Source of the DNA: an uncultured bacterium
Lineage (GTDB): Bacteria; Patescibacteriota; Minisyncoccia; Phycocordibacterales; PALSA-1337
Direction of reading: 5' to 3'
Assembly (NCBI GenBank): GCA_963848635.1
Contig: CAWKEA010000005.1
Coordinates: 257,526 to 321,525, forward strand
DNA length: 64,000 bases
Part shown: piece by piece, positions 1 to 64,000 of the stretch
Layout: each line of letters opens with the position of its first letter
Position numbering within the stretch: the first letter of the stretch is position 1
Translations under genes and position numbers: made by a program
The notes under the pieces: generated by a model
The model's input: the letters and a program-made list of their open reading frames with translations, nothing else
What the model was told of the DNA's origin: nothing
The model's database searches: none

Positions 1-915
1 ATAAATAGTCACTGCGAGCACGTCTTTATTCAATTTTGAGAGCTCTTTCAGGGTAAGAGAAACAGTGGCAGGCTCGACCATATCTGTTTTGGTGAGTATG
101 ATCGTCTCGGCTTTCTCATCCAGTCCGTGGCCGTACTGTTTCAATTCCGCGCGGATGGTTTTGTAATTTTCCACGATAGAATCGACATGTTCGAGCGATA
201 TCAAATGAAATAATATCTTCGTCCTCCGCACATGCCGCAGAAACTTGTGCCCAAGGCCCTTGCCTTCCGATGCCCCTTCGATCAAGCCCGGTATGTCGGC
301 CAGGACAAAATTATAAAGTGCGCCGAGATTCGGCTCGAGGGTAGTGAAAGCGTAGTTGCCGACTTTGGCGTCCGCATTGGTGAGGACGTTCAAAAGGCTC
401 GATTTCCCGGCGTTCGGCAAGCCGATAAAGCCGGCATCGGCCACAAGCTCGAGCTCGACGGTAAAATCTCCCTCCTCGCCGTCATAGCCGTCGGTCGATT
501 CCATGGGCGTCGTATTGGTCGAGGCCTTGAAATATTCGTTGCCGAGACCGCCGGAACCGCCCTTGAGTATGCGCACGGTTTCGCCTTCATCCAAAAGCTG
601 GAATGTATGCCCTGTGCGGTGATCGGTGACGATCGAACCGATCGGCAGATCGATGATGAGCGTCTCGCCGTTTCGTCCATGCCTCGAGTCGTTCATGCCA
701 TTCTCGCCTTTTTCTGCATTGAATTCCTTTATATTCCGATATCTCTGCAGAATGCCGAGATCGCGTACGGCCCGCACGCGCACGTCGCCTCCGCGGCCGC
801 CATTGCCGCCAGCCGCGCCTGACCACTCCTTTGCGTATTCATGCCGCCAACGCACCACGCCGACGCCTCCGCGCCCCGCATGTGCATGAAATTTCATTTC
901 GTCTACGAATGCCAT
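1..915 (-). CDS. obg: GTPase Obg (partial, C-terminus runs off window start)
   Basis: Minus-strand translation from ATG at 913-915 gives MAFVDEMKFHAHAGRGGVGVVRWRHEYAKEWSGAAGGNGGRGG... (Obg N-terminal glycine-rich fold). It is followed by GTPase motifs GLPNAGKSSLL (G1), DIPGLIEGA (G3) and TKTD (G4). No stop occurs inside the window, so the ORF track missed it. Confidence 0.9.
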   Translation of the reverse strand, partial: MAFVDEMKFHAHAGRGGVGVVRWRHEYAKEWSGAAGGNGGRGGDVRVRAVRDLGILQRYRNIKEFNAEKGENGMNDSRHGRNGETLIIDLPIGSIVTDHRTGHTFQLLDEGETVRILKGGSGGLGNEYFKASTNTTPMESTDGYDGEEGDFTVELELVADAGFIGLPNAGKSSLLNVLTNADAKVGNYAFTTLEPNLGALYNFVLADIPGLIEGASEGKGLGHKFLRHVRRTKILFHLISLEHVDSIVENYKTIRAELKQYGHGLDEKAETIILTKTDMVEPATVSLTLKELSKLNKDVLAVTIY

Positions 916-1038
916 GATGGTTTATTAGTATGCAGTATTCTGATCCGATCTCCAGCGCGAAAAAATTGATGCTGTACGAAAACGAGATAGTGCAGTGAGA
1001 ACATCCTACCAAAGAAACCATGCAAAGTCAATTTTCCT

Positions 1039-1866
1039 TTATTTTGCGGATGACGTCACATCCACAGCCCTCGCGCTCCGGGCAAAGAGATCATCCAGAT
1101 ATTCGGCCAGATCGAACATGGCCTGTAACTGCTCTCTAACCAAAATAAGCTTCGTCGCATAGATATAGAGCTTGTTCCCGTTGAATTCAAAGTTGAGGTC
1201 TTTGGCGCGGTCGATAAGATCAGCCATGACGTTCGGTGGAAATATCTGGTAAGCCTCAGTTTCGTAGCCTTTCGGGACTTTTAAAGTAAAGTATTTGTTG
1301 AAGTCCCCTTCCAATTGGATATGCTCACTGCCGTCAAAAAGATCGAATTGAGGCAAGCTTCCAAAGAATACGCTTGCCTTTGTCGTAAGGACGATATCCG
1401 GCATATTGTTGGAAAAGGCTGTCTCAAAGACGGTGCAATAATACGTGTGAGAATTTTTGCCACTGCCTACGGTAAATTGATACGAGAAGAGCCTCGAGTT
1501 CCTGCCATTCATAGTTCCTGACAAAACGTCATATATTCTCTGGCTATGGCCGATCTTGAATAGCTTGCCGGCAACGCTCGACATATCTGCACTTGATGAA
1601 TAGGCAAAGCCGATCGATGCACCGAATTGCTGTGTGAACTCGCGTTTGATCTTCGCTTTTACATGGCCGTAGCCGATGATGCCGATGATGGCCGGGATAT
1701 AGAGCAAGCGGATATCGAGCTGTGCATACATGATGCCGATAATGCTTCCAACTACAATCACAAGGTAAAAAAGGGCCAACATCTTGTCATTCTTCAAAAT
1801 ATAAGACTCCGTGCTCTTGTTGACGTTGTCGATGATAGGGTCTGTGGGGTTAGAAATATCTGGCAT
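1039..1866 (-). CDS. hypothetical membrane protein (2 N-terminal TM helices; DUF3137-like, tentative)
   Basis: 275-aa ORF with a hydrophobic N-terminal segment LALFYLVIVVGSIIGIMYAQL...IPAIIGIIGYG. No recognizable catalytic motif. Confidence 0.55.
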   Translation of the reverse strand: MPDISNPTDPIIDNVNKSTESYILKNDKMLALFYLVIVVGSIIGIMYAQLDIRLLYIPAIIGIIGYGHVKAKIKREFTQQFGASIGFAYSSSADMSSVAGKLFKIGHSQRIYDVLSGTMNGRNSRLFSYQFTVGSGKNSHTYYCTVFETAFSNNMPDIVLTTKASVFFGSLPQFDLFDGSEHIQLEGDFNKYFTLKVPKGYETEAYQIFPPNVMADLIDRAKDLNFEFNGNKLYIYATKLILVREQLQAMFDLAEYLDDLFARSARAVDVTSSAK

Positions 1867-1874
1867 GGTTCGGT

Positions 1875-3300
1875 TTAATAATAAACTTCAATGTTGAGAT
1901 CAACCTCATTACTGCTTCCCCTTCCGCCGGTATCGACGATGATCTTGTAATTTCCAGGCGTAGTAGCGGTTTGTTCATTCGACGGACATACAGCATTTGA
2001 AGTTAGGGGTATCAGACACAACTTGGAAGGCAAGACGAATGATATCTGGCTATTTCCTTGCGCGCTCGAAGGAATGCCTACCCATAGTACAGCCGAGTAA
2101 TTTCCGTTTGTTAGCCTGACTTCGGTCAAGTCAGTGGTGCTCGACATTCCCAAAGGGACAAAGTTATAGCCTGTGATCGTTATCGTATTGCCAACTTCAG
2201 CAATCGCAGGATATATCGAATTTATAACAGGAAATCCAGGATTTGAGAAGGAATTTGCTGCGGTTGTGTCAGCTGAATTCGTCTGTACGTTCATAGAATT
2301 CTGTTCATTGATCTGCTTATAGAAGCTAAATTTATCTATAGAGCTTGTCCCGAGAATCTGCGACTGAATTTTCCAAAGGAACGGCATGACCATAAAGATC
2401 AAAGCACCTATGATCATGAATACGACTAATATCGTCTTTCTGCTCTTGTGCTTGCTTGTGTCAGCGGCATTCGATACTATCCGACTCTCCTTTGCATTAA
2501 AGTAAAGCTCGAAATACACCAACATAAGCAGAGGATACACGAGTACCACCAATGCTCCGATGAGCGCAATCCCAAAGAGCACTCCGAATATGATCAGCAA
2601 GACTTCCAAATGCAGGATCGTCGCCAGGCCAAATGCTATAACAAAGAAAATCACTGATACGATCTCCGCTATCATAGCGACGAGACCACACAAGAGGCCG
2701 ATGAGCAGGATTTTACCGAATATGCTCCACCAGCGGTCCTTTACCAGAGACCAACTGCCGATAAGAGCATCGAAACCGCGCTTGCCATCAACCATAAACT
2801 CAAACTGACTGAAAAGAAGATATATAAGGAAGGCAATGGCCGGAATGATGAGGAGATATTCTCCGGCATAAAATATGAGAGTGGTTGCGACAGTCAATAC
2901 GAGAAATGGCCAAAATATCCTGATTCCTTGAATATGCGACTCCGATGCCTTGAAAGTCGCTTTTGTAGAGATCAGTGACGCCTCGAAGAAAAATGGCCAG
3001 GAAAAGAACGATGACCAGAAAAACACATCCGAGAGTAACCAGATAGAGCGGGCCTACGGCAGAAGCTGGAAAATTTCCTTGCTGGCCAGAGAATATCGTG
3101 TAAAAGAATCCTGCATACAGAAGAATGACTCCAATGGCACCGACACCGATAGTCGCCAGAGAGAGCGGCCACAATCTTTTGAAGAATAATTTATAGGAGG
3201 TCCATGCTTTTTCTACGATGATGACGGTCGGCAAGAGAGGTTTAAGAGGGATCGCTTGCAAAGCGGGAGCAACAGTATTCGATATATCCTGTGGGTTCAT
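1875..3300 (-). CDS. polytopic membrane protein with C-terminal IPT/TIG-like beta domain; apparent frameshift near 2925-2945
   Basis: Two overlapping minus ORFs (2800..3300 and 1875..3026) both look protein-like on either side of ~2930 (TM-rich segments). Joined they give a ~475-aa protein ending in an IPT/TIG-like segment (NPGFPVINSIYPAIAEVGNTITITGYNF...GNYKIIVDTGGRGSSNEVDLNIEVYY). Confidence 0.5.
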
Positions 3301-3504
3301 CGTTTTATTGGTTTTGAATAAGCGGTAATTGATTCACGTTGTTACCGCTCTTGATTTGTGCCTTGAGCTAAATGTGATTTTATATAGTCGAGTAATTGCT
3401 GGTTCATTTTGGTGTATTATTATTAATTTTCGTCGTTAATGACTTGACGATATAGTACAACGTATTGTTCTCTTAATCAATGCCCCTATTTTGCAAAAGT
3501 GGAC

Positions 3505-3540
3505 AAGAAAAAACCGCCGGACCCTCGTCCGAGCGGCTTT
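3505..3540 (-). terminator. rho-independent terminator-like hairpin (CCGCtCGGAC-GAGG-GTCCGGCGG + U-run on minus strand)
   Basis: Plus strand reads aaaaaaccgccggaccctcgtccgagcggcttttcc, a GC stem flanked by an A-run and a T-run, about 230 nt downstream of the 16S 3' region. Confidence 0.5.
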
Positions 3541-3911
3541 TCCTAGTGCTTGTATGCCTTTCTTTCTTTATACATTTATATTTTAACCGACGTCCTCTCT
3601 TTTGTTCCGTTCATCCATGAGCTTTTCTATAGAGAAAGCCCATGTATGCCATTCACCTTCTCATGGCTGAGGCTATAGTTCGAGTCTACAGCTAGACATT
3701 CATACTTCGAAGTCAAAGACTTCTCAGCATGATCGACACGTTAAGTCATCGTTCACCGAAGCGAACGAAAACGTTTTTCACCTTGAAAATTTCCACGAGC
3801 AGCTTCCGCTACCCGTGCCTTGTTACGACTTACTCCCTGTCATTGAGCTTACCTTAGGCCGCCATACGGCGGACTTCGGGTATTCCCAACTCCCTTGAGT
3901 TGACGGGCGGT

Positions 3912-4788
3912 ATTGTGTTTCGATAAATTTTCGAATATGCTCGTTCCCACGTAGCGAGCGGATTTCCCGCACTACGCGAGTCCAAAGTTTGCAAATTCAT
4001 AGTCTCTCGAACTGTCAACATCTTTTGTAATACCTTTTTCGTCAGATGCTCTTTGCTTTCACCAAGCGATCAATCTGGCAGAAAATCTCGCAAATTCTTT
4101 TGCTTTGAAGCAATTGAAAAGGATTTTTCTTGAAGAAAGGATGATTATTTTACCAAGATATCCTATTGAGAACTTACCGAGTAGCAATAACATTGGCAAT
4201 GATTGGCGCGTTCTTCTTTTTGAAAGTAACACTTCGCCGCATTTCAATGATAATTCTGTCACATCGTTCCAAAGATCTCCTTGTCCCTTTCCTGCATCTT
4301 CATAGTGGAGTCATTTGGACACTCGACTCCTCATGCGTTATAAAGAAGACTTCCGATATTGACATAGAAGCAACCTTCACCATCGATAAGTCCGACAACA
4401 TAATCTGTTTGACACCTTTGGATTTGTGTCCTTCCCATGCGCTTATTATATCAAATTAAGTTGACGCATAGTACTACGACTCAGCTGACTTCTACATAAA
4501 TTTAATTATACTTTATCATTTTTGATAACAACGCATCAGATCTCCCGGGTCATTCATTTTTCTGTTCCAACCATCCTAATCAAGGTTTTCAACGGAAATT
4601 TCCCCTGACTCACCGCCCTTAGTTGGAGTCGTCATCGCCTTCTTTCTATCGGGCTGCCCTTTGCATCCCGGATCCTCCGAACATCCCCTCGCGGAAGATG
4701 TACTATCCTTTCGCTACTACCGCACTCATAAATCACGGAATGGATTTTAACAGCTAGATGACACGACTGCCAAGCGCATTGCATTCTG
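3912..4788 (-). mobile_element. intron-like insertion in 16S rRNA (between the 1392 block GACGGGCGGT and GTACAAG...GAACGTATTCACCG), probably a group I intron with a degenerate LAGLIDADG homing endonuclease ORF
   Basis: The conserved 16S sequence stops after gacgggcggt(attgtg) at ~3912 and resumes at ~4788 with tgagtacaagacttgagaacgtattcaccg. The ~875 nt between have no 16S homology. A minus-strand mini-ORF in them encodes MGRTQIQRCQTDYVVGLIDGEGCFYVNIGSLLYNA*, which carries a LAGLIDADG motif. Confidence 0.7.
4330..4438 (-). pseudogene. degenerate LAGLIDADG homing endonuclease remnant (first LAGLIDADG motif, premature stop)
   Basis: Minus-strand translation gives ...DYVVGLIDGEGCFYVNIG...; VGLIDGEGCF matches the LAGLIDADG/LAGFIDGEG consensus. 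The ORF is only 35 aa before its stop. Confidence 0.55.
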
Positions 4789-5874
4789 AGTACAAGACTT
4801 GAGAACGTATTCACCGCAGCGTGCTGATCTGCGATTACTAGCGATTCCGGCTTCATGAGGTCGAGTTGCAGACCTCAATCCGAACTGGCGCATCCTTTAG
4901 AGGGTTGGCTCCGCCTTTTATCGGCTTGGCGTCCTTTTGTAGATGCGATTGTAACACGTGTGTAGCCCAGGGTATCAGAGGGCCATGCTGACTTGGCGTC
5001 ATCCTCGCCTTCCTCCCACGATTCTGCTCGATCAAGTCCAATCCTAAGTCATAAAGTCTTAAGTTCGCATTCTTGATTTACTTTATGAACTTCCGATTGA
5101 ATGCAATCAAAATCGTGGGCAGTCTCGCCTGACATATATAACAGGCAACGAGGGTTGCGTTCGTTACCCCACTTAAGGGAACAATTCAAACCACGAACTG
5201 ACGACAGCCATGCAGCACCTGTCTAACTGCCTTGCGGCGACCAAAGTTTCCTCTGGTCTTCAGCTAGATTTCTAACCCTGGTAAGGTTTTTCGTTTGTCG
5301 TCGAATTGAACCACATGTTCCACCGCTTGTGCAAGTCCCCGTCTATTTCTTTGAGTTTTAACCTTGCGGTCGTACTACCCAGGCGGATCTCTTAACGCGT
5401 TAGCTACGGCTCGAGGAGGGTCGATACTCCTCAAACCAAGAGATCATCGTTTAGGGCGTGGACTACTGGGGTATCTAATCCCATTCGCTACCCACGCTTT
5501 CGTGTTTCAGCGTCAAGAATGCTCCAGTCTCCTGCCTTCGCTTTTGGTGTTCCCCATGATATCAACGCATTTCACCGCTACACCATGAGTTCCAGAGACC
5601 CCTCGCATCTTCTAGCTATGCCGTTTCCCGCGCAGGTCCCCGGTTGAGCCGAAGAATTTAACGCGAGACTAACACAGCCGCCTACACACCCTTTACGCCC
5701 AATAATTCCGGATAACGCTTGAGGCACTCGTATTACCGCTGCTGCTGGCACGAGTTTAGCAACCTCTTATTCATGAGCTCTTCAATAAACTTAGTCGCTC
5801 ATAAAAGGTTTTTACGTACCGAAGTACTTCATCAACCACGCGGCGTCGCTCCGTCAGGCTTTCGCCCATTGCGG

Positions 5875-5905
<31 letters not shown>

Positions 5906-6457
5906 ATGGACCGTGTCTCAGTTCCATCGGTGGGGGTCAGCCTCTCAGCTCCCCTAGACGTCATAGCCTTGGTAGGCCGTTACCCTACCAACTAGCTGAT
6001 ATCGAAAAGGCCGTTCCAAGGGCGAAAAAACTTTACCCTTCAGCCTTGCGGCTTCAGGGACTATCGGGAATTATCTAACCTTTCGGCTAGTTATGCCCGA
6101 CCCTTGGGGACGTACCTGATTATTACTACCTCGTCTGCCGGTGACCCTTGCGGATCCCCTAGACTTGCATGCCTTATCCACGCCGCCAGCGTTCATCCTG
6201 AGCTAGAATCAAACTCTATCAATAAATGAACGGAACAAAAGAGAAAACGCAAATTCGGCTTGTCTGCCGTGAGGCAGACCTGTGCCGACTTTCATAATCG
6301 CCAATGATCACTGTTTATTGATATCGTCCCATCCAGCTCGTAAATTATCGTTTATTATTTGGACTTGCTTTTATCTCAATCTTTTTTCAAGATTGTGTGT
6401 GAATTTCAATTTTCTAAATTTTCAAAGGGCCCAGCCCCCGTTTGGGACATGGGATGT

Positions 6458-6486
6458 ATTCTATTCTAAGCAAGAAATAAAGTCAA
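6458..6486 (-). promoter_or_regulatory. sigma70-like promoter candidate for the 16S rRNA gene (TTGACT-N17-TAGAAT)
   Basis: On the minus strand, the reverse complement of 6481-6486 is TTGACT and the reverse complement of 6458-6463 is TAGAAT, separated by a 17-nt spacer, ~230 nt upstream of the 16S 5' end. Hairpin GTCTGCC-GTGA-GGCAGAC at 6261-6278 lies in the leader. Confidence 0.4.
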
Positions 6487-6626
6487 GCGGTGAATGGCGC
6501 CGTCCAATCTCTCGGGATATGGCCAGAATAATGAATGCATTGACCTGCTGGGCCACCTGCCAAGATAAAGGTTTCTTTAGAAAAAATTTAACTATTCATA
6601 ATGACTGACCCTGTATAATTCGACCC

Positions 6627-7055
6627 ATGAACGAGAAGTACAGGAAAAATTTTGACGAATGGAATGGGCGTAAGAAATATATCGATCAAAACATCTTGCC
6701 GGATGATTTCTTTTTCCTGGAAGGAGAAGTCTGGTGGGCTTCGCTTGGTGTAAATGTCGGACAGGAAATGGACGGCAAGAATGCATCGTACGAAAGACCG
6801 GTCCTCATTTTAAAGAAATTCAGCGATGAACTGTTATGGGCAATCCCTTTATCGAGCACAAAAAAGACTCGTGAATATTTTTATCCGATCATATATCAAG
6901 GCAAGCCCAGAACCCTTCTTATATTGCACATGAAAACAATAAGCAGCAAAAGACTCCTGCGCCTTGTTTTTAGAATGGAAGAGAAGGAATTTGCTCTGAT
7001 AAAGATGAGAGTCAATGATATTATATCTTCTATAAATGAAATTCCCTCCGATTAA
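6627..7055 (+). CDS. PemK/MazF-family endoribonuclease toxin-like protein (orphan, N-terminal extension)
   Basis: GEVWWASLGVNVGQEMDGKNASYERPVLILKK...LWAIPLSSTKK matches the MazF/EndoA pattern (G-[DE]-V-[YW]-[FW]-A-x-L...G-x-E-x-x-G...RP-V-L-[VI] ... [AV]-I-P-[IL]-[ST]-S). There is a TATAAT box at 6614-6619. Confidence 0.55.
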   Translation: MNEKYRKNFDEWNGRKKYIDQNILPDDFFFLEGEVWWASLGVNVGQEMDGKNASYERPVLILKKFSDELLWAIPLSSTKKTREYFYPIIYQGKPRTLLILHMKTISSKRLLRLVFRMEEKEFALIKMRVNDIISSINEIPSD

Positions 7056-7140
7056 GGAGGGAATTTCTGGGTGCCATGTCTGTAACGTGCTAGAAGTATA
7101 GCACGATTCAAATCACAGTGCAAATCTATTTTGTACTATT

Positions 7141-7215
7141 CCTATATCACTGATTCAACAGCCGATCCAGTAGGATCGTGCCTGGCTTCCTCGTGGAGGG
7201 ACCGACCACGCCGAC
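7141..7215 (-). repeat. degenerate remnant of the PG-binding-domain gene 3' end carrying a 25-nt hairpin insertion (CCGATCCAGTAGGATCGTGCCTGGC)
   Basis: tatatcactgattcaacag[ccgatccagtaggatcgtgcctggc]ttcctcgtggagggaccgaccacgccgac aligns to the 3' ends at 7625-7690 and 9112-9175 (tatatcccctgattcaacagattcctcgtggcaggaccacaacgccgag), apart from the bracketed insertion. Confidence 0.5.
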
Positions 7216-7362
7216 AATTTTATTTATAATGATTCGTTATTTTGAACACTTCAACAATGTCTTCTTTGATAAAAAGAAAAGCGCGCGATGTCTTCTTCCA
7301 TTTCAAAACAAGCCCTCTTTGGGCGAGATAGTCTAGAAGATCTTGCCGAATCGGCTCTAGTT

Positions 7363-7584
7363 TCATGCCATCCGACGGCTCGTATAAGATGATTTTTTCA
7401 AGCCGTCTTCAAGGTCATCAATAAATTCCTTTGAATAGAGACCGGAAGCACGAAAATCGTCAACGACTGCTTTGACAGGATCCTTTATAAGAATCTCGAA
7501 CAAGCGCGAAGCCACTGCCCGGTATGCTTTTGACTCTTTCTTGAGTTTTTTATATTCAGTTTTTGAAATAGTTATTCTGCTCAT
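7363..7584 (-). CDS. hypothetical small protein (73 aa)
   Basis: ORF encoding MSRITISKTEYKKLKKESKAYRAVASRLFEILIKDPVKAVVDDFRASGLYSK... with no diagnostic motif. A possible antitoxin-like role is speculative. Confidence 0.3.
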   Translation of the reverse strand: MSRITISKTEYKKLKKESKAYRAVASRLFEILIKDPVKAVVDDFRASGLYSKEFIDDLEDGLKKSSYTSRRMA

Positions 7585-7628
7585 AGCACAAGCATATCAA
7601 ACGAACGAGATGAATGTCAATTACTCAC

Positions 7629-7832
7629 TTATATCCCCTGATTCAAGAGATTCCTCGTAGACGGCCCGATCACGCCGAGAGGGCTCAATCCGTGCTTTGT
7701 CTGATATGCCATGACTGCGGCTTTTGTGGCGGGGCCAAAGTAACCGGTTGCAGAACCTTTGAGGAAACCGTCTTTTATGAGCCGCTTTTGCAAGGCGACG
7801 ACGTCAGGATTCGATTGGCCGATCTTGTTCAT
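7629..7832 (-). pseudogene. stand-alone fragment duplicating the C-terminal peptidoglycan-binding domain of the 591-aa surface protein
   Basis: MNKIGQSNPDVVALQKRLIKDGFLKGSATGYFGPATKAAVMAYQTKHGLSPLGVIGPSTRNLLNQGI is near-identical to the last 67 aa of ORF 9114..10889 (MNKIGQSDPDVVALQQRLIKDGYL...NLLNQGI). The PF01471-like pattern is present (DV..LQ..L...GY......G.FG..T..AV..FQ). Confidence 0.55.
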
Positions 7833-7903
7833 GTTGACATAGAGATAGCTGTTGAAATGTTGCTGCAGGCATGCATACGAGGCTGTATGGACAAAGTAAT
7901 ATT

Positions 7904-9026
7904 TTATAGCACAAATTTCAAATAATTTTCTCGATTGACGATTTCAAATGATGAACCCGGATAACTTTCCAAGAATTTTTGTGGCCTTGGTGCTTTGCCA
8001 CTCCACTTGAATTCATACGCCTTGAAAGCGCCGTCTTTTTCTTCCACCAAATCTATTTCCTTTTGCTCGTACGTTCTCCAAAAATATCGATTAGCAAATA
8101 TGTTCTGGCATGAATTTTTCTTGAGTCGCTCTATGAACATGAAATTTTCCCATAGTGCGCCGATATCATTTCTATTTTCCATGTCGCTAAATTGCGCCAA
8201 CAAAGCGTTACGTACGCCGTTATCATAAAAATAGTATTTCTTTTTTCCTCGTATCTCGTTTCTAAGGTTCCTTTTCAAGGCAGACAACGATACGATGATA
8301 AAACCTTTTTCCAAGACATCTACGTATTTTTCGATCGTCCTGACGTTGGTATTCAAATTCGTCGCAAGTTCTGTCAGCGATACTTCAGACCCTACTTGAA
8401 GTGCAAGCAATTTAACCAGATCAACGAGGGTCTTTGATTTTTTGATATTGTCGAGTGCAAGAACATCTTTGAGAAGATACGAATCCACGATTTCATTCAG
8501 CATTGTTATTTTCTTTTGATTATCTTCAGTCAAAAATACGTCCGGATAAGAACCGTACACGAGAAATTGGCCAAGTTTTTGCCGTATATCAAACTCGCTA
8601 TAGTCCTCTACCAATTCCATCTGCGCAAAAGGATAAATAATGATGGTATTTTTTCTGCCAGTTAACGGCTCTCCGATCTGATTTGACAGGTCAAAGCTCG
8701 AGGAACCGGTTACAATAACTTTGATTCCTGGAATTTGATCCACTATTATTTTCAATCCTTGCCCTACGTTGGGTATGTGTTGGGCTTCGTCTATTGCGAT
8801 AAGATCAAGGCCTGCCGCATATTGTTTTATCTTTTCGAAATCATTTGATCCTAATACTCTCTTGGACTCTTATATTTTCCCCGGAATCTAGCCTGTATTT
8901 AAGCTTTGTTTCTTGCAAAAAAGAGTTAAGAATCGTGGTCTTTCCCACCCTCCTTGGGCCGTACATAACCAGAACTTTGTTGGGCAACAATAATGGCTCT
9001 ATTGAGCTGTAAAAACGTTTAATCAT
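7904..9026 (-). pseudogene. COG1373-type AAA+ ATPase (AAA_14 + DUF4143), disrupted by a frameshift near 8845-8870
   Basis: The N-terminal piece 8841..9026 carries Walker A (LVMYGPRRVGKTT). The C-terminal piece 7904..8755 (VIVTGSSSFDL...) continues in another frame. The alternate frame across 8756-8840 reads GSNDFEKIKQYAAGLDLIAIDEAQHIPNVGQGLKIIVDQIPG, bridging the two pieces. Confidence 0.6.
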
Positions 9027-9113
9027 GAATTTGTGTATTTACAATACATATATTAGTATTAATATGTGTATTTATACTACACGAAATTGATAAAATAAGC
9101 AACAGTTACACAC

Positions 9114-10889
9114 TTATATCCCCTGATTCAACAGATTCCTCGTGGCAGGACCACAACGCCGAGCGGGTGAAAGACCGTTCGCTGTTTGATACTCTTCAAC
9201 AGCGGCCTTTGTAGCAGGCCCGAAATAGCCAGTCGCAGAGCTCGTGAGGTATCCGTCCTTTATCAAACGCTGTTGGAGAGCAACTACATCTGGATCAGAC
9301 TGACCAATCTTATTCATGCCTTCATAAAGATAATTATTAAAGGTATATGAAGTAGATGAAGTATTAACTATGCCTTGAGACGGCACAGGCGTCGCTGTGG
9401 GCATGCAGACAAGGCCGGCGGGACAATTGGAGGCGACTGTGGATGAAGAAGCCCCCAACGAGGCCGATGAAAAATTGCCTGTCCAAAAGTACTGCTTTAT
9501 AGAAGAGCCAGCAGAGTTCGAGAACGAGATAATGACAGGCAATGGCATGCTTTCGGAGCCTGTCATCGTGTATACCGCCGTGTAAGGACCACTGCCGGAC
9601 CCATTGACCGATACTGTCGAATTGTTGACCGACACTGAAGGATTGATAATGCTCTGGTTCGCATTGAATCCGATCGTCAGAGAATTACTACCGACAAGGA
9701 AGCTGTTGCTCTGATTTCCCGAAGAAATGGAAAAAGAAGAAAGCGCGAGAGGAATCGAAAGCGTCGAGGAGACGTTTGAAGAAACGCTCACATACAGAAC
9801 ATTGCATTGATTGTTTGTACTGCAGACATTTATGTCCGAGCTACCGACACCGATAGCATTCAACGTCAAGATGTTTCCATTTAGGTTCGGTTTCACGACG
9901 CTCGGATTCGAATTGTTCGAGACATAATATTGCCCTGTATTGCTTCCGGAAAGCGAAACCACCTGATTCTGCCCTGGTGCCAGATTGACGTTGCTCGGAT
10001 TAAACGTAATCAATGAAGAAACAGATGTATTGGATACCGACCCTCCTGCTGGATTCGAATAAGAATTTATCGTGCCGCATTCTCCATCCGACTGGCATAC
10101 TGTTATAGTAGAGCCGCCAGCAGAAAGTCCGGTAACGATCACGTTGTCTCCGCTGACTGTTACCGATACTGAAGATGGATTCGTATTTTGCGAGATAGAA
10201 AATGGGCCAAGGCCAGATATTGTTATGGTTTGACTCTGACCAACCGTCAAGTTTGCGACACTTGAACTTAAAGAAAAAGATGAAACCGGCGACGACAAGA
10301 CACTTATGTTTATGGGCTGACAGTCATTGTTCGCATCACAGACAGTTATTGTGACTGTACCTAAGTTATCATTAGCCGTTATTACAACCGTATTCCCAAA
10401 TATGGTCCCGATAGCTACGGCTGGATTCGTATCGCCTGAAATATGTAATGCTCCAACAGCGTTGTTTGCGGTCACACTTCCGCTCTGCCCCGCACCCATG
10501 TTCAATACAATTTGGCTTAAAGACAGACTGCCTGATGAGCCCGAATTCACTGGCCAATACGAAGAAGAAGATTGCGCCCCGTCAACAACCGCATATACTG
10601 GAGCGCTTCCAGGAATACCGTACGTTCCGGCATTGATCGTACTAGATAGATAGCCGCTTGAATTCGTCAGTCCCAGGCTGACGTACCCTGTCGAAGACGT
10701 AGCAGAAGTATAATAAAGCGTTACTGCGGCTTCTGGGTCAGCGCCATACACAGTGACTTGCACGGAATTGCCAGCAATAGCGGACAAAGTGAGAGAAGGA
10801 GTCGATGCGGCAGATACCTTTAAAAAACCAACAAACAAAAACAATACGATCATCAAAGAAGACAGGATTATATGTTTACTTTTTCTCAT
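9114..10889 (-). CDS. secreted S/T/N-rich surface protein with Ig-like repeats and C-terminal peptidoglycan-binding domain
   Basis: N-terminal signal/TM MRKSKHIILSSLMIVLFLFVGFLKVSAAST, long low-complexity S/T/N/G-rich beta-repeat region, and a C-terminal PG_binding_1-like domain (...SDPDVVALQQRLIKDGYLTSSATGYFGPATKAAVEEYQ...). Confidence 0.75.
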   Translation of the reverse strand: MRKSKHIILSSLMIVLFLFVGFLKVSAASTPSLTLSAIAGNSVQVTVYGADPEAAVTLYYTSATSSTGYVSLGLTNSSGYLSSTINAGTYGIPGSAPVYAVVDGAQSSSSYWPVNSGSSGSLSLSQIVLNMGAGQSGSVTANNAVGALHISGDTNPAVAIGTIFGNTVVITANDNLGTVTITVCDANNDCQPINISVLSSPVSSFSLSSSVANLTVGQSQTITISGLGPFSISQNTNPSSVSVTVSGDNVIVTGLSAGGSTITVCQSDGECGTINSYSNPAGGSVSNTSVSSLITFNPSNVNLAPGQNQVVSLSGSNTGQYYVSNNSNPSVVKPNLNGNILTLNAIGVGSSDINVCSTNNQCNVLYVSVSSNVSSTLSIPLALSSFSISSGNQSNSFLVGSNSLTIGFNANQSIINPSVSVNNSTVSVNGSGSGPYTAVYTMTGSESMPLPVIISFSNSAGSSIKQYFWTGNFSSASLGASSSTVASNCPAGLVCMPTATPVPSQGIVNTSSTSYTFNNYLYEGMNKIGQSDPDVVALQQRLIKDGYLTSSATGYFGPATKAAVEEYQTANGLSPARRCGPATRNLLNQGI

Positions 10890-10903
10890 CTGTGTAGATA
10901 TGT

Positions 10904-11881
10904 TTATTGGCTAGTAATATTGAACGGCAGCTCGTTTGAAGACTGATTCGATGAATTCGATGAGGATACATAGACAGACTGTGAACCCGCGAGGGTGTTT
11001 GCCGGGATAGAGAACACCAATACCCTGCCGTCTGGCGACGCATAGAGTATCTGTCCTTGGCCGTTTGATCCGCTGAAATTGATCCTATCGTACGAATTAA
11101 AATCAGATCCATAGAGAACGACTGCTGTGTTCCCATCAGATGGGGCTGACGTCGGGAATACATATGAAAGATTAAGTGTGGCTGCCGATATAGTAAAAGG
11201 ATCGCTTATTGGGTCAGTCGGTTCAGCGCCCGTAGTGGCGTTTTCCATGCGTATCTGATATGAACCAGCCGGAACGACTATGTTCGACTGCGTCTGGGAC
11301 GAGAAGACGTTGCCGACCGTCCAAAGATACTGGCTCTCATTTGCCAGGGACGAGGCTATGAATCCTGCGCCTGCCCCGCTCGAGGAGATGAGGACGAGAT
11401 TATAACGCGAGTATGGCTGAGAATTCCACGTAATGTTGAAAGCATGACCTGTGATCAAAGTTTGTCCTCCTGACGGACCAGTGATTACGGACGAGGAAAC
11501 CGTTGAGTTCACCGGCACTACTGTTGATGGAGCCTGAGCACCAACAGCGCTAGCATTACCCGAGCAACTCAAACTATTGATAGCTGCACGCGTCGCCGGG
11601 CCGACATAGCCCGTGTTCGAGATGCCTCTCGCGACCTGAAAGCTCTTCACAGCAGAGAGCGTCGCTGCGCCGAAATATCCGGTCGACGTGGCTGACAGAT
11701 AGCCTGCCCCAGAAAGATATCTCTGCAAGAGCATGACCGTTCCGTTCGCGGAGCCGTCCATCATCCCATAGCTCACGTCAGACGGAAGTGACGTGCATTG
11801 GACCTGGGCTGATGCGACCGAAATGCCTGAGACAAACAAGACTGCGAACAATGCCATGAGTGAAAAGATGGTTTTGAGCAT
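10904..11881 (-). CDS. secreted surface protein with N-terminal peptidoglycan-binding domain and C-terminal IPT/TIG-like domain
   Basis: Signal peptide MLKTIFSLMALFAVLFVSGISVASA, then GTVMLLQRYLSGAGYLSATSTGYFGAATLSAVKSFQ (PG-binding), an S-rich linker, and a beta-rich C-terminus. Confidence 0.7.
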   Translation of the reverse strand: MLKTIFSLMALFAVLFVSGISVASAQVQCTSLPSDVSYGMMDGSANGTVMLLQRYLSGAGYLSATSTGYFGAATLSAVKSFQVARGISNTGYVGPATRAAINSLSCSGNASAVGAQAPSTVVPVNSTVSSSVITGPSGGQTLITGHAFNITWNSQPYSRYNLVLISSSGAGAGFIASSLANESQYLWTVGNVFSSQTQSNIVVPAGSYQIRMENATTGAEPTDPISDPFTISAATLNLSYVFPTSAPSDGNTAVVLYGSDFNSYDRINFSGSNGQGQILYASPDGRVLVFSIPANTLAGSQSVYVSSSNSSNQSSNELPFNITSQ

Positions 11882-11934
11882 ACCTCTATAATACTACATA
11901 CGCAGCTGTTTTGGTGCCCTGAATATCCACCAAT

Positions 11935-11965
11935 ACAAAAACCGCCCGAAGGCGGTTTTTGTATG
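11935..11965 (-). terminator. bidirectional rho-independent terminator (ACCGCC-CGAA-GGCGGT with flanking A/T runs)
   Basis: acaaaaaccgcccgaaggcggtttttgtatg lies between two minus-strand surface-protein genes. Confidence 0.7.
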
Positions 11966-12019
11966 TTCGTCAAGTACGAATGTACTCGATTAGAACCCTA
12001 GATCACATCACTTAACCAA

Positions 12020-13957
12020 TTAAAGGCTGGTGAGTGAAACTGATGGGCTCTGAACCTGGCTAGGCAATGTGTACAGAGACTGTGAAGTCGAAGTAGCACC
12101 CGATGCTGTTGCCACTGAGCTGTAATAGATACCTGTGAGAGCAGTGATTGCACCGCTGTCAGGAGCATTACCAGAGTTGTTCTCCAAGACATTGATCGTG
12201 AAGGTTCTGGCCTGATTGGACGGAACGTAGAACGAACCTGTTGCGGCTGTTCCAAGACCATTGTTGGTGTCGCCTGTGACAGTTGTCGCAGATGTGATAC
12301 CTGTTGCCTTTGACGATGAAGCTGCATTGCCTGTCAAATCAAAGATATACGTTGCGGCGAGCTTAGGCGTAGCCGAGATGTAGATCGGCGATGTCCCAGC
12401 TTGCACTGTGAAGGTGAACGGCCATTGAACTGCTACGTTACCATTACCATTCGGTACGGTTGTAGGAGTATAGCTAGGAACAGAAGGAGCGACTCCCGGA
12501 ACAACCGAGAAGGCTGCTGTGGTCGAGAATGTCGTGACTGCGCTGACTATCGTGCCGGCGTTGTTGACGGTCGGCGTGTTGTAGTTAGCGTCGACACCTA
12601 CGAAGTTAGAGGTAGATGCTGTGTTGAGCGAAGTGGTTGCAGTAACTCCTGTAACACCCTGGTTGACGTTAGCAACGATCTTCAAAGGAACAGTGACTCC
12701 GAGCGGAAGCGGTATGCTTACGCTGCTGTTGAATACAACTGTGTTTCCTGAGAGAGTTCCGTAGTAAGTCATACCATTAGCTTGGAGCTGAATGGTATTG
12801 AAGACAGAGGCTGGCGTATAGCTACCACCAGAGACTCCGACGTTCAAAGTCAAACCTTGCAGTGTTGCTGCATTGTTCTGAGCTTGGATGTCATAGATAG
12901 CCAACGGTACATTGTTCGTGACTGAACCTGATTGTGTCTGGATGATTTGCGTCTGAGGCGAAGAACCATCGATAGAAACAATAAGGTTTGCAGTCTGATT
13001 ACCGCTGTAAAGCACACTAGCGTAAGGCGAAGTCGTGTTCGGGTAAGGAAGGTTCAAGAGAGGAAGATTCTCTGTATCGACGACTCCTGTTCCATCTACT
13101 GAACGGACCGAAGCAGCGATGACGTCGAGATAGGCACCAGTGTTCTGGCTTATACCAGAAAGTGCTGTACCGGACAAGACGACATTGACTGTCTGACCCT
13201 TAGGAACGACGAAGTTGAGACCACTGATCGTCAAACGATAATCCTCGCTCGCTGTGAGCTCTGTAAAGCTTGAAGCGTTAAGAGGGATAGAAGGTACGAG
13301 AACCTGTCCTGTTGTCTGGTTGACGAGAGAGAAAGTTCCGAAGTACAACCATGGGCGGACATTGAAGTCGGCTGTTATTGTATTGACCTGCATATCAGAA
13401 GGACCAGCTTGGAGCTTGAAGCCTGCGATGTTCACAGTCTGACCTGTGTTGAATGTAGCACCGTTAGCAACTGATCCGCTGTTTGATATCGTCAATGTAC
13501 CTGATATTCCTGGAGTCGTTATACCTGTTGGAGCTGCGACAGTTCCTGTCGTCGTTACTGTCGTACCGACGATCGGTGTGCATGTGAAGCCTGCTGGGCA
13601 AGCCATCGAGACTGAGCCTGTGCCTGTGCCTGTGCCTGTAACAGCTGTGCCACCCTTATTCAAGGAAGCGACTGTCAAAGGACCGACGAAGCCAGTGTTA
13701 GGAATGCTGTTTGCAGCTTGGTAAGCCTTGACTGCAGATTGTGTCTGCGTGCCAAAGTAACCAGGTTGAGCGGCACCGGAAGAGATTGACGGGATGCTGT
13801 AACCATTAGCGATGAGGAAATTCTGGAGAGCCGTAACATCGGCGCCAGTAGATCCAACGCTCAAATAATTTGAGAACGTGTAGCTCGCAGCTGAAGCGAC
13901 GAGGGCAAAGCCCAAGACGATTGCAGCAGCTGAGGCTACGATTGATTTTGCTTTCAT
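12020..13957 (-). CDS. large secreted T/S/G-rich surface protein with N-terminal peptidoglycan-binding domain
   Basis: Signal peptide MKAKSIVASAAAIVLGFALVASAAS, then GADVTALQNFLIANGYSIPSISSGAAQPGYFGTQTQSAVKAYQ (PG-binding), followed by ~550 aa of T/S/G/N-rich repeats. Confidence 0.75.
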   Translation of the reverse strand: MKAKSIVASAAAIVLGFALVASAASYTFSNYLSVGSTGADVTALQNFLIANGYSIPSISSGAAQPGYFGTQTQSAVKAYQAANSIPNTGFVGPLTVASLNKGGTAVTGTGTGTGSVSMACPAGFTCTPIVGTTVTTTGTVAAPTGITTPGISGTLTISNSGSVANGATFNTGQTVNIAGFKLQAGPSDMQVNTITADFNVRPWLYFGTFSLVNQTTGQVLVPSIPLNASSFTELTASEDYRLTISGLNFVVPKGQTVNVVLSGTALSGISQNTGAYLDVIAASVRSVDGTGVVDTENLPLLNLPYPNTTSPYASVLYSGNQTANLIVSIDGSSPQTQIIQTQSGSVTNNVPLAIYDIQAQNNAATLQGLTLNVGVSGGSYTPASVFNTIQLQANGMTYYGTLSGNTVVFNSSVSIPLPLGVTVPLKIVANVNQGVTGVTATTSLNTASTSNFVGVDANYNTPTVNNAGTIVSAVTTFSTTAAFSVVPGVAPSVPSYTPTTVPNGNGNVAVQWPFTFTVQAGTSPIYISATPKLAATYIFDLTGNAASSSKATGITSATTVTGDTNNGLGTAATGSFYVPSNQARTFTINVLENNSGNAPDSGAITALTGIYYSSVATASGATSTSQSLYTLPSQVQSPSVSLTSL

Positions 13958-14049
13958 TTTTGTAATGTTGAGACAGCGTCGATCCGATTATTTATAAAGC
14001 TGATAAGGTTCGGATGAACACTGCCGCTTAGACTAATAAAGAATACCTG

Positions 14050-14400
14050 AACAATTTTCAGCGCGCGAAACTGATGTTCGACATCGCGCGCTATCGTCCG
14101 CCATAGCTCCGTGAGGAGCGACGGCGGACTATCACTATACCCTCCCCGATATCGACTGCGCCGGAGGGATAGTTGGCAAGAAGGGATGAGTCGTTTCGAT
14201 CGTACAGCGGTGATGACGGGACAAACGGGATTATCTTTCGTTTTTGTTGTTGACTATTGTCTATTGTATTGTCAACGAACTGACCCAAGATTCATAGGCA
14301 TAAAAACGGATAGTATCCTGGGACGCAGGCACATAAGGACTACGGAGCCTCATACACCTGCGTTGCAAGACATTATACTGGAAATAGCTTAACGTTAAAA
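14050..14400. ncRNA. candidate structured RNA / long structured leader (identity unknown)
   Basis: Dense nested GC-rich hairpins in non-coding DNA: AGCGCGCGA-N15-TCGCGCGCT (14059-14091), GTCCGCC-ATA-GCTCC-GTGAG-GAGC-GAC-GGCGGAC (14097-14130), CTAT(A)CCCTCC...GGAGGGATAG (14131-14173), and GTTGAC-(TATTGT)3-GTCAAC (14255-14277). The overlapping ORFs translate to non-protein-like sequence. Confidence 0.35.
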
Positions 14401-14434
14401 TGGCTCAATGTGGATAACTCACCTAAAAATACCG

Positions 14435-14458
14435 AAAATCCCCTTTTGGGGCTGTTTT
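14435..14458 (-). terminator. rho-independent terminator (CCCC-TTTT-GGGG with flanking A/T runs) downstream of the 255-aa gene
   Basis: aaaatccccttttggggctgtttt. Confidence 0.55.
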
Positions 14459-14589
14459 AAGGCTATTTTGGGTAGCAGATATTCACAGGGCTATATTACA
14501 CCTATATACAAGTAGAGTCAAGCATAGTCTAAAAGTCGAAGTCCCGAGTGGAACGTCTGAAAAACAACTGTCTACGCATCCACTTTTGA

Positions 14590-15357
14590 CTACTTTAGCG
14601 AATATCTGCTCCAACGCCTATCCCCTTCTTTTTTGACTATACCAGTATGGACAAGATCCGATAGTTCCCGCTGGACTGTCTTTGCGCTGAAACCCGGCAT
14701 GACTTTGAGTATGTCCTTTATCGTCAGATTTGATCGTACTTTCAAGAGCTCGATAATCGAGTTCTTTCGACTGTCCTTTGGAATAGGCATATTTTGCGGC
14801 TGTTTTTTAAAGGACACACCTGATTTTTGTTTTTCGGAAGAAGCAGTATCCGATGTTCGCGCATTTGATGTATCATGTCCTTGATCATCTGTCTTTGATG
14901 GCGGTTCAGCGGCAAAAAAAGATTTCGACAAAACATAGCCCGCACGGACGGCATCATCGATCGCATGATCCTTTATATGGATAACAAGCGCGTCTATCTC
15001 GTCGATTATCATTTCAGCGTTCATTTTCGAGATGATATGAGAGCCGAAAGAGATAGTCACGAAAGCCCTCGTCTCATAGATAGACGCAAGAAAAAAGCGC
15101 ATATAGGAATTTTTCTCCTGAGAATCGATGCCAGCCAAAGCTATGGTCGACGATATCAAAGACATGCAACGCTCACGGATTTCCCATTTGAGAGGGTCAT
15201 TGTCCTTTATCAAGTTCGTAACTAAATACAGAGCAGTGACTATTTTTTCAGTTTTCTTAAAAACATAAAAAAGGCTATCGTCGCCTGATATAAGGCCGAT
15301 AGTTCTCCAAAAACTTTGGTCTGTAGGTATGCTTTTTTGTCCTTTATTATCTTGCAT
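14590..15357 (-). CDS. hypothetical protein with C-terminal winged-helix DNA-binding domain
   Basis: 255-aa ORF. C-terminal NSIIELLKVRSNLTIKDILKVMPGFSAKTVQRELSDLVHTGIVKKEGDRRWSRYSLK has an HTH-wing-like pattern. The central region is acidic and S/T-rich. Confidence 0.55.
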   Translation of the reverse strand: MQDNKGQKSIPTDQSFWRTIGLISGDDSLFYVFKKTEKIVTALYLVTNLIKDNDPLKWEIRERCMSLISSTIALAGIDSQEKNSYMRFFLASIYETRAFVTISFGSHIISKMNAEMIIDEIDALVIHIKDHAIDDAVRAGYVLSKSFFAAEPPSKTDDQGHDTSNARTSDTASSEKQKSGVSFKKQPQNMPIPKDSRKNSIIELLKVRSNLTIKDILKVMPGFSAKTVQRELSDLVHTGIVKKEGDRRWSRYSLK

Positions 15358-15425
15358 GTCCTTTATATTTGTCCTTTATAACTCAATCTATGTCCTTTAG
15401 ATTTTTCGACAAATTATTAAGGACA
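15338..15425. promoter_or_regulatory. array of 4 direct + 1 inverted copies of TGTCCTTTAKA in the divergent 255-aa-gene/ftsK promoter region
   Basis: tgtcctttatt (15338-15348), tgtcctttata (15357-15367), tgtcctttata (15370-15380), tgtcctttag (15391-15400), and inverted taaggaca (15418-15425). The first copies overlap the start codon of the winged-helix protein gene. Confidence 0.45.
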
Positions 15426-15518
15426 TTATATAAGACATCAGGCACAAAAAGCAAGGGCAAAAATAGCAAATCCGAAATGACAAGCATAGGTTCATGTGTG
15501 TGATATAATCCTCTTATC

Positions 15519-17798
15519 ATGGCAAAAAAGAAAAACGGCAAGGACAAAAAAGAGAACGGATCATCGTTCGTCAACGAGCTCAAGACAGAAACACTGCAGG
15601 CAGTACTATCGATCATATTTCTAGTGGCAGGCATACTGACTGCTCTGGCCAAATTCGACAAAGCAGGCTGGGTCGGAAACGTCTTTTACCACTATGCTCA
15701 TACCTTGTTCGGTGTGGGCTATTTTCTCCTTCCGCTCATATGCATCATCCTCGCTACAGCGTTCTTGCGGGGCATACGGCAAAGATTCACCTTCTGGAAA
15801 CTGATCGGCGGATTGCTATTCTTGCTCTCCGGCCTCGGCCTGGTTGACCTTGTCTTCAAGGACGAGGGCGGCATCATCGGCCACTATGTGTCGAGCCCTC
15901 TCATATCGCTCGTCGACGTATACGCCTCCGCGGCGATCCTCATCGCGTTAGTCGCCATCTCTCTTCTCATCACATTCGAGACAGGCGTCACATTTGGAAC
16001 CTTAGCATTTTGGAAGCAAAAGGACGGCGATGAAAAGAAGAAGATGAAAAAAGAGCCAGCCTCGGATGACTCGGACGTAGACGAGATGGTGGAGGAAGCC
16101 GAAAAAAAGCTCGATGGCGACAAGCAAAAAGACGACGACAAAGAGGAAAGAGCAACGCCGATTCCGCCACAGCCAAAAAAAGCGGAAAAAAAGAAGGCGG
16201 ACGATGAAGAGGATTTTGCCATGGCCGCAAACACGAGGAGCATGAAGCCGTTCACTCCCCCGCCGCTCTCGCTCCTTGAAAAAGACAGCGGCCGGCCGGA
16301 GACCGGCGACATCAAGGCGAATGCGAATATCATAAAGAGGACGTTGCAGAATTTCGGCATAAGCGTGGAGATGGACGAGATATCGATCGGACCTTCGGTG
16401 ACGCGATATGCTTTGAAACCTGCTGAAGGCGTCAAGCTGTCGCGCATAACCGCGCTCAGCAACGACTTGTCTCTGTCCTTGGCGGCACATCCGATACGCA
16501 TCGAGGCGCCTATACCAGGAAAGAGCCTCGTCGGCATAGAGATACCGAATACTTCAAAGACGACTGTCGGCCTTGCCACGATTCTCGGTTCCGAAGAATT
16601 CCAGCGGTCTGAAAAGCCCCTGCTCATCTCTCTCGGAAAATCGATCACGGGAGCTTCTCATTTCACCAACCTGGCCAAAGCGCCGCATATGCTCGTAGCC
16701 GGCACCACCGGCTCGGGCAAATCAGTCATGATACACGCTGTCATCACTTCCCTGCTCTACCGCAATTCGCCCGAGGATCTGAAGTTCATCATGATAGACC
16801 CAAAACGCGTCGAATTGACGCTCTATAACAAAATTCCCCATCTTTTGACGCCGGTCATAACAGATGCGAAAAAAGCTATTTTGGCCTTGAAATGGGCTGG
16901 CAAAGAGATGAGCCGAAGATACGATATACTCGAAAAATCCTCGGCCCGAGACATCGAGTCATATCATAAAAACGTCCTCGACCCGGCGATCGAAAAAGCC
17001 ATAGCCAAAGTCAAAAGCCAAAAGGCAAAAGGCACAAGCGAAGATGGGAACGGGGATGAAGGGAAATTCCCCGAAACGATGCCGTATATCGTCATCGTGA
17101 TCGATGAATTGGCTGATATCATGCAGGCGTATCCGAGAGAGCTGGAAAGCGCCATAGTCCGTCTGGCCCAGATGAGCCGCGCCGTGGGCATCCATCTGGT
17201 CCTATCGACCCAAAGGCCCTCGGTCAACGTCATAACAGGCCTCATAAAAGCGAATATCCCGACGCGTGTGGCGTTACAGGTCGCTTCGCAGATAGATTCG
17301 CGCACTATCCTCGACCAGCCTGGAGCGGAAAAACTGCTCGGTGCCGGCGATATGCTCTATCTCGGCGCGGATATGTCAAAACCAGTGCGCCTACAATCGG
17401 CGTATATATCAGAAAGCGAAGTGAAGAAAGTGACCAAGTATCTCGCTGATACATACAAAGACGAGATCATGGGCGAAATAAACCTCTCAGGGCCGCAGAG
17501 CGAGCCGGGTCAGGACGCCGTTTTCTCGGCCAATCTCGATGATGAGACGCTCGAAGACGACGATATGTATGAGGACGCACGCCTCGCCGTAGTTTCCGCC
17601 GGCAAAGCTTCGACATCGTACCTCCAGCGCAAGCTCGGCGTCGGCTATTCGCGCGCGGCAAAATTGATGGACATGCTCGAGGAACGCGGCGTCATCGGAG
17701 CGGCGAACGGATCAAAACCGAGAGAGGTGATGGGTGCGGCTGTGGCGAGCGAAGATTCCTTGATCGACACAACAGAACCGAACGATGAGGCAATTTAA
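15519..17798 (+). CDS. ftsK: DNA translocase FtsK/SpoIIIE
   Basis: N-terminal TM helices, Walker A GTTGSGKSVMIHAVITSL, the characteristic IVIDELADIM and LVLSTQRPSVNVITGLIKANIPTRVALQVAS segments, and a C-terminal gamma domain (YLQRKLGVGYSRAAKLMDMLEERGVIG). Confidence 0.92.
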   Translation: MAKKKNGKDKKENGSSFVNELKTETLQAVLSIIFLVAGILTALAKFDKAGWVGNVFYHYAHTLFGVGYFLLPLICIILATAFLRGIRQRFTFWKLIGGLLFLLSGLGLVDLVFKDEGGIIGHYVSSPLISLVDVYASAAILIALVAISLLITFETGVTFGTLAFWKQKDGDEKKKMKKEPASDDSDVDEMVEEAEKKLDGDKQKDDDKEERATPIPPQPKKAEKKKADDEEDFAMAANTRSMKPFTPPPLSLLEKDSGRPETGDIKANANIIKRTLQNFGISVEMDEISIGPSVTRYALKPAEGVKLSRITALSNDLSLSLAAHPIRIEAPIPGKSLVGIEIPNTSKTTVGLATILGSEEFQRSEKPLLISLGKSITGASHFTNLAKAPHMLVAGTTGSGKSVMIHAVITSLLYRNSPEDLKFIMIDPKRVELTLYNKIPHLLTPVITDAKKAILALKWAGKEMSRRYDILEKSSARDIESYHKNVLDPAIEKAIAKVKSQKAKGTSEDGNGDEGKFPETMPYIVIVIDELADIMQAYPRELESAIVRLAQMSRAVGIHLVLSTQRPSVNVITGLIKANIPTRVALQVASQIDSRTILDQPGAEKLLGAGDMLYLGADMSKPVRLQSAYISESEVKKVTKYLADTYKDEIMGEINLSGPQSEPGQDAVFSANLDDETLEDDDMYEDARLAVVSAGKASTSYLQRKLGVGYSRAAKLMDMLEERGVIGAANGSKPREVMGAAVASEDSLIDTTEPNDEAI

Positions 17799-17869
17799 AA
17801 ATTAATGACGCTATACTATTCCCTTATTTAATTTAAATTAATGCCTTTCATCTCCATCTTTAACCTATT

Positions 17870-18271
17870 ATGAACCGGGGCACCAATCAGAAATTATTCA
17901 CAGCGATCATCGTTGCAGTCATCGCCGGTGGTCTGCTTTATTTTATCTATAAGACTTTCCAGGCTTATTTTTCAGGGCCAAACATAACTGTCACTGAACC
18001 TGCCGATTACAGCGCATTTTCGACTTCGACTGCTACCATCGTCGGTACAGCACAGAGGGTCCAAGACATCACACTCGATGGACGCTCTATCATCATCGAC
18101 AATAAGGGAAATTTTTCGGAAATTATCCTGCTTGTACCCGGTTACAATATAGAAACGCTCGCCGCGCACGATCAGTTCGGTCATATGACGCAAAAGCGCC
18201 TCGAATTGGTCTATACAGCGCCTAAACCAGGGCTCAATACCGCTTCAACGAGCGTTGCGACTTCGACATAA
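17870..18271 (+). CDS. hypothetical membrane-anchored protein
   Basis: 133-aa ORF with a single N-terminal TM (LFTAIIVAVIAGGLLYFIY) followed by a beta-rich ectodomain. Confidence 0.45.
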   Translation: MNRGTNQKLFTAIIVAVIAGGLLYFIYKTFQAYFSGPNITVTEPADYSAFSTSTATIVGTAQRVQDITLDGRSIIIDNKGNFSEIILLVPGYNIETLAAHDQFGHMTQKRLELVYTAPKPGLNTASTSVATST

Positions 18272-18383
18272 ATCAAAAGTTATTTTCTAATAGTCTTCTT
18301 AAGATTCCTTTATAAAAAATTTAACTTTTCTTAATGAGAGTTGTGTATAATATGTGCTATTATACGCTAAATAGAGCACAACT

Positions 18384-18902
18384 ATGTCTACTAAAATCAC
18401 AAAAACAAAGAAAAAAGAGGCCTCGATCGATGACGGATTTTCTACAAAAGCCGATGTCAAAGAGATCGTTAGAAATGCCATCAACGAACTGACAATGATT
18501 ATCGGGGATTCTTTTGGAAAGATGGAGAAATCGATGAATGCTCGATTCGATGAAGCTGATGAGAGATTTGACGAAATGGATTCGAAGTTCAAACTGATTG
18601 ACGAGAGGTTCGATCGGATCGATGAGAAGTTCGTTCTGATTGATGAGAAGTTCGTTCTGATTGATGAGAGATTCGAGCGGATCGATGAGAGATTCGAGCG
18701 GATCGATGAGAAGTTCGTTCTGATTGACGAGAGATTCGACGAGATAGATAGACGGTTCGAAGAAGTCGACTTGAAATTCGACGGTGTAACAAATCGAATC
18801 CAGGGGCTTTGGAATGCTTTTGATTCTCACACCCTCGACTGTGTCAAACGCGACGAGCACGATAGATTAGAAAAGAGAGTGCGGGTATTGGAAACAGCTT
18901 AA
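18384..18902 (+). CDS. coiled-coil protein built from 11 tandem heptads (DE[KR]FxxI), N-terminus resembling RecA N-terminus
   Basis: Protein is ...DERFDEM DSKFKLI DERFDRI DEKFVLI DEKFVLI DERFERI DERFERI DEKFVLI DERFDEI DRRFEEV DLKFDGV... The DNA at 18558-18788 is 11 consecutive 21-bp units, several identical (gatgagaagttcgttctgatt). The N-terminus MSTKITKTKKKEASIDDGF parallels the RecA N-terminus [18 protein letters not shown]. Confidence 0.6.
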   Translation: MSTKITKTKKKEASIDDGFSTKADVKEIVRNAINELTMIIGDSFGKMEKSMNARFDEADERFDEMDSKFKLIDERFDRIDEKFVLIDEKFVLIDERFERIDERFERIDEKFVLIDERFDEIDRRFEEVDLKFDGVTNRIQGLWNAFDSHTLDCVKRDEHDRLEKRVRVLETA

Positions 18903-18930
18903 ATTACAAATTTATATTTAAAATAAAATC

Positions 18931-20034
18931 ATGTCAAAGAAAATCAAGGAAACAAAGGAAAAATCAGCCTCGATCGAAAGCCATCGCGACCCGACCGACA
19001 ATATAAGGGAGACCCTGAATGCTATCCGCGGAAAATTCGGCGATGACGCCATCATGAAGCTCGGCGACAAGCCGCATGTCAATGTTGACGCCATCTCGAC
19101 TGGCTCCATAGGCCTTGATGCCGCTCTTGGCGTGGGTGGAATGCCGCGCGGACGCATCATTGAGGTATTTGGCCCGGAATCATCCGGAAAGACCACCCTT
19201 ACCCTGCATGTGATTGCAGAGGCTCAAAAGAAGGGCGGCATTTGCGCGTTTATCGACGCAGAGCATGCCATGGACCCGGAATATGCGGCCAGGCTTGGCG
19301 TCAAAACAGATGAATTGCTCATTTCCCAACCAGATACAGGCGAACAGGCTCTCGAGATCGTCGATTCGCTCGTCCGTTCCGGCAAGCTCGACGTCATCGT
19401 CATAGACTCGGTGGCCGCTCTCACGCCAAAAGACGAGATCGAGGGCGACATGGGAGCGTATCACGTCGGCAAGCAGGCCCGCCTCATGTCTCAGGCATTG
19501 CGCAAGCTCACCGCCATAGTGGCCAGGTCAAAGACGATCGTCATATTCATCAACCAGATCCGCATGCAGATAGGCGTCATGTTCGGCAATCCCGAGACGA
19601 CGCCTGGCGGCAAAGCGCTCAAGTTCTATACGTCTGTGCGTCTCGATATACGCCGCATAGCACAGATAAAGAAAGGCGACGAGGTCATGGGCGGACGCGT
19701 CAGGGTCAAGGTAGTCAAGAACAAAGTCGCCGCTCCCTTCCGTCAAACAGAATTCGATCTCATGTATAACGAAGGCATCTCAAAGGAGGGCGAGATCATT
19801 GCTCTTGGCGAAAAGATGGAGATATTGGCAAAATCTGGCAATTCGTATAAATATGGCGAGCTCACTCTCGGCCGCGGCTATGATGCTACCCGCCAGTTTT
19901 TAAAGGAAAACAAGGAAGTTCGAGAAGAATTACTGACAAAGATCCGTGCTCGATTGAATGAAGGCATCACTGTCGGAAAGAATGATGCGAATAGCAAATC
20001 AGGCGGAGAAAGCACGTCATCGAGCGAGGAATGA
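18931..20034 (+). CDS. recA: recombinase RecA
   Basis: [20 protein letters not shown] (Walker A), [78 protein letters not shown]. Confidence 0.95.
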
Positions 20035-20248
20035 TTCATCAAAACAATCTTGATGTGATATATACAGGATATACTGTTTTTATCGTGAAAAAACAAAAGA
20101 TATATTTAACAAAGAATCGTCTTGGCCTCGAAATCATCGATCCTGATCTCGCTGAAAGATTGGAAGATATCGCTCATGAAGGTTTATGAGCAAGCTTGCT
20201 TTTATGAATGTTAATTGATAGCTTGAGGTTAGAAAAAGAAAGGATACT

Positions 20249-20554
20249 ATGACAACAGAAAAGATTCTGCAAGTTACGGATGTGTATCGTGCCCGATTCG
20301 AAGCAGAAAAGATACCAAAACAAAGGATAGACCCTCGGAAATTCTTCGGCTGGCTGGAAATCTTTGGGTTCATCGTAGTGCCGAAAAAACGCCTTTTGGC
20401 CCATGCGCATTATTTGCTCGATGGCGTTGAACAATACGCTCGAGATCCTGAGAAAGTCGGCAAAACAGGAAGGCATCTCGGCTCGCTCCAGACTCTCTTG
20501 TGCACCGCCAAGTGGTATACGCTCGAAGAACTTATGGAACATAACCGGCCGTAA
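20249..20554 (+). CDS. hypothetical protein (101 aa)
   Basis: Plus-strand ORF with plausible composition. It overlaps a less protein-like minus ORF (20174..20587). Confidence 0.3.
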   Translation: MTTEKILQVTDVYRARFEAEKIPKQRIDPRKFFGWLEIFGFIVVPKKRLLAHAHYLLDGVEQYARDPEKVGKTGRHLGSLQTLLCTAKWYTLEELMEHNRP

Positions 20555-20679
20555 ATACCGACATAACCGCTGATAGAGACAACACAACCGCCTTGAAATA
20601 CGAGGCGGTTTTGCTTTTTATAGGAAAATCATATAGACTGCTTCAATTCCTCAATTATCAACTTCAATCATCAATTCCT

Positions 20680-21249
20680 ATGTCAATGCTTGAATACAGC
20701 GAGATAACCGAACACAAATACATCATCCTGGACGGCCAGCCCTACGAAGTGCTGACGTCGCACGTCTTTAGGAAGCAACAGAGAAAGCCGGTCAACGCGA
20801 CCAAGCTCAAGAACCTCGTCACAGGAAAAGTGACCGAGTATTCCTTTCACCAGTCAGAAAAAGCAGAAGAAGCAGAGATAGATTCTCGCGAATCGAAATT
20901 CCTGTATGCAAATCGCGGACAATATTGGTTCATCGACCCGACCGACCCGTCAAAACGCTGGAGCGTCAGCGATGAGATCGTCGGCCCTCGCGGCAAATAT
21001 CTGAAGCCGAATAGCATCCTCGAACAGCTCCTTTTTGGCGAGCAGAGCGTCGGCTTCAAATTTCCTATAACAGTCGACCTCAAGGTCACCGAAGCGCCGC
21101 CGAATGTCAAAGGAGACACAGCTACCGGCGGAAATAAAACCGTCACCCTCGAAACCGGCGCGACCGCCAACGTTCCCCTTTTCGTAACCGAAGGCGACGT
21201 CATCCGAGTGAACACTGAGACGGGAGAATATCGAGAAAGGGTCAAATAG
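20680..21249 (+). CDS. efp: elongation factor P
   Basis: C-terminal KVTEAPPNVKGDTATGGNKTVTLETGATANVPLFVTEGDVIRVNTETGEY matches EF-P ([27 protein letters not shown]...VPLFI.EGD.I.V.T.TGEY). Start chosen at MSMLEYSEITEHKYIILDGQPYEV (ATG 20680), not the upstream extension of the ORF-track entry. Confidence 0.85.
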   Translation: MSMLEYSEITEHKYIILDGQPYEVLTSHVFRKQQRKPVNATKLKNLVTGKVTEYSFHQSEKAEEAEIDSRESKFLYANRGQYWFIDPTDPSKRWSVSDEIVGPRGKYLKPNSILEQLLFGEQSVGFKFPITVDLKVTEAPPNVKGDTATGGNKTVTLETGATANVPLFVTEGDVIRVNTETGEYRERVK

Positions 21250-21259
21250 CTGATGATTC

Positions 21260-21290
21260 AAAAAAAGACCGGTCTCCCGGTCTTTTTTCT
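21260..21290. terminator. bidirectional terminator between efp and rpsR (GACCGG-TCTC-CCGGTC flanked by A7/T6)
   Basis: aaaaaaagaccggtctcccggtctttttt. Confidence 0.7.
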
Positions 21291-21303
21291 TCTTTGCTTG
21301 CTT

Positions 21304-21525
21304 TTATCTGACCACGTATGGCAATAAACCCATGAATCGCGAGCGTTTGACCGCGACTGCGAGCTGTCGCTGGCTCTTTGCTGATACGCCAGTGCGCTTG
21401 CGGGATATGAGGCGGCCATACGGATTGATGAATTTTTTGAGGATCTCTGTATCCTTGTAATCGATGAACCGTATATGGTTTTTAGTGAAGTAGCATTCTT
21501 TGTTCATGGTTTTGAGTAGATTCAA
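21304..21525 (-). CDS. rpsR: 30S ribosomal protein S18
   Basis: [50 protein letters not shown] matches the S18 signature. Confidence 0.9.
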
Positions 21526-21627
21526 GATGTAAGATTTATGATTTGAGAAATATCGTTTCAGTATTCTTCTTGAATCTTAAATCATGAGTCTTGTGTCTTG
21601 ATTATTTGTTTCGGTTAATTGATTAAA

Positions 21628-22095
21628 TTAAAATGGTATATCGTCCGGATTTATCTCTTCTTCCGGATATTCTATCGTTTCGCTCGGCACTGGTGGATTA
21701 TCCGAAGAAGGGGCCGCTTCCGGCGCGCCAGCCTCGGTCTTTGCGCCTCCTGACAGAGGAGCGTTTCCCGCTCGCGGGCCGAATTGTATGCGATCGGCTA
21801 CGATCTCGGTTCGGTATTTCTTTTGACCGTCAGTGCCGTCCCACGATCGCGTCTGCATACGGCCCTCTATCAGAGCTGACGATCCCTTCTTCAGATATTG
21901 TGAGACCGTTTCAGCCTGTCGTCCGAAGACGACGACATTGTGATAATCGACTGCCTCTTGGCGAGCGCCTGCCTTGTCCTTCCAAATACGATTCGTGGCT
22001 ACAGAAAAACTGGCGACTTTTGAGCCGGATGGTATAGCGCGAAGCTCCGGATCGCGAGTAAGGTTCCCGTAGACGATGGCTTTATTGAGATACAT
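21628..22095 (-). CDS. ssb: single-stranded DNA-binding protein
   Basis: OB-fold N-terminus MYLNKAIVYGNLTRDPELRAIPSGSKVASFSVATNRIWKDKAG, and an acidic C-terminal tail ending DDIPF. Confidence 0.9.
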   Translation of the reverse strand: MYLNKAIVYGNLTRDPELRAIPSGSKVASFSVATNRIWKDKAGARQEAVDYHNVVVFGRQAETVSQYLKKGSSALIEGRMQTRSWDGTDGQKKYRTEIVADRIQFGPRAGNAPLSGGAKTEAGAPEAAPSSDNPPVPSETIEYPEEEINPDDIPF

Positions 22096-22123
22096 AGTGG
22101 TTGTTATGTTTAGTGTAGCGCTG

Positions 22124-22636
22124 TTAAGCTGCTTTGACTATCTCATCAAGTTTTTGATCTACTGCGGCTATTTCATCAACCGTCAAAGGCGCGACCGCGG
22201 GAGCCGCAGCCGGTTCAATGGCCGGTTCATCTACGACTGGTTTCAGCGGCTTTTCTTCTGATCTATTTTCCGATTTCGCCCTTTTGCCGAGATACGTCTT
22301 TTCTTTGACGGTAGCTACGGCCAACGTGCGCAAGATGCTCTGATTTTGATCGAAAGATTTTTTTATCTCTTCGATGGCAGATGGAGAGCAGGAAAACTTT
22401 ATCCAGCCGAAATATCCCTGGTCAAAGCGCTGATGGGCGCCGCCGCCGGTGCTCTTGTCCATTTCATAGGCAAGAGAAATGAGCGACGGAGATTCTTCGT
22501 CGATGACCTCAGCGGAATTCTTTGCCAAGAGGGCGGCAAACCCCGACGTCTGTTCGGCGACTTTTTCCTGTGGGATGGACGGGACGAGAAGATAACCGAT
22601 TTCGTAGACTTTTGAGTCAGATGTGGATTCGTTCAT
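22124..22636 (-). CDS. rpsF: 30S ribosomal protein S6 (with extended acidic/Ala-rich C-terminus)
   Basis: N-terminal YEIGYLLVPSIPQEKVAEQT...LISLAYEM fits S6. Classic rpsF-ssb-rpsR gene order. Confidence 0.85.
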   Translation of the reverse strand: MNESTSDSKVYEIGYLLVPSIPQEKVAEQTSGFAALLAKNSAEVIDEESPSLISLAYEMDKSTGGGAHQRFDQGYFGWIKFSCSPSAIEEIKKSFDQNQSILRTLAVATVKEKTYLGKRAKSENRSEEKPLKPVVDEPAIEPAAAPAVAPLTVDEIAAVDQKLDEIVKAA

Positions 22637-22980
22637 GGTATTCTCAAGTATGCGGCAATTCGTCTTTTGGACGAAGCATGATCGTGCTTGTTATTCACAA
22701 ATCAGGGCCTCACACGTATTAGCTGATAAAGAGTACTTTCTTCCGTCTTCGCTCGGACGTCATGTCCGCAAGCGGCCACGCCGCTCCTCACTAGCCGGAA
22801 TAGATCCGCCTGTCGCAGGTTTTCTGGCCTGTTTTGGCCATTTTAGCCGCGAGCAAAAAGCGTATGATGAGACTATCACAATGGCATCCCTTGCGCAAGA
22901 TGATGCGACATATAGTATAGCGGAGTGTTATTAAGAAAAGTTAAAATAATTATAAAGAAACCTTAATAAAATAAGGGCGG

Positions 22981-23805
22981 CTACAAAGAGAAAAACTTCC
23001 TCGTATTTTCAAGAAGAGCCGAGCGAACATTTTCATCGTCCTCGCCACGGATACGGGCGATCGCCTTGACCACCTCGATCACATTTGCCGGCTCGTTTCG
23101 CTTGCCGCGATGCGGAACTGGCGCCACATATGGACAATCGGTCTCGGACATGATCTGGTTGAGTGGGACTGCCTTGATGAACTCGTCATAGTCATGGGTA
23201 AAGGTAAGAACGCCGGTGAACGAGACTGCGCCGCCTGATCCAACGATTGTCTGCATATCTTCCATGCTTCCGGCAAAAAAATGAAAGTTGAACGGCACTT
23301 TGGCAGATTTCTTCAATATGCTCAGTGCGTCCTTGTAGGCATCACCAGCGACCGTGCCCGCGTCGCCTTTTCTTTTGCCATTCCTCACATGGAGCATGAG
23401 CGGCTTCCCTGCTTCGTTCGCAAGGGCGATATGTTTTTCGAATGCTTCTATCTGTGCTGGGATATCGGATTCTTGCGTATGAAAGTAATCGAGCCCGCAT
23501 TCTCCTATCGCGACGACTTTTGGGTGCAAGGCGAGACGGCGAAGCTCCTGGAAATCGCTTTCGTCCTGGTCGAGCCCGACATCTGCCGTTTTCACTTCTG
23601 TCGGATGAATGCCGACGGCTGCCCAGATATTCTCGTGAGTCTCGGTGAGCTCGATGGCCAATTTCGAGGTTTTGACATCGGTGCCGATCGTTATCATGCC
23701 GACGCCGGCTTTTTCAGCGCGAACGATTGTCTCCTCCCTGTCAGAATCATATTCAGGAAAGTTGATGTGGCCGTGGATGTCGATGTATCGGATTGCTTTT
23801 TTCAT
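22981..23805 (-). CDS. tatD: TatD-family metal-dependent hydrolase (DNase)
   Basis: YIDIHGHINFPEY...GECGLDY...LMLHVRN...FHFFAGS...SETDCPYVAP is the TatD signature set. Confidence 0.9.
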   Translation of the reverse strand: MKKAIRYIDIHGHINFPEYDSDREETIVRAEKAGVGMITIGTDVKTSKLAIELTETHENIWAAVGIHPTEVKTADVGLDQDESDFQELRRLALHPKVVAIGECGLDYFHTQESDIPAQIEAFEKHIALANEAGKPLMLHVRNGKRKGDAGTVAGDAYKDALSILKKSAKVPFNFHFFAGSMEDMQTIVGSGGAVSFTGVLTFTHDYDEFIKAVPLNQIMSETDCPYVAPVPHRGKRNEPANVIEVVKAIARIRGEDDENVRSALLENTRKFFSL

Positions 23806-23866
23806 TACTATAGTCTAACGTATTTACAGTAACAGGACGAATGGACTATCGAACAAAAGGAGAATT

Positions 23867-24178
23867 ATGTGGTTGTTGATCATTTTACTGGCGCTTGGCT
23901 TTGCAGTTCAAATATATGTCAGAGCTTATCTCGAATGCAAAGATTCTAAGCGAAGTTTACTCATCAAAAGATGGAAACTTGCTCGGGAAGAAAGAATCGA
24001 GTGGAGAGAGAGCTACGGATGGATGGATTTCAACCATCCTGAATACCAGAGGCTCTGGGAAATCGAGATTGGGGCTGAAGATTTATATCTCCTCTACAAC
24101 AAAGGAATAAGCTATGGGATCAGCTGGTCAGATTATTGCTTTGAGAAAAGACTAGCAGAACAAGAAACTGAAGAGTAG
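23867..24178 (+). CDS. hypothetical small membrane protein
   Basis: RBS aaaggag 8 nt upstream; an N-terminal TM (WLLIILLALGFAVQIYV); its own terminator at 24183-24215. Confidence 0.5.
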   Translation: MWLLIILLALGFAVQIYVRAYLECKDSKRSLLIKRWKLAREERIEWRESYGWMDFNHPEYQRLWEIEIGAEDLYLLYNKGISYGISWSDYCFEKRLAEQETEE

Positions 24179-24182
24179 AAAT

Positions 24183-24215
24183 CACGGCCGCCCTCGCAAG
24201 AGTGCGGCTTTTTTG
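24183..24215 (+). terminator. rho-independent terminator (GCCGC-N-GCGGC + T6)
   Basis: cacggccgccctcgcaagagtgcggcttttttg. Confidence 0.6.
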
Positions 24216-24300
24216 TGTTTGCAATATTGGATTCAATTTGAATCCAATATTTTCATGTGCAAAAATGATAGGGACCGTCTCGACCATTTGTATTCTAACC

Positions 24301-25824
24301 TTATTTCCTCATGAAAAGCGGCGCGTCCGGCATCTTGTTTTCCTTTACCAAAGAGATTATTTTTTCTGCAGTCTGCGGCAAAAATGGCTTCAGCATGGTG
24401 CCGATCATATCCAGACGCGCCAACAATTCCTGTATATCCTTTTTAGCTTCGGCCTTGTCGACTTTTATCTTTTTGAACGGCTCGCGCTCTTGGATGATCT
24501 TGTCGGTGGCCGCGATAAAGTCCCAGATCGCCTTTGAAGACCTTTGTAAGTCGTATGAGTCGAGGCCTGCCATCTGCTCTTTGTATGTCTTGTCCATCTC
24601 CTCCGAAGCGGCAATATCCTTGGCTATCTTTTCATCAAAGACGATGCCGTTCGACGTCGCCATTTTCATGACGCGCGAGACGAGGTTGCCAAGACCGTTA
24701 GCCAAACCTGCATTGTAGGCGTCTTTGAACTTTTCTGGCGTGAATGGGCTGTCTTCGAAAGGATGGAGCTCACGCAACGCAAAATAGCGCAAAGCATCGG
24801 TACCGTATTCTTTGACCAATTCGAATGGATCGACGGTATTGCCGAGGGATTTCGACATTTTGATGCCGCCATCGCCCGTGACGAAGCCGTCGATGACGAT
24901 GGTCTTTGAGGGAGGCAGGCCAGCCGCCATGAGCATTGACTGCCACATCGCGGATTGCTGGCGGAGATTGTCTTTGCCGCAATATTGGACGACGCCGCCG
25001 GAATCGATCCACCATTTTTTGAAGGAATTGTCATTTACCGCATTCCCGTCTTCACTTTTGAACTTTGAGTTTTGAGTTTTGAGTTTGTTATCCGGCCATC
25101 CAATGCACGAGACATAATTGACGAGAGCGTCAAACCACACATACATGACCTGATCGGGATCGCCGGGAACATCTATCCCCCACGACATCTTTGACTTGAG
25201 CCGCGATATGCTGAAATCCTCGAGGCCGCGACCGACAAAGGCTTTTATCTCATTGAAACGAAAATCAGGGATAACCAAAGAAGGATTTGACGTGTATAAG
25301 TCGAGGAGTCTCTGCTGGAACGCGCTGAATTTGAAAAAATAGTTCTCTTCTTTTATCATCTCGATCTCCTGTAGCGGATGGAGCGGGCAACGGCCGTCGA
25401 CGAGCTCTGAATCTGTCTTTTCGAGCTCACAGCCGACGCAATATTTTATCGAGTAGTTTTTCTTGTATATAAAGCCGTTCTTTTGGACGATGCGCCAAAA
25501 TTCCTGGGCGGCAAAGACGTGATATGCATCAGTCGTCCGAACGAAATTCGCGTCTGGAAGGACACCAAGCACAGACAGCAATTCCCGAAATTTCTTTGAC
25601 TTTTCATCGACATACGCCTGTGGCGTCAGATTCTGCGCCGCCGCAGTCTTGTCTATCTTTGCCCCATGCTCGTCGGTGCCGGTATTCAGAAAGACCTCAC
25701 AGCCAGCGAGCTTTTTAGCACGCGCGACGGCGTCGGCCCGGATGAGCTCGACGGCAAAGCCGACATGGGGATCGGCGTTCACGTACGGCAAGGTGGTTGT
25801 TATGTAGAATGGAGGTTTTTTCAT
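24301..25824 (-). CDS. metG: methionyl-tRNA synthetase
   Basis: Class I aaRS. TLPYVNADPHVGFA (HIGH-region variant), CVGCELEKT zinc knuckle, KMSKSLGN, and anticodon-binding helical C-terminus. Confidence 0.9.
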   Translation of the reverse strand: MKKPPFYITTTLPYVNADPHVGFAVELIRADAVARAKKLAGCEVFLNTGTDEHGAKIDKTAAAQNLTPQAYVDEKSKKFRELLSVLGVLPDANFVRTTDAYHVFAAQEFWRIVQKNGFIYKKNYSIKYCVGCELEKTDSELVDGRCPLHPLQEIEMIKEENYFFKFSAFQQRLLDLYTSNPSLVIPDFRFNEIKAFVGRGLEDFSISRLKSKMSWGIDVPGDPDQVMYVWFDALVNYVSCIGWPDNKLKTQNSKFKSEDGNAVNDNSFKKWWIDSGGVVQYCGKDNLRQQSAMWQSMLMAAGLPPSKTIVIDGFVTGDGGIKMSKSLGNTVDPFELVKEYGTDALRYFALRELHPFEDSPFTPEKFKDAYNAGLANGLGNLVSRVMKMATSNGIVFDEKIAKDIAASEEMDKTYKEQMAGLDSYDLQRSSKAIWDFIAATDKIIQEREPFKKIKVDKAEAKKDIQELLARLDMIGTMLKPFLPQTAEKIISLVKENKMPDAPLFMRK

Positions 25825-26867
25825 GAGCTCTTCATCGTCCCCTCCCCCAGATGCTTCTTTTTCTCGACATCGCCGACGAATTCCATGAAAGCGGCGGAAA
25901 GCGGCACAGCAAGAACGGCGCCGAGAACGCCTGCTAACTCAGCGCCGATGACAAGAGCGAGGATGACGATGATGGGAGATATGCCGACGATCTTGCGCAC
26001 GACGAGAGGATAGATGAGATTGCTCTCGAACTGGTAGATTATGACATAGAGCCCGAGGACGAGAAGGAGCTCAGTGACGCCGCTCGTGGCATACGCGGTG
26101 ATGAGGGCCGGTATCGATGACATGATCGGACCAAATACAGGGATGAGCTCGAACAAGGCGGCCAATGAGGCAAGGAGGAGCGCATGCGGGATGCCGAGGA
26201 TGAGAAGGCCGAGATACACGAGCACACCAATGATGGCGCAAAGGAGCAATTGGCCTTGGAGCCAGAGACCGATCTTCCTGCGGCTACGGCGCCAAAGGCC
26301 GACGATATATTCATGGCTCTTGACCGGAGTGACGATGCGCAAGAAATTAACGACGCCGTCCTCCTGGACCGAGAGATAGAACGAGAGTATGACAGTCAAA
26401 AGGAAAGAAAGGGCGCCGCCGAATATGACGGTAGCTGTGCGGAAAGCATTGCCGGTTGTGCCAGAGATATTGTTCTGCAAAGCGGCGGCGAGGTCATGGA
26501 GGGAAATTGACTGGCCGGAGAGCGGAATGAAGCTCTGAACCGAAGGCCACAGATCGCTGACGTTTATAGTGTCTGGAATGGTCGAGAGATAGCTGACTGC
26601 TTCATTCAAAAGCTGGGGCACAAAGAAGACGAGGAGCGCGGCAAAACAAAGGCCAATAACGATGTACATGGCGACGACGGCGGCGATCCGATGTATCCTA
26701 TGGCGGATGCACCACTGGGTAGCTGGCTCAAGAGCAGAGGCAATGATAATGGCGGCCGCTACCACAAGGACGATATCGCGCAGATACCAGAGCACATAGA
26801 CGAGGATAAGTATGAGTATCCCCTTAAAAATCGTGCCTGTCGAGATAGTGATAGTGCGGTCGTTCAT
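25821..26867 (-). CDS. AI-2E family transporter (PerM/YdiK-like permease)
   Basis: 348-aa polytopic membrane protein with the characteristic pattern ...FLLTVILSFYL...LLASLAALFELIPVFGPIMSSIPALI.... Overlaps metG start by 4 nt. Confidence 0.8.
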   Translation of the reverse strand: MNDRTITISTGTIFKGILILILVYVLWYLRDIVLVVAAAIIIASALEPATQWCIRHRIHRIAAVVAMYIVIGLCFAALLVFFVPQLLNEAVSYLSTIPDTINVSDLWPSVQSFIPLSGQSISLHDLAAALQNNISGTTGNAFRTATVIFGGALSFLLTVILSFYLSVQEDGVVNFLRIVTPVKSHEYIVGLWRRSRRKIGLWLQGQLLLCAIIGVLVYLGLLILGIPHALLLASLAALFELIPVFGPIMSSIPALITAYATSGVTELLLVLGLYVIIYQFESNLIYPLVVRKIVGISPIIVILALVIGAELAGVLGAVLAVPLSAAFMEFVGDVEKKKHLGEGTMKSS

Positions 26868-26965
26868 GGGGTTATGATAGCATAAAAACTGGTAGAGTCG
26901 AAAACTTGTAAAGGTAAATTTGTGAGATATAATCTGAATAGAAAACGATTCCGAACATTATTGAT

Positions 26966-27121
26966 ATGAAGAAAAAGAAAATTCAAGCAAGCTCAAGCAG
27001 CAACTTAGAGCCTTGCGCCCATTGCCAGATCAAGCCTCGGAAGCCAAAAAGAAAATTCAAGGAGTACCCTTTTTGTTCCAAAGGTTGCGAGCAAGCCGAA
27101 CATCGCTTTGATTGTGAGTAA
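26966..27121 (+). CDS. small TRASH/FCS-like zinc-ribbon protein (51 aa; not in ORF track)
   Basis: MKKKKIQASSSSNLEPCAHCQIKPRKPKRKFKEYPFCSKGCEQAEHRFDCE carries C-x2-C ... C-x3-C. Upstream promoter TTGTAA-N16-TATAAT (26918-26948); strong terminator follows. Confidence 0.45.
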   Translation: MKKKKIQASSSSNLEPCAHCQIKPRKPKRKFKEYPFCSKGCEQAEHRFDCE

Positions 27122-27135
27122 AATTGAAACATTGC

Positions 27136-27167
27136 AAAGACCGCCTCACTGGCGGTCTCTTTTTTAT
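27136..27167 (+). terminator. rho-independent terminator (AGACCGCC-tcac-tGGCGGTCT + T6)
   Basis: aaagaccgcctcactggcggtctctttttt. Confidence 0.8.
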
Positions 27168-27289
27168 AAAGCTAAAAAGTTGGCAACTTTCTTGTCAACT
27201 TTTTAAAGTAGCAGGAAGTAACATCTGTACACTTTTTCAAAAGCTTCCGCACATTTCTACCTACATACCAAATACTTATATACTTTCAT

Positions 27290-28567
27290 TTATGAGTTCT
27301 TAAATGTTAAGATTTTTTTAAACCTCTCCTCATCCTTGTAGTTTCCAACGATAGCCAGGTTGAGATTTTTGTCAACAAATATCTTTTTGGCGACTTCGAG
27401 GACGTCGTCGGCAGTGACCGCGCGGATCTTGGCGATGGTCTCTTCGGGTGTCTTCACTTTTCCTTCCAACACTTCCCTGCCGCCGGCGTAGTTCGCCAAT
27501 GCATCAGACGTCTCGAGCGAGAGCATGATGTTGCCTGCGATGAAGTCCTTGATCTTGACGAGCTCGGCATCCGTGACTTTTTCACGCGTGGTGCGGGCGA
27601 GCTCGGCCAGGATGACTTTGATCGCCTCGTCGACGCGGGAATTGTCGACGCCGGCATCGACAGCAAAGATTCCATGATCAGTGTAGAGGTCGCTGTCGGC
27701 GCTCACGTAATAGCAGATGCCCATCTCGTTGCGCAGTTTGTCAAAGAGGCGCGAGCTCATGCCTTTGCCGAGAATGGCGGCGAGGACAGACAAGGCCGCA
27801 CGATACGGGCTATCGATCGGGAACGAGCGCACGCCGATGATGAGGTGCGACTGGTCGGTCTCCTTTAGACCGATCTGGACGCGAGGTCCATCCTGCTCTT
27901 CTTTTACTTTGACCTTCTCTTTCTTTTTCAAGGAAGAAATGCCTGCAAAGGATTTTTCGACGTCAGCCACTATCTTCTTCTCGTCGAAATGGCCTGAGAC
28001 GACCACCGTCGTTGCCTCTGCGACGTAGTGCGCGCTACGATATGCAACGACTGCGTCGCGAGTGAAGCTACGAACGTTCCCTTCGGTACCGGCGATATCC
28101 CAACCGACTGGCTGGTCGCCGTAGACAAGCTCAAAGAAGATGCGAGCCACCTTTGCCTGCGGCATGTCTTCGTACATACGGATCTCTTCGACAATGACGC
28201 CCTTCTCCTTTTCCATTTCAGCCGCATCGAGCAACGGATTGTTATAGAGGTCGGCCACGATGTCGAGCGCGAGGGCCGCGTGACGAGAGTCTACTTTTGC
28301 GTAATAACCGGTATATTCCTGGCTCGTAAACGCATTGTGCTGTGCGCCGATCGAATCGAACTCGCGCGATATGTCGGCAGACTTTGGCCTCCGCGGCGTG
28401 CCTTTGAAGACCATATGTTCAAGGAAATGCGAGATGCCGTTCTCTGCCTTGGTCTCATATTTCGAGCCAGCCGCAACCATGACGAGCACGGTGACTGACG
28501 GATTGTCGTTCATTGGGATCGTAATGACGCGGAGACCGTTTGAAAGAATAGTCTTATTAAACTTCAT
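27290..28567 (-). CDS. M16-family zinc peptidase (insulinase-like)
   Basis: The inverted zinc-binding motif GISHFLEHMVFKGT (HxxEH) sits near the N-terminus. 425 aa with the two-domain M16 architecture. Confidence 0.88.
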   Translation of the reverse strand: MKFNKTILSNGLRVITIPMNDNPSVTVLVMVAAGSKYETKAENGISHFLEHMVFKGTPRRPKSADISREFDSIGAQHNAFTSQEYTGYYAKVDSRHAALALDIVADLYNNPLLDAAEMEKEKGVIVEEIRMYEDMPQAKVARIFFELVYGDQPVGWDIAGTEGNVRSFTRDAVVAYRSAHYVAEATTVVVSGHFDEKKIVADVEKSFAGISSLKKKEKVKVKEEQDGPRVQIGLKETDQSHLIIGVRSFPIDSPYRAALSVLAAILGKGMSSRLFDKLRNEMGICYYVSADSDLYTDHGIFAVDAGVDNSRVDEAIKVILAELARTTREKVTDAELVKIKDFIAGNIMLSLETSDALANYAGGREVLEGKVKTPEETIAKIRAVTADDVLEVAKKIFVDKNLNLAIVGNYKDEERFKKILTFKNS

Positions 28568-28583
28568 TCAAACATTTTATCAA

Positions 28584-28616
28584 ATAATTTCTAATTGACC
28601 TAATTTCTAATTGACC
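28584..28616. repeat. left 28-bp inverted repeat (tandem TAATTTCTAATTGACC units) flanking the four-helix-bundle gene
   Basis: aatttctaattgacctaatttctaattgacc matches the reverse complement of 28969-28998 at 27 of 28 positions. Confidence 0.75.
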
Positions 28617-28622
28617 TAAAAA

Positions 28623-28967
28623 TTACTTCATTTTCTTGAATATGGCATTGAAGATTAGGTTCAACTCTTTTGCTTCAATCCACAATAATCTAGCCTTATC
28701 TCTCGTGCTTGGTGCCGCAGTGACAATCATTCTTAAAAAATGCTTTACTTCCCTTGATTCTTTTTTACATATACCGATCTTATGCTTGAAATCCGCTCTG
28801 CTCTCAGCATCATCAGCCTCACAATAATTTGCCCCAACAGAGGTGCCGCATTTCACCAACTGCCTTATAAGCGGCCTTGTTACGTCATCTTTATCCAATT
28901 TTCTACAAAAATTTATTATTGATTCACCGAACTTTGCAGTTCTTTCCTCAAGATCAAACTTTTTCAT
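28623..28967 (-). CDS. four-helix-bundle protein (TIGR02436 / '23S rRNA intervening-sequence protein' family)
   Basis: 114 aa. LIRQLVKCGTSVGANYCEADDAESRADFKHKIGICKKESREVKHFLRMI fits the family pattern (L..Q.......N..E......S...F.....I...E..E....L). The gene lies in the loop between the two IRs. Confidence 0.65.
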   Translation of the reverse strand: MKKFDLEERTAKFGESIINFCRKLDKDDVTRPLIRQLVKCGTSVGANYCEADDAESRADFKHKIGICKKESREVKHFLRMIVTAAPSTRDKARLLWIEAKELNLIFNAIFKKMK

Positions 28968-28968
28968 T

Positions 28969-28998
28969 AGTAATTAGAAATTAGGTCAATTAGAAATT
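28969..28998. repeat. right inverted repeat; overlaps the glyQS stop codon (encodes ...KISN*)
   Basis: taattagaaattaggtcaattagaaatt. The GlyRS terminal codons AAA ATT TCT AAT TGA are the reverse complement of 28986-29000. Confidence 0.75.
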
Positions 28999-30342
28999 TT
29001 ATCTGAAATATATTTAACTAAATCCTTTTCACTTATCCTCTCCTGCTTGCCAGAGTCCCTGTCGCGGACGGTCACACCTGCGTTCTTTTCGATGGTATCG
29101 AAATCGATCGTGACGCAGAACGGCGTGCCGATCTCGTCTTGGCGGCGATAGCGCTTGCCGATGTTGCCGTTGTCGTCGAATTCGACGGCTTTGAATTCTT
29201 TTTTGAGCGCTGCAGTAAACCTCCTTGGCCTTTTTGACCAATTCAGGTTTGTTTTTGAGCAAAGGAAATACGGCGACTTTGACCGGAGCCACTGACGGTG
29301 CGAGTCTGAGATATACCCTCTTCTCGCCGCCCATCTCGTCTTCGACATATGCCGAAGTGAGGACCGCCAAGACTGCCCTGTCTACGCCGACTGACGGCTC
29401 GATGACATGAGGGATGAAGCGTTGCTTGGTCTCTTCGTCGAAATATGAGAGATCGACGCCAGAGGTAGCGCTATGCGCTTTGAGGTCGAAGTCAGTGCGG
29501 TATGCAAGGCCATATAATTCCTTTTGACCAAAAGGATAGTCGAATTCTATATCAGTCGTCTTCTTTGAATAGTGCGAAAGCTCTTCTTTTGCATGATCGC
29601 GGAGATGGATCTTTTCCTTGGGCAAGCCGATCTCAAGGCACCAATCCATGCGGATCTTTTCCCAGATGTCGAATTGTTTCTCCCAGTCTTTCGGATCTAT
29701 GAAGTACTCGACTTCCATTTGCTCGAATTCGCGCGCACGAAAGAGATAATCGCGCGGAGCGATCTCGTTTCGGAATGCTTTGCCTATTTGTGCCAGGCCG
29801 AACGGTAGCTTTGGATGGAAGGAATCCATGATGTTCTTGAAATTGACGAACATGCCCTGCGCCGTTTCAGGACGGAGGTACGAGATGGAGTCTTCGCTCT
29901 CGACCGCGCCGACGGTCGTCTTGAACATCATGTTGAATTGACGCGCTTCACCGAGGGCGCCGCCACAATCCGGGCATTTCTTTGCGGCCAAAAGAGCAGG
30001 ATCGATCTGATCCTCACGAAAACGATGCTTGCATTTCTTGCACTCAACGAGCGGATCAGAAAATCCCCCGACGTGGCCAGAGGCGACCCATGCCTTGGAG
30101 TTCATCAGAATCGCCGCATCCATGCCAAACATATCGTCGCGATCCTCGACAAAGCGCTTCCACCAGGTGGCTTTTATATTATTTTTAAGAGCGACTCCAT
30201 ACGGCCCATAATCCCAAGTACCAGCTAAACCTCCATATATCTCCGAGCCTTGATAAATGAAGCCCCGGCGCTTGCAGAGAGAAATGATCGCTTCCATGAT
30301 GTCTGCCCCGTTGTTCTCCTTTTCTTTTTTCATAAACAGCAT
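28986..30342 (-). CDS. glyQS: glycyl-tRNA synthetase (alpha2 type), with an apparent single-base frameshift at ~29205-29225
   Basis: [49 protein letters not shown] (GlyRS N-terminus). The 437-aa ORF turns to nonsense after ...KAKEVY. The alternate frame continues [43 protein letters not shown]...[15 protein letters not shown], the conserved GlyRS anticodon-binding C-terminus (ORF 28986..29348). Confidence 0.85.
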
Positions 30343-30758
30343 TCTACACCATTTGACCGTTTTTGCATAAAAGCGCGTCTGTCATCCTGACAAAATAAAA
30401 ACCCCCTGTCGGCGTCGTCTGCCTCGGAGGAGAAGCAATCGAACGTCGACAGGAGGCCCCATAACAGCCCCTATGGCGGCTGAAAAATAAAGCGGGCGTC
30501 ACTCCCCCTTTTTTAGGAGGGGAAGTGAGGGAGACAAGGATCATCAGGTTTTGGCTAGTGATGGTCGAACGCTTGACAAACAGCAGGTTGACAAGACCTA
30601 TCTGCCGTTCATCCCTATCTCATCGAGAAAAAAATTTCTGTTTAAAGAGAACTGTATGGACATAATCTAGCAAATGTCATACCCGGTGTCAAGGAGCAAA
30701 AAAACAGGAGCAAAAAACATCGACATCCAAGAGTGATCCGGGAGACATCGATGCTTTT

Positions 30759-32699
30759 TTACTGGGTCACGAGATCGTCTCCACTCTGGAAACCAGGATC
30801 AGTGCTCACGCGCGTAGTCAAAGCTCCCCAGGAGCTATAGACGGTGGCACCGGTAAAATTATCTGTGGCCGAGAGGGCGGAAGGATTGAGGAGAGTCGGC
30901 GCCTGGTTGACGTCAGTGACGCTCGGATGCAGGGCGACTTGGAAAGAAACTTGTCGAGGCGTCTGCCCATTCTGGCCTAAATACGCCGCGAGAGTGCCGG
31001 CATTCCATGTGACAGTGCGGCTGCCGGTATCGTATTGTACATTTTCCGATTGCGGACTGACGAAACCGAGCCATGTGACGTTTTCCGGCAATGTTGACGA
31101 TATGCTGGCGCCCGAAACAGTGTTCGATGAATTGCCGATAGTCCAGACGATGGTATAAGTCGTGGTAGCTTCTGCTTTTGGCGGGAACGGACCAGAATTA
31201 GAGAAAGGGCCGTCGGTATATAAAGCTTCAGCGGAAAGAGCGACGCTCGAAGAGATCTTGACTGACCGCGAGACGCTCTCAGTCAAGGACTGCGGGACAT
31301 TGCTCTCCGAAGTCCTCTGTCCATCGATCGAGATCGAGAGACCTACGCTTGGGTCGGATACGGGCACAGCCGGCGTACCGGTATCCTGCGGAGTGAAGCT
31401 GAAGACGACAGATCCCGACCCTCCAGCGGGAATCGATTCGAGGGCCGGCGTGTTTGTCTTGTCCCACGTGATCTCATCGTTCGACGAATCATAAAAGCCT
31501 CCATTCGCCAAGACCGAGCCCTTGTCATACGCATTTCCGGAAAAGACAAGATGAATCTCGGCATCGGAAACAGCGTCAGGCAGATTGTTGAACCACGAGA
31601 TAGTTGCTGTTATAGGCTTACCGAACTGGCTGATGTAATCTCCCGATCCAGAGACGTCGCCTTGGCCGAATGAAAGGGCCGCAGTGATAAAAGGCTTCTG
31701 CAAAGTAACCGCCTCCGAAGCATCGGTATATTCCGTGCCGATGACGGACGGACTGCCGGATTCTGACGCCCCGGCGATAAAATGAAAAATCCTGCTGTCT
31801 TGATCTTGCCCCTGCAAAATCCCGCTCATGGTGATCGTTTTCGATTGCCCCGGCTGGATATCACCTACATTCCATGTGGCTTTATCGGCGAGCGGCGCCT
31901 GATCGGAAGAGACAAATGAATAGCCGAACGGATAAACGACATTGAGCAGGACATCCTTTATCGTGGACTGGGAATTAGAAGTCAGATTGACCGTCATATC
32001 GAACTTCTGTCCGGCCGTCACCTGGCTGAACGAGGTGACCGACAAGTTCAGAGGCGACGAGCTGATGAGCACGTCATAGGCCTTGTCCTTTTCAAAAGTG
32101 GCATTCGATCCTGGGACCTGATAAAAGACTTTGACGACGATCTCCTTCGTGGAATTCTCCTGTCCATACAGGTCGGCGTTGACGGTACGTTGCGTCACGC
32201 CTCCTGGATTTATATCGTCCATGAGCGTCTCATACGTCTTTTGTTCGCTGGTTGTATTCGTCGGATCGACTGAACCCGTCGGGAAATCGACTTCGAGGTC
32301 GACCGTGGTCAGTTTAACGTTGTTTCCGTTCGTGACCGCAACGCCAAACGAGAACGGGGTGCCGCCGGCGATCGATATCGGCCCGTTCACTGCTATGTCG
32401 AGATTATTGGCCGAGATAAGATTCGACCCATTGAAAAACAGATACGCCCCGATGCCGAGGCACAGAAGAAAAAAAACAGCTGAACCGATGAGTATTTTTG
32501 TGAAGAAAGACATTGAGTGGTCGCGGTATGCGGTGGTGAGCTTTTCTGCATCGGCATCTTCCGGGGCATGCGCCCAGTCTTTTGGCACATCAGTCTCCTC
32601 GGGGCTCGCGCGAAAACGGCGGCGCGTGCGGATGTCGGAAGTGGCGCGTGAATAGAGCGATTTTTTCAGATCTTCTATTGAATCTGAATCAGAGGGCAT
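30759..32699 (-). CDS. large membrane-anchored extracellular protein with repeated beta (CARDB/DUF11-like) domains
   Basis: 646 aa. Basic cytoplasmic N-terminus, a single TM (FFTKILIGSAVFFLLCLGIGAYLFF), then ~550 aa of T/S/N/G-rich beta repeats. Confidence 0.7.
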   Translation of the reverse strand: MPSDSDSIEDLKKSLYSRATSDIRTRRRFRASPEETDVPKDWAHAPEDADAEKLTTAYRDHSMSFFTKILIGSAVFFLLCLGIGAYLFFNGSNLISANNLDIAVNGPISIAGGTPFSFGVAVTNGNNVKLTTVDLEVDFPTGSVDPTNTTSEQKTYETLMDDINPGGVTQRTVNADLYGQENSTKEIVVKVFYQVPGSNATFEKDKAYDVLISSSPLNLSVTSFSQVTAGQKFDMTVNLTSNSQSTIKDVLLNVVYPFGYSFVSSDQAPLADKATWNVGDIQPGQSKTITMSGILQGQDQDSRIFHFIAGASESGSPSVIGTEYTDASEAVTLQKPFITAALSFGQGDVSGSGDYISQFGKPITATISWFNNLPDAVSDAEIHLVFSGNAYDKGSVLANGGFYDSSNDEITWDKTNTPALESIPAGGSGSVVFSFTPQDTGTPAVPVSDPSVGLSISIDGQRTSESNVPQSLTESVSRSVKISSSVALSAEALYTDGPFSNSGPFPPKAEATTTYTIVWTIGNSSNTVSGASISSTLPENVTWLGFVSPQSENVQYDTGSRTVTWNAGTLAAYLGQNGQTPRQVSFQVALHPSVTDVNQAPTLLNPSALSATDNFTGATVYSSWGALTTRVSTDPGFQSGDDLVTQ

Positions 32700-32734
32700 G
32701 ATGATGAATTATACCACATATGCTGCTTTCCCGA

Positions 32735-34555
32735 CTATTCCACTGTAACCGATTTTGCCAAGTTTCTCGGCCTGTCAACATTCACACTCCTTGCAACAGC
32801 AAGATAATATGCGAATAGCTGTAACGGCACGATCGAAAGGATAGGGGTCAGCATGTCAATTGTCTCGGGTATAAAAATGAGATCGTCGACATTTTTTGAT
32901 AGACTCTCATTGCCTTCAGTCGTTATAGCCAAGACTTTGCCTTTTCGTGCCTTTATTTCCTGTATATTAGAGACCACTTTTTCATACACGCTGTCTTTCG
33001 GAGCGATGACGACCGTTGGAAAATGCTCGTCAATCATGGCGAGCGGCCCATGTTTCATCTCGCCTGCGCTGTATCCTTCCGCATGTATATACGAGACTTC
33101 TTTGAGTTTGAGGGCGCCTTCGAGAGCTATCGGGTAGCTATACTTGCGTCCAATGTAGAGAAAATCTCGATAATCGGAATATTTCTTTGAAAGCGATCTG
33201 ATTTGCTCGCACTGATTGAATATGTTTTTGATCTTTTCCGGCAAGATCGCGAGTTCGTCTGTTATCTTCTTGCCCTCATCGGATGACATCTGCCTCTGTC
33301 TCCCTAAAAACACGGTCAGCAGAGCGAGAGCTGTCAGTTGGGACAAGAACGCCTTTGTGGAAGCAACGCTCACTTCCGGACCTGCATGATTGAAGATGCC
33401 AGCATCAGTGTCACGAGCGATGGTCGAACCGACAGTATTGACGATGCCGAGGGTTAATATGCCTTTCCGCTTTGCTTCGCGTATGGCTTCGAGGGTATCT
33501 GCGGTCTCGCCCGATTGCGAGATCGCAACAAGAGCAGTCTCGCTGTCCATGACCGGTTTGCGGTAGCGGAACTCGGACCCTACTTCGACCTCGACAGGTA
33601 TCCCAGCGTATTCCTCGATCATGTATTCCCCGACGAGCCCGGCGTAATAGGCAGTGCCACAACCGACGATGATCAACCTCTTTATCTTTTGCAATCTGTC
33701 CGCGACAGCTTCCAGACCGCCGAGCTTGACCAAGCCCTCTCCATGTACCAGACGTCCGCGTAGGGTGTTCTTGACGACATTCGGGCCCTCCATTATTTCT
33801 TTTAACATGAAATGCTCATATCCGTCTTTTTGCACCTGATCCATATCCCCTTCGATCAGCTCTGCCAGCCTATGTATAGGGTCATGTTTGAGGTCATAAA
33901 GCCTATAGGAATCGGAAGTTATGACTGCAATGTCGCCGTCGTTCAGATAAAGGATGTTCTTTGTGTGCCTCAATATCGGTGTGCGGTCAGAGGCGACGAA
34001 GTTCTCATGTTCACCAAGACCCAAAACGACTGGCGCGCCCATACGAGCGGCGATGATAGTCCCGGGTTCCTTCGCATATGAAAAAATGGCCCCGTACGTG
34101 CCGCGAACTTCATTCAAGGCGGCTATGATTGACTTTTCAAATGATCTTTCAGTCCGGAGATGCTCTTCCACGAGGTGAGCCAATACTTCAGTATCAGTCT
34201 CCGAGATGAATGTATGTCCCGAATCTTTCAGTCTATCTTTAATCTTCTGATGATTCTCGATTATGCCATTGTGAACAACCCAGATCTCACGGGAACAATC
34301 ATGATGGGGATGAGCATTGACCTCCGTCGGCTCGCCATGGGTGGCCCAGCGCAGATGAGCGATGCCGCTCGTGCCTTTCATTCCTTTCGGCAATTTAGCT
34401 TTTAGGTTATCGACTGCGCCGACTGATTTGACGGAACCGGATTCTGGGCAATATATACCAACAGAATCGTAGCCCCGGTACTCGAGTGACGTTAGCCCAT
34501 CGACGAGGATAGGCACTGCCTGTTTTTTCCCGACATATCCAAATATTCCGCACAT
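32735..34555 (-). CDS. glmS: glutamine--fructose-6-phosphate aminotransferase
   Basis: MCGIFGYVG (N-terminal nucleophile Cys), two SIS domains, C-terminal ...KSVTVE. Confidence 0.95.
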   Translation of the reverse strand: MCGIFGYVGKKQAVPILVDGLTSLEYRGYDSVGIYCPESGSVKSVGAVDNLKAKLPKGMKGTSGIAHLRWATHGEPTEVNAHPHHDCSREIWVVHNGIIENHQKIKDRLKDSGHTFISETDTEVLAHLVEEHLRTERSFEKSIIAALNEVRGTYGAIFSYAKEPGTIIAARMGAPVVLGLGEHENFVASDRTPILRHTKNILYLNDGDIAVITSDSYRLYDLKHDPIHRLAELIEGDMDQVQKDGYEHFMLKEIMEGPNVVKNTLRGRLVHGEGLVKLGGLEAVADRLQKIKRLIIVGCGTAYYAGLVGEYMIEEYAGIPVEVEVGSEFRYRKPVMDSETALVAISQSGETADTLEAIREAKRKGILTLGIVNTVGSTIARDTDAGIFNHAGPEVSVASTKAFLSQLTALALLTVFLGRQRQMSSDEGKKITDELAILPEKIKNIFNQCEQIRSLSKKYSDYRDFLYIGRKYSYPIALEGALKLKEVSYIHAEGYSAGEMKHGPLAMIDEHFPTVVIAPKDSVYEKVVSNIQEIKARKGKVLAITTEGNESLSKNVDDLIFIPETIDMLTPILSIVPLQLFAYYLAVARSVNVDRPRNLAKSVTVE

Positions 34556-34592
34556 AGTTAAAGGATACCATGCAGGCGAATATTGTGAAATT

Positions 34593-35189
34593 CTATAGAT
34601 GGCTCTCTGTCAGGCCTTTGTTTATGGCAAAGATAAGCTGCGGCACGAGCGGCTTTGCCGTGGCGACAAGATCGATATCCATCATCAAAGGAACGACCAA
34701 AGCCTCCGTCGTCGCGTCGGATTTTATGTAGCCGAGCGCGTAGAGGATGCGAAACACAGCCAACGTTTCGATCGCAGAGATGTCGATCTCTGATCTCTTT
34801 TCTTCGACGAGGAGGCGATGCAGACAAAAAAGCGTCATGAAGACCGGCTCGTTCTTTTCTTCGCCACGGACAAGACGGCGGATCAAGGACAGAACGCGCG
34901 CATATGCGGCCAAAGCTTCACCATTCGATTCTGCCGATTCGAGGGCCGTGATGCTTTCGATCTCTTCTGCTCCGACAAGCCTCCAAATATCTCTACCTTG
35001 CACAAGCGTAAAATCCCTCATAGAAAGATCCTGCGTATGATAGCGAAGCTTTGAGACAGAGTGGCGGACGCCCGCGGCCACTGCGGTGACCAAGCCAAAA
35101 TCTTCCGTATAGATGGACAATATCTTGTCCGCCTCGCGATAGGCCGAGGCGGAGACGATGAGCCCTCGGGTTGTGTATTTCTCGTGCAT
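34593..35189 (-). CDS. recO: DNA repair protein RecO (short form)
   Basis: TRGLIVSASAYREADKILSIYTEDFGLVTAVAAGVRHSVSKL matches the RecO N-terminal OB-fold pattern. Confidence 0.7.
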   Translation of the reverse strand: MHEKYTTRGLIVSASAYREADKILSIYTEDFGLVTAVAAGVRHSVSKLRYHTQDLSMRDFTLVQGRDIWRLVGAEEIESITALESAESNGEALAAYARVLSLIRRLVRGEEKNEPVFMTLFCLHRLLVEEKRSEIDISAIETLAVFRILYALGYIKSDATTEALVVPLMMDIDLVATAKPLVPQLIFAINKGLTESHL

Positions 35190-35197
35190 TGTTTGTC

Positions 35198-38100
35198 TTA
35201 TAAGACGAGGTCGAACTTGATGCCAGCTGTGGCATCAACTACTGCACCATTTACAACAATCTCAATATTCTTCAACAATACCGCCTTCACGAGCTCTTCC
35301 TTGTTCCTTTCGATGAAAGCCTCCCCCGCCTTGTCCGCGGCAAAGACCTTGAGGATCGGCCGATCCTGTATCGTGAGCTTTTGCTCCTTGCGCCTATCCT
35401 GGATGGCGCGCATGAGGTCGCGCAGTTCCCCTTCTTCTTTCAATTCAGGCGTTATGTTCAGATCAAGCTCAACTTCTGTGCTGATACTTCCATCAACAAC
35501 GACTTCCTTCACATTGACTTCTTCGTTGATCAAATCAAGCAAGTTTTTGTCTTCAATTTTGAACTTTGCATTTTGCACTTTCAATTTTGAGAGCGGCTGT
35601 CTGACGTTTATCTTTGCTTTTGAGCGAGCTTCGAGGCCAAGGGATGCTATGTCGCGGACAAGCTTCATATTCTCAATCAGATCTTTGTCGATTGCACTGA
35701 GAGCGGGCCAACTCTCGAGATGCACGCTTTCACGGCCGCCTTTCAGTCTCATGTAGACGTCTTCGGCAAGGAACGGCATGAACGGCGCTAGTAATTTTGA
35801 TACTTCAAGGAAAACGAGGCGCGTCGTTGCGAGAGCGGCCGACTTATCAGCTTCATCTTCCCCCTTGAACCTGTCTCGCGAGCGACGCAAATACCATGTA
35901 GAAAGGTCATCGATAAAATCTGCAAACGGCCTCGTCGCCTTGTCGAGCTCATATTTCTCCATTCCTTCAGTCACCTCCTTGTTCAATTCATTCAGGCGAG
36001 AGACGATCCATCGGTCAAGGATGTTTTTGCTTGCATCGCTTCGCGACGGAATGGTCTCGCTCACACGAAATTCTTCTGTTGAAGAATTTCTCCGTTCCGC
36101 GCCGTCGCGCTCCACGAGGTTCGCTCGACCCATTCCGGTCGCTTCGCCTGCATACAATTCATAGAACGTCACGACATTCAAAAGCCTGCCGATGTGCTTC
36201 TTGACCACTTCATCGACGCCCTTTTCTGAAAAACAGAATTCCTGGGCACGAACAGCAGGAGAAGACAAGAGATAGTAGCGCAAGGCATCGGCTCCATATT
36301 TCCGGACGACAGGCATGAGATCAGGGAAATTATTCTTTGATTTGGACATCTTTTGCCCGTCTTCAGCCAGAATGATGCCATTGACAACGACATTTTTATA
36401 TGGCGCTCGGCCAAAAAGCGCCGTACCGAGCACGATCATGCTATAGAACCATCCGCGCGTCTGATCGACACCTTCAGCAATGAAATCCGCAGGATATCCC
36501 CTACTTTTCCCCAACTTATCCCCAGTTATCTTTGCGAGGAATCCCCTCGCTGGATCGAATTCTTTTGTATCAAAAGGATAATGCGCCTCGCCGAACGGCA
36601 TCGAGCCTGATTCGAACCAGCAATCGAAGACTTCCTCGACGCGCTTTAGTTTTTCGCCGCCCGGCAGATGCAATTCGATATCATCGATGTATGGCCTGTG
36701 CAAATCGATCTCGAAATCGTCATTGTGCGGCAGTGGCACAAAATCGAGCTTTTCAGGAGCGGCGTTATCGAAATAATGGAGCTTGCGGTTTCTGAGATTG
36801 AGGGTCCCTTTGTCATCGAGCCCGAGCGAAACAGATGCCAGCATAAAAGCCGGCGCATCGTGAGTGACGATAAGGATGTTCTTGCCTACATACCTCCTCT
36901 CCATGTCATAGATAAAACTGCCGACCCGCTTTCGGATATCGGCGTAGTTCTCCCCCTTTGGAAGGCGAATAGAAAAGCGCTTCTCATGCGGGAAAGCTTC
37001 CATGAACTCATCGAATGGCTTGCCGTCATAGATGCCGGAATCCAATTCGTGAAGACGATCGTCGACGATGATATTTTTCTTCGGAAAATCCAGTCCAGCC
37101 GCAAGGATATCTGCAGTCTCTTTTGTGCGGACAAAAGGCGAGACAAAGATGATATCGATCTTCTTGTCGGCAAAGAATGCCGCCGCAGCCTTCACTTGCG
37201 CCTTTCCTTTCTCTGTCAGATGCTTTGGGTCGGTTGCTTTCGCGCTCATGACGCCGAGCGTGTTATTCTCCGCTTCGCCATGACGCATGATGTAGTAGGA
37301 GTTTTTGGCTTGCGAATGCTTCCTGAGGTCGTTGATCGAACCGAAGCAATGGATAGAGCCTGACTTTTCGCCGCGCCAGACCGGGATCGGAGCGCCCCAA
37401 AAACGCGAGCGGGAGATGGCCCAGTCGCGAGCTCCCGCGAGCCAGTTGCCGAAACGTCCTTCGCCGACTTCTGGCGGAGTCCAACTGACTTTGCCGTTCG
37501 CGGCAACGAGCTTGTCCTTGAAATCGCTGACGCGCACGAACCATGACGACGCGGCATAATTGAGGAGCGGCGTGTCGCAACGCCAACAATGCGGATACGA
37601 GTGCGTCATATTCTCCTTTGCAAAGAGAAGGCCTTTTTCTTGGAGCCACTGGATGACTTTTATATCCGTGCGCAAATGCGCGTCCTTGTCTTCCGGCGTA
37701 TCCTTTGGCTTTACTTTCAAACCTGAAAAATCAACGACTTCTTTTTTGAACGTGCCGTCGATATTGACGTGCTGAACGAACGGCAGATTTTCCTTTTGTC
37801 CGAGCGCATAGTCATCAGCGCCGAACGCAGGCGCGATATGGACGATGCCGGTGCCGTCGGTCGTCGTGACAAAATCGGCGGCATATACTTTCCAGCCGTT
37901 TTCGCGATTCTTGAGACTTGTGTCTTTTGAATAATAGTCAAAGAGGGGCACGTAGGATTTGCCGACGAGGTCGGAACCCTTCATCTCTGCGACGATTTCA
38001 TATGCTTCTTTTTTGAAAGTTGCCTCGAGCCTTTCTTTTGCACAAATATAAAAAACTTGATTCTCTCCGCCAACGACAACAGGAACACTTTTTCTACCCC

Positions 38101-39010
38101 CTTCGGTGGAGCGAAAAAGTTTCCTCTCGTCTTGTGTCGCGGCTGACGAAGCGTCCTGTGCCGGTGCATCATTTGAGCTTTCGATTTTTTGTTCAGGCCC
38201 TCCGACTTTCACTTTCACATAATCAATATCCTTGCCTACAGCCAATGCGACATTGCCGGGCAATGTCCACGGCGTCGTCGTCCATGCCAAGAGATACGTA
38301 CCTTCATCGTCCCCGTCTGCATCTTTGAGTTTTGAGTTTTGAGTTTTGAGCTCGAACTTCACATACACTGAAATGTCCTTTATGTCTTTATACCCCTGCG
38401 CGACCTCAAAATTCGATAGCGTCGTCTCGCAGTGCGGACAGATCTGCATCGGCTTGAAGCCCTCATAGACGAGCCCTTTTTCATGCAATTGCTTGAAAGC
38501 CCACCAGACGCTCTCGGTGTAGCTCGAGTTCATGGTCTCGTAATCGTTCTCCATGTCCGCCCAGCGGCCGAGTCGCGGGATGATCTCCTTCCAATCGTTG
38601 ACGTATCGGTGCACCGCTCTTCGAGCGGCAGAATTGAAATTTTTGATGCCAAAATCGATGATGTCTTTCTTGCTCTTGAGCCCGAGTTCCTTTTCAATCA
38701 GATTCTCGACCGGCAAGCCGTGACAATCCCAACCCCAGCGACGGCGCACGCTGTAGCCTTGCATCGTCTTGTAGCGAGGAACTGCGTCTTTTATCGAAGT
38801 CGGCAAAACGTGGCCAAAATGCGGCAATCCCGTAGCGAATGGCGGCCCGTCATAAAAGACGAACTTGCCGCGCGGAGCTTCCCTATCGACGCTTTTCTTA
38901 AAAATATCGTTCTCCTTCCAATATTTTAAAATGCGCTCTTCGCGCTCTTGTGCTGGCGTTTTTGCGACCACCTTGTCGCCAGTTTGGCCTGCATTCTGAT
39001 TTGTTGTCAT
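35198..39010 (-). CDS. ileS: isoleucyl-tRNA synthetase with a ~200-aa histidine-phosphatase (PGAM-like) domain inserted in place of the zinc-knuckle segment
   Basis: FYDGPPFATGLPHFGHVL (HIGH), GWDCHGLPVE, KMSKSKNN, and a C-terminal anticodon-binding domain. Residues ~565-765 read YYIMRHGEAENN...LTEKGKAQV...IIFVSPFVRTKETADIL...DDRLHELDSG...ILIVTHDA, matching histidine phosphatase branch-1 motifs. They lie between WRGEKSGSIHCFGSINDLRKHS and DLHRPYIDD...EVFDCWFESGSMP. Confidence 0.9.
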   Translation of the reverse strand: MTTNQNAGQTGDKVVAKTPAQEREERILKYWKENDIFKKSVDREAPRGKFVFYDGPPFATGLPHFGHVLPTSIKDAVPRYKTMQGYSVRRRWGWDCHGLPVENLIEKELGLKSKKDIIDFGIKNFNSAARRAVHRYVNDWKEIIPRLGRWADMENDYETMNSSYTESVWWAFKQLHEKGLVYEGFKPMQICPHCETTLSNFEVAQGYKDIKDISVYVKFELKTQNSKLKDADGDDEGTYLLAWTTTPWTLPGNVALAVGKDIDYVKVKVGGPEQKIESSNDAPAQDASSAATQDERKLFRSTEGGRKSVPVVVGGENQVFYICAKERLEATFKKEAYEIVAEMKGSDLVGKSYVPLFDYYSKDTSLKNRENGWKVYAADFVTTTDGTGIVHIAPAFGADDYALGQKENLPFVQHVNIDGTFKKEVVDFSGLKVKPKDTPEDKDAHLRTDIKVIQWLQEKGLLFAKENMTHSYPHCWRCDTPLLNYAASSWFVRVSDFKDKLVAANGKVSWTPPEVGEGRFGNWLAGARDWAISRSRFWGAPIPVWRGEKSGSIHCFGSINDLRKHSQAKNSYYIMRHGEAENNTLGVMSAKATDPKHLTEKGKAQVKAAAAFFADKKIDIIFVSPFVRTKETADILAAGLDFPKKNIIVDDRLHELDSGIYDGKPFDEFMEAFPHEKRFSIRLPKGENYADIRKRVGSFIYDMERRYVGKNILIVTHDAPAFMLASVSLGLDDKGTLNLRNRKLHYFDNAAPEKLDFVPLPHNDDFEIDLHRPYIDDIELHLPGGEKLKRVEEVFDCWFESGSMPFGEAHYPFDTKEFDPARGFLAKITGDKLGKSRGYPADFIAEGVDQTRGWFYSMIVLGTALFGRAPYKNVVVNGIILAEDGQKMSKSKNNFPDLMPVVRKYGADALRYYLLSSPAVRAQEFCFSEKGVDEVVKKHIGRLLNVVTFYELYAGEATGMGRANLVERDGAERRNSSTEEFRVSETIPSRSDASKNILDRWIVSRLNELNKEVTEGMEKYELDKATRPFADFIDDLSTWYLRRSRDRFKGEDEADKSAALATTRLVFLEVSKLLAPFMPFLAEDVYMRLKGGRESVHLESWPALSAIDKDLIENMKLVRDIASLGLEARSKAKINVRQPLSKLKVQNAKFKIEDKNLLDLINEEVNVKEVVVDGSISTEVELDLNITPELKEEGELRDLMRAIQDRRKEQKLTIQDRPILKVFAADKAGEAFIERNKEELVKAVLLKNIEIVVNGAVVDATAGIKFDLVL

Positions 39011-39119
39011 GATAGTAGGCCAATTCTATCACTTTTTTGAGCTTGTGAATAATCTCTATGAACAAGCTCACCGTTTTTAAAAGAAAAAGGGCGGCCATTG
39101 AAATAGAGATGCATACCAT

Positions 39120-40910
39120 TTACATCCTCTCCGGCACTTGGATGCCGAGGAGGGTGAGACCGTTTGTCATAACGATAGAAAAGGCCTCGGTTAAAGCGAT
39201 CTTGTAGGGAGAATACGTGTCATCGGCCGAAATGATCTGATTGTTCGCATAATAGCTGTTGAATATGCCGGCGAGTTCAGTGAGGTATGTCGTGATGTAA
39301 TGCGGTTCGTATTCGCTCGCCGCGCGTTCGACTATCTCTGGAAGACGACAGAGCATCTTTTCGAGCTCATGGGCGGATTCGGTCGGCTTCTTGAATGATC
39401 CGATGACGCCTGCTTCCTCTGCTTTTCTCAAGATAGATTTCGCCCGCACAGCCGAATATTGCAGGTATGGGCCAGAGTCGCCTTCAAAGGAGATCGACTT
39501 GTCGAGATCGAATATGATGTCGTCTCCGCTCGATTGCCGGAGGATCGAATATTTTATGGCGCCTATCGCTATCTCTTCGCTTATTTTTGGCGCAAGGCTG
39601 ATGGCTCCGGCGTCTTTCTTGCCGAATCTCTCATCTATCGAATCTGTGACTTTTCCTATGAGAGACAGCGCCGTAACTACGTCTCCTGTACGAGATGACA
39701 TCTTGCCGGAAGGCAATCGAAGCATCCCGTGCGGGAGATGCCGGATGTTCGTCCCTTTTGAATCGCCTGCGACAAAGACTTTTCCGATAGCATCCAAAAG
39801 CACCTTGTAATAATCTTTTATCTCGTTTCCCGTGACGACCAACGACAGATCATAGGGATATTTTTTCCTCTTCATCTCGACCAGGCCGAGCTCTTTCGCT
39901 TCATAGGTCGGCAAGCCCTCCGAACTGATGAAAACGCGCGTATGCAGGCCTTTTTCCTCGTCGCCTTTGAAGACGACTGCTCCATCGCTCTTTTCGAATA
40001 TGCCGTTCTTTAGATTGTCTTCGACGATCTTCTTGCCGATAGGGCCCGCTTCGCTTTCAAAGAAAAAGAAGTCGTAGCTCGTGCCGAGCTTTTGATACAT
40101 CGCCGCGAAATATTCGAGCGAGACCTTCCTTCCGAACTCATATATGCTCTGGATTTCCGGATCCTCTTTCGAATATATCTTTTTATTTATCTCGATTATC
40201 TCTTTTTTTGATCTTTCGTCATTCTCGTAAGCACTGGCGCCTTTCGCATAATAACCGCCGAGCTCGGCGGCTGTGGCCTTTTTTTGCAGAGCTCCATTCT
40301 CGGTTTCAGCATGCGTCCATCCCCAGATCGCTTTCGCCACGTGCAGTCCGACATCTCCCTGATAGCACGCACGCATGACCTCCGCTCCGGAAAAAGCGAT
40401 GATACGCGCGACAGATTCGCCGATGGTGTCGCTCATAAGATGCCCGATATGGAATTCCTTGAACGGATTCGGGTCGGTATACTCGATCATGATCTTTTCA
40501 AGCTTAGCCCTCTTGAAAAAATCGTTCGAACCGAATTTTTCCTTTTCTTTCAAGACTTTGCCGACCTGTCCAGCAAAGAATCCCCTTTTGAGATGGAAGT
40601 TGATGAAACCCGGGCCAGCGATGTCTATCTTTTCGACTTCGTCGGGCTTTTTTTTATCGAGCTCTGCAACGAGCTTTTCCGCCAATTCGCGCGGCTTCAT
40701 CTTTACTATTTTTGAAAAGACGAGCGCGGCGTTCGTCGAATAATCGCCATGAGACAGATCATCTGGATGTTCAACGGCAAAATCGCCCTTCGCTATCTCA
40801 AGGCCCGAAAGTGCATCATCGACGGCTTTCTTCAAAATAGCTGATATCATGGCCATAGTGTAGCTTTTTTTTGCAAAAGATTCCACGAGATATCGGACAG
40901 CGTTTTCCAC
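39120..40910 (-). CDS. argS: arginyl-tRNA synthetase
   Basis: YTDPNPFKEFHIGHLMSDTIGESVARI (HIGH region), the ArgRS anticodon-binding DALR domain, and the typical ...RM C-terminus. Confidence 0.9.
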   Translation of the reverse strand: MENAVRYLVESFAKKSYTMAMISAILKKAVDDALSGLEIAKGDFAVEHPDDLSHGDYSTNAALVFSKIVKMKPRELAEKLVAELDKKKPDEVEKIDIAGPGFINFHLKRGFFAGQVGKVLKEKEKFGSNDFFKRAKLEKIMIEYTDPNPFKEFHIGHLMSDTIGESVARIIAFSGAEVMRACYQGDVGLHVAKAIWGWTHAETENGALQKKATAAELGGYYAKGASAYENDERSKKEIIEINKKIYSKEDPEIQSIYEFGRKVSLEYFAAMYQKLGTSYDFFFFESEAGPIGKKIVEDNLKNGIFEKSDGAVVFKGDEEKGLHTRVFISSEGLPTYEAKELGLVEMKRKKYPYDLSLVVTGNEIKDYYKVLLDAIGKVFVAGDSKGTNIRHLPHGMLRLPSGKMSSRTGDVVTALSLIGKVTDSIDERFGKKDAGAISLAPKISEEIAIGAIKYSILRQSSGDDIIFDLDKSISFEGDSGPYLQYSAVRAKSILRKAEEAGVIGSFKKPTESAHELEKMLCRLPEIVERAASEYEPHYITTYLTELAGIFNSYYANNQIISADDTYSPYKIALTEAFSIVMTNGLTLLGIQVPERM

Positions 40911-40920
40911 GAATCAGGTC

Positions 40921-41190
40921 TTGACAAATTTACATTCTTTGCTATGCTCTCATATAGAGATGGCACCTCCAAAGGCTGTGGACGGGTCCGTAAGCACGGA
41001 TTGCCTTAGGCACCTCGTCCTCGGACGGGCTTGTCTGAAGACACTAACAGCAGGATCTGGACTGCAGAAGCTGCCTTCTCGATGGAGTTCAGCGGATTGC
41101 CCCGCCGCTTCATTTTGAAAAAGCTTCCAATAGATCATCCGTCCCGTCTTATTCTGCTAACCCTCTCGCCTCGAGCGAGGGGGCTTTTTA
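40921..41190 (+). ncRNA. candidate ~240-nt small RNA bounded by a sigma70-like promoter and a rho-independent terminator (identity unknown; weak SRP-RNA-like motif)
   Basis: TTGACA (40921-40926)-N16-TATGCT (40943-40948), then a transcript ending at CCCTCTCGC-CTCGA-GCGAGGGGG + TTTTTATT (41161-41190). The 5' GGACGGG can pair with the 3' CCGUCCCGUC. The internal AGCAGGAUCUGGACUGCAGAAGCUGCC loosely resembles SRP domain IV (CAGGUCAGGUCCGGAAGGAAGCAGCC). There is no protein-like ORF. Confidence 0.35.
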
Positions 41191-41304
41191 TTGGAAGCAC
41201 AAACCAACAAGCACGACGAACGAGGGGCTCTCACATCGCTCTGATGTCATGCCTGGTCAGGCGCGCAAAATTCCATCGATCCTTTCCGCGATCTTCTTGA
41301 AATC

Positions 41305-41427
41305 CTACTCTTTCCTTGCCGCGAGTACATCGCGGGATACGAAATTTTCGGAGGCGATGAGATTGATAGTGATTTTCTGACGCTTTTTTTCCGCCGATAT
41401 CAATTTTTGTATTTGGATGTCTTTCAT
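41305..41427 (-). pseudogene. glyA: serine hydroxymethyltransferase (glyA) 5' fragment, only first 40 codons
   Basis: MKDIQIQKLISAEKKRQKITINLIASENFVSRDVLAARKE* matches the SHMT N-terminus (..IELIASENYTSPRVMQA..) and then terminates. Confidence 0.6.
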
Positions 41428-41509
41428 AGAGCAAGTGTAGGATAAAATATTTAAAGTTGGAAGACGGAAGACACAGACGCAAGACACAGAAAAGAGAAAC
41501 TGCACTGAT

Positions 41510-41540
41510 AAAAAAAGCCCGCCACACTCGTGACGGGCCA
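41510..41540 (-). terminator. rho-independent terminator on minus strand (GCCCGCCACactcGTGaCGGGC + U7)
   Basis: Plus strand reads aaaaaaagcccgccacactcgtgacgggc. Confidence 0.65.
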
Positions 41541-41545
41541 GACTA

Positions 41546-41910
41546 GATAACAACAACCAACAATGCTACGTAGTGCCGTACGGAAATCGGCCGAGCTGGG
41601 TCTTGGCGACGCAGGGTTGTAAGTCCTCTCGTCACGGTAGCAGCCGGCGCTTTTGTTCGGAAGGAATCGATCAAGAAGTGTACCGCAATAGTATTCCCCA
41701 AAGGAGAACCTTTATCCGTCCACAACTCCGACCGAGAGCATTCCTGGGAGACAAATATGTCGCCCTTTTACCCAGTAAACGCCTGGGTTTCGCGACCAGG
41801 CTTATTAGGTCCATGCCTAATGCTTCATTCAACAACTGCTTTTGTACCTGAGCGGATCCCCTTTATCAGAGGTCCGTATGAGATAGTATACCTTTTGTTA
41901 TTTATGTCAA
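41546..41910 (-). ncRNA. candidate ~360-nt minus-strand structured RNA with its own promoter (TTGACA-N16-TACTAT, reverse complement of 41883-41910), ending at the 41510-41540 terminator (identity unresolved)
   Basis: No protein-like ORF (the track ORFs translate to nonsense). Many GC hairpins such as GCCUGG-UCGCGAAAC-CCAGGC and a GGGUAAAAGGGCG segment. Length fits RNase P RNA or tmRNA, but P4 and T-arm signatures were not found. Confidence 0.3.
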
Positions 41911-41991
41911 GAAATCCCACAAAAAGTTATCCACATACAGAGGTCGGACCTATATGCCGTATTCTCGTAAAAATAATGATGAATGAGGGAG

Positions 41992-42663
41992 TCACAACAA
42001 CAATTGCCTGACATCGAGAAGCGTCGGCAGTTGCGGAGAGCCAATCTTTGGATCGGCTTGCTTTTGATTCACGAGGATCGTATTGATGCCGAGCTCTTGC
42101 GGGATGTAATGATCCGTCTTTGGCCTGTCTCCGATATATATAAATTCTGTCGCGGCAAGATCAGGATATTTTTTCAGCCACATCCTATAGGCATCGCTGT
42201 TTGATTTTGAAAAATGGTCGTCAGTGATGATGTGATTGAATATCTTTGGATCTATACCGAGATGCCCCAATTTTTCGCTCGTGATCTTCATATTGGATCC
42301 AGTGATAAGGTCGATGGCATAATATCTTTCTTTGATATCAAGAAGAAGCCGACGTATCTCTTCATTTGGCTTTAAAAATCTGCCGATATCAGCTTGCTCG
42401 AGCGCCTCTTGGACTGAATTCGTTGAATCGGGAATATCGAGCGCCTTAAGAGCCTGACTGCCGCTCAAACCGCTCCCCTCACGGTAGAGATCCTTGAATC
42501 TCTTTTCGGCCTCGTTCAAAGGAATATGCAGATGATCTGCTATCTTATGGTAAAGATAGACCTGTATAGCGCTATCGATCTCCGGCGACTTCGGATAAAG
42601 GGTCTGATCGAGATCAAAACCGATGACCTTGATATATTCTTTATAATTAAATATATCAGTCAT
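41992..42663 (-). CDS. HAD-superfamily hydrolase (phosphatase)
   Basis: Motif I VIGFDLDQTL (DxDxT), and motif IV ...FIYIGDRPKTD. Confidence 0.8.
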   Translation of the reverse strand: MTDIFNYKEYIKVIGFDLDQTLYPKSPEIDSAIQVYLYHKIADHLHIPLNEAEKRFKDLYREGSGLSGSQALKALDIPDSTNSVQEALEQADIGRFLKPNEEIRRLLLDIKERYYAIDLITGSNMKITSEKLGHLGIDPKIFNHIITDDHFSKSNSDAYRMWLKKYPDLAATEFIYIGDRPKTDHYIPQELGINTILVNQKQADPKIGSPQLPTLLDVRQLLL

Positions 42664-45079
42664 CGTTAAAATTTATGTAAAGAACGAATATATCGCCGAG
42701 CGATGCCTTGAGAGCTTGTGCATAGCGTGTCATGAGGTAATCGCACATCTCCTGATCACGTTTCTTGTTCTGGAGCGAGCGATTCATGAACACCGCTGTT
42801 GCATATACTTTTTTGCCATAGACGTTTGCCTGGAAATAGGCCAGCATATCATCCTGTGAATTCTTGTTCTTTGCGTAAAATTCAGTCAAGAGAGGATTAT
42901 TGTGCATTCCTCCTTTTGCTTTTAGATAGTCGATAGCTTTAGAGACCGTATCGACGCCTTCGTAGTTCTCAAGCCTGTCCAATATCTCGTGCCGAGGCCG
43001 TCGATCCACACGGCCGGCTTTAACGGTGAAATACGCTACGCCGCCTTTCAATGAAGGCCTCTTGATCCCGTCACCCAAGAGATACGGCCCCGAAACAGTG
43101 TCTAGGTCTCCAGGGGGCTTTGATGGCTCAGCCAGAATTTTTTTTGTGCGCTGTTCTTCTGTTATGAGCAGTATATTCGCGCGATTGGACAACATATACA
43201 TATCGCCGGCATGGAACCGGAGGCTCTGCCGTATTTTAGTCACATACGCATCATAAAGGCCGAAGATATTCTCTGGATACGCATTGACCGCGTTATGCGC
43301 GCGAGCGATATGGAATGAGTGTAATTTTTTTCCGAGAGTGAAATAGATATCGTGGGTCAAACAAGGATCATGAGTGTATTTGGTTTTCTTTGCCACAGGA
43401 TCGACATGAGAGGTCATGTCATTGATAGGATCGAAACGCTGGACAATGACCGCGCGAGACGGGTCATTCTTGAGGGTTTTTATGGCGTGCTCCAATTGGT
43501 CATAGCCGAAATACGATCGAGTCCTTTCGCCGTAGGTATACGTGCCGTCATGATCCTTTCGCAACAACTCTCTCTTATAGAGCTTGCGCATCGTCTCGGT
43601 ATCCGATGAGCTTTGCTTGTAGATAATCGGCAACGCGCGGAGCGACTTGTTGGTCTTGCGGTATATGGCGAGAACCGCGGCCGTGCGCGCAAGGCCCTTT
43701 TGCTTGTCGCCATGCTCATCAGTTATACCTTCGGTGTATATCTTTCGAAGGACTGTCTTGTGAACATCGAGAAAGCTATCGCCGTCAGCGACGACGAACG
43801 GCAGAGCTTTCTTATTGATCTTGAAAATGGTGCTGAAGTCCTGGATAAAAGAATAGCCGAGCTTGGCGGCGATGCCAGCGGCAGCGATCTGTGTGCCGAT
43901 GTCGAAACGATGGAGGATATCCATCTCGTAGTCTTGGAAACGATCCTCTCTAGCTATCCTCTCCGCGATGAGAATGGGGCTTTTGGAGACAAGCTCGAAG
44001 AATTCCTCGCATTCATCGAACGCCATGCAGAGGACGCTGACATTCTTCCCTTGCGTCCGAATCCGATAGTAGAATTCTTTGTCCACTTTCAACTGCATGT
44101 TTGACTCGAGCGGAACCTCTATCTTTCCTTGAACGCCGTCCGATTTGACGAATGACGGATATTTCAAGCCATTCGCGATTTCGACGGAGACGCGGCCGAC
44201 CTCCATGCCGAGAAGAATCTGCTCCTGCGGCGACAGCTTTTTTTTCTTCGAGCCGATAAGCTTCATAAGCGAGTAACCGAGAAGGAACGCGTTTCCCGAG
44301 CGTATGACATAGCTCTCATCACCGAGCCGTACGTCTGCACGTATCGCGCCCTTTTCCTGTCTGACAGAGAACGGGCATTTTATGGCATGTTCAATGCCCG
44401 TAAGGACGATTTTCGGCGGCTGAAGCTGTTGGAACTGCTTTGGATCAAGTTTGACTTCCCTCTTATCTCGCTTCGGCATCTTGGCGATAGCCTCGATGAG
44501 CTTGTTGAGCGAGTCATAGTAGATCTTGTCCTTCGTCGAAAGCGATTTAAGCAGGCTGTGGACTTCCGATGACACCATTGGCTTTAACCATTCCAGATAC
44601 CTTGAGATGATGGCCCTACTCTGTTTGTTCGTCGGCATGAAGATCGGCAAAACCATTATCTCCTCCCTGAATGCAGAAAGGATGTCATTGTTGAGGTTCG
44701 GATAATGCGGCGAAGCGGCGACGCCTCCTTTTATAAAGTTCCCTTTCTTGACTATATCGAGCCCTTGAAGGATAGCTTGCAATAGGTTCGTGCTCGGCGC
44801 GAAAGTGAGGCTCTCTTCTGAGAAGAGGATGAGGTACTTGAGCGTCGGATGTACCAGAGAATTGATGATCATCCTTTCGACGCCGTCGCGGCTGACGATG
44901 CATGGACCGAGAACGCAGACTTTGTCTCTATTCTCCTCGCTGATCTCGTTATAGACCTGGCCGGGCGCGGACGTATTCGTACAGATGGCGATCTGCGAAT
45001 GTTCCCCTTCTTTTGGGGTAAAGAGGATCGCTTCGACAAGGGGGAATTTGATGTTTGTCTTCATTTTTTGTTGGTCCAT
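42656..45079 (-). CDS. 807-aa protein with C-terminal thymidylate synthase / dNMP-hydroxymethylase fold fused to a ~500-aa uncharacterized N-terminal region
   Basis: C-terminal DQLEHAIKTLKNDPSRAVIVQRFDPINDM...HDPCLTHDIYFTLGKKLHSFHIARAHNAVNAYPENIFGLYDAYV...GDMYMLSNRANILL aligns to ThyA (DQI..V...LKNDP.SRRIIVSAWN...[42 protein letters not shown]...GD..W.GGD.H.Y), including the catalytic Pro-Cys. The N-terminal 500 aa have no motif I can name. Confidence 0.7.
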   Translation of the reverse strand: MDQQKMKTNIKFPLVEAILFTPKEGEHSQIAICTNTSAPGQVYNEISEENRDKVCVLGPCIVSRDGVERMIINSLVHPTLKYLILFSEESLTFAPSTNLLQAILQGLDIVKKGNFIKGGVAASPHYPNLNNDILSAFREEIMVLPIFMPTNKQSRAIISRYLEWLKPMVSSEVHSLLKSLSTKDKIYYDSLNKLIEAIAKMPKRDKREVKLDPKQFQQLQPPKIVLTGIEHAIKCPFSVRQEKGAIRADVRLGDESYVIRSGNAFLLGYSLMKLIGSKKKKLSPQEQILLGMEVGRVSVEIANGLKYPSFVKSDGVQGKIEVPLESNMQLKVDKEFYYRIRTQGKNVSVLCMAFDECEEFFELVSKSPILIAERIAREDRFQDYEMDILHRFDIGTQIAAAGIAAKLGYSFIQDFSTIFKINKKALPFVVADGDSFLDVHKTVLRKIYTEGITDEHGDKQKGLARTAAVLAIYRKTNKSLRALPIIYKQSSSDTETMRKLYKRELLRKDHDGTYTYGERTRSYFGYDQLEHAIKTLKNDPSRAVIVQRFDPINDMTSHVDPVAKKTKYTHDPCLTHDIYFTLGKKLHSFHIARAHNAVNAYPENIFGLYDAYVTKIRQSLRFHAGDMYMLSNRANILLITEEQRTKKILAEPSKPPGDLDTVSGPYLLGDGIKRPSLKGGVAYFTVKAGRVDRRPRHEILDRLENYEGVDTVSKAIDYLKAKGGMHNNPLLTEFYAKNKNSQDDMLAYFQANVYGKKVYATAVFMNRSLQNKKRDQEMCDYLMTRYAQALKASLGDIFVLYINFNDD

Positions 45080-45951
45080 TGAGCCGGAAGATAATCATCG
45101 ATGCGGACGATGCTCTCTGAATCGGGAATGTCATTATACGCAAAGCAATGGATCTCCATAGCCAAGCCTCTTTTAGCCGAGATCTCCGCGATGAATTGGC
45201 GGCAGACGCCGCAACAGTTGCATGCCTTGCCGACATGCTTCGATGACACGACGCCGAGATGCGTTATCTGGTCGTCGCCACTCATGAGAGCCAGCATGAT
45301 AGCCGACATCTCTGAATGCAGTCCGAGCCTGCGGTCGAACGAAGCATATTGCCCTGCAAAATATATATTGTTCTTTTTAGTGAGAACCGCTGTTCCATAT
45401 CCAGAGGCACCCTCATACATCGGAAAATTTCTCATAATCCCCTCTTTAGCGTATTTTTTCAGTGACGCCGAAAGGTTTTCCTTGGGGTCAAATTTAGCGA
45501 CAGGCAAAGAAACCTTTGCGGCCTTGATCTTCTCGAGCAAGGGAAAAACCGGATTATAGAACGGCATCGATTGGCATACATCATCGATGGAAAAAATATT
45601 TTTGCCTTCCACATCGTAGATCTCATACGACATCGGGGTTCTTGTGCGGAGAGAATGATCGATGAGAAATTTAAGCACGAGCGGCGAAACATCCCTGCCA
45701 GATTGCTCCTCTTCGACTACGCTTATGATCTTGTCAAGAGAATAATCCCGGGCCATCGCGGCCTCGACGAGCGCGCCCTGCTCGGAAGTTATCTTTATGA
45801 GCCCGGTATCCGCATCGATCTGGCCTGATGCATATCGCGCGCCGCTTCTCGAAAAAGCGATACTGCCCGATCTCAGATTTTCAGATACAGATAGTCCGAG
45901 AGCTGATTTGAGTTGTTGCAGTTCTTCTTTTTTCATTTGTATATTGCTCAA
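45061..45951 (-). CDS. cdd: two-domain cytidine/deoxycytidine deaminase (zinc motifs in the C-terminal half)
   Basis: HSEMSAIMLAL...GKACNCCGVCRQFI gives the H-x-E and C-x-x-C-R-Q-F cytidine deaminase signature. The 296-aa length is similar to dimeric E. coli Cdd. Confidence 0.7.
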   Translation of the reverse strand: MSNIQMKKEELQQLKSALGLSVSENLRSGSIAFSRSGARYASGQIDADTGLIKITSEQGALVEAAMARDYSLDKIISVVEEEQSGRDVSPLVLKFLIDHSLRTRTPMSYEIYDVEGKNIFSIDDVCQSMPFYNPVFPLLEKIKAAKVSLPVAKFDPKENLSASLKKYAKEGIMRNFPMYEGASGYGTAVLTKKNNIYFAGQYASFDRRLGLHSEMSAIMLALMSGDDQITHLGVVSSKHVGKACNCCGVCRQFIAEISAKRGLAMEIHCFAYNDIPDSESIVRIDDYLPAQWTNKK

Positions 45952-45967
45952 TATGAGCCGACTGTTG

Positions 45968-46879
45968 TTATATGTTGCTTCGGAGTCTGCTCACGTTGAG
46001 CTCGGCTTTCGTCCAATCATAATGCAGCGTCTTTTTCAGAAAATCATTGAATAGATGTATCTTGTCCCGTTCCAGCCTCGGGTACATCTTTTCCGCTTGC
46101 TTGCTGGAAAGGCGGATGGTCGGATAGAACGGCACAGGAAAGGCATAATAAGGGACGAGGTCATATTTGCCGGGCTTGACGACAATGACATTGATCGGCT
46201 CATTGAGCTTTTCGAGCGAGTAATCTATGCGATGGCTGCCGTCGCAGACGATATAGAAGTCGACCTTGCCGCTGAATCTTGATCCGTAGTTTAAAAGATG
46301 GGAATTATGATGCAAGGCGTCCATCTCGCGCACGGCGCTCACCTCATCTATATAGAACGATTCGAGATACCTTTCCGATATCTTGTGCATAGTATCCTTT
46401 GAATCCTTCACGTACAGGTCACCGAATTTTTTGAGAAGCTTCTTGAAATCTATATAGCCATTCTCCATATCATATGTATGCATCTCTATGATGGGCGGCA
46501 ACATATGGAAATCTCCCCTTCCTTCCCAATTATATTGGACAGCGCCCTTCAATTTGTTGACCCGCATATGATTCTTCTTGAGAAAAGAATCCACAGTCTC
46601 GATGATTTCGAGCTGGTTCAAATAAATAGTCGGCTGAGGTGAAAAGAGAGGATGCTTTCCTTTGCCGCTAATCTCGATTGAAGGAGACTCGCCGAGTATG
46701 CGAGAAGGATAAACTTTAGCCAAGGAAAACGTCGCGTATTTATACGGCAATGCGGCGCATCCTTTCTTGTTATAGATACCTCTGAACTCGATCTTCTTGA
46801 GGCGTTCGGCCAATTCTTCGAGATCCATGGTGTCGATAAGGGTGATTTTTTCCTTTATGATCGCGTTCATAACTCTCAT
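45968..46879 (-). CDS. hypothetical protein with ParB/Srx-like motif (IVCDGSHRIDYS)
   Basis: Start placed at MRVMNAIIKEK (RBS AAAGAGG upstream). The upstream extension in the ORF track overlaps dut and is not protein-like. The DGSHR motif resembles the ParB/sulfiredoxin nucleotide-binding fold. Confidence 0.5.
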   Translation of the reverse strand: MRVMNAIIKEKITLIDTMDLEELAERLKKIEFRGIYNKKGCAALPYKYATFSLAKVYPSRILGESPSIEISGKGKHPLFSPQPTIYLNQLEIIETVDSFLKKNHMRVNKLKGAVQYNWEGRGDFHMLPPIIEMHTYDMENGYIDFKKLLKKFGDLYVKDSKDTMHKISERYLESFYIDEVSAVREMDALHHNSHLLNYGSRFSGKVDFYIVCDGSHRIDYSLEKLNEPINVIVVKPGKYDLVPYYAFPVPFYPTIRLSSKQAEKMYPRLERDKIHLFNDFLKKTLHYDWTKAELNVSRLRSNI

Positions 46880-47010
46880 CTTACCTCTTTGGGAAAAGAA
46901 AACAAAACTGACACAACAATGATTATATTGTTTAGTTTTTAGGCGATAAGGCAAAAAACCGAGCATTACCGCACAAATTCCATTTGCTGTATAAAAAGCG
47001 TATGATACAG

Positions 47011-47433
47011 TCACCTCCCCGAGCTTCCGAGCCATTTGTCCCCTCTCGGCGAATCCGAGAGCGCATCGACTTCTTCGAATTCGGCTTCCTCGACTCTTTG
47101 GATCAAAAGTTGTGCGACTTTGTCGCCTTTTTCGAACTTGAATTCTTTATCAGAAAGGTTCATGACGCCCACGTGATATTCTCCACGATAACACGAATCG
47201 ATGACGCCTCCGAATTGCTTCAGCCCGTGCTTATGTGACAGGCCGCTCTTGTCCCAAACAAGAGCAACATACCCTGGAGGCAGTTCAATAGCAATGCCGA
47301 GCGGGATCGACTTGCGCTCGCCGGGGGCTAGCACGACCGTCTCGATGGTGTAGAGATCCATACCGGCATCTCCAGGATGCGCATATTTCGGGATGATCGC
47401 ATCTGGATGAAGCCTCTTTATCTTTAGTTTCAT
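47011..47433 (-). CDS. dut: dUTP diphosphatase
   Basis: AIIPKYAHPGDAGMDLY (motif 1-2), ...IPLGIAIELPPGYVALVWDKSGLS...GVIDSCYRGEYHVGVMN (motif 3-4 with the RGE). Confidence 0.9.
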   Translation of the reverse strand: MKLKIKRLHPDAIIPKYAHPGDAGMDLYTIETVVLAPGERKSIPLGIAIELPPGYVALVWDKSGLSHKHGLKQFGGVIDSCYRGEYHVGVMNLSDKEFKFEKGDKVAQLLIQRVEEAEFEEVDALSDSPRGDKWLGSSGR

Positions 47434-47439
47434 GGTTCA

Positions 47440-47466
47440 AGTATAACAAAAAACCGCTTCGAGCGG
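47440..47466. terminator. bidirectional terminator (ACCGC-TTCGA-GCGGT flanked by A6/T5) between rplK and dut
   Basis: aaaaaaccgcttcgagcggtcttttt. Confidence 0.7.
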
Positions 47467-47546
47467 TCTTTTTACATAAGCGATTCAGCAAATGATCCAG
47501 CAGGATCATCCTCGGGGCTCGTGCCTGGCTCGGACATACCTATGTA

Positions 47547-47972
47547 TCAGCCTTTTATATCGATGCCGAGCGACTTTGCCGCTCCGCCCATGATAGCCAT
47601 AGCGCCCTCGATGTCATTCGCGTTGAGGTCGGGCATCTTGCGTTCAGCGAGCTCTTTTAATTTTGCTTTGGTGATCGAACCGGCCTTCTTTTCGACATGC
47701 TTTCCTGCCCCCTTTTCGACGCCAGCGGCTTTCAAAAGCAAGTTCGTAGCTGAAGGCTGACGAAGGACGAACGTGTAAGAACGATCGTCATATACAGTGA
47801 TGAGAACCGGAACGACTTCGCCCATCATCGTCTTGGTGGCTTCATTGAATTTCTTCGTGAAATCACCTATGTTGATACCGGCCTGTCCGAGAGCCGGACC
47901 TATCGGCGGCGCAGGCGTAGCCTTGCCTCCCGGAATCTGCAATTTGACTTTTTTTACTATTTTTTTTGCCAT
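47547..47972 (-). CDS. rplK: 50S ribosomal protein L11
   Basis: [46 protein letters not shown] matches L11. Confidence 0.93.
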
Positions 47973-47996
47973 GATGTTTGTGGGGTTTAATCTACT

Positions 47997-48542
47997 CTAA
48001 ATCTTCTTTACTTGCAAGAAATCGAGCTCGACAGGCGTTTCGCGACCGAACATGGAGACGAGGACTTTTATCTTGCCTCGGCTGTCATCGACTTCGGCTA
48101 CCTTGCCTTCAAACTCCTTGAACGGCCCATCGACTATCTTGACCATATCGTCAGCGGTCAGGTCGATGGCATGCTTGGTCTCTGTAGTGCTCATGCGCGC
48201 GAACAAGGCATCGACTTCAGTCTTGTCCAACGGGACCGGTACGACACCCGCTCCGACGAAGCCCGTCACGCGCGGAGTGTTGCGCACGACGTACCAGGAG
48301 TCGTCAGTGACGACCATATCCACGAGCACATAGCCGGGGTATATCTTTTCCTCCTCTTCGACGCGCTTGCCTGCTTTTATCTTTATCTTCTTTTCGACCG
48401 GAACGACCACGGCAAAGATCCTGTCCTCCATGCCGAGAGATTCGATGCGCTGTTTGAGGTTTCGGGCAACGGCATTCTCATAGCCTGCATAGGTATGGAT
48501 GGCGTACCAGTTGCGTTGTCCGTCAGTTGTTTGTTTTGCCAT
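47997..48542 (-). CDS. nusG: transcription termination/antitermination factor NusG
   Basis: WYAIHTYAGYENAVARNL (NGN domain) and a C-terminal KOW (DMVKIVDGPFKEFEGKVAEVD). Confidence 0.92.
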   Translation of the reverse strand: MAKQTTDGQRNWYAIHTYAGYENAVARNLKQRIESLGMEDRIFAVVVPVEKKIKIKAGKRVEEEEKIYPGYVLVDMVVTDDSWYVVRNTPRVTGFVGAGVVPVPLDKTEVDALFARMSTTETKHAIDLTADDMVKIVDGPFKEFEGKVAEVDDSRGKIKVLVSMFGRETPVELDFLQVKKI

Positions 48543-48642
48543 AGTGGTTTTAGTCGAAAGTCATAAGCCCCTAGCCGAAAGTCGGGAAAAAGACTTTCGA
48601 CTCGGAACTCGGTACTTTTGGCTTCAGTTAAATTTCATTCTT

Positions 48643-48819
48643 TTAAAAAAGTAACGTAAGGAGACGCGAGAAGATGAAGTCGAAGGCCCCGAGCAGTGCC
48701 GCGACGACCAGAGAGATGCCGATGACGAGCGCTGAATACGCCAGCGTCTGCTGTCGGGACGGCCATGTGACATGGCTCATTTCCGTGCGCGTTTCCTTGA
48801 GATAATCAGTCAATTTCAT
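48643..48819 (-). CDS. secE: preprotein translocase subunit SecE (59 aa; below ORF-track cutoff)
   Basis: Minus-strand MKLTDYLKETRTEMSHVTWPSRQQTLAYSALVIGISLVVAALLGAFDFIFSRLLTLLF matches the SecE pattern (E..KV.WP.......T..V) plus a single TM. Immediately upstream of nusG, as in the conserved secE-nusG-rplK cluster. Confidence 0.75.
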   Translation of the reverse strand: MKLTDYLKETRTEMSHVTWPSRQQTLAYSALVIGISLVVAALLGAFDFIFSRLLTLLF

Positions 48820-49030
48820 TGTATTCTTGTAATTTAAAACCCCTTCCCGGGGTTGATAGGGCTCATAGTACTCCTTTATAAAAATAAGTCAAATGACTGT
48901 TCGCGATATGATGGCATTCTATGAAAAGATGTGCTTTAATGGCTGAAAAGAAAGGAGCTCTTTATGATACGACATGTCGAAGGAAACATCCCAGACGTTC
49001 TTTCCTTAAAGAAGACAAATTCTGGGCGGC

Positions 49031-49267
49031 TTGCATTATCTGGTGCCTCAGGAGCTCGCGATCGCTATCCTTGAAAAACACGATATCGATGCGGCGCATT
49101 GGTGGAGGAACCAAGGCTTTCTGCTTCCAGGGTGCGACTTCTCGATCCAACTGGATGAAGCCAAGGTGGTTGGCAGATTGAAAAACATCGTTCTGAAAGA
49201 AGTCAGGCAATTTGTCGGTTTATTGGAAGTCGGCGTCGGCGCGCACGACTATCCAGCAAATAATTGA
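49031..49267 (+). CDS. hypothetical small protein (78 aa) with its own terminator (49286-49315)
   Basis: Protein-like composition. Followed by GACCAGGGG-CGA-CCCGGGTC + T7. Confidence 0.35.
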   Translation: MHYLVPQELAIAILEKHDIDAAHWWRNQGFLLPGCDFSIQLDEAKVVGRLKNIVLKEVRQFVGLLEVGVGAHDYPANN

Positions 49268-49311
49268 ATCGAGAGCACTCAACAGAGACCAGGGGCGACC
49301 CGGGTCTTTTT

Positions 49312-50187
49312 TTATCGTATCTCGTACGTGATCGATACGTTGTCAGTCACTTGTTGTTGGCCAGCAGGCACTTCTGGCGTTGGCGCAGATTTCGAGACAG
49401 ACCCACTGGCCGCCATCGCATACATGACAGGCTGGATATAGCCGTTATTGTCGTCAGAAAAACTAGTGACGCGGACGATCGAGACGCCGAGCTCCTTGGC
49501 CAATTCCTGTGCTTTTGATGTGGCGTCTGTGATGGCTTTTGAGCGAGCTGAGGCCTGCACTGAATCAGGATTGTCGACAGTGAATGATGGTCCGTTCAAA
49601 TCGCTGACGCCAGCTGAACCGAGTGCGGCGAGCAATGAGCCGGCCTTTGTCAGATCGCGGAGCTTGACGGACACGCTCTCGGAGACCTGGTAGCCTGTCA
49701 GAGTCTGTTTGCCCGGCGGACAGTAGACCACGGAAGTCGGCACAGGAGCGATAGAAGGGATCGCAACGCCGTTTACGGCTGATCCGGATGAGACGCTCGA
49801 ATCATAGATAGATGGAGAAGGACAAACGGCATTCTGATATTCATATTGCGGGCTTATCGAATATGACGTGGTCTGGATGTCCTTGTCCGCTACCCCAGCC
49901 GAACGCACGACCGCGAGAGCGCTATTGCCTTCTGCTGTCACCTTTGTCTGAGCATCGACAACAGCCTTTTCAGTGTCGCTCACGGTAAATGAAAACGTGG
50001 CGACGTCAGGAATGGCATATGCATCACCAGTACCGGTGACGCTGATGGTATTCACCGGCGAGGCGTCTCCGACATGCGAGATCGAAGCGAGCTCCTTGAT
50101 CGATATGACGAGGAGGAACAATATGAGCAAGCCGCCGACGCCGCAACCGATCTTCCAAGCTTTTATTTTGAGTTGTTGTTCGTTCAT
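49312..50187 (-). CDS. SIMPL-domain (DUF541/YggE-like) periplasmic protein
   Basis: N-terminal TM, then ISVTGTGDAYAIPDVATFSFTVSDTEKAVVDAQTKVTAEGNSALAVVRSAGVADKDIQTTSYSISPQY fits the SIMPL pattern. Confidence 0.7.
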   Translation of the reverse strand: MNEQQLKIKAWKIGCGVGGLLILFLLVISIKELASISHVGDASPVNTISVTGTGDAYAIPDVATFSFTVSDTEKAVVDAQTKVTAEGNSALAVVRSAGVADKDIQTTSYSISPQYEYQNAVCPSPSIYDSSVSSGSAVNGVAIPSIAPVPTSVVYCPPGKQTLTGYQVSESVSVKLRDLTKAGSLLAALGSAGVSDLNGPSFTVDNPDSVQASARSKAITDATSKAQELAKELGVSIVRVTSFSDDNNGYIQPVMYAMAASGSVSKSAPTPEVPAGQQQVTDNVSITYEIR

Positions 50188-50205
50188 GATTTTAAAATTA
50201 AGATA

Positions 50206-50391
50206 TTATTTCCATTTATAAAGATGCACTGCTATGTACATCGCGAGCATGCCGAGCGCAAATCCGCCGCAAACCGAAGAGAACGTTTTAAAGCTTGCGG
50301 TGCCGCCCGAAAACCATGCGACACCAAGGATAACTGCCCATACGATGGCGACAGCGATCACATAAATATATAAAGGCCTTTTATTTTGCAT
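50206..50391 (-). CDS. hypothetical small membrane protein (61 aa, two TM)
   Basis: YIYVIAVAIVWAVILGVAWF ... GGFALGMLAMYIAVHLY. Confidence 0.4.
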   Translation of the reverse strand: MQNKRPLYIYVIAVAIVWAVILGVAWFSGGTASFKTFSSVCGGFALGMLAMYIAVHLYKWK

Positions 50392-50461
50392 AGTTTTTTA
50401 AAGTCATTTTAAAGTCATTAAAACTATAGATCCTGTAAAATGAACGCAACCATTCATGGAT

Positions 50462-51334
50462 TTAGTTTAGAGACTTCAGTAGCTTTTGACTTTCTGGGCT
50501 CATTATAGCGCAATCGACAAGATTCTCAAAGAGAGCGAGAACCGTCATAGGACCGACGCCGCCGGGAACCGGCGTGATAGCGCCCTTTTCTCCCAAGACT
50601 GCCGTCACCTTTTCAAAATCGACGTCCCCGACAAGTTTGCGGCGGCCAATCTCTTTATTCAGACTATCACCGCACACCTCATTGATTCCCACATCGATCA
50701 CCACCTGGCCAGCCTTGACATGCTCCGCGCCGACAAGGCCCGGCTTGCCCACTGCGGATATGATGACGTCGGCAGAGCGCGTTTCTTTCACGAGGTCTGT
50801 GGTCTTGGAATGACAGACCGTGACAAAAGCTCCGCGAGCACGACAAAGGACGGCGATCGGCGTCCCGACGAGCGCGGAGCGGCCGATGACGCAGACTTTT
50901 TTCCCCATGAGAGGGATCTCGTAAAAATCGAGAAGCTCGCCGATGCCGCGAGCAGTCGCCGGATACAAGACTGCGTCAGCATCCTTTGATGGAACGACAG
51001 TGTCGAGTATGATCTGCTCGTCCATATCTTTTGGCAAAGGCAATTGCACGATTATCCCCGCAATCCCCTTGTCCTGATTCAATGCCTTTATCTCATCGAT
51101 GATTTCTTTTTGGCCTATGCTTTCTCCGAAGGGAACGAGCTTTACAAGCACGCCTATCTCTGAGGCGAACCTTTTCTTTGCATTGACATACGCTGTCGAA
51201 TCGGCCCTATCGCCGACTTGGATTATGGCTAAAACTAGAGACACGCCTCGCTCGTCTCGCAAGGATCTTATTTTCGCGACGAGCGATTTCTTTAATTCGT
51301 CCCGCGCGATCTTACCTGAGAGAATGATCGACAT
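50462..51334 (-). CDS. folD: bifunctional methylenetetrahydrofolate dehydrogenase/cyclohydrolase
   Basis: GIIVQLPLP, VIGRSALVGTPIAVLL-type Rossmann, PVPGGVGPMT. Confidence 0.92.
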   Translation of the reverse strand: MSIILSGKIARDELKKSLVAKIRSLRDERGVSLVLAIIQVGDRADSTAYVNAKKRFASEIGVLVKLVPFGESIGQKEIIDEIKALNQDKGIAGIIVQLPLPKDMDEQIILDTVVPSKDADAVLYPATARGIGELLDFYEIPLMGKKVCVIGRSALVGTPIAVLCRARGAFVTVCHSKTTDLVKETRSADVIISAVGKPGLVGAEHVKAGQVVIDVGINEVCGDSLNKEIGRRKLVGDVDFEKVTAVLGEKGAITPVPGGVGPMTVLALFENLVDCAIMSPESQKLLKSLN

Positions 51335-51393
51335 ACATGCAGAGTATCATTATTAAAAGAGAATTCCTACGCCGGGTCCTACGCCAGGCAGAT

Positions 51394-52377
51394 TCATCTC
51401 GCCGACCACCTCGCGAAGATGCCGCACGGCAGTAGCCTGGCGGTCGCGCTTTGTCCTAGTTTCGCCGGACCTTTTTGGGTCTCTTCTATCGTCAACTCGC
51501 CTGCCTCGATCGTACCGCCGAACTTATCCTGCAAAATTTTCAAATTATTCGCATAAGCGATTGGTGAATATCCTGCCGCGTATCCGTTTATCAAAAAGAA
51601 AAGCGGCTTGGCTGAGAGAAGCTTCACGCAATCATTGAAAAGCGGCACGAAATCTTCTTCTATCTTCCAAACCTGTCCTTTGTCGCCACGGCCAAATGAC
51701 GGCGGATCCATGATGATGGCATCGTATCGGCGCTCACGGCGCAATTCCCTTTTCACGAAATCGCGCGCATCGTCGAGCATCCAGCGGATCGGTTTTTCTG
51801 CGAGACCGGAAAGCTCCGCGTTCTCCTTTGCGCGAGTGATGGCGACTTTCGACCCATCAATGTGGACAACAGACGCGCCCTCAGCTGTACACGCGAGCGA
51901 TGCGCCGCCGGTGTAGCCAAAAAGATTAAGCACCTCTAGCTTTGAAGCTTGACCCCCAATTTTGGGCTTTGAGTTTTGAGTTTTGAGTTTTTCCTTCATC
52001 CATTCCCAATTCGCTTTTTGTTCAGGAAAAAGGCCGACATGCTTGAATGGCGTCGGCTCGACAAAGAATTTGAGACCGGCAAAACTGATAGGCCATTTTT
52101 CAGGCGTGCCTGCCTTCAACTTCCATCTGCCTTTCGAGCTTGCCTTGCCCTTTACATCTTCACCATCGCTTTCACTGGCGACACGGCTAAAAGTCCCGTC
52201 TGCCTTTGCCCATTCATCGGGCGATAGCTTCTTTTGCCACAAAGCCTGCGGATCGGGGCGCGACAAGACATATTTACCGAACCTCTCCAGCTTTTCCCCG
52301 TCGCCGGAATCGAGCAGTTCGTAGTCTTTTTCGGCGGACGTCGCAAGAATTTCGTTTTGCTTCCAAGATTGATTCAT
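51394..52377 (-). CDS. class I SAM-dependent rRNA methyltransferase (RlmI/RlmK-like)
   Basis: VLNLFGYTGGASLA (motif I), IIMDPPSFG (motif IV DPP). N-terminal PUA-like region. Confidence 0.75.
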   Translation of the reverse strand: MNQSWKQNEILATSAEKDYELLDSGDGEKLERFGKYVLSRPDPQALWQKKLSPDEWAKADGTFSRVASESDGEDVKGKASSKGRWKLKAGTPEKWPISFAGLKFFVEPTPFKHVGLFPEQKANWEWMKEKLKTQNSKPKIGGQASKLEVLNLFGYTGGASLACTAEGASVVHIDGSKVAITRAKENAELSGLAEKPIRWMLDDARDFVKRELRRERRYDAIIMDPPSFGRGDKGQVWKIEEDFVPLFNDCVKLLSAKPLFFLINGYAAGYSPIAYANNLKILQDKFGGTIEAGELTIEETQKGPAKLGQSATARLLPCGIFARWSAR

Positions 52378-52494
52378 GGAGCGATGATAGCAAACCTTGG
52401 CTCTATTAACAAATAAATCATCTCGATCACATGCGCACCTTTTTTCTCGACTAGCGAGCTTGCCACGTGGGTGGTTGTATACAATTTATATGCA

Positions 52495-52522
52495 TGTTTA
52501 CAATGTATATACATTGTAAACA
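52495..52522. promoter_or_regulatory. 28-bp perfect palindrome TGTTTACAATGTATA/TACATTGTAAACA (candidate operator), preceded by the palindrome TTGTATACAA (52475-52484)
   Basis: Read directly from sequence. The reverse complement is identical over 28 bp. Confidence 0.45.
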
Positions 52523-52751
52523 CAGACAAAAATAAGGGACACCCCCCCTACAGAGAATGATTAGTCTTGAATGATTTCAATCGCTCGATTGATTATTCTT
52601 TCGCCGATTTTCCCCCAATCAAAGTATTTTTTGTATTCTTTTGGATCGATGAGCTTTATCTCTGTCACGCTCCCAGCGGGATCGGAGACGAACGGCCCGA
52701 AAGGCTCGACGATGCAAGCGTACCGAATATGACTAAACCGCCGTCACAGTT

Positions 52752-53228
52752 TTATTCTTCCAACTTTATCTTCGGACTCCCAAACAGCGACCAATAGGAC
52801 AAGAAGAAGATCGTCATCGACAGCGCGGCGGACAGGAGACAATACTGGCACCACGCATGGATGATAAAAGCCTGGGCCGAAATGAACCAAATATCAAAGA
52901 GAACGCCAAAAACCGAAAAATGGAGCGCAGTGTTGAGGGCACGCACGTCCTTTGCTTCAAAATACAAAAAATACATCACGAGGAGGGCGAAATAAAAGAG
53001 AGCGCCGAGAAGCGCGACGGGCACGCCGAAGAGAGCCGAATACGCGCTTGTCAAAACAGTCTCGCAACCGTGAATGGTGCAAGGAGGTATCGCGTTGGCA
53101 AAATGCTCAACAGTGAGGTATGCCGCATCGGCAAAACCGGCCACAGCCAGGACAAGAAGGACCGGAACGAGCCACTTATGGTGTGGTCGAACTGGCGGCT
53201 GTTTGAATAGCTTGAATAAATTCATCAT
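52752..53228 (-). CDS. vitamin K epoxide reductase (VKOR)-family thiol oxidoreductase
   Basis: 4-TM protein with loop cysteines (PPCTIHGC) and the TM CxxC AWCQYCLLSA. Confidence 0.75.
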   Translation of the reverse strand: MMNLFKLFKQPPVRPHHKWLVPVLLVLAVAGFADAAYLTVEHFANAIPPCTIHGCETVLTSAYSALFGVPVALLGALFYFALLVMYFLYFEAKDVRALNTALHFSVFGVLFDIWFISAQAFIIHAWCQYCLLSAALSMTIFFLSYWSLFGSPKIKLEE

Positions 53229-53832
53229 ATGATTCTGGATTCTGGATGCGATAGCCGTTTATAAAGAACGTCGGCGTAGCATCGATGCCGGCCGCAGTCC
53301 CGACAGTGGCGCTGTCAGTTATCTTTTGCGCCGTCGTCGTCGAATTCATGTCCAAGGCAAATTGCGTCATATTGAGGCCGAGCTTTTGGGCATAGCCATT
53401 GAAGACAGTCGTTGGATCTGCCAAAGTATCCCAATCGCTACCGTTCGGATAGAGGAGCGCGTACATCTGCCAGAACTTGCCTTGATCGCCGGCGGCTTCG
53501 GCGGCTTTTGCCGCGGGAATAGCATCAGCATGTTGAGGCAGTGGGAATTCGCGGAAGACCATGCGCACCGTAGAAGAAGCGGCGGCAAAGACTTGCTCGA
53601 CGACAGGATAATAAGCCTGGCAGGCCGGACATTGGAAATCGCCATACTCAACGAGCGTGACCGGAGCATTCGGATTGCCGCGCATCCAATCAGCCGAAGT
53701 GACCGGTGCGGGCAGAGGTATGGCTGATTCGCTCGTCGTCGGATGTTTTTTCGACGCGACGACAAGCCCCACGATAATGAGAGCGACGATGACGATGAAG
53801 GCGAGCCATGTAAGGATTCTTTTTATGTTCAT
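53176..53832 (-). CDS. DsbA-like thiol:disulfide oxidoreductase (thioredoxin fold)
   Basis: N-terminal TM anchor and active site LVEYGDFQCPACQAY. Overlaps the VKOR gene, the usual VKOR-DsbA pairing. Confidence 0.85.
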   Translation of the reverse strand: MNIKRILTWLAFIVIVALIIVGLVVASKKHPTTSESAIPLPAPVTSADWMRGNPNAPVTLVEYGDFQCPACQAYYPVVEQVFAAASSTVRMVFREFPLPQHADAIPAAKAAEAAGDQGKFWQMYALLYPNGSDWDTLADPTTVFNGYAQKLGLNMTQFALDMNSTTTAQKITDSATVGTAAGIDATPTFFINGYRIQNPESYDEFIQAIQTAASSTTP

Positions 53833-53896
53833 ATGTTTGTTGTCGCAATTATACTTGAACTCGTCTGCTTCTGTCTAGCTCTCTTCCCTTCTTGGC

Positions 53897-54373
53897 CTAT
53901 GCATGATGATATTTTCCGCCCCGAATGATCTCTGCCGCGCGATAGATCTGTTCGACGAGAAAAAGCCTGACGATCGCATGCGGCAAGGTCATCGCAGAGA
54001 GGGAGACGATCTTTTGCGCTCGCAGGCGCACGCTATCCGTGACGCCATACGCTCCGCCTACGACAAAGACGATCCTCTTGGCGCCATCCGTGACTGCTTT
54101 GCTCAGCGTTTGCGAGAACTGCACAGATGTCTGTGCGATGCCATTTTCATCGAGCAAGATGACGAGATCGCCGTCGACGATCGACTTTAAAATCGTCATG
54201 CTCTCGTCTTTTTTATCGCCCGCAGAGATGAACCTCCACGACAGATCAAATCGCCCGCGGAGCCGTTTTTCGTATTCGCCGATCATGACAGCCATTTCCG
54301 GCGAATGCTTCTTGCCGGGAGATACGATGAGAATGTTCATATAAGATATAAAGGAGTATATCAGACGGAACAC
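53897..54373 (-). CDS. rlmH: 23S rRNA (pseudouridine1915-N3)-methyltransferase RlmH (SPOUT)
   Basis: MNILIVSPGKK...ILLDENG...IVFVVGGAYG...SLSAMTLPHAIVRLFLVEQIYRA matches RlmH. Confidence 0.88.
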   Translation of the reverse strand: MFRLIYSFISYMNILIVSPGKKHSPEMAVMIGEYEKRLRGRFDLSWRFISAGDKKDESMTILKSIVDGDLVILLDENGIAQTSVQFSQTLSKAVTDGAKRIVFVVGGAYGVTDSVRLRAQKIVSLSAMTLPHAIVRLFLVEQIYRAAEIIRGGKYHHA

Positions 54374-54464
54374 CCAAACATCGTTTTAATATGCTTTTGC
54401 CATAGGGCTCATAGTCGCCACGTCGTCCTTTGACCGATATTGGTGTGCAGACGCTTGCATTTAT

Positions 54465-55760
54465 TCATACACCGCTATAGGCCATAATAAAAGGTTACCG
54501 TAATTGAGTTCCAGATTTTGCCGATTTTTACGACATTTGGCTTCCGTGTTTCCTCTGCACATCATACAGAACTGTTCGTAGCCGTACAATTTCTTTTAAC
54601 AATACTGCTGGATTCAATTTGTCATGTTCCATGCGAAGCTTCTCTTTTACATCGTTGGATATTTTAGGATGTGCCAACACTCTCTGATAGGGCGTGAATG
54701 CTTTTTCAAACGTGCGTTTGTATGTAGCTCCGATTCTCACATTCTCGATCGTCCTCCTTGATGGAATGAAATGGTTTGTGTACGTATTCAAGACTTTGAA
54801 AAGATCGTTGAGCGCTTCGACAGCTTTGATGCAGTCGAGCCTCACGTATCCGACATATTTTCGAACGATATGGCCGTTCCTTTCCTCGACGTAAGCGTTG
54901 TCATTTTTCTTGTTCGGCCTGCTCCGCGTCAGCTTCACATTCGTCTCATCATTCCACCTCACCGTGTTCCAGTTGATGAACTCGCTGCCGGTATCAGAAT
55001 GATCGTGGATATGGGGAAAAGGTAGTAATCCCCTCAACTTTTTTCGGTTCTCGATCGTGGCCTGCTCGCCCTTGTTCCATTGCGCCCCAAGAAGGTTCCA
55101 ATACGTCGCCACGTCCGTAGAATTGAGCGTATACACCATATCTCCTCTCAAGGTGGATCCACAATGGACGACGGTATCGATTTGCTCATGGCCGGGATCC
55201 AGATCTTTCCATGGACCCATGAATACAGGAATGATGGTCTTTACGTTTGATGGCGATGTCGAAGAGAATCCCTGGCTTTTTCTTCTCGTCTTTTCAAACT
55301 CATGAACACGTCTCTTGACTGTACGTTCGCTCATAGAGAAGAGCTTGCCGGTAGCTTCATCGGAATGATTCCACGTGTCATCGCGCTTGAAGATATTCAC
55401 GTACTCGGAAATGACGGGGTGGAGCAATTCTCCGCAGAGTCCGTTCGAAGCATCAGAGACGTCTTTCAAGGCCGCAGTGACATCGGCGGTGTAGTACACA
55501 GCGCGACCGCGTTTTTCCTCCTCGCATGGGTCTTTGGTTTGCAGACGTCTGAACTTTCGGATGGCCGACTTTCTCGACATCTTGGAGACGTCGCAGACGA
55601 TATCTAAAATCTCTCCGCATCTTCTTCGGCCCCCGTTCTTTTGAATCCTTACCTTAAAGTATTCGTTTTTGTATCGCTCAAATATTTCTTTTTTTGTTTC
55701 CATGGTCATATGGAAACTACGGTAACCCTTTTATGGCCTATCCGTGTCCATTAGGGTATC
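54465..55760 (-). mobile_element. insertion sequence: DDE transposase flanked by ~35-bp imperfect inverted repeats
   Basis: Left IR (54466-54512) acaccgctATAGGCCATAATAAAAGGTTACCGTAATTGAGTTCC. The reverse complement of the right IR (55717-55760) is GGACACGGATAGGCCATAAAAGGGTTACCGTAGTTTCC. An extra IR-like copy TTTTCAATGGCCTATAACGTACAC lies at 55775-55800. Confidence 0.75.
54528..55709 (-). CDS. DDE-type transposase (integrase core domain; IS481/IS30-like)
   Basis: N-terminal HTH, then GHEQIDTVVHCG...(D)...HSDTGSEFIN (D)...VEERNGHI (E), the DDE triad pattern of retroviral-integrase-type transposases. Confidence 0.8.
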   Translation of the reverse strand: MTMETKKEIFERYKNEYFKVRIQKNGGRRRCGEILDIVCDVSKMSRKSAIRKFRRLQTKDPCEEEKRGRAVYYTADVTAALKDVSDASNGLCGELLHPVISEYVNIFKRDDTWNHSDEATGKLFSMSERTVKRRVHEFEKTRRKSQGFSSTSPSNVKTIIPVFMGPWKDLDPGHEQIDTVVHCGSTLRGDMVYTLNSTDVATYWNLLGAQWNKGEQATIENRKKLRGLLPFPHIHDHSDTGSEFINWNTVRWNDETNVKLTRSRPNKKNDNAYVEERNGHIVRKYVGYVRLDCIKAVEALNDLFKVLNTYTNHFIPSRRTIENVRIGATYKRTFEKAFTPYQRVLAHPKISNDVKEKLRMEHDKLNPAVLLKEIVRLRTVLYDVQRKHGSQMS

Positions 55761-55941
55761 TTTTTCAATGGCCTATAACGTACACTTGCATTCCTAGAAG
55801 AATTGTTGTACACTCTCATCAGTCTGCACTTTCGCTGTCCCTTAGGGTTGGGCACAGTAGGCTTGCCTTGCGACACAACTTGGACAGCGACCCCCGGTTG
55901 TGCCGCCCTTCTGAGCGTTGCCGGTGACCGCGTATAAGCCT

Positions 55942-55985
55942 ATATCACTGAAGAGCCGGGACATCTCTGTCTCGGCTCTTTTTAT
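55942..55985 (+). terminator. rho-independent terminator (GAGCCGGGACA-TCTC-TGTCTCGGCTC + T5)
   Basis: gagccgggacatctctgtctcggctcttttt. A GC-rich structured segment lies upstream (55860-55940). Confidence 0.6.
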
Positions 55986-56270
55986 TGTCGCTCAAAAAGG
56001 GCATAATACCCAAATATCGTGGCATGAAACCAGACTTCTGTAGCTTGGTTAAGGTGTAGAAGTGTGATAGCTACAAGAAAATGCTTCAAATAAATGATCT
56101 CTGATTGCTTGAGAGGTTCAATATTCTCCGCCATATAATGCCCTTTGTATGGTGTGGATATGCACGATTGACAAGACGTAGTTATCCATGCTATGATAGC
56201 GCCAGACGCTCCGATACTGATCGACAGCGCAATAACAAACAAAAAAACAACCAACGAAAGTGAGTTCTCT

Positions 56271-56561
56271 ATGATCGTGCTTGCACTTCTGTCTCCCACC
56301 ATCTATTTCATCGTGCGGAAGAAAATTGGCATGGCTGTGGTAACCTCTGTTCTATTTTGGGTCGGCCTCACACTTATGTTTTTTATCGTCCCCCTCGTGC
56401 TTTTCTGGATTGCCGCGAGGGTCTTGTCGGTAAAACATCTGATGAACGAACGCCGGCGCAAAGAGAGCGTTCGTCTGACTGAATATGGCGCAAAGTTGGT
56501 CGGCGAAGAAGTCGGCCGGCAACTTCGTCAGGCATCGGCCGGCAGTCATCCAATTGACTGA
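56271..56561 (+). CDS. hypothetical small membrane protein
   Basis: Promoter TTGACA (56169)-N18-TATGAT (56193) upstream. Start chosen at MIVLALLSPTIYF. Two TM helices. Strong terminator at 56588-56632 (CCCTCGAAGCC...GGCTTCGGGG + T7). Confidence 0.5.
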   Translation: MIVLALLSPTIYFIVRKKIGMAVVTSVLFWVGLTLMFFIVPLVLFWIAARVLSVKHLMNERRRKESVRLTEYGAKLVGEEVGRQLRQASAGSHPID

Positions 56562-57336
56562 TCCATATGCAGGATGAATGCACTCTACTAACCCCTCGAA
56601 GCCCGTCACAGCGGCTTCGGGGAGTTTTTTTATTTTCTGATTATAACAAGCACAGGGCCTTGTCCGCAGACCGACAGTTACCCCCAAATATAAGCAGTAC
56701 GCACCGGTTTGTGACGACGCCGTTTGAATAATCGGAAGCGATGGTTTGCAAAACTCCTTTTTCTCTATCGTGCAAGACGACGCGATTCCATTCGGCCGAT
56801 CCAATAGTGTCTGTTCCACTGGCAACTTTTTTTGACTCTGCCATACCTCGATTAAGAGACTCGGTGTTTTCAGTTATCCGCGGAGTCATGTTGGCCTCGA
56901 CTGCGAGAAATAGGCCATCGTTCATATCCATCACGTTTTCGCCGAAGCGAGACCGCACAGGAAAAGCTAGGAAGTGCTGATAGAACTGGATCATCCTCGC
57001 ACCGCTATTGGAGTTCCTGTTGTCGGGGTTGTTCCAGTTGAACCTGACCTTGCGGTTGTCCGGATTCCAATTGCCGTTCGCGACATTGCCGTCGGAGAGA
57101 CCGTGTTAATGCCTCACTTCGTCCATGTCACCGGTAATGGAGAACAACAATATGCTCAACATATTCCTGAGTTATCACGCGGTAAAGCGTGCATAGTATA
57201 AAATGAGGCACGCAATTTCTTTTTTCGCGGCAAATTGCTGTTGCGCTTTTACGCGGAACCAATTTCAGAGCCGTAGAAAAAATATATATGAAAGTGGCAC
57301 AGAGACAAGCTCTGCGCCACGGTGAGGGAACAAGGT

Positions 57337-58152
57337 TCAAGGTTTGAGGGAAACAGACATTGCCACACGGGCACCGCCATTGGAGCCCCTGTCGTCGGGG
57401 CCGTTCCAGTTGAACCTGACCTCGCGGTCGTCCGGACGCCAATGGCCGCCCGCGACGTAGCCGTCGGAGAGACGATCCTCGGGAAACCACGTGTAGGTCT
57501 CGGCATCAAGAAAGTCCTTTGAGACGAAGTGGCGGAGACCAAAGGCCAGTGCATAACCGCGTAATTTCAGGAACAACTTACCAGTTTTACGGAGCTGATT
57601 CGGTGAGAGACCCATCGTGTCGGCCGTAGGTCGCAGAGAATTTTCAATGAGATGAAGCGTCGGCTTGTCGGAGGCTTCCGAACCGCTGTAGTTCATAACA
57701 TCGACTCCTTCCCAGACTTTCAGGCCTTGATCTTGAAGGACATCTTTGATCACACTGCGGTTGGTCATCCTGCCGGGGATAAAGACTGGCAAGATGTTCT
57801 TCCATGGAAGTTCCTCAGGAAGCACGAACAGCTTCCGAAGATCAATCGTGGCACCAAAGACAGCTTTGGCATATTCCTCGGTCTTCCCCAACATGACATC
57901 AAGGTCGGTGTCCGATGCTTTGAAGAGCGTCGGCGGAACCGCGACAGGAGCTTCCTACACCGGGATGATGAAGCCGCGGCGGATGGCCGTCGGAAGTTCA
58001 TCAAGATGATGTTCGTAATATTCGATCAATTCCTCGGTAAGGACATCCGCGAAATTCGCGGCGGCCTTGCAACCGAGATTGCAGGCACGTTTGACTAAGG
58101 GTGTGTTCAACATATGAACGTTTCCTTTCTTTGTTTTATTTGTTGTTTTCAA
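57337..58152 (-). pseudogene. hypothetical protein split by an in-frame TAG (57955-57957); a C-terminal segment is duplicated at 56990-57100
   Basis: ORFs 57955..58152 and 57337..57894 are in the same frame, separated only by TAG (...RRGFIIPV*EAPVAVPPTLFKASDTDLDVMLGKTEEY...). The C-terminal ...DGYVAGGHWRPDDREVRFNWNGPDDRGSNGG has an ~85%-identical DNA copy upstream of ORF 56641..56994. Confidence 0.4.
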
Positions 58153-58624
58153 AAGCTTTGTGCTCTGCCAGTAGGCTGCACTCCGCTGTACTGTTTACCG
58201 TGGTATTATACCATACCTATATAATTAAAGTCAATAGCGACAGAAAACAGCCCCCGGATGTGCGTAGTGTGTCCGATTCGAAGAGATTTTCCGCTACCTG
58301 CGTATACCAGTCTTTCTTAGAAAATTACCCACTAGGGTGAAAGAAACTGCATAGACAACAAACAAGACTATTTTCAACGGATACCAAAAAGAACACGACC
58401 ATTGAGCAGGCGTCCGACACTTCAATGCACGAAGTTGTTAAGGATTTGATAAAACTTTCAGAACTACTGAAACACGGCTCTACATATTACGAATTGGCTA
58501 ATTCCAGAGAAAAAGAGGAAATTATGAGAATAATCTTTTCAGAACTTTCTGTTTCCGGAAATATCCTTACGTACAAATGTAAAAACGGCTTCAAGGCTCT
58601 AGAAAGTCGTTTTAATCATTCTTG

Positions 58625-58696
58625 TATCCCCACGTGGAATCGAACCACGATCTCGAGCTTCGGAGGCCCGCGCTCTATCCGTTGAGCTATGAGGAC
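58625..58696 (-). tRNA. tRNA-Arg (anticodon CCG)
   Basis: Reverse complement gives GTCCTCA-TA-GCTC-AACGGATA-GAGC-G-CGGGC-CTCCGAA-GCTCG-AGAT-CGTGG-TTCGATT-CCACG-TGGGGAT-A. The acceptor stem pairs 7 of 7 (2 GU), the T-loop is TTCGATT, the anticodon loop CT-CCG-AA. No encoded CCA. Confidence 0.85.
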
Positions 58697-58718
58697 GAAT
58701 CGGCTATACTTGTCCATT

Positions 58719-59369
58719 ATGCCACTAAAACAGGATACCACGAACGTCCCTCGGCCAGCGCATCTGCCCGACAAGGACGGCTATTGTTATCTCGGGCACA
58801 GCACTCTCTATTATCTGCTTTTAAAGTACGGCTTCCCCGCCATCATCCTTTTCCTTGTTGAATTGATCCTGCTCGCCGCGGCGGCTGGAGGAAATGTTCT
58901 GCCGCCATTCTCGGAATGGGTCTCTTCATCCGCGGGCTTTGCCGAGGCAGTCCATGTGGCCGCTGGCGTGATCCCTCTCGTCATCTTCGCGACTGTTGTC
59001 TTTGCTTTCGTCATGGCCTACGGATGGTACTGGTCGTTCCGCTACAAATTAGAGGACAATGACCTCTCTTTTGAACAGGGCCTCATCAGCAGACAGGAAA
59101 TCTCGATACCTTTCCGTCAAATTCAGAATGCCGATATCGAACAGAGCATTCTCTATAGGATATTTGGCCTTGCCGATCTTGTGATATTGAATTCAGGGCA
59201 CGAAGACCCGCAAAGCGCGACGAAAAACGAGAGCGAGATCATTATGCCAGCATTGAATATACAAGAGGCGCGCCGCCTCCAGGAATATCTGCTCGATAGA
59301 GCCAACGTGCAAAAAGTAGTCTCTGTCAGTCCCGACACCGAGCCGCCGGTTCCGCCGCCTTTCCAATGA
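58719..59369 (+). CDS. membrane protein with bacterial PH (bPH_2/YdbS-like) domain
   Basis: Start chosen at MPLKQDTT to avoid overlapping the tRNA. Two TM helices flank ...WYWSFRYKLEDNDLSFEQGLISRQEISIPFRQIQNADIEQSILYRIFGLADLVI (bPH_2-like). Confidence 0.6.
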   Translation: MPLKQDTTNVPRPAHLPDKDGYCYLGHSTLYYLLLKYGFPAIILFLVELILLAAAAGGNVLPPFSEWVSSSAGFAEAVHVAAGVIPLVIFATVVFAFVMAYGWYWSFRYKLEDNDLSFEQGLISRQEISIPFRQIQNADIEQSILYRIFGLADLVILNSGHEDPQSATKNESEIIMPALNIQEARRLQEYLLDRANVQKVVSVSPDTEPPVPPPFQ

Positions 59370-59767
59370 GAAAATTAAAAAAATCGAGCGAATTGTATGT
59401 TGTAAAGAAAAAATAATATTTTTTTTCAAGAAAAAAAGGAAAAATTACCGAAATAAACAAAAAAAATAGTTTGACGTCGTTCGCTTTTTGATTTTAATTT
59501 TAAAAAACCACGTCAAAGCGCGCCTGAACTGCTGTGTTTTTCCGCCTTGAACTTTTTTCATAAAAAAAAATCGAAAATCCCCCACTTATCCACAACGATT
59601 TTCGAACTCATCCCACTGTTCCTTGTTATACTGGGCTTCACAAATTATTATGACAAATGAGAAGCATGTGAGAACGTATTCATTATCACAATGTTCGATG
59701 ATTCAGTAGAATCACCTACTGGGTTGCAGTCATAAGAAAGTAAACTTTATCACTTAATTTAACACCC

Positions 59768-62086
59768 ATGACACCAAAAAAGAAGCCCTTGCTTGCAAAA
59801 CCAGCCGTAAAAAATATCCAAAAGAGAGACGGGACGATCGTTCCCTTCGATAAGAACAAGATCACATCGGCCGTCGAGAAGGCGATGAGAGCTGCGGGCG
59901 AAGGCAGTCATGGCGATGCGGAAAAAGTCGCCGGAAACGTCATGAAGGAGATCGCGAAGATCACTTCAAAGTATAGAAATTTCGTTCCAGCGGTCGAAGG
60001 CGTGCAGGATATCGTAGAAAAACAGCTCATTATGAGCGAACACGCGAAAACGGCCAAGCATTACATCCTTTACCGCGACGAGCGGTCTCGCATCAGGTCA
60101 AAAGGCTTGCAGGTCCCGCCAAAAGTCAGGAAATTGGCCGAGGATAGCAAGAATTATTTCCGCAATCCGCTCGGAGAGTTCGTCTACTATCGCACCTATT
60201 CAAAATGGATCGATAGCGAAGGCCGCCGTGAGACATGGATTGAGACAGTCGACCGTTATATATCGTTCATGAAAGAAAATCTCGGCGACAAATTGAGCGA
60301 AAAAGAGTACGCCGAAGTCCGCGAAGGGATACTGAAACAAGAAGCCATGCCTTCGATGAGGCTCCTGCAGTTTGCTGGAAAAGCGACGGCTTCGACGAAT
60401 GTCTGCGCGTACAATTGTTCGTTCACCGCTCCGGAAAAATTCCAGGACTTGGCCGAGATCATGTACATATCTATGTGCGGAGCCGGCGTCGGTTTCGCGG
60501 TCGAAAGCCGGAACGTGCAAAAATTCCCGCAGATCAAAACGCAGACGGGCAAAAAATTGCCGACTCATGTCATACCCGACAGCAAAGAAGGCTGGGCCGA
60601 CTCGCTTGTCATCGGCATGGAGGCCTGGGCCGAAGGCAGAGACATCGAGTTCGATTTCTCGCTGTTGCGCCCATCCGGCGCGCGCTTGAAGACGATGGGC
60701 GGAAAATCTTCGGGCCCAGACCCATTACGCCGTCTGCTTTCTTTCACCAGAAAAGTCATGCTATCCCGTCAGGGCAAACGCATGCGCAATATCGATCTTC
60801 ACGATATCATCTGCACGATCGCTGATTGCGTCGTAGCAGGAGGCGTGAGGCGGAGCGCCATGATATCTTTGTCCGATTTGGACGATGTAGATATCCGCGA
60901 TGCAAAAATGGGCGCTTTTTATACCACTGAACCACAAAGAATGTTGGCAAACAACTCGGCAGTATACATACAAAAGCCCTCAAACACTGAATTCATGGAA
61001 GAATGGATGGCCCTCATGAAATCTGGTTCGGGTGAGCGAGGCATATTCAACCGAGGTTCACTCGCAAATACTCTGCCTGAAAGGCGCGTCAAATTGCTCA
61101 GAGAAAAGCATCCTGATTATTTCGACGCGGATCAAAAGACCATTATCGGCTACATGGGCACGAATCCATGTGGCGAGATCATCCTCCAACCAAAGCAGTT
61201 CTGCAATCTTTCCGAAGTGGTGGCCCGTTCAGAAGACACTGTGGCGACGCTCACACGCAAGATCCGTCTGGCAACCATCATCGGTACATATCAATCGAGC
61301 TTGGTCCATTTCCCTTACCTTTCAAAGGAATGGAAGGAGCACTGCGAAGAAGAGCGCCTCCTCGGCGTCTCGATCACCGGTCAATGGGATTCGCCCGTAG
61401 TGCGTTCCCCGAAGATCTTGTCGAAATTGCGCGAAGAGGCTCTCAAGGTGAACCGCGAATATGCCAAAAAATTCGGCATAAACGCCTCTGCTTGCATCAC
61501 CTGCGTCAAGCCTTCTGGCACGCTCTCCCAAACCGTCGACTGTTCGTCAGGCATGCATCCGCGACATGCTCCATACTATATACGCCGCATCCGCATATCA
61601 GCTACCGATTCCCTCTTTAAAATGCTTCGTGATCAGGGCGTGCCATATCATCCAGAAGTCGGCCAGAGCGCGGAGAATGCGACGACGTATGTCCTCGAAT
61701 TCCCCATCGCCTCGCCTCCAGGCTCCATCTATCGCGACAGCATCACGGCGCTCGACCAGCTCGAGCATTGGAAGATCGTAAAGAACAACTATACGGATCA
61801 CAATCCGTCGGTGACCGTCTCTGTCAGCGAGAATGAATGGATCGCAGTCGCTGATTGGATCTACAGGAATTGGGATATCGCCGGCGGACTCTCGTTCCTT
61901 CCTCGCGACAACCATGTCTACCAGCTCGCTCCCTATGAAGCGATCGACGAAAAGACCTACCTCGAGCTCTCTCGCAGGCTCGCGCACATCGACTATTCAA
62001 AGATCATGACGTACGAAAAGACCGATGAGATCGATGTAAAAAAAGAATTAGCTTGCGTCGGTAATGTGTGCGAGATAGCGCTATAA
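59768..62086 (+). CDS. ribonucleotide reductase with N-terminal ATP-cone (class II/NrdJ-like active site NPCGEI)
   Basis: ATP-cone VKNIQKRDGTIVPFDKNKITSAVEKAM. Catalytic TNPCGEIILQP. C-terminal redox cysteines ...ELACVGNVCEIAL. Confidence 0.75.
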   Translation: MTPKKKPLLAKPAVKNIQKRDGTIVPFDKNKITSAVEKAMRAAGEGSHGDAEKVAGNVMKEIAKITSKYRNFVPAVEGVQDIVEKQLIMSEHAKTAKHYILYRDERSRIRSKGLQVPPKVRKLAEDSKNYFRNPLGEFVYYRTYSKWIDSEGRRETWIETVDRYISFMKENLGDKLSEKEYAEVREGILKQEAMPSMRLLQFAGKATASTNVCAYNCSFTAPEKFQDLAEIMYISMCGAGVGFAVESRNVQKFPQIKTQTGKKLPTHVIPDSKEGWADSLVIGMEAWAEGRDIEFDFSLLRPSGARLKTMGGKSSGPDPLRRLLSFTRKVMLSRQGKRMRNIDLHDIICTIADCVVAGGVRRSAMISLSDLDDVDIRDAKMGAFYTTEPQRMLANNSAVYIQKPSNTEFMEEWMALMKSGSGERGIFNRGSLANTLPERRVKLLREKHPDYFDADQKTIIGYMGTNPCGEIILQPKQFCNLSEVVARSEDTVATLTRKIRLATIIGTYQSSLVHFPYLSKEWKEHCEEERLLGVSITGQWDSPVVRSPKILSKLREEALKVNREYAKKFGINASACITCVKPSGTLSQTVDCSSGMHPRHAPYYIRRIRISATDSLFKMLRDQGVPYHPEVGQSAENATTYVLEFPIASPPGSIYRDSITALDQLEHWKIVKNNYTDHNPSVTVSVSENEWIAVADWIYRNWDIAGGLSFLPRDNHVYQLAPYEAIDEKTYLELSRRLAHIDYSKIMTYEKTDEIDVKKELACVGNVCEIAL

Positions 62087-62148
62087 AACTTGGTTTTAGA
62101 AAAATTTAATTAAAGAAAAAGCCGCACGAGAGATGATGGTGCGGTTTT

Positions 62149-62919
62149 TTAGTTCAAAATCGGAAGTTTTTTCTTCAAATCAAGAAGCTTCTTTTTTAAT
62201 TCCTGGTCAGCGAGCGTCACCGTACCATACTTCTCATCTGGTACACGAAACAATTTCCAGAAAAGCTCATAAATATCAGCTTCTTCTTGAGGTTTAAGTT
62301 TGAACTTTTCCTCCCTCCTGCGCGTCAGTTCGGTCTCAATATTGCCGCCATTATACTTTTGCCGTTCAAAAAATGCCTCTATATCAAGTGGCATCGGATT
62401 CTTGATGTCAATTCCATACTTTTCATAAATATCTGTGAGAATCTGGCTTTGATCTCCAAAAGGGGTTACCGCACCTTTGTCCAGCTCTCGTTTGAAGGTC
62501 TCTTGCCAATGCTCCATATCATATTCTCTGAATTTTTCGGCAATAAGGCATCCGAGAAGCGTATCGTCGAAGAGTTGATGGAAGAACTTTTTAAGATTTT
62601 CTTCTTGATTGTCAACTGATTTTAAAACTTCGTCCTCTGTTGAAATTGATTGTATCGGCTCTGAAGCCGGAACGACGGCATGATTTTGTGCTTCTAATTC
62701 AGGACGTGATACTGCTCGTAGATCTTGTTTCAACTCCCCTATTTTTTTATTGAGAGAATTTATTTCATCCGGCGATAATTTCTCGATATTTTCAGAGCTT
62801 AGGTCAAAAGAGCCAAGCTCTGAAATAAGCCGTTGTTGTTCTTTTAACCGTTCTCTTTCAGCTTCGTTGTTTTCTTCATTCTCTGGATTTACACCAAAAA
62901 ACTTCTCAAATATGCTCAT
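62149..62919 (-). CDS. hypothetical coiled-coil protein (256 aa)
   Basis: Long charged helical ORF with no diagnostic motif. Confidence 0.45.
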   Translation of the reverse strand: MSIFEKFFGVNPENEENNEAERERLKEQQRLISELGSFDLSSENIEKLSPDEINSLNKKIGELKQDLRAVSRPELEAQNHAVVPASEPIQSISTEDEVLKSVDNQEENLKKFFHQLFDDTLLGCLIAEKFREYDMEHWQETFKRELDKGAVTPFGDQSQILTDIYEKYGIDIKNPMPLDIEAFFERQKYNGGNIETELTRRREEKFKLKPQEEADIYELFWKLFRVPDEKYGTVTLADQELKKKLLDLKKKLPILN

Positions 62920-62958
62920 AAATAAATTATATCATAAGGCAGTTTCTACTTCCCGAGC

Positions 62959-64000
62959 TTATCCATTCAATTTCTCCTCGATCTCCATCAACCTGTTATA
63001 TTTGCACGATCTCTCACTACGGATGAGCGAGCCGGACTTTATGTATTCGCACGAGAGGCCGACTGCAAGGTCGGCGATGAATGTGTCAATCGTCTCCCCG
63101 GAGCGATGTGAGATGAACGGGATCCAGCCCTGCTTTTTTGTCAGCTGGATAGCCTCGATCGTCTCGGTCAATGAACCGATCTGATTCACCTTGATGAGGA
63201 CCGAGTTGATCGCTTTCTTTTCGACAGCTATCTGTATCCTCTTTACATTCGTCACAGTCAAATCATCGCCCACGATCGTCACTTTGTCGCCAAGCTGAGC
63301 TGTCAGGTTTGCAAAGCCATCCCAATCGTCTTCGGCAACGCCGTCTTCGATAGAGATGATAGGATATTTTTTAACGAGGCCTTCGTACCAGCCGACCATC
63401 TGCGCGCTCGTCATCTCTTTTTTCTTGCCCGCGATCCGCAAATGATACGCTCCTTCTTCAAAAAAACTCGACGCGGCGGCGTCTATGCCGATCTTGACGT
63501 TGTCCGTAGAGTATCCGGCGTCTTGTATCGCTTGAACGATCACATCAAGGCCTTCTTCGTTCGAACCGAGCTGTGGCGCGAAGCCTCCTTCGTCGCCGAC
63601 AGAGATGACGTCTCCTTTGCCCTTTAATATCTTTTTCAAGGAAGAGATGATTTCAGCGCCTGCGCGGACTTTTTCCTTGAATATGCTTATCCCTTCTGGT
63701 ATAAGCATGAATTCCTGGATATCGAGCCCGCTATCCGCATGCTTGCCGCCATTGATGATATTAAAAGCCGGATGAGGCAATTTGAAATCTTTATTGCCTG
63801 CGAGATCGCCGAGATGTTCATAGAGCTCGATGCCCTTTTCATGTGCATGTGCTTTGGCGAAGGCCAGAGAAACGCCAAGAATGGCGTTCGCCCCGAGCTT
63901 TGATTTGTTCGGCGTGCCATCGAGCTCGATCATGGCTTCATCGAGAGATTTTTGGTCGAATTCTTTGCCTTGCACGAGCCCGCTTATCTCAACGTTGACG
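62959..64000 (-). CDS. eno: enolase (partial; N-terminus beyond window end)
   Basis: ...IELDGTPNKSKLGANAILGVSLAFAKA...INGGKHAD...GDEGGFAP...IKVNQIGSLTETIEAI...SHRSGETIDTFIADLAV. The frame continues open to position 64000. Confidence 0.92.
   Translation of the reverse strand, partial: VNVEISGLVQGKEFDQKSLDEAMIELDGTPNKSKLGANAILGVSLAFAKAHAHEKGIELYEHLGDLAGNKDFKLPHPAFNIINGGKHADSGLDIQEFMLIPEGISIFKEKVRAGAEIISSLKKILKGKGDVISVGDEGGFAPQLGSNEEGLDVIVQAIQDAGYSTDNVKIGIDAAASSFFEEGAYHLRIAGKKKEMTSAQMVGWYEGLVKKYPIISIEDGVAEDDWDGFANLTAQLGDKVTIVGDDLTVTNVKRIQIAVEKKAINSVLIKVNQIGSLTETIEAIQLTKKQGWIPFISHRSGETIDTFIADLAVGLSCEYIKSGSLIRSERSCKYNRLMEIEEKLNG

Follow-up and report, generated by a model that had tools for sequence, protein, structure and literature searches.

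The 16S rRNA gene in the window (the whole 64,000-nucleotide stretch of DNA analysed here) is interrupted by an 876-nt insertion that is very probably a group II-type, class-C-like ribozyme intron, belonging to a family found at 16S positions 1396-1399 in CPR genomes and carrying an inactivated LAGLIDADG_1 gene in its domain IV. The insertion is homologous to the members of this family, shares a fold supported by their covariation, contains a loop complementary to both exons, and harbors an open reading frame that has decayed. From these features we infer that the intron splices, by a chemistry considered below, and that it was once spread by homing. It is a new example of a kind of intron already documented in CPR/Patescibacteria, and as such is ordinary and unsurprising to a specialist.

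The interrupted 16S rRNA gene and the limits of the insertion

The Rfam model of bacterial SSU rRNA places the gene on the minus strand, from 6224 to 3781. Its 5' exon, equivalent to about positions 1-1397 in E. coli, occupies 4788..6224 (minus strand; RF00177, 1247 bits), and the alignment runs up to ...CUUGUACUCA at 4796-4787; when the flanks were searched separately, the last aligned letters of this exon were ...GAAUACGUUCUCAAGUCUUGUACUCA, ending at 4787. The 3' exon, from A1398 to the 3' end, occupies 3781..3911 (minus strand; RF00177, 80.8 bits, E=1.2e-23), starts ACCGCCCGUCA, and covers model positions of about 1388-1533 (the last ~145). The 876 nt between the exons have no similarity to the Rfam SSU model. 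In E. coli numbering, the SSU alignment puts the insertion point between C1397/A1398 and C1399, within the decoding-centre strand. A sequence-only reading had described an intron-like element inside this gene, with limits at 3912-4788, and had suggested alignment to an SSU model as a check. That alignment matches both exons and nothing between them, fixes the exon junctions within 1 nt, and gives limits (3912-4787) within 1 nt of those proposed.

Because an A stands on both sides of the insertion, its boundaries are ambiguous by 1 nt. Family HMMs and SSU alignments place the intron at 3912..4787 of the minus strand or, in the alternative register, at 3911-4786. The conserved AAU tail favours the first of these (4787..3912), and 5' similarity to relatives of the 1398 type favours the second (4786..3911); splicing would take place after C1397 or after A1398, and either register yields the identical ligated rRNA. 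The junctions are also based on 54 homologous introns, most of which end AAU or AUU directly before the 3' exon. Ligation would restore ...GUACUCACCGCCCGUCA... in the decoding-centre strand, with an expected junction of ACUCACCGCCC, that is, ...CUUGUACUC joined to ACCGCCCGUCA....

The sole match to an Rfam intron model is to group-II-D1D4-1 (RF01998), at 4528..4428 (31.7 bits, E=0.0017). The window copy does not reach the gathering score of 35, a threshold passed at 35.7-58.1 bits by 13 related introns at the same site, comprising six relatives from the family and seven introns of sister lineages. Rfam Intron_gpII (RF00029), the model of domain V/VI, has no match in the window copy, even at E<=10 and with short stretches included. 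Family profiles built without the window copy gave one match each in nhmmer searches, with the 5' 335 profile positions at 4796..4428 (E=2.7e-61) and the 3' part at 3987..3902 (E=3.6e-17). The 3' boundary, AAU, agrees with the AY criterion for group II introns. The 5' motif reads AUGCG instead of GUGYG and is internal, 8 nt into the intron behind a linker, which is a known variant in rRNA group II introns (PMC4424553, PMC13190283). The single-A linker between domains IV and V is present (A3981).

Fold and exon recognition

Alignment with 31 relatives resolves the 5' end of the intron (4775..4787, minus strand) into a terminal linker, AGAAUGCA (4787-4780), and the GUGYG counterpart AUGCG (4779-4775). 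In this alignment (N)UGCGC is conserved, with 7-9 nt before it; a 5' linker has been described for the rns-1396 family (PMC13190283). Domain I (4544..4774, minus strand) is closed by a basal stem of CUUGG (4774-4770) and CCGGG (4548-4544), assigned by RNAalifold and pair counts. Family helices 1-7 are 90-99% paired among the 31 relatives, with compensatory changes in most pairs. Domain II (4487..4543, minus strand) corresponds to helix 8 of the family consensus, and its basal stem is partly eroded here, with five pairs of the helix not formed in the window copy. J2/3 (AGCUGA) and domain III (GUC 4480-4478 paired with GAC 4430-4428, enclosing an inner hairpin) lie at 4428..4486 (minus strand), as assigned by helices 9-10 and by the group-II-D1D4-1 match over 4528..4428. 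For domains I-III together, RNAalifold predicts 71 pairs from the 31 relatives. Sixty-six pairs are 93.1% paired, compared with 31-43% when slid, and 51 change on both sides; in 0 of 500 shuffles was any observed measure reached.

The ORF is looped out of domain IV, whose 5' strand, UCCAAAG (4416..4422, minus strand), pairs with 3987-3981, the 3' strand CUUUGGA (3981..3987, minus strand). That this helix closes around the ORF is seen when partners are swapped among 53 introns: own partners form a mean of 7.6 bp, swapped partners 5.0 bp. Domain V (3946..3980, minus strand) reads CUCGCGUAGU-GCGG-GAAAU-CCGC-UC-GCUACGUGGG, a minimum free energy hairpin (z=-3.75) also supported by covariation. Its anatomy consists of 10 bp starting CUCGC, a 2-nt UC bulge on the 3' strand at 3957-3956, 4 bp, and a GAAAU loop of 5 nt, not 4; the CGC triad lies at 3978-3976, with its G wobble-paired to U. 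Across 55 sequences, 770 of 770 cells hold standard pairs, compared with 31-47% paired in slid controls. Compensatory changes are found in 6 of the 14 pairs, and the CUCGC/GUGGG base is essentially invariant. Folds of all 55 introns place domain VI at 3912..3942 (minus strand), with an inner UUCGA/UCGAA stem, a weak outer GAG/CAC, and the 3' tail AAU. In most relatives this domain has a single bulged nucleotide on the 3' strand and a 3-nt tail, the canonical branch-site geometry; among the 55 introns folded, a bulged adenosine on that strand is absent from the window copy and from the AUUCGNAGUUUANCGAA-type subgroup.

A domain I loop read from the sequence, GGGCGGUGAGU (4608..4618, minus strand), comprises EBS1 and an adjacent stretch for binding the 3' exon. 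In the direction 4618-4608 it is the exact 11-nt complement of the ligated exons, ACUC followed by ACCGCCC. IBS1, the 5' exon end UACUC at 4788..4792 (minus strand; plus A4787 in the other register), is complementary to the EBS1 loop. Across the family, A/U in the loop covaries with U/A at exon position 1396, such that GGUGAGU in the loop goes with a 5' exon end of ...ACUCA, and GGUGUGU with one of ...ACACA. In most CPR hosts 16S position 1396 is U, not A, and A in the loop matches it. The register of EBS1 relative to its stem shifts by one or two nucleotides in the relatives, matching subsite 1396, 1398 or 1399. The predicted pairing is that of group II EBS1-IBS1 logic with a 3'-exon stretch added, and the complementarity of a single loop to both exons argues that the exons are brought together for ligation.

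It is tempting, though decidedly speculative, to see in this family a group II ribozyme that is moved by a DNA endonuclease and creeps along its target, the window copy perhaps sitting at a fourth subsite, after C1397. The 11-nt guide of the window copy is the longest contiguous one and pairs with both exons, resembling less the split EBS1/EBS3 arrangement of classes B and C than the internal guide sequence of group I introns. If true, exon alignment in such introns would consist of one continuous helix across the junction.

The endonuclease pseudogene, its relatives and known systems

On the minus strand, 3985..4438 holds a pseudogene of a single-motif LAGLIDADG_1 homing endonuclease, collinear with intact relatives of 152 aa. 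Only codons 1-35 are open, from the ATG at 4438 to 4334, followed by TGA at 4333-4331; the motif is MGRTQIQRCQTDYVVGLIDGEGCFYVNIGSLLYNA / YVVGLIDGEGCFYVNIG. When proteins of intact relatives were searched against the intron alone (tblastn), they aligned in one frame at about 40% identity, with E down to 1e-34. In-frame stops fall at codons 36, 60, 65, 92, 98 and 123 (TGA four times, TAG and TAA), and the frame shifts close to the C-terminus. Against Pfam LAGLIDADG_1, the read-through translation reaches 21.7 bits (E=3.8e-4), just missing the cutoff of 23.1, compared with 88.4 bits (L031) and 73.9 bits for the two proteins of relatives that were scanned. The mini-ORF with a LAGLIDADG motif that the sequence-only reading had pointed out is thus real and not a chance occurrence, given that intact 152-aa relatives align across the whole of 4438..~3985 in one frame, and the six in-frame stops bear out its view of a degenerated homing endonuclease gene.

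Intact ORFs are present in 36 relatives, at 126-185 aa and typically about 152 aa; those of close relatives, where aligned, start within domain III and stop at a UAG inside domain V. The solved structures closest to the protein of the intact relatives are the fungal mitochondrial enzymes I-OnuI and I-SmaMI (E about 1e-36 to 1e-45). An active LAGLIDADG endonuclease of this homodimer kind would be expected to have an uninterrupted ORF of about 150 aa, which is absent from the window copy with its 35 open codons. The intron has no other ORF of at least 100 aa and no reverse transcriptase. Recoding of UGA was rejected, as two of the six stops are TAG and TAA, and the first two TGA codons align with Ser and Lys of L031, not with Gly or Trp. 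Moreover, ORFs in the window reach 1270 aa under the standard code (code 11), so the stops in the pseudogene are genuine. An ORF spread over three frames was also rejected: the stitched protein scores only 15 bits for LAGLIDADG_1, intact relatives show a single frame, and the stitched protein found no match in a word-indexed protein search.

Relatives were collected from one genome per species, in a scan for 16S genes where GAATACGTTC-N6-CTTGTAC was not continued by normal sequence. This junction-pattern scan returned 120 loci with an insertion at the site, overwhelmingly labelled Patescibacteria/CPR, and the architecture of the window element is common to 54 of them. These 54 relatives, from genomes nearly all labelled Patescibacteria/CPR, occupy the same four-nucleotide site, which agrees with the earlier claim that such introns are typical of CPR. 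They begin (N)UGCGC..GGCAG after a 7-9-nt linker, share the same domain V, and mostly end AAU or AUU. By length they divide into two classes, ORF-less introns of about 400-570 nt and ORF-bearing ones of about 800-900 nt. They use three adjacent subsites, after 1396 (L007), 1398 (the majority) and 1399 (the "UCAC" group). A mosaic origin of the window copy, with the 5' half taken from the 1398 lineage and DII/DVI from the 1399 lineage, was considered but found no support; identity to the two lineages is similar, and the distance from each about equal, in every segment, and the copy therefore does not look like a recombinant. The window-specific 3' junction ACACAATACCGCCCGTC was also sought in metagenomes, where its 51 matches all lie in unrelated contexts and are due to chance.

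Two more intron lineages occupy the same 16S site in other genomes (L014, L045, L050 and L116; L049, L057 and L064). One starts UCGGGUCGCC... and measures about 870-1060 nt, with a related copy, L116, that starts UCGAGUGCC and measures about 500 nt; the other starts AAAUUAAAUUGCGCC.... Both match Rfam group-II-D1D4-1 at 41-58 bits (seven introns), so that three or more group II-type lineages share this single rRNA site. Extra group I introns often lie elsewhere in the retrieved 16S genes, as in L001, L005, L012 and L090 (Rfam Intron_gpI, 51-82 bits). At the Rfam gathering threshold, no extra group I intron was found in the 16S gene of the window.

The closest description is that of Tsurumaki et al. 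2024, who found group II-like insertions, 53 in number, only at about position 1400 of CPR 16S and named them "16IS9"; 39 of the 53 have a LAGLIDADG gene and none a reverse transcriptase, some ORFs are degenerate, and ORF-less copies are reported (PMC11270868). The window element resembles 16IS9 in its host group, its rRNA site, the Rfam group II match as classifying evidence, a single-domain LAGLIDADG_1 and the lack of a reverse transcriptase. It differs in nothing essential: in one register the window copy lies 1 nt from the subsites of the 54 relatives, and its ORF has decayed through stop codons, as opposed to the large deletions mentioned in that study (PMC11270868). A second description concerns the bacterial rns-1396 IIC-LHE family, whose members have a IIC backbone and a 5' linker, encode a single-motif LHE in domain IV, lack EBS2, and join domains IV and V by a single A (Liu et al. 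2026, PMC13190283). Thiomargarita namibiensis provided the first example of that family (Salman et al. 2012), and Liu et al. found it only in Thiotrichaceae (PMC13190283). The likenesses comprise insertion at 1396-1399, a single-motif LHE in domain IV, a 5' linker before a GUGYG-like motif, the single-A linker between domains IV and V (A3981), and a class-C-like domain V with a CGC triad. The hosts differ, being Thiotrichaceae there and mostly CPR for the window copy and its 54 relatives. On these shared features, compared by description, we infer that the CPR family and the Thiomargarita rns-1396 family are one. The feature-by-feature fit to both descriptions (PMC11270868, PMC13190283) places the window element in a known kind.

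Fungal mitochondrial rRNA genes contain group IIB1 introns with LAGLIDADG genes (Toor & Zimmerly 2002; Li et al. 2011; Mullineux et al. 2010; PMC4424553). They share with the window element the combination of a group II ribozyme and a DNA-homing LAGLIDADG enzyme in rRNA genes, as well as extra 5'-terminal nucleotides alongside loss of the branch-point motif. They differ in subclass (IIB1 as opposed to IIC-like) and in their organellar host, and the fungal enzymes are usually double-motif, some of them encoded in domain III.

Class C introns that encode a reverse transcriptase, such as O.i.I1 of Oceanobacillus iheyensis, are presumably small, with a CGC triad and a J2/3-domain III motif, AGAAGUCAGC...GUCAUAGUAC...GGGAAGGAC, which we take to be what Rfam group-II-D1D4-1 captures. 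These introns insert after transcription terminators and retrohome with their reverse transcriptase, whereas the window intron interrupts a conserved stretch of rRNA and carried the gene for a DNA endonuclease. A blastn comparison of a family member with annotated plasmids, for a link to the class C introns with reverse transcriptases, found nothing significant.

Proposed splicing, other readings and the setting of the gene

We propose that the intron would be transcribed within the pre-16S rRNA and fold into domains I-VI. The domain I hairpin loop would pair with the last nucleotides of the 5' exon and the first of the 3' exon, domain V would form the catalytic centre, and the intron would be excised and the exons joined. 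The first splicing step is probably hydrolysis rather than branching, since the GUGYG-like motif is preceded by an 8-nt 5' linker and a bulged adenosine is missing from domain VI. Mitochondrial rRNA group II introns that share both traits have likewise been proposed to start by hydrolysis (PMC4424553). The endonuclease may once have spread the intron by cutting intron-less 16S alleles, at an intron-less site of CTTGTACTCACCGCCCGTCA. With six stop codons it no longer does so, and the copy is therefore immobile and inherited vertically. The copy would now be kept only because the host needs it to be spliced. CPR genomes usually have one 16S copy (PMC11270868), and splicing must be kept up because 16S rRNA is essential and usually single-copy in CPR.

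The condition of the ribozyme bears on a different reading, which is that the element is dying, with a ribozyme too eroded to splice itself, so that this 16S copy is either non-functional or in need of a protein from the host or acting in trans. The window copy forms 53 of the 71 consensus pairs, the fewest of 32 sequences (59-71 in the others). In addition, 2 of 5 pairs are mismatched in the hairpin of columns 48-64, a helix whose pairing in the family is 99%, partial deletion has shortened the base of domain II, the branch-site bulge is missing, and any endonuclease or maturase function is dead. However, several of the missing pairs are register effects of the alignment, as manual inspection indicates, and 70 of the 72 columns invariant in 31 relatives are kept; the two departures look to stem from an alignment shifted by one column. 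Domain V does not differ from the family consensus, all 11 nt of the exon-binding loop match, and the exons score as intact SSU rRNA. With the single 16S copy usual in CPR (PMC11270868), loss of splicing would be lethal. We therefore regard this reading as improbable and prefer an intron that is still spliced.

Two further readings dispute the kind of element itself. Intervening sequences that fragment the molecule are known from bacterial rRNA, and the insertion could be one of these, cut out (e.g. by RNase III) without ligation, so that the 16S rRNA would be in fragments, the 3' one of about 130 nt; a second insertion in the same gene, at about 5020-5113, looks like an extended hairpin of that type. 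Against this, the two ends of the 876-nt element do not pair together, it has a conserved multi-domain fold in which 51 of 66 pairs covary, and there would be no use for a loop complementary to both exons unless these were aligned for ligation, which leaves excision without ligation very unlikely. LAGLIDADG genes, for their part, reside mostly in group I introns, and introns of that group lie elsewhere in related 16S genes (the four named above), so the decayed gene might point to a group I host. The sequence-only reading had allowed for a group I or a group II fold and had suggested Rfam group I models as a check. Its group II alternative has the group-II-D1D4-1 match (E=0.0017) in its favour, and its group I alternative falls: Rfam Intron_gpI has no match in 3600-5200 at E<=10, and the intron, with its limits fixed by SSU alignment, ends in U or A, not in the terminal G of group I. 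Along with the domain V hairpin and the EBS1-IBS1 pairing, this makes a group I intron next to inconceivable. The group II-type intron of the CPR family remains our reading; its homology to a covarying ribozyme family supports the self-splicing type that had been proposed, with splicing itself predicted.

The insertion has consequences for annotation and survey. Standard SSU models truncate the gene and misplace its 3' end, the model end being forced to 4739 because the gene is interrupted, and the truncated gene would be called partial. Amplicon primers at 1392/1406 would fail on this 16S gene. The intron is one more case of the gain and decay cycle of homing endonucleases, in which the ribozyme core is under selection and the protein gene rots. 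The 54 relatives offer a covariation-backed model of a bacterial LAGLIDADG-type group II intron, a class already described and predicted to splice in CPR.

Among the retrieved loci, no 16S exceeds about 84% identity to that of the host; the best match is from a Taylorbacteria MAG, and the host 16S shares lineage traits with Parcubacteria relatives. The 3' tail (3781-3795, minus strand) reads GGAAAUUUUCAAGG in place of GGAUCACCUCCUUU and has no CCUCC anti-Shine-Dalgarno. Similar tails occur in many Parcubacteria-type relatives of the retrieved loci and CCUCC is kept in others, and its loss here looks like a lineage trait rather than an error. The second insertion, of 92 nt, lies in the 5' exon at about 5020-5113 of the window (minus strand; model position about 1160) and lengthens a helix into a single long hairpin (MFE -38.4 kcal/mol, z=-4.6); it has the look of an expansion segment or of an intervening sequence of the RNase III type rather than of an intron.

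No 23S or 5S rRNA was found after the 16S gene in the 64-kb window, and a GC-rich hairpin followed by a T-run lies at about 3505-3545, about 250 nt downstream of the gene, which thus seems to be transcribed as a unit of its own. Apart from it, tRNA-Arg(CCG) at 58624-58696 is the sole RNA gene in the 64 kb. Two long ORFs on the minus strand, at 1875-3026 and 2800-3300, overlap in different frames, and the stretch of 1875-3300 may represent one membrane-protein gene with a frameshift or a sequencing error.

Follow-up and report, generated by a model that had tools for sequence, protein, structure and literature searches.

The window, the whole 64-kb stretch of DNA analysed here, carries on its plus strand a 172-aa open reading frame, hereafter the coiled-coil gene, directly upstream of recA (Table 1), where a sequence-only reading of this DNA had placed it. 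The recA start at 18931 lies 28 nt past the stop codon of the coiled-coil gene, and the RecA domain (Pfam PF00154), which identifies recA, begins at RecA residue 25; protein P0121 is 100% identical to the RecA of the window. Within the 64 kb we found no paralogue of the coiled-coil gene. The window also holds a complete bacterial 16S rRNA gene (4739-6224, minus strand) and a tRNA-Arg(CCG) gene (58624-58696, minus strand). The coiled-coil gene is a real gene, a member of a small uncharacterised family, and its product is a fairly ordinary, uncharacterised tandem-heptad repeat protein. Two curiosities attach to it: an apparent micro-conversion from recA at its 5′ end and a promoter motif that it has in common with the ssb region.

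Table 1. Features of the coiled-coil gene, its upstream region and recA in the window
Feature	Position	Strand	Basis
Promoter-like region	18299-18363	+	Motif match; conservation in orthologs
Distal degenerate box, TTAAGATTCCTTTA	18299-18312	+	Conserved arrangement
Proximal box, TTAACTTTTCTTAA	18321-18334	+	Exact motif match
-10 element, TATAAT	18346-18351	+	Conserved arrangement
Extended -10-like element, TGCTATTAT	18355-18363	+	Conserved arrangement
Coiled-coil gene, 172-aa ORF of an unnamed Patescibacteria family	18384-18902	+	ORF; syntenic orthologs
5′ patch, 47 nt, codons 1-16 (MSTKITKTKKKEASID)	18384-18430	+	79% identity in register with recA 18931-18977
Central conserved segment, residues 25-51, DVKEIVRNAINELTMIIGDSFGKMEKSM	18456-18536	+	Alignment with IVDSAIGELTIIVSNSFTRIEKSM and similar ortholog sequences
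In-frame array of twelve 21-bp heptad units, D-E-[KR]-F-x-x-[ILVMA]	18537-18788	+	Repeat analysis; unit comparison
Exact-copy core of the array, units 5-9, order A A B B A	18621-18725	+	Exact unit matches
C-terminal conserved segment, family signature, TNRIQGLWNAFDSHTLDCVKRDEHDRLEKRVRVLETA	18789-18899	+	Ortholog alignments
Spacer between coiled-coil gene and recA, 28 nt	18903-18930	+	Without terminator-like hairpin
recA, 367 aa; first 47 nt (18931-18977) the likely patch donor	18931-20034	+	Pfam PF00154, E = 1.4e-136

The heptad array and the predicted rod

The array encodes, in order, NARFDEA, DERFDEM, DSKFKLI, DERFDRI, two copies of DEKFVLI, two of DERFERI, a third DEKFVLI, DERFDEI, DRRFEEV and DLKFDGV, with Phe at position 4 and Ile, Val, Met or Ala at position 7 in all 12 units. 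Eleven of these units, spanning 18558-18788, begin with Asp and account for the eleven consecutive units described in the sequence-only reading, although the array as a whole has 12. The same reading called the repeats perfect, a description that fits only the five units in the centre; those on the outside depart from these exact copies at 3-13 of 21 positions. Its counts of identical units are correct: unit A (GATGAGAAGTTCGTTCTGATT) occurs exactly three times (at 18621, 18642 and 18705) and unit B (GATGAGAGATTCGAGCGGATC) exactly twice (at 18663 and 18684). The array is the most prominent repeat in the window, with a Tandem Repeats Finder score of 158-232 against at most 70 for every other repeat in the 64 kb. 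Perfection in the centre only is the usual picture when the latest duplications are internal, and the five exact units point to recent duplication, in line with the recent change in repeat number that had been suggested.

In the mechanism that we propose, an ancestral heptad of the form D-x-[KR]-F-x-x-V, present in one to three copies, would have been amplified to 12 copies in the lineage of the window by in-frame 21-bp duplication, through slipped-strand mispairing or unequal recombination, and the five central exact-copy units would represent the latest of these duplications.

Given a six-sequence alignment, AlphaFold2 predicts a single uninterrupted helix over residues 21-171, with a pLDDT of about 90, after a disordered segment at residues 1-19, with a pLDDT of about 40. 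The continuous predicted helix and the 12 heptads, which place Phe at a and Ile, Leu, Val, Met or Ala at d, agree with the coiled-coil heptads of the earlier reading. At a helix rise of ~0.15 nm per residue, the predicted rod would be roughly 22 nm long. Its stripe of Phe and Ile, Leu or Val needs burying, which makes a homo-oligomeric coiled-coil rod the form that the protein most likely takes. The protein is small and probably cytoplasmic; neither a signal peptide nor a membrane anchor is evident in it.

Similar heptads occur in other proteins. Two from Pantoea, P0002 and P0005, contain the heptad [DE]-[KR]-F-x-[KR]-I-D, in which Phe again occupies a and Ile d; over the repeats they are 45-53% identical to the window protein. 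At 265 and 251 aa, respectively, they are exactly two heptads apart, which shows that the copy number of the ERFxKID unit varies in an unrelated architecture too. Both carry a CCDC90-like/DUF1640-type head (a weak PF07798 match) and a C-terminal transmembrane helix, whereas the window protein has no PF07798 match and no hydrophobic C-terminal segment. The conserved ends are unrelated, and the likeness, confined to the repeat, may be convergent. A core of Phe and Ile also characterises the 'Phe-Ile zipper' coiled coils that Spencer and Hochbaum designed de novo (Biochemistry 2017), which in contrast to the window protein are short synthetic designs, reportedly forming antiparallel hexamers. Finally, the heptads give weak matches to the generic coiled coils of DUF1664 (PF07889; 20.2 bits), DUF16 (the Mycoplasma MPN010 family; 15.1 bits) and XhlA (10.9 bits), all well below the respective gathering cut-offs of 34.6, 40 and 34.7 bits; these matches are compositional, and we reject membership in all three families.

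A Patescibacteria family of variable length

For the 172-aa protein, every Pfam and NCBIfam match stays below the cut-off of its family, and searches of PDB, PHROGs and PADLOC gave only generic, sub-threshold, compositional matches to coiled coils. Rfam contains no relevant family, whether the window is judged at the gathering score or the regions 18250-19000 and 22580-23000 by E-value, and we found no paper on the coiled-coil gene or on a partner in the recA operon of Patescibacteria. What unites the family is a pair of conserved segments on either side of the place where the array lies. The C-terminal signature reads N-R-I-x-G-x-x-N-x-F-D-x-H-x-L-D-C-V-x-R-x-E-H-x-x-L-E-K-R-V-x-x-L-E; in the recA-linked orthologs the last ~45 residues are conserved as F[DE]GVNNRIQGLWNAFDxHTLDCVxRxEHxRLEKRVRVLExA, and the window segment TNRIQGLWNAFDSHTLDCVKRDEHDRLEKRVRVLETA is 80-89% identical over 44 aa to those of P0001, P0015 and P0018. 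The central segment is conserved as ELTxIVGxSF, or in its longer form ELTxIVGxSFxxxEKS; in the window the corresponding ELTxI[IV]GxSF...EKS stretch is NELTMIIGDSFGKMEKS, and relatives have GELTIIVSNSFTRIEKS, DELTIIIGNSFTRFEDS and similar sequences.

With a repeat-free construct as the query, a large protein collection yielded at least three proteins, and a scan of GTDB genomes yielded one distant family member. P0015, a repeat-poor ortholog, served as the query of a complete HMMER scan against 1.84 billion representative proteins; at E <= 1e-3 it matched just 25 clusters, all 48-169 aa long except one of 425 aa, and the C-terminal signature was recovered again. The RecA matches bear the taxon names Paceibacterota, Parcubacteria or Patescibacteria, and locus L005 is labelled Saccharibacteria; from these sequences, the family is apparently restricted to Patescibacteria. 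In five of six comparisons over the last 40 codons, 14-20 codon differences are synonymous and 3-7 non-synonymous, a pattern that points to clear purifying selection on the C-terminal 40 codons; the sixth comparison, with L017, has 18 non-synonymous differences.

Within the signature, residues 149-159 (18828-18860; D-x-H-x-L-D-C-V-x-R-x-E-H) place a His and a Cys at consecutive core-like heptad positions, and a second His follows ten residues past the first. The Cys is replaced by Tyr in some family members. A metal- or redox-sensitive layer at the His and Cys of the coiled coil is conceivable.

Ortholog lengths lie between 73 aa (P0242) and 246 aa (L018) because two different heptad arrays expand independently. 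The F-type heptad, D-x-[KR]-F-x-x-V, lies between the central and C-terminal segments and is present in 12 copies in the window, three in L010, two in L012 and P0242, and one each in L001, L003, L008, L017 and P0243. A second heptad, L-K-[SG]-D-[FL]-x-x, lies N-terminal of the central segment in 0-19 copies: none in the window, L010, P0242 and P0243, and 10-19 in L003, L008, L017 and L018. In these relatives, amplification would have acted on another heptad, L-K-S-D-[FL]-x-x, towards the N-terminus. Separate amplification of the two arrays between lineages suggests that function would reside in the conserved ends, with the repeats between them as a spacer of adjustable length. At finer scale, a 60-nt in-frame indel and three substitutions, all inside a repeat array, are the sole differences between the DNA of L017 and that of L018, which we take as direct evidence from sequence of strain-level length change within the family. 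The length-variable protein proposed earlier is thus borne out on an evolutionary scale; compared among related genomes, the number of F-type heptads is one to three in the orthologs against 12 in the window.

An independent assembly from a different sample (L015; ENA ERZ25039529) carries the same 12 units, with two differences from the window in 719 nt. Across 17319-21510, divergence between the two is mosaic: flanking DNA differs by 1-6%, a single substitution falls within 18276-19124, which covers the coiled-coil gene and the first 190 nt of recA, and the recA body (19125-19980) diverges by ~6%, mainly at third codon positions. This mosaic suggests recombination between strains. L015 also has single-base deletions of the kind typical of long-read assemblies.

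These comparisons bear on two other accounts of the array. Repeats are easily mis-assembled, and the exact protein sequence is absent from the large protein collection, so that the gene might be a spurious reading frame or a mis-assembled repetitive stretch; the independent L015 assembly, together with a reading frame kept under purifying selection in the orthologs, leaves that account hardly credible. A contingency locus, in which the number of units would shift often within populations and give mixed rod lengths, would fit the five exact 21-bp copies, the family's wide span of lengths and the strain-level indels of L017 and L018, which lie in a different array. Length change by gain or loss of in-frame tandem repeats is familiar from bacterial surface proteins with variable repeat number, and the family resembles these in the in-frame gain or loss between strains seen in the L017 and L018 orthologs. 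The window protein differs from them in being probably cytoplasmic, and the window and L015 are without variation: their arrays are identical despite different samples and 1-6% divergence in the flanks. On/off switching would moreover be impossible, because unit lengths are multiples of three. Frequent change within populations is on this evidence unlikely, and we prefer the lineage-level amplification set out above.

Gene order, promoter-like element and linkage to recA

In eight loci (L001, L003, L008, L010, L012, L015, L017 and L022), the gene order is ftsK, a Glucodextran_B-like small membrane gene, the coiled-coil gene and recA. The recA-linked loci fall into the groups L001/L002, L003/L004/L006, L008/L009, L010/L011, L012, L015, L017/L018 and L022, and downstream of recA they continue with efp and then rpsR-ssb-rpsF. 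This order is the rule for most relatives whose RecA is ~80% or more identical to that of the window; in the clade at ~80-96% RecA identity, about ten distinct loci have the gene immediately upstream of recA, with spacers of 12-65 nt (in L010, the likely recA start is an internal MPKK). L016, with a RecA 95% identical, has no coiled-coil gene; its recA is preceded by a 146-nt spacer (L016 2855-3000) in a different upstream region, where the double box is absent and a separate -10-like TGTATAAT is present. Family members at greater distance have other neighbours: in L005, L014, L020 and L021 the gene is convergent with cysS, and in L019 it sits beside rmuC. The absence from L016 and these distant positions indicate that adjacency to recA is specific to the clade and not a property of the whole family.

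The window has both the ftsK-to-recA order and a putative double-box promoter. In addition to the motif matches of Table 1, a promoter scan marked a promoter-like site with a TG at 18334-18363. The double box and -10 element recur upstream of the ortholog in every recA-linked locus with known upstream sequence, among them L001, L003, L008, L010, L012, L017 and L022, and are diverged in L021. The -10 region (18346-18364) is palindromic, TATAAT-N7-ATTATA, and TG[ACGT]TATTAT upstream of the gene is kept across the family, including most members unlinked to recA. The coiled-coil gene would thus have its own conserved promoter, with recA 12-65 nt downstream in this clade. We found no terminator in the spacer between the two genes, and a short spacer without a terminator, behind an upstream promoter, suggests that recA is probably co-transcribed with the coiled-coil gene. 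The co-transcription raised in the earlier reading is hence plausible for the window, with its 28-nt gap, no terminator and a conserved upstream promoter.

The exact 14-mer of the proximal box occurs at only two sites in the 64 kb, 18321-18334 and, on the minus strand, 22931-22944. The second belongs to another double box (22931-22966, minus strand), TTAAGGTTTCTTTA-N8-TTAACTTTTCTTAA followed by TATACT, with its distal box at 22953-22966; it lies past tatD, with rpsF-ssb-rpsR some 270 nt downstream of it. This second site is also present in L001 (~10755-10777), L003 (~10642-10664), L008 (~7967) and L016 (~6380). By position and motif, the double box might represent either a promoter architecture common to both sites or an operator that links recA and ssb expression.

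Just downstream of the second promoter-like element, at about 22840-22905 on the minus strand, lies a near-invariant stretch of ~70 nt, CGCAAACCTTGCGCAAGGCCTGCACCTGTGATAATCTCATCATACGCTTTTTGCTCGCGGCCAAAA, that is also found in L001, L003, L008 and L016 and is more conserved than the neighbouring genes. It has no Rfam match, and RNAalifold gives hairpins with almost no covariation; it may be a leader or a small RNA of a new type.

The RecA-like 5′ end and its interpretation

The first 47 nt of the coiled-coil gene and of recA are identical in register at 37 positions, which upholds the earlier report of a 5′ parallel between the two genes. Among 2,211 pairs of gene starts in the window, where identity over the 44 nt after the ATG has a mean of 11.9 and a standard deviation of 3.3, this pair scores highest at 34/44, followed by 25/44. 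Among ATG-anchored 47-mers on both strands (n=2,333), no other sequence exceeds 26/47 against either gene. The shared DNA element noted previously, the 11-mer GCCTCGATCGA, has exactly two copies in the window, each at nt 37-47 of one of these genes. Many genes of this genome have A-rich, Lys-rich starts (that of FtsK reads MAKKKNGKDKK), but these do not explain the match. The likeness does not extend upstream of the ATG; downstream it stops at nt 47, so that it takes in RecA residues 1-16 and no part of the RecA fold, and the 172-aa protein has no RecA match in Pfam or NCBIfam. The 16 residues that the patch encodes lie in the segment predicted to be disordered, with a pLDDT of about 40.

The 37/47 match is confined to the window and L015; 7-8 other recA-linked loci have 15-26/47, and the 5′ end of the window gene matches its own recA at 37/47 but any ortholog at no more than 26/47. 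At their 5′ ends, the recA genes of the window and L003 agree at 32/47, and the leader KSASI[ED]SHRDP (more fully KSASI[ED]SHRDPT[DE]N) is common to the RecA of the window, L003 and L022. Because this leader and its GC[CA]TCGATCGA sequence, present in the recA of the window and of both relatives, appear ancestral in recA, recA would be the donor. The nearest ortholog N-terminus is that of L022 (MPTETSTKEKAADDDSFVTKAD vs MSTKITKTKKKEASIDDGFSTKAD). Over 12 nt, GCCTCGATCGAT in the window and GCTGCCGACGAT in L022, five sites differ, and at all five the window gene has the recA nucleotide. Its upstream promoter and first 13 nt match the ortholog type. The reading that fits best is a short gene-conversion patch with recA as the likely donor: a tract of ~38-47 nt of the recA 5′ end would have been copied by non-reciprocal conversion into a recipient whose 5′ end was already loosely similar, altering only the disordered Lys-rich leader, with some divergence afterwards. 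The 79% identity of the patch today implies that the conversion either is old or was followed by divergence, and the K-rich, A-A-D-D-D start of the L022 ortholog, itself loosely similar, suggests that part of the resemblance may be ancestral.

Other accounts of the likeness and of the linkage have some of this evidence on their side. The sequence-only reading suggested that duplication of the recA 5′ end gave rise to the gene, a model in which a repeat array would have been added later; in-register identity from the ATG and the adjacency of the genes are what such an origin would leave, but syntenic orthologs in the equivalent position, with one to three heptads, have unrelated 5′ ends without similarity to RecA, other family members exist far from recA, the promoter and first 13 nt are of ortholog type and the similarity ends outside the RecA fold, so that we regard this origin as very unlikely. 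Selection might instead maintain the shared 5′ sequence, either as a common cis-element (a translation-initiation region or the site of an RNA or protein regulator) or as a common N-terminal peptide (a Lys-rich tail for DNA binding or docking). An exact register from the ATG, the frequency of A-rich, Lys-rich starts in the genome, a leader M[SP]KK[ILT]KE kept in RecA across the clade and a patch unchanged in L015 accord with this idea; yet L015 is too closely related to demonstrate constraint, the regions upstream of the ATG are dissimilar and no other ortholog shares the sequence, which is therefore not a conserved property of the gene pair, and we judge such selection improbable. The protein could, finally, be a dedicated partner or regulator of RecA, a functional analogue of RecX or DinI whose expression the operon would keep matched. 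Its position immediately upstream of recA in about ten distinct loci and the same promoter motif ahead of the rpsF-ssb-rpsR region speak for this; the absence of the gene from L016, a close relative that has recA, the distant members unlinked to recA and the lack of similarity to RecX, DinI or other known RecA modulators in Pfam and NCBIfam speak against it and make it doubtful.

Other bacteria, too, have small genes in one operon with recA: recX follows it in many, cinA precedes it in Firmicutes and Deinococcus, and dinI is a third example. The coiled-coil gene resembles them in being small, in adjoining recA and in being probably co-transcribed with it. It differs in its all-helical predicted rod, as against the helical-repeat fold of RecX and the folds of CinA and DinI, and in being missing from L016; no RecX, DinI or CinA model in Pfam or NCBIfam matches the protein at E <= 1.

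Overall, we think it likely that the gene encodes a coiled-coil rod protein with a single helix of ~150 residues, from a family of Patescibacteria, with amplified heptads and a 5′ patch derived from recA. As to function, the best guess, and a tentative one, is a scaffold or accessory factor that acts on DNA or RecA; a functional connection to RecA is itself possible at a similarly low level of confidence, and a structural rod without an obligatory link to RecA is the more conservative reading. Further out, and with little probability, the protein might be an unrecognised partner of RecA or the nucleoid, its rod length tuned by heptads and its leader converted to mimic the Lys-rich tail of RecA so that both reach a common target (DNA or a shared partner); the double box TTTTAACTTTTCTT[TA]A-N8-TTTTAACTTTTCTTAAT, upstream of its own operon and of rpsF-ssb-rpsR, would then mark a DNA-metabolism regulon of a non-LexA type.

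If the descriptive reading, an amplified rod with a recA-derived patch, is true, two independent heptad arrays stretch one short protein to different extents between lineages and even strains, a very short conversion tract has passed between the 5′ ends of adjacent, unrelated genes, and an uncharacterised family confined to the candidate phyla radiation has come to supply the promoter-proximal gene of a recA operon. In practical terms the gain is modest: attention is drawn to a candidate RecA-associated factor and to a candidate promoter or operator common to the recA operon and the ssb region, in organisms whose DNA-damage regulation is poorly known.

One further observation concerns the two genes together: 18421-18443, at the 5′ end of the coiled-coil gene, is complementary at 19 of 23 positions to 20007-20029, at the 3′ end of recA. 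This complementarity occurs in the window and L015 only and is not conserved in relatives; we set it aside as probably due to chance.

Follow-up and report, generated by a model that had tools for sequence, protein, structure and literature searches.

The heptamer repeat considered here lies within a methionyl-tRNA synthetase (MetRS) gene in a stretch of DNA of 64 kb, referred to below as the window. The host gene is an intact open reading frame (ORF) of 507 aa on the minus strand (24301-25824) that possesses the KMSKS motif, scores 373 bits against TIGR00398 metG (cut-off 336) and has one homologue, P0001, that is 100% identical. The heptamer array proper occupies positions 25056-25086, where its antisense unit is TTTTGAG and its sense strand reads KLKTQNSKFKSEDG. 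Tandem Repeats Finder (TRF) describes it as period 7, 4.4 copies and 87% matches with the consensus TTTTGAG, head-to-tail 7-nt units that make it a heptanucleotide SSR. An in-frame (TTTTGAG)n copy within MetRS, as claimed in the original prediction, is thus borne out by the TRF array and the intact metG ORF. The predicted translation at this site (...GWPDNKLKTQNSKFKSEDGNAVNDNSFKKWW...) is also confirmed, and the 41-nt string that had been placed at 25052-25092 is present, although one base to the right, at 25053-25093. The heptamer repeat is part of an element of about 45 nt made up of the heptamers and a shared tail. The MetRS copy of this element spans 25042-25086 on the minus strand (sense AAACTCAAAACTCAAAACTCAAAGTTCAAAAGTGAAGACGGGAAT, encoding KLKTQNSKFKSEDGN), within a lineage-specific loop that extends over 25024-25086 of the same strand and comprises residues K247-S267.

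Most MetRS orthologues have three residues at this loop (GWPDD-QKK-FKKFW), and the window protein shows a net gain of 18 aa (54 nt). The insert is missing from 119 homologues in the orthologue alignment and forms a gap in the alignment with PDB 4dlp. In an AF2 model of the window protein, which has a mean pLDDT of 90.3, the insert is coil with a pLDDT of 49-69 and models as a disordered loop. Among the closest homologues (80-83% identity), P0003, P0004 and P0006 are without the insert and P0002 carries an unrelated one. The empty site in the syntenic relative L346 reads GGTTGGCCCGACGACCAGAAAAAGTTCAAAAAATTCTGG and carries the microhomology AAAGTTCAAAA, which is also found in the element and in the old copy at the C terminus of isoleucyl-tRNA synthetase (IleRS). 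Relative to its orthologues the MetRS gene therefore exhibits an insertion polymorphism in which the frame is preserved (net 54 nt, ORF intact). No clean target-site duplication was found at the MetRS insert; TTCAAAA lies on both sides of part of it, within the element and at the native 3' junction, and is itself repeat-unit sequence. The MetRS loop and the loop holding the N-terminal IleRS copy described below are occupied by different inserts in other genomes. Relative L121 possesses its own heptamer family, AGTWCCK and its complement, in MetRS, a UvrC-like gene and Ddl, and its MetRS insert is an inverted pair of such heptamer arrays. In L347, a non-periodic block of 32 nt is identical between the MetRS and FtsK loops. 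These comparisons show the MetRS loop to be an insertion hot spot within the clade.

Five in-frame copies of the element are found within the window: one in MetRS, two in IleRS, one in an RlmI-like SAM methyltransferase and one in FtsK. The copy in the N-terminal half of IleRS (38309-38353, minus strand) consists of (CTCAAAA)3 CTCAAAG followed by ATGCAGACGGGGAC..., encodes ELKTQNSKLKDADGDDEG and matches the MetRS element at 36 of 45 positions; its host gene is ORF 35198-39010 (TIGR00392 ileS, 870 bits). The methyltransferase copy (51946-51990, minus strand, encoding EKLKTQNSKPKIGG, in ORF 51394-52377) matches the MetRS element at 33 of 45 positions, or with 81% identity over 47 nt in the repeat search. 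Two additional copies are diverged. The first, in the C-terminal part of IleRS (35543-35587, minus strand; sense AAATTGAAAGTGCAAAATGCAAAGTTCAAAATTGAAGACAAAAAC, encoding KLKVQNAKFKIEDKN), has CAAAGTTCAAAA-TGAAGAC in common with the MetRS copy. The second, in FtsK (17007-17063; AAAGTCAAAAGCCAAAAGGCAAAAGGCACAAGCGAAGATGGGAACGGGGATGAAGGG, encoding KVKSQKAKGTSEDGNGDEG), is in the same sense orientation within a plus-strand gene and has the longest version of the shared tail. The window thus contains three clean and two diverged arrays. The original prediction had underestimated the size of this family, missing the copies at 35543-35587 and, on the opposite strand, at 17007-17051. The locus that it gave as the main entry, 38321-38354, lies in IleRS and not in the RlmI-like gene, whose array is located at 51960-51991.

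The sequence sharing between the copies exceeds chance. Allowing at most one mismatch, TTTTGAGTTTTGAG has seven matches in the window against 0.04 expected from shuffles, and a scan with the 45-nt MetRS element recovers the four other sites at 33-36 of 45 positions, compared with 28 for the next background site and 24-28 for shuffles. Among short tandem periods in the window, period 7 dominates, with 4 patches compared with 0-1 at each other lag from 4 to 14. The predicted recurrence of the repeat in other genes with shared flanks is therefore supported by pattern counts, by the repeat search and by the 45-nt scan. The match between the MetRS and RlmI-like copies holds with 4 mismatches over about 35 nt, CA[C/A]TTTTG[AA/GG]CTTTGAGTTTTGAGTTTTGAGTTT[G/T]. 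For the flanks, a TTTTGRR-CTTTGAG unit is common to the MetRS, RlmI-like and IleRS C-terminal copies but not to the IleRS N-terminal copy. The shared unit moreover reaches past the heptamers into a tail encoding S/D-E/A-D-G-N/D. This tail reads AGCGAAGATGGGAACGGGGATGAAGGG in FtsK, AGTGAAGACGGGAAT in MetRS and GCAGACGGGGAC-GATGAAGG in the IleRS N-terminal copy. With dispersed copies alike beyond low complexity (33-36/45 and a shared tail), the family resembles RPE- and MITE-type repeats.

The orientation of the copies follows from the coding properties of the heptamer. Three 7-nt units (21 nt) encode L-K-T-Q-N-S-K in cyclic order, stop-free in all three sense frames, whereas the reverse orientation, TTTTGAG, has TGA in every frame; only the CTCAAAA sense is stop-free. 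Thus only sense-oriented copies with a length that is a multiple of three can survive in genes, and this filter explains why all five copies are alike in orientation to their host genes on either DNA strand. A heptamer repeat gets through such a filter only because one of its orientations lacks stops and every three units leave the frame unchanged, a rule that predicts which repeat families can invade genes. All five window copies lie inside ORFs, a location that is weakly informative because the genome is gene-dense; four of the five sites are in essential genes.

The same orientation in all five copies, together with a repeat unit not divisible by three (the classic substrate of phase variation), would also be in keeping with a regulatory or contingency element, such as a phase-variable SSR, a programmed-frameshift site, an antisense promoter or a DNA-level signal of the uptake or Chi/KOPS type. 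This reading is considered highly improbable. The motif is present in the window only as arrays in ORFs, and its orientation is set by the gene and not by the strand, FtsK being encoded on the other strand. Phase variation is argued against by the hosts (MetRS, IleRS, FtsK and an rRNA methyltransferase, with essential genes among them), by the preserved frame and by the constancy of the RlmI-like array, which is identical and of the same length in strain L158 (98.5% identical; 1.5% divergence, with 31 SNPs over 2 kb). A programmed -1 frameshift was rejected, since frame 0 carries conserved MetRS sequence both before and after the array, with no downstream structure and no Rfam match at the MetRS site. 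A promoter and terminator scan likewise found no such site at the MetRS array, and the antisense reading was rejected. The five window copies fold no better than shuffles as RNA or DNA (z from -0.12 to +1.82), and the repeat search found no inverted partner or terminal inverted repeats for any of them.

The copies differ in age. The IleRS N-terminal insert is missing from all IleRS orthologues compared (56-73% identity) and is genome-specific. Neither this insert nor the MetRS copy has a counterpart in any orthologue at 70-83% identity. The FtsK copy is conserved in relatives at 77-86% identity, being missing in P0246/L346, and the IleRS C-terminal segment is conserved in a sub-clade at about 70% identity (e.g. 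P0126, QKLKIQSTKFKIED). The conservation of these two copies in the sub-clade indicates that the family is old and still active.

One alternative is that each array arose independently where native Lys-rich codons (AAA/AAG adjacent to CTC/TTC) underwent replication slippage, the likeness between copies reflecting a favoured heptamer that is stop-free and hydrophilic. In agreement with this, native Lys richness is common to all sites (at MetRS the empty site reads CAGAAAAAGTTCAAAAAA), the IleRS site begins at a native GAGCTC, and the C-terminal site reads SKLKIKS in distant IleRS orthologues. Heptamers are also over-represented among bacterial SSRs (PMC4692102) and heptamer SSRs are generically common. 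Exact-pattern scans of genome and metagenome collections returned matches of which, among those listed, many are in frame in conserved genes, but in viral contigs (CTCAAAA)3 occurs 33 times compared with 40, 11 and 19 times for composition-matched, stop-free control heptamers. A special heptamer shared across phyla was therefore rejected, and the cross-phylum matches are treated as generic heptamer-SSR background. Independent origin is nevertheless improbable, as it does not account for the features that the copies share outside the perfect units. The three recent copies have the same imperfection, an array ending in CTCAAAG; two copies share YYCAAAAKTG; and three share the non-repetitive tail GAAGAYGGGAAY / GAYGGGRAC..GATGAAGG, which points to the copying of a composite unit. 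Furthermore, a net insert of 54 nt at an empty site of 18 nt cannot be produced by 7-nt slippage, and the non-periodic 32-nt block of the relative, identical between two loci, is likewise at odds with local origin.

A second alternative places selection on the peptide. The basic-then-acidic module [KL]K.Q(N/K).K.K.(E/A)DG might serve as a flexible linker, an interaction or localisation motif, or a nucleic-acid tether on enzymes that handle tRNA or DNA, with the likeness of the DNA following from that of the protein. All copies use the same reading frame, enzymes that act on nucleic acids account for four of the five host sites, and the FtsK and IleRS C-terminal versions have been retained across the sub-clade. 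The tail frame is identical in all three tail-bearing copies, and the MetRS and FtsK tails differ at three synonymous sites only (AGT/AGC, GAC/GAT, AAT/AAC), a pattern that could reflect selection on the peptide instead of descent by copying. Because one of the three tail frames contains a stop, the sharing of a frame by three copies has a probability by chance of roughly 0.1-0.25. The three perfect heptamers at the DNA level suggest recent DNA-level repetition and not codon-level convergence, the segment is predicted to be disordered, and the same loops in close relatives hold unrelated peptides or none. A selected peptide module is accordingly a poor candidate for the origin of the repeat.

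A third alternative regards the MetRS array as half of a mobile hairpin whose arms are inverted heptamer arrays. The full form would carry a PF05635 gene in the loop, and gene-less hairpins and half-hairpins would be miniature derivatives mobilised in trans; within ORFs the TTTTGAG half would bring in TGA stops, so that only the CTCAAAA half would survive there. The most direct parallel comes from the syntenic relative L347, in which a PF05635 gene (8580-8891) lies between arms at 8510-8536 and 8890-8916 that are 93% complementary. The same arms constitute the inserts carried in frame by the loops of MetRS (10731-10845) and FtsK (18456-18543), as well as a gene-less hairpin at 21387-21474 that is about 90% identical to the cassette arm. 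The inverted array pair in the L121 MetRS insert is of the same general form. Among loci fetched by repeat pattern, where the iterative profile search for PF05635 was run with arrays masked, 12 of 20 PF05635 ORFs are flanked on each side by period-7 arrays as opposed to 147 of 2484 other ORFs (Fisher p = 2e-10), and 9 of 10 ORFs tested passed the Pfam threshold for PF05635. In an independent sample collected by PF05635 homology alone, 8-9 of 13 distinct loci possess inverted heptamer arms, with many different sequences. The core of the MetRS array, CTCAAAACTCAAAACTCAAAGTTCAAAA, is present as an exact match in the arms of L148 and L161.

The window itself contains a PF05635 cassette (28585-28999) that has both the ORF and flanking inverted arrays; it exhibits presence/absence polymorphism relative to L346 and occupies another site in L347. 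Its arms, however, are different (TAATTTC/TAATTGACC) and occur nowhere else in the window, so that dispersed arrays matching the arms of a genome's own cassette are found in L347 but not within the 64-kb window. The MetRS copy has neither a PF05635 ORF nor flanking inverted arrays, the other window copies also lack an inverted partner or fold, and the shared tail (SEDGN...) does not resemble an arm. Elsewhere, 225 of 240 (CTCAAAA)n loci are solo arrays with no PF05635 gene nearby and 15 are paired under a strict definition; cassettes may thus simply insert into, or recruit, pre-existing arrays. Derivation of the MetRS array from such a hairpin is therefore considered unlikely. The broader proposal is tentative and, in our estimate, rather unlikely as well: heptamer arrays in general would be the arms of widespread small hairpin elements whose full form carries a PF05635 gene (23S rRNA intervening-sequence / Avd-like four-helix-bundle), gene-less hairpins and solo arms such as the MetRS array would be non-autonomous derivatives colonising essential-protein loops in frame in Paceibacterota, and the PF05635 protein would recognise, maintain or mobilise the arrays. 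To our knowledge, the spread of heptanucleotide arrays in cyanobacteria, Beggiatoaceae and Bacteroidetes has been without a mechanism since about 1990. If the link between heptamers and PF05635 holds genome-wide, it would provide a testable handle on both heptamer spread and PF05635 function.

The explanation favored here, to which we assign about an even chance, is that MetRS acquired the repeat as a passenger, one copy of a small dispersed element of about 45-60 nt. In the sense direction this element consists of three to four CTCAAAA units followed by CTCAAAG-TTCAAAA and a tail of the form RGYGMAGAYGGGRAY, and this genome would have inserted copies of it, with the frame preserved, at permissive surface loops of its housekeeping proteins. 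New copies may arise by non-reciprocal copying between loci, in which A-rich microhomology at lysine codons, such as AAAGTTCAAAA, would prime template switching or ectopic gene conversion. The older resident arrays in FtsK and the IleRS C terminus are likely donors, after which replication slippage would homogenise the heptamers. We infer this mechanism as a candidate only; Pfam scans of the 40 window ORFs found no mobilising enzyme (transposase, RAYT, reverse transcriptase or integrase). Part of the sequence in the IleRS C-terminal and FtsK copies is native and Lys-rich, so that some of their similarity may be compositional. For MetRS itself, the insert most likely has no role other than to add a hydrophilic, Lys-rich loop.

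Small repeats in essential genes are rare and instructive: they mark the surface loops at which core enzymes accept arbitrary sequence, and they illustrate how non-coding DNA, whether selfish or neutral, is turned into protein. In this clade, assigned to Patescibacteria/Paceibacterota from the names of homologues, the same loops of MetRS, IleRS, FtsK and the methyltransferase have been hit repeatedly. That each genome has its own repeat family in the same loops suggests that variation in protein length is partly repeat-driven in these reduced genomes.

Among known systems, PF05635 cassettes are stem-bounded intervening sequences, and the loop inserts of the relatives use the cassette's own heptamer arms. 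Arms of the CTCAAAA/TTTTGAG type bound PF05635 genes elsewhere, whereas the MetRS copy has no partner arm or ORF. Very small mobile repeats (21-27 nt) without an encoded transposase, the SDRs of Nostoc, were reportedly described by Elhai et al. in 2008 (cited in PMC3116915); they are said to occur within genes and heptamer arrays and to have been recently mobile as judged by orthologue comparison. By description only, these SDRs resemble the MetRS element as very small mobile repeats in genes, but they differ in not being heptamer arrays, and some of them are inverted repeats. The STRR heptanucleotide repeats of cyanobacteria are likewise said to have been reported by Mazel et al. in 1990.

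Published heptanucleotide families include the TAACTGA repeats (PMC4679880) and the GGGNATC repeats (PMC4692102), with hosts among cyanobacteria, Beggiatoaceae, Bacteroidetes and Xanthomonas. Like the MetRS array, these consist of genome-specific 7-nt units in short arrays (2-6 or more) that are dispersed, and related heptamers seldom form arrays. Both also have one stop-rich orientation, the reverse of which can be translated (TAACTGA reversed gives LSVISYQ, TTTTGAG reversed gives LKTQNSK). The published families, however, are overwhelmingly intergenic, are under-represented in coding DNA and have been proposed to have regulatory or G-quadruplex roles. The window family, by contrast, has five of five copies in ORFs, occurs in Patescibacteria and shares a non-repetitive tail.

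The classic in-frame intragenic small repeats are the Rickettsia palindromic elements (RPEs), which are about 100-150 bp in length and palindromic (PMC10969869). RPEs and the MetRS element are alike in being small dispersed repeats placed in frame within unrelated housekeeping genes of a reduced-genome bacterium, at positions compatible with the protein fold. Both add a conserved peptide without destroying the protein, and both exhibit presence/absence polymorphism among orthologues. The MetRS element differs in being about 45-60 nt long, in consisting of tandem heptamers with a tail, and in having no inverted repeat or predicted fold; the inserts of the relatives L121 and L347, which possess inverted arms, are palindromic and in this respect closer to RPEs. 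The best reading of the MetRS repeat is that of a passenger repeat copied from one Lys-rich loop to another, akin to the Rickettsia palindromic elements and to the heptamer repeats of cyanobacteria.

The period-7 array at 25056-25086 (unit TTTTGAG, 4.4 copies, 87% matches by Tandem Repeats Finder) lies antisense to a minus-strand ORF of 507 aa (24301..25824) in a window of 48% G+C. This ORF encodes a methionyl-tRNA synthetase (MetRS; TIGR00398, 373 bits, the cut-off being 336) with a KMSKS motif, identical to the recorded protein P0001 of a 516-kb contig; the names of homologues assign the organism to Patescibacteria/Paceibacterota. The sense strand of the array reads (CTCAAAA)n, giving GWPDN-KLKTQNSKFKSEDGNAVNDNS-FKKWW; an alignment of 120 MetRS homologues reveals this to be an insertion, the usual state being GWPDD-QKK-FKKFW and the window protein being a net 18 residues longer at the loop. 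The array, its ORF and the related arrays confirm, with minor corrections, the original prediction of a repeat resident in MetRS; the string quoted there is present at 25053-25093, one base to the right of where it had been placed. Relative to solved MetRS structures (4dlp) the insert falls in an alignment gap after ...ALGYPD. The AlphaFold2 model of the window protein, built with 60 homologues, has a mean pLDDT of 90.3, and residues 241-270 are modelled as coil between helices, their three 10-residue blocks averaging 68, 49 and 69 and residues 251-256 falling below 50. The insert is thus modelled as a disordered surface loop, the remainder of the enzyme being well formed.

The MetRS array belongs to a family. 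With at most one mismatch, TTTTGAGTTTTGAG has 7 matches in the window (0.04 expected), all within the MetRS array, an array at 38323-38350 in the isoleucyl-tRNA synthetase (IleRS) ORF 35198..39010, and one at 51960-51991 in the RlmI-like SAM methyltransferase ORF 51394..52377. The original prediction had implied the RlmI-like gene as host of the array that is located in IleRS. An independent repeat search groups these three with a diverged IleRS C-terminal copy (35554-35600) as family D3, and a fifth copy, in FtsK, lies on the opposite DNA strand yet in the sense orientation of its gene. More than heptamers is shared, the sense alignment being AAA-(CTCAAAA)2-3-CTCAAAG-TTCAAAA-GTGAAGACGGGAAY. 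When the window was scanned with the 45-nt MetRS version and ungapped matches were scored, the IleRS N-terminal copy matched at 36/45 positions and the RlmI-like, IleRS C-terminal and FtsK copies at 33/45 each, against 28/45 for the best unrelated site and maxima of 24-28/45 in 20 shuffles. The non-repetitive tail (AGCGAAGATGGGAACGGGGATGAAGGG in FtsK, AGTGAAGACGGGAAT in MetRS, GCAGACGGGGAC(-3 nt)GATGAAGG in the IleRS N-terminal copy) is the strongest sign that the copies are related by descent. Seven is the dominant short tandem period in the window, with 4 patches at this lag versus 0-1 at any of the other lags in the range 4 to 14. A purely local origin by slippage is improbable for the MetRS array, being contradicted by the tail shared among copies and the net gain of 54 nt.

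Other features of these and neighboring genes were also observed. A 7-residue-periodic repeat of eight tandem 21-nt units (GATTGATGAGAGRTTCGAKCG, 18536-18766) occurs in a small protein, the product of ORF 18384..18902 upstream of recA, which has no match in Pfam. IleRS (35198-39010) carries a histidine-phosphatase domain (PF00300, phosphoglycerate-mutase-like) at residues ~568-740, and its presence in all 120 of the 120 closest homologues indicates a clade-wide fusion. Relative to Pfam Enolase_N, the enolase ORF (62959-63975) is short of ~80 N-terminal residues, and the ribonucleotide reductase ORF 59768-62086, as read here, is absent from the recorded gene calls; possible causes of both oddities are differing gene calls and local problems with the reading frame.

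The coding properties of the repeat constrain where it can reside. (CTCAAAA)3 spans 21 nt and is free of stops, each of its three frames encoding L-K-T-Q-N-S-K or the same residues cyclically permuted; in (TTTTGAG)n every frame has a TGA. It follows from the sequence itself that an intragenic array can persist only as sense CTCAAAA and if its net length is a multiple of three. The five copies all fit this rule, on either DNA strand, and orientation thus follows the gene rather than replication or a DNA-level signal. The five copies fold no better than shuffles (z from -0.12 to +1.8), the MetRS array has no promoter-like or terminator-like sites, and Rfam returns no family for it at E <= 1. The RlmI-like array is identical, with no indel, in a strain differing at 31 of 2085 positions, which argues against hypervariability. 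A regulatory or contingency role for the array is very hard to credit. Exact heptamer scans of genome and metagenome collections found, among the matches listed, many in-frame cases in conserved proteins. A special status of the CTCAAAA heptamer was rejected, since composition-matched, stop-free controls are just as common in viral contigs (33 occurrences versus 40, 11 and 19 for the controls), in agreement with the general over-representation of heptamers among bacterial SSRs (PMC4692102).

The distribution of the copies among relatives is revealing of their age. The nearest MetRS relatives (80-83% identity) have no insert (P0003, P0004, P0006) or an unrelated one (P0002), and remoter homologues hold inserts of other kinds, of 7 to 80 residues, in this loop. 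The IleRS N-terminal copy is also unique to this genome, its loop being filled by other inserts elsewhere. The IleRS C-terminal segment SKLKVQNAKFKIED is kept in a sub-clade of ~70% identity (e.g. KLKIQSTKFKIED, KFKVQSSKFKVED), and the FtsK segment in relatives at 77-86% identity (e.g. VKTQKAKGKGEDG; absent from P0246). Thus, the family is old, with recent additions. The RlmI-like site is a naturally variable linker, where some family representatives have other 7-residue-periodic peptides. That the MetRS insert is a selected peptide module seems improbable, at about the level accorded to local slippage. A second IleRS loop (38048-38200, residues ~271-321) is a hot spot for insertions, their length ranging from 0 to ~78 residues by comparison with homologues P0007, P0126-P0130 and P0362; the window's 45-residue insert there (...DAPAQDASSAATQDE...) resembles a MetRS insert of P0009. 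The peptides VIPAKAGI, SFPRKRES and RFRGND, found in the MetRS, IleRS and RlmI-like loops of several relatives, look like another dispersed repeat family read in frame, which is probably palindromic.

Three syntenic relatives were compared at the DNA level. In L346 the MetRS site is empty (GGTTGGCCCGACGACCAGAAAAAGTTCAAAAAATTCTGG) and the FtsK loop is short. The L121 MetRS loop contains four AGTWCCK heptamers and then their complement five times over; its UvrC-like and Ddl genes have these heptamers as well. In L347 the MetRS and FtsK loops both hold (AAAGTCG)n and an identical 32-nt block, GACTCGGGACTCGGGACTTTCGACTCGGGACT. Each genome therefore has its own heptamer family, homogeneous inside that genome and distinct from those of the others, and insertions have repeatedly hit the same permissive loops. 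We give about even odds to the reading that the MetRS array is passenger DNA, a copy of a short dispersed repeat that spreads by non-reciprocal copying. Insertion status, membership of the family, the location in a loop and the coding filter are directly shown; we infer that new copies would arise by such copying between A-rich, lysine-coding loops within the genome, with the older arrays of FtsK and the IleRS C-terminus as likely donors; slippage would then homogenise the heptamer units, and selection would purge antisense, out-of-frame or structured-region copies. The AAAGTTCAAAA of L346 is plausible microhomology for template switching, being found both within the window element (CTCAAAGTTCAAAAGTG) and in the old copy at the IleRS C-terminus (GCAAAGTTCAAAATTG). 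There are no transposase-like genes in the window.

The main rival to the passenger-DNA explanation, or a refinement of it, involves hairpin cassettes carrying a PF05635 '23S rRNA intervening-sequence protein' gene. The window has one at 28585-28999 (ORF 28623..28967, minus strand) between perfect 27-nt inverted repeats, at 28586-28612 and 28972-28998, which are roughly heptamer-periodic and composed of TAATTTC/TAATTGACC units, with a possible 8-nt direct repeat, GATAAAAT, at each end. It is absent from the corresponding 9-nt aaRS-M16 peptidase spacer of L346. L347 carries a cassette at a different site, and its arms (8510-8536/8890-8916, 93% complementary) consist of the GAAAGTC/GACTCGG heptamers that fill its MetRS (10731-10845) and FtsK (18456-18543) loops in frame and form a gene-less hairpin (21387-21474; a further family site is at 19463-19508), which favors a cassette origin. 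However, solo arrays make up 225 of the 240 (CTCAAAA)n loci, and the window cassette arms, unlike the CTCAAAA family in sequence, have no further occurrence in the window; this origin is rated unlikely. A repeat-masked profile search among loci fetched by repeat pattern found 20 PF05635 ORFs (9 of 10 tested pass Pfam's threshold), of which 12 (L142, L163, L161, L239, L133, L148, L144, L090, L262, L055, L010, L172) have period-7 arrays on both sides; among the other 2484 ORFs 147 do so (p = 2e-10, in a sample biased towards arrays). The arms are inverted and of many different heptamers, and two sets hold the exact MetRS core CTCAAAACTCAAAACTCAAAGTTCAAAA. In an independent sample selected by PF05635 homology only, inverted heptamer arms occur at 8-9 of 13 distinct loci (among them L350, L353, L354, L357 and L364). 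On unrelated contigs, inverted heptanucleotide arrays of many unit sequences typically lie on either side of PF05635 genes. Cassettes may create arrays or may insert into them. Our literature search found no paper linking PF05635 genes to heptamer arrays, and the TAACTGA study reported no evident transmission mechanism (PMC4679880); as a lead, this link holds more promise than the MetRS array itself. A longer composite, (CTCAAAA)2CTCAAAG[C/T]TCAAAAC[C/T]ACAACTTAAAACT, recurs on unrelated metagenome contigs (L177, L176, L156, L147, L124, L162, L210, L233, L187, L150 and others), is read as KLKTQ(N/S)SKL..LKLKT in long ORFs, and resembles the left arm and leader of cassettes such as that of L142. 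Tight hairpins of (TTTTGAG)n and, 4-15 nt on, (CTCAAAA)n lie directly 5' of start codons (e.g. der, coaE) in Abditibacteriaceae and Chloroflexia genomes (L044, L047, L106, L206, L014).

Among known systems, the closest analogue in mode of action is the Rickettsia palindromic element, a small repeat found in frame in many housekeeping genes at fold-compatible positions (PMC10969869), although the window element is shorter, is built on heptamers and lacks a palindrome. By type of sequence it corresponds to the heptamer families of cyanobacteria, Beggiatoaceae, Bacteroidetes and Xanthomonas; those families, however, are overwhelmingly intergenic (PMC4679880, PMC4692102), whereas the window copies are intragenic.

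Follow-up and report, generated by a model that had tools for sequence, protein, structure and literature searches.

A candidate IVS-type cassette with a four-helix-bundle gene between inverted tandem arrays at the 3′ end of glyQS in a patescibacterial operon

In the 64,000-nt stretch of DNA analyzed here (the window), from an uncultured patescibacterium, the stop codon of glyQS (glycine--tRNA ligase) falls within one arm of an inverted repeat that encloses a small gene, and we asked what this element is and how the host gene came to end inside it. The locus belongs to a glyQS-M16-AI-2E operon, so that GlyRS, an M16 peptidase and AI-2E are the neighbors of the element. Between glyQS (28986..30342, minus strand) and the M16 (pitrilysin-family) peptidase gene (27290..28567, minus strand), the whole inserted cassette occupies 412 nt (28586..28997, minus strand), its ends being uncertain by 1 to 3 nt because of A/T runs. 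It stands out as an AT-rich island, with a G+C content of 31–43% versus 50–58% in the flanks, and its sole open reading frame (ORF) is a 114-aa four-helix-bundle gene of PF05635/TIGR02436 (28623..28967, minus strand). The glyQS gene itself appears broken in the window by one extra base at 29214.

A 27-nt inverted repeat, 100% complementary, flanks the four-helix-bundle gene (28586-28612 and 28972-28998), and extension by one base gives 27 of 28 matched positions. The left arm consists of two exact tandem 16-mers, TAATTTCTAATTGACC (28585-28616); with up to 2 mismatches allowed, this 16-mer has three sites in the window, all of them at the cassette, versus 0.06 expected, and as read from the sequence it contains stops in all three frames. 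The arms lie 4 nt 5′ of the four-helix-bundle ATG and about 3 to 10 nt 3′ of its stop codon. In gene orientation, the right arm is the 5′ array (28972..28998, minus strand), reading AATT-T-CTAATT-GAC-CTAATT-T-CTAATT and continuing into CTAATG, by which the innermost CTAATT unit overlaps the start codon of the four-helix-bundle gene. The left arm is the 3′ array (28586..28619, minus strand), TTAGGTC-AATTAG-A-AATTAG-GTC-AATTAG-A-AATT. Minus-strand positions 29000-28986 read AAA ATT TCT AAT TGA, the final codons and stop of GlyRS, and the present glyQS stop TGA (28986..28988, minus strand; ..K I S N stop) is thus supplied by the array. These observations bore out the sequence-only reading, which had described near-perfect 28-bp inverted repeats built of tandem units around a 114-aa TIGR02436-family gene, the right repeat supplying the GlyRS end. 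That reading had also proposed a search for further copies, in 23S rRNA too; the cassette proved to be single copy within the 64 kb of the window, where neither the repeat nor the gene has a second copy. The window has a 16S rRNA gene (4739-6224) and lacks a 23S gene.

Relatives were then ranked by their downstream M16 peptidase, and their contigs were inspected at the glyQS|M16 junction. The identical element was present at the identical site in two independent assemblies of the window organism (L001 and L003). In the related species L002, the site was filled at the same nucleotide by a cassette that is also 412 nt long (3093-3504), whose four-helix-bundle protein is 89% identical to that of the window and whose arms match at 26 of 28 positions. 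Empty sites, in which M16 begins 9 nt after GlyRS, were found in L166/L167, L170, and L179, and in the more distant L084, L095, L098, and L131 the GlyRS stop and the M16 start overlap or nearly abut. The junctions read ..GAT AAA (412 nt) ATT TGA TAA AATGTTTGA ATG in the window, ..AGT AGA (412 nt) ATC TGT TAA TCTATCCCC ATG in L002, ..GAA AAA TTC CAA TAA ACTCTCCCC ATG in the empty L166, and ..AAA AAG ATT TAA ATTTATCTC ATG in the empty L170. In L178, a decayed 5′ array alone (..AAA ATT TAT AAT TAA CCTAATCA..) is followed by the same downstream remnant. In the window, this ancestral glyQS 3′ remnant, ATT TGA TAA followed by 9 nt of spacer up to the M16 ATG (28568..28585, minus strand), aligns with L002, L166, and L170, and the old glyQS stop (TAA, 28577-28579), the spacer and the M16 ATG are all retained 3′ of the cassette. 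The M16 gene thus formerly lay 9 nt 3′ of glyQS or overlapped it, and the cassette now stands between them. Alignment of the filled junctions (window, L002) with the empty ones (L166, L170, L179) shows the cassette to be an insertion absent from relatives, two codons 5′ of the ancestral glyQS stop. The glyQS stop appears fused to the cassette because the insertion fell two codons before the old stop and the array provided a new one.

In the M16 phylogeny, the two genomes with a filled site belong to separate subclades, the remnant is placed between these, and genomes with empty sites are interspersed throughout, which points either to an old insertion followed by several losses or to repeated insertion at one nucleotide. 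The similarity pattern of the GlyRS C-terminal domain is unlike that of the N-terminal part, so that homologous exchange of alleles may also have occurred. Old insertion with losses, recurrent insertion, and allele exchange are all possible on the sequences compared. Other inserts were also found at the glyQS|M16 junction, namely, a reverse PemK-like gene in L164, another inverted-repeat-bounded small ORF in L168, a 1.6-kb insert in L177, and a serine-recombinase element in L180.

The 114-aa protein scored 64.3 bits against TIGR02436 (cut-off 24) and 44 bits against PF05635 (cut-off 33.8). Its AF2 model has four helices at a pLDDT of 95, and Foldseek aligned it with the S23p/IVS proteins 2RLD and 2GSC at TM 0.83 and 0.82, respectively, both crystals containing five chains; phmmer against 2RLD gave E = 7.6e-14. 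A lower similarity (TM 0.65–0.72) was found to Avd, the cofactor of diversity-generating retroelements (DGRs) (4DWL and 8UB7). The cassette protein is filed in PF05635/TIGR02436, with the S23p/IVS fold. The published family motif is GxxRxxxSxxxNxxE (PMC3936711); the helix-2 part S-x3-N-x2-E is present, with S43, N47, and E50 invariant in 33 sequences, and the upstream R of the motif is K39 in the CTAATT subfamily. Across these 33 sequences, which come from different classes, 50 of 114 positions are invariant, and a number of Cys and His residues are also conserved in the subfamily. In the comparison with L002, the four-helix-bundle gene of the window has a dN of 0.061 at a saturated dS of about 2.3, giving a dN/dS of about 0.03, whereas dN is higher in the neighbors (0.117 for M16 and 0.107 for AI-2E). 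This comparison shows the protein to be under strong purifying selection. Such long-term constraint would be unusual for a purely selfish passenger and counts against the account that we favor below. PADLOC and PHROGs searches gave no match to defense or phage families.

More than 8000 database homologues of the four-helix-bundle protein were found, the top ones 70–79% identical and nearly all from Patescibacteria. A scan of one genome per GTDB species yielded at least 527 relatives, of which 80 loci were inspected; these came from Paceibacteria, Microgenomates, Doudnabacteria, and others, and also from Bacteroidota and an Ignavibacterium chromosome. Protein identity averaged 71% over all pairs of 79 cassettes (5–95% range, 65–79). 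About 200 CTAATT units were counted in 75 loci, confined to the 60 nt 5′ of the start codon; the AATTAG units, about 190, were confined to the 80 nt 3′ of the stop codon, over a background of roughly 0 to 2 per 20-nt bin. The units stand in sense upstream of the gene and in antisense downstream, and both arrays of the window match this family-wide arrangement. Unit spacing is 7 nt in 171 instances and 9 nt in 239, with 8 or 10 nt being rare, and the spacers are T/A/C or AAC/GAC/ATT/GAT. Arrays comprise about 3 to 5 units over some 30–36 nt, and the element ends read AATT-spacer-CTAATT... and ...AATTAG-spacer-AATT.

In 76 of about 80 loci, the cassette follows a host gene of its own orientation, whose stop lies 0–20 nt ahead of the first unit or within the array, and in 55 loci both neighbors are co-oriented with the cassette. 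The neighbors are functionally unrelated to one another, with 96 Pfam families in 70 upstream genes and 83 in 60 downstream genes, and no reverse transcriptase (RVT) or transposase recurred by Pfam among these 130 genes. No rRNA motifs were found at the cassette in the 80 related loci. Thirty of 156 array clusters were orphans without an adjacent four-helix-bundle gene, several of them being hairpins of about 110 nt in which the pre-ATG and post-stop segments are kept and the ORF is gone. Such ORF-less derivatives were seen in L002/L170, L033, L044, and L076; the one at L002 1583-1690 has an orthologue in L170 and is absent from the window. Across the loci compared, the design is shown to recur at unrelated operon junctions in many phyla.

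The same design was also found with other repeat units. In L038, three cassettes, each of a different PF05635 subfamily and with arms of its own, follow one another at adjacent junctions of a single operon: the first has CTAATT units, the second a 52-nt inverted repeat of GAATCTYG-like units, and the third a 52-nt inverted repeat of AATTATCAATT-like units. A cassette at the M16|AI-2E junction of L168, about 20% identical, has GTCGAAAGT units. Genes named "four helix bundle protein" or "S23 ribosomal protein" were further inspected on annotated plasmids of cultured organisms. AATTCAA units flank those of Nostoc flagelliforme (L171; a 31-nt perfect inverted repeat, with the host stop TAA within the first unit) and Aulosira (L176; about 5 units per side), TAATTCG units that of Dolichospermum (L174; a 33-nt perfect inverted repeat, with a helicase gene ending in the array), and TCGCAAG units that of Nostoc ATCC 53789 (L175; about 15 downstream units). 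The units are GGAGATA in Picosynechococcus (L181), between cas10/cmr2 and cmr3, AAAGGGA in Geminocystis (L182), the G+C-rich GGACRGA in Azospirillum (L183), and GGTTYAA in Riemerella (L184); one of the six classical members sampled, L185, had no repeat. Between Dolichospermum and Nostoc ATCC 53789, the proteins share 72% identity and the units are unrelated, which indicates that the conserved trait is the complementarity of the arms and not the unit sequence. On these comparisons, which extend the design to remote relatives from Cyanobacteria, Alphaproteobacteria, and Bacteroidota, a tandem structure of about 7 nt and the mutual complementarity of the two sides are the family-wide constants.

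Folding of the window sense transcript predicted a long-range helix of about 30 bp that closes the ORF and ends 2–4 nt before the AUG (-112.6 kcal/mol, z = -3.9); the helix was present in both the minimum-free-energy and centroid folds, and L002 behaved likewise (z = -2.8). Over 79 loci, duplexes of the 5′ and 3′ flanks had energies of about -38 kcal/mol versus -20 for shuffled sequences and -36 between different loci. No element-specific arm complementarity was detected in the CTAATT subfamily (34.8 within versus 34.9 between loci, p = 0.51), and the arm mismatches showed no G.U-compatible bias (66 versus 94). With neither a within-locus excess nor a G.U bias, selection for pairing is visible at the family scale only, and pairing would thus appear to be guaranteed by the shared unit rather than maintained pair by pair. 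A perfect 27-bp helix is a plausible RNase III substrate. The arms likely form an RNA stem of about 30 bp on which RNase III could act, and family-scale covariation, together with the RNase III excision of the homologous Coxiella IVS, supports the idea that this stem is selected. A consensus scan found no sense-strand promoter inside the cassette, and an Rfam E-value scan matched no known RNA family.

Taken together, we consider it probable that the element is a long-resident, occasionally mobile IVS-type cassette that is expressed by operon read-through, whose stem is cut by RNase III and whose arrays are the ends used in mobility. It would be one of a widespread family of 400–500-bp IVS-type cassettes, each with a promoter-less S23p/Avd-like gene within inverted arrays. 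Its insertion into the glyQS-M16-AI-2E operon took place in the sense direction, two codons short of the former glyQS stop, and the 5′ array with its three-frame stops now terminates GlyRS at ..ISN-stop. Read-through from the host promoter would transcribe the four-helix-bundle gene, and in the transcript the arrays would pair into the stem of about 30 bp around the ORF, abutting its start codon. RNase III would cut this stem as in the homologous 23S rRNA intervening sequences, which would free a small mRNA and divide the glyQS cistron from that of M16. The arrays may also serve as cis-acting ends for rare movement or loss through a trans-acting mechanism.

The main rival of this RNase III-stem account holds that the arrays are primarily binding sites for the putative pentamer of the cassette's own four-helix-bundle protein, on DNA ends or on mRNA, with autoregulation or end recognition as their purpose and the stem as an incidental product. 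We regard it as a serious possibility, albeit a less probable one. The CTAATT core and the strict 7/9-nt spacing are conserved and the spacers vary freely, and the arms carry neither element-specific covariation nor a wobble signature. The 3 to 5 units per array are in keeping with the five chains in which the homologues 2RLD and 2GSC crystallize, the structural relative Avd is a nucleic-acid-binding cofactor, and in the window the innermost unit runs into the start codon (CTAATG). Against this stand the unrelated heptamers that accompany the 72%-identical proteins of Dolichospermum and Nostoc ATCC 53789, and the antisense 3′ array, which would be invisible to a single-stranded RNA binder.

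How often such cassettes move was examined from their similarity to one another. The highest identities (99, 93, 92, 89, 87, and 84.5%) are those between orthologues occupying one host site, copies at different sites of the same genome share 75–87% protein identity, and no near-identical copies at different sites were found among the 79 cassettes compared. Third-position G+C (GC3) of the four-helix-bundle gene tracks that of the host at a slope of about 1 (r = 0.73), shifted toward AT by a constant amount. These data show the cassettes to be old, seldom-moved residents and not the product of a recent burst. Conservation of the non-coding arrays between phyla, the empty sites, and the ORF-less derivatives nevertheless indicate horizontal spread and turnover. 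Identical copies in Nostoc flagelliforme were considered as a case of recent transposition and rejected because they fall in a larger duplicated plasmid segment, and IMG/VR held no relatives of the cassette in viral contigs. As for GATAAAAT, which flanks the element on either side in the window and was considered as an 8-bp target-site duplication, the longest word shared by the flanks averaged 4.95 within versus 5.00 between loci over 74 loci, and in alignments the downstream copy matches up with the former stop region in L002 and in the empty sites; it is therefore ancestral sequence, and the duplication was rejected. Among the features of an IS or MITE, inverted repeats were present, and a transposase, a target duplication, and multiple near-identical copies were not found. 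The proposal of a mobile IVS-type element made in the sequence-only reading thus gained its support from comparison: the empty sites L166, L170, and L179 and the remnant L178 show insertion, relatives in which GlyRS is followed directly by M16 reveal the 412 nt of the window as an insertion, cassettes of gene plus inverted arrays stand at unrelated junctions in 80 genomes of several phyla, and the ORF-less derivatives, the S23p/IVS fold and the predicted fold-back stem all agree with it. What it did not gain is recent transposition, a transposase, or a target duplication.

It is doubtful that PF05635 cassettes constitute a distinct class of mobile element, with inverted tandem arrays of about five 7-nt units as ends, recognized or built by the encoded putative pentamer, and with movement and precise loss that involve no transposase of a known family, the 23S IVSs being one niche of it. 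Movement might then be effected by, e.g., a trans-acting reverse transcriptase or host recombination, and the protein would be kept because the flanking essential genes need correct handling of the stem, as if held hostage. Unlikely, in turn, is a domesticated, immobile host module kept because it benefits the host, for instance by tuning the relative stability or translation of the glyQS and M16 messages. Its strength is that the same-site orthologues are conserved at 84–99%, that GC3 has ameliorated to the host, that a dN/dS of about 0.03 is stricter than in the neighbors, and that no recent copies are seen. A domesticated regulatory role would fit the purifying selection and fits poorly with a patchy distribution and unrelated neighbors: the closest relatives are without the cassette, its host neighbors are functionally unrelated, its non-coding arrays are conserved across phyla and persist in ORF-less derivatives, and the same junction has accepted unrelated insertions.

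Highly improbable is the view that the gene is the Avd accessory gene of an intact or relict DGR: the family of Avd is PF05635 (PMC10053308) and Foldseek finds the Avd structures, but neither a reverse transcriptase nor a template or variable repeat adjoins the cassette in the window, RVT_1 is not recurrent in the 70 upstream and 60 downstream genes, and the best structural matches are stand-alone S23p proteins. Chance or a local duplication, or a classical IS/MITE with GATAAAAT as its 8-bp target duplication, is barely conceivable despite the two GATAAAAT copies, given that the repeat is found family-wide, that flank words are shared equally within and between the 74 loci, and that the downstream copy is ancestral; these findings likewise refute local duplication as the sole meaning of the repeats, the alternative that the sequence-only reading had itself allowed for.

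The origin and purpose of rRNA IVSs and S23p ORFs have been open questions since about 1990, and our data suggest that IVSs belong to a much larger population of operon-junction cassettes in many phyla, especially in the small genomes of Patescibacteria. In the literature searched, the coverage of which is incomplete, no account was found of tandem arrays at the flanks, of the stop-adjacent placement, of empty sites, or of ORF-less derivatives. The cassette class is very widespread and apparently undescribed, and the classic 23S IVSs look like a special case of it. Natural variants by the thousand, sites with and without the cassette, and ORF-less derivatives would permit tests of the role of Avd-like proteins and of cassette movement. 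For annotation, it matters that the arrays rewrite host C termini and stop codons and break translational coupling, and they may place RNase III sites in housekeeping operons.

Among known systems, REP/BIME sequences and MITEs resemble the cassettes in having short inverted repeats just after the stops of co-oriented genes and in forming mRNA hairpins, and the ORF-less derivatives are MITE-like. Unlike them, the cassettes carry a conserved non-transposase gene and lack a RAYT or transposase, a target duplication, and near-identical high copy. Avd, a pentamer that binds both nucleic acid and reverse transcriptase, belongs to the same four-helix-bundle superfamily; no reverse transcriptase, template repeat, or variable repeat, however, was found near the cassette, and the structural similarity to Avd is below that to S23p proteins. 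The short tandemly repeated heptanucleotides (STRR) of heterocystous cyanobacteria resemble the tandem heptamers AATTCAA, TAATTCG, and TCGCAAG that flank the cyanobacterial cassettes. Canonical STRR are heptamers that differ from those flanking the cassettes. It is the present analysis that connects STRR-like arrays with PF05635 genes.

Related, too, are the stand-alone TIGR02436 genes, such as BT_0352 (2RLD) and XCC0516 (2GSC), which share sequence and fold with the cassette gene and sit tightly between operon genes; in the literature searched, they are treated as genes of unknown function. Four-helix-bundle genes have been noted inside cas operons (PMC3936711), as is the case for the Picosynechococcus cassette between cas10/cmr2 and cmr3.

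Close counterparts are the 23S rRNA IVSs of Leptospira, Coxiella burnetii, and Xanthomonas, which likewise encode a PF05635 protein, measure about 400–450 nt, are AT-rich relative to the host, hold the ORF in the loop of a stem of about 28-bp terminal inverted repeats, and are sporadically distributed. In Coxiella, the IVS has a 28-bp stem around an S23p ORF and is cut by RNase III; RNase III excision has precedents in Coxiella, Leptospira, and Salmonella, and a mobile origin of rRNA IVSs has been suspected since 1993 (PMC4990558). A few 23S_rRNA_IVP ORFs have also been surveyed among the rRNA inserts of CPR bacteria (PMC11270868). In contrast to the rRNA IVSs, the cassette has as its host the 3′ end of a protein gene in an operon, not helix 25 or 45, its arms are tandem arrays of short units, one of which supplies the host stop codon, and its ORF is under strong purifying selection, whereas that of the Coxiella IVS is decaying. 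The element lacks the defining location within rRNA and is for this reason not classed here with the rRNA IVSs; its anatomy is the same, and its working at the RNA level is probably the same as well.

In relatives of the window organism, the junction between glyQS, which encodes GlyRS, and the M16 peptidase gene is an insertion hot spot occupied by unrelated inserts. At this junction, L164 carries a PemK/MazF-like gene in reverse orientation, L168/L169 a 109-aa ORF that has no Pfam match and is flanked by a perfect 18-nt inverted repeat, L177 a 1.6-kb segment, and L180 an element carrying a large serine recombinase.

GlyRS was compared with that of L002 (a related species with the same-site cassette), L164, L168, and the empty-site relatives L166 and L170. 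The C-terminal domain (window 28989-29225) was closest to L166 and L170 (91 and 87%), whereas the N-terminal part (29236-30297) was closest to L164, L168, and L002 (95, 90, and 89%). These differing closest relatives suggest recombination mosaicism in GlyRS beside the cassette insertion site. Furthermore, sequence comparison with L002 and L003, an independent assembly of the same organism, determined one surplus base in the window glyQS at 29214 (A on the + strand; in gene orientation, T, as in ..GGTTTAC[T]GCAGCG..), which broke GlyRS into two ORFs, 29029-30342 and 28986-29348. This base probably arose from an error in sequencing or assembly; alternatively, glyQS could possibly be a strain-specific pseudogene.

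A CTAATT-cassette derivative lacking the ORF, a 110-nt hairpin, was found in the glyQS 5′ UTR of L002 (1583-1690) and L170 (931-1038), adjoined by AAGTCGAAAG, a word resembling the unit of the other PF05635 subfamily; this hairpin, just upstream of glyQS, is missing from the window, L164, and L168. Downstream, the AT-rich, 420-nt spacer between the M16 and AI-2E genes (26868-27289) contained a reverse-oriented, Cys-rich ORF of 51 aa without a Pfam match (26966-27121, + strand) and a terminator-like hairpin (27138-27158). The words AAGTTTTCGACTCTACC lay immediately 5′ of the AI-2E ATG and are similar to the 3′ array of another PF05635 cassette, one that sits at the M16/AI-2E junction in L168. 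The small ORF and the array remnant were shared by the L170 spacer. In Candidatus Staskawiczbacteria (MHOT01000012, 3388-5925), three successive intergenic junctions of one co-oriented operon each held a PF05635 cassette, the three representing three subfamilies and each carrying its own inverted repeats.

A complete 16S rRNA gene was located at 4739-6224 (- strand), and no adjoining 23S rRNA gene was present anywhere in the 64-kb window; thus, the 16S and 23S rRNA genes are unlinked.

Among residues C21, C40, C49, C67, H62, and H76 of the four-helix-bundle protein, several Cys/His are invariant or near-invariant in the CTAATT subfamily, and these subfamily-conserved residues are missing from classical PF05635 members, hinting at a metal site. 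On cyanobacterial, Azospirillum, and Riemerella plasmids (L171-L176 and L181-L186), annotated four-helix-bundle genes were also enclosed by inverted STRR-type arrays of tandem heptanucleotides (STRR, the short tandemly repeated heptanucleotides of heterocystous cyanobacteria). The Pseudanabaena locus (L186) has a long hairpin of AAAGCTA arrays separating cas6 from the four-helix-bundle gene.
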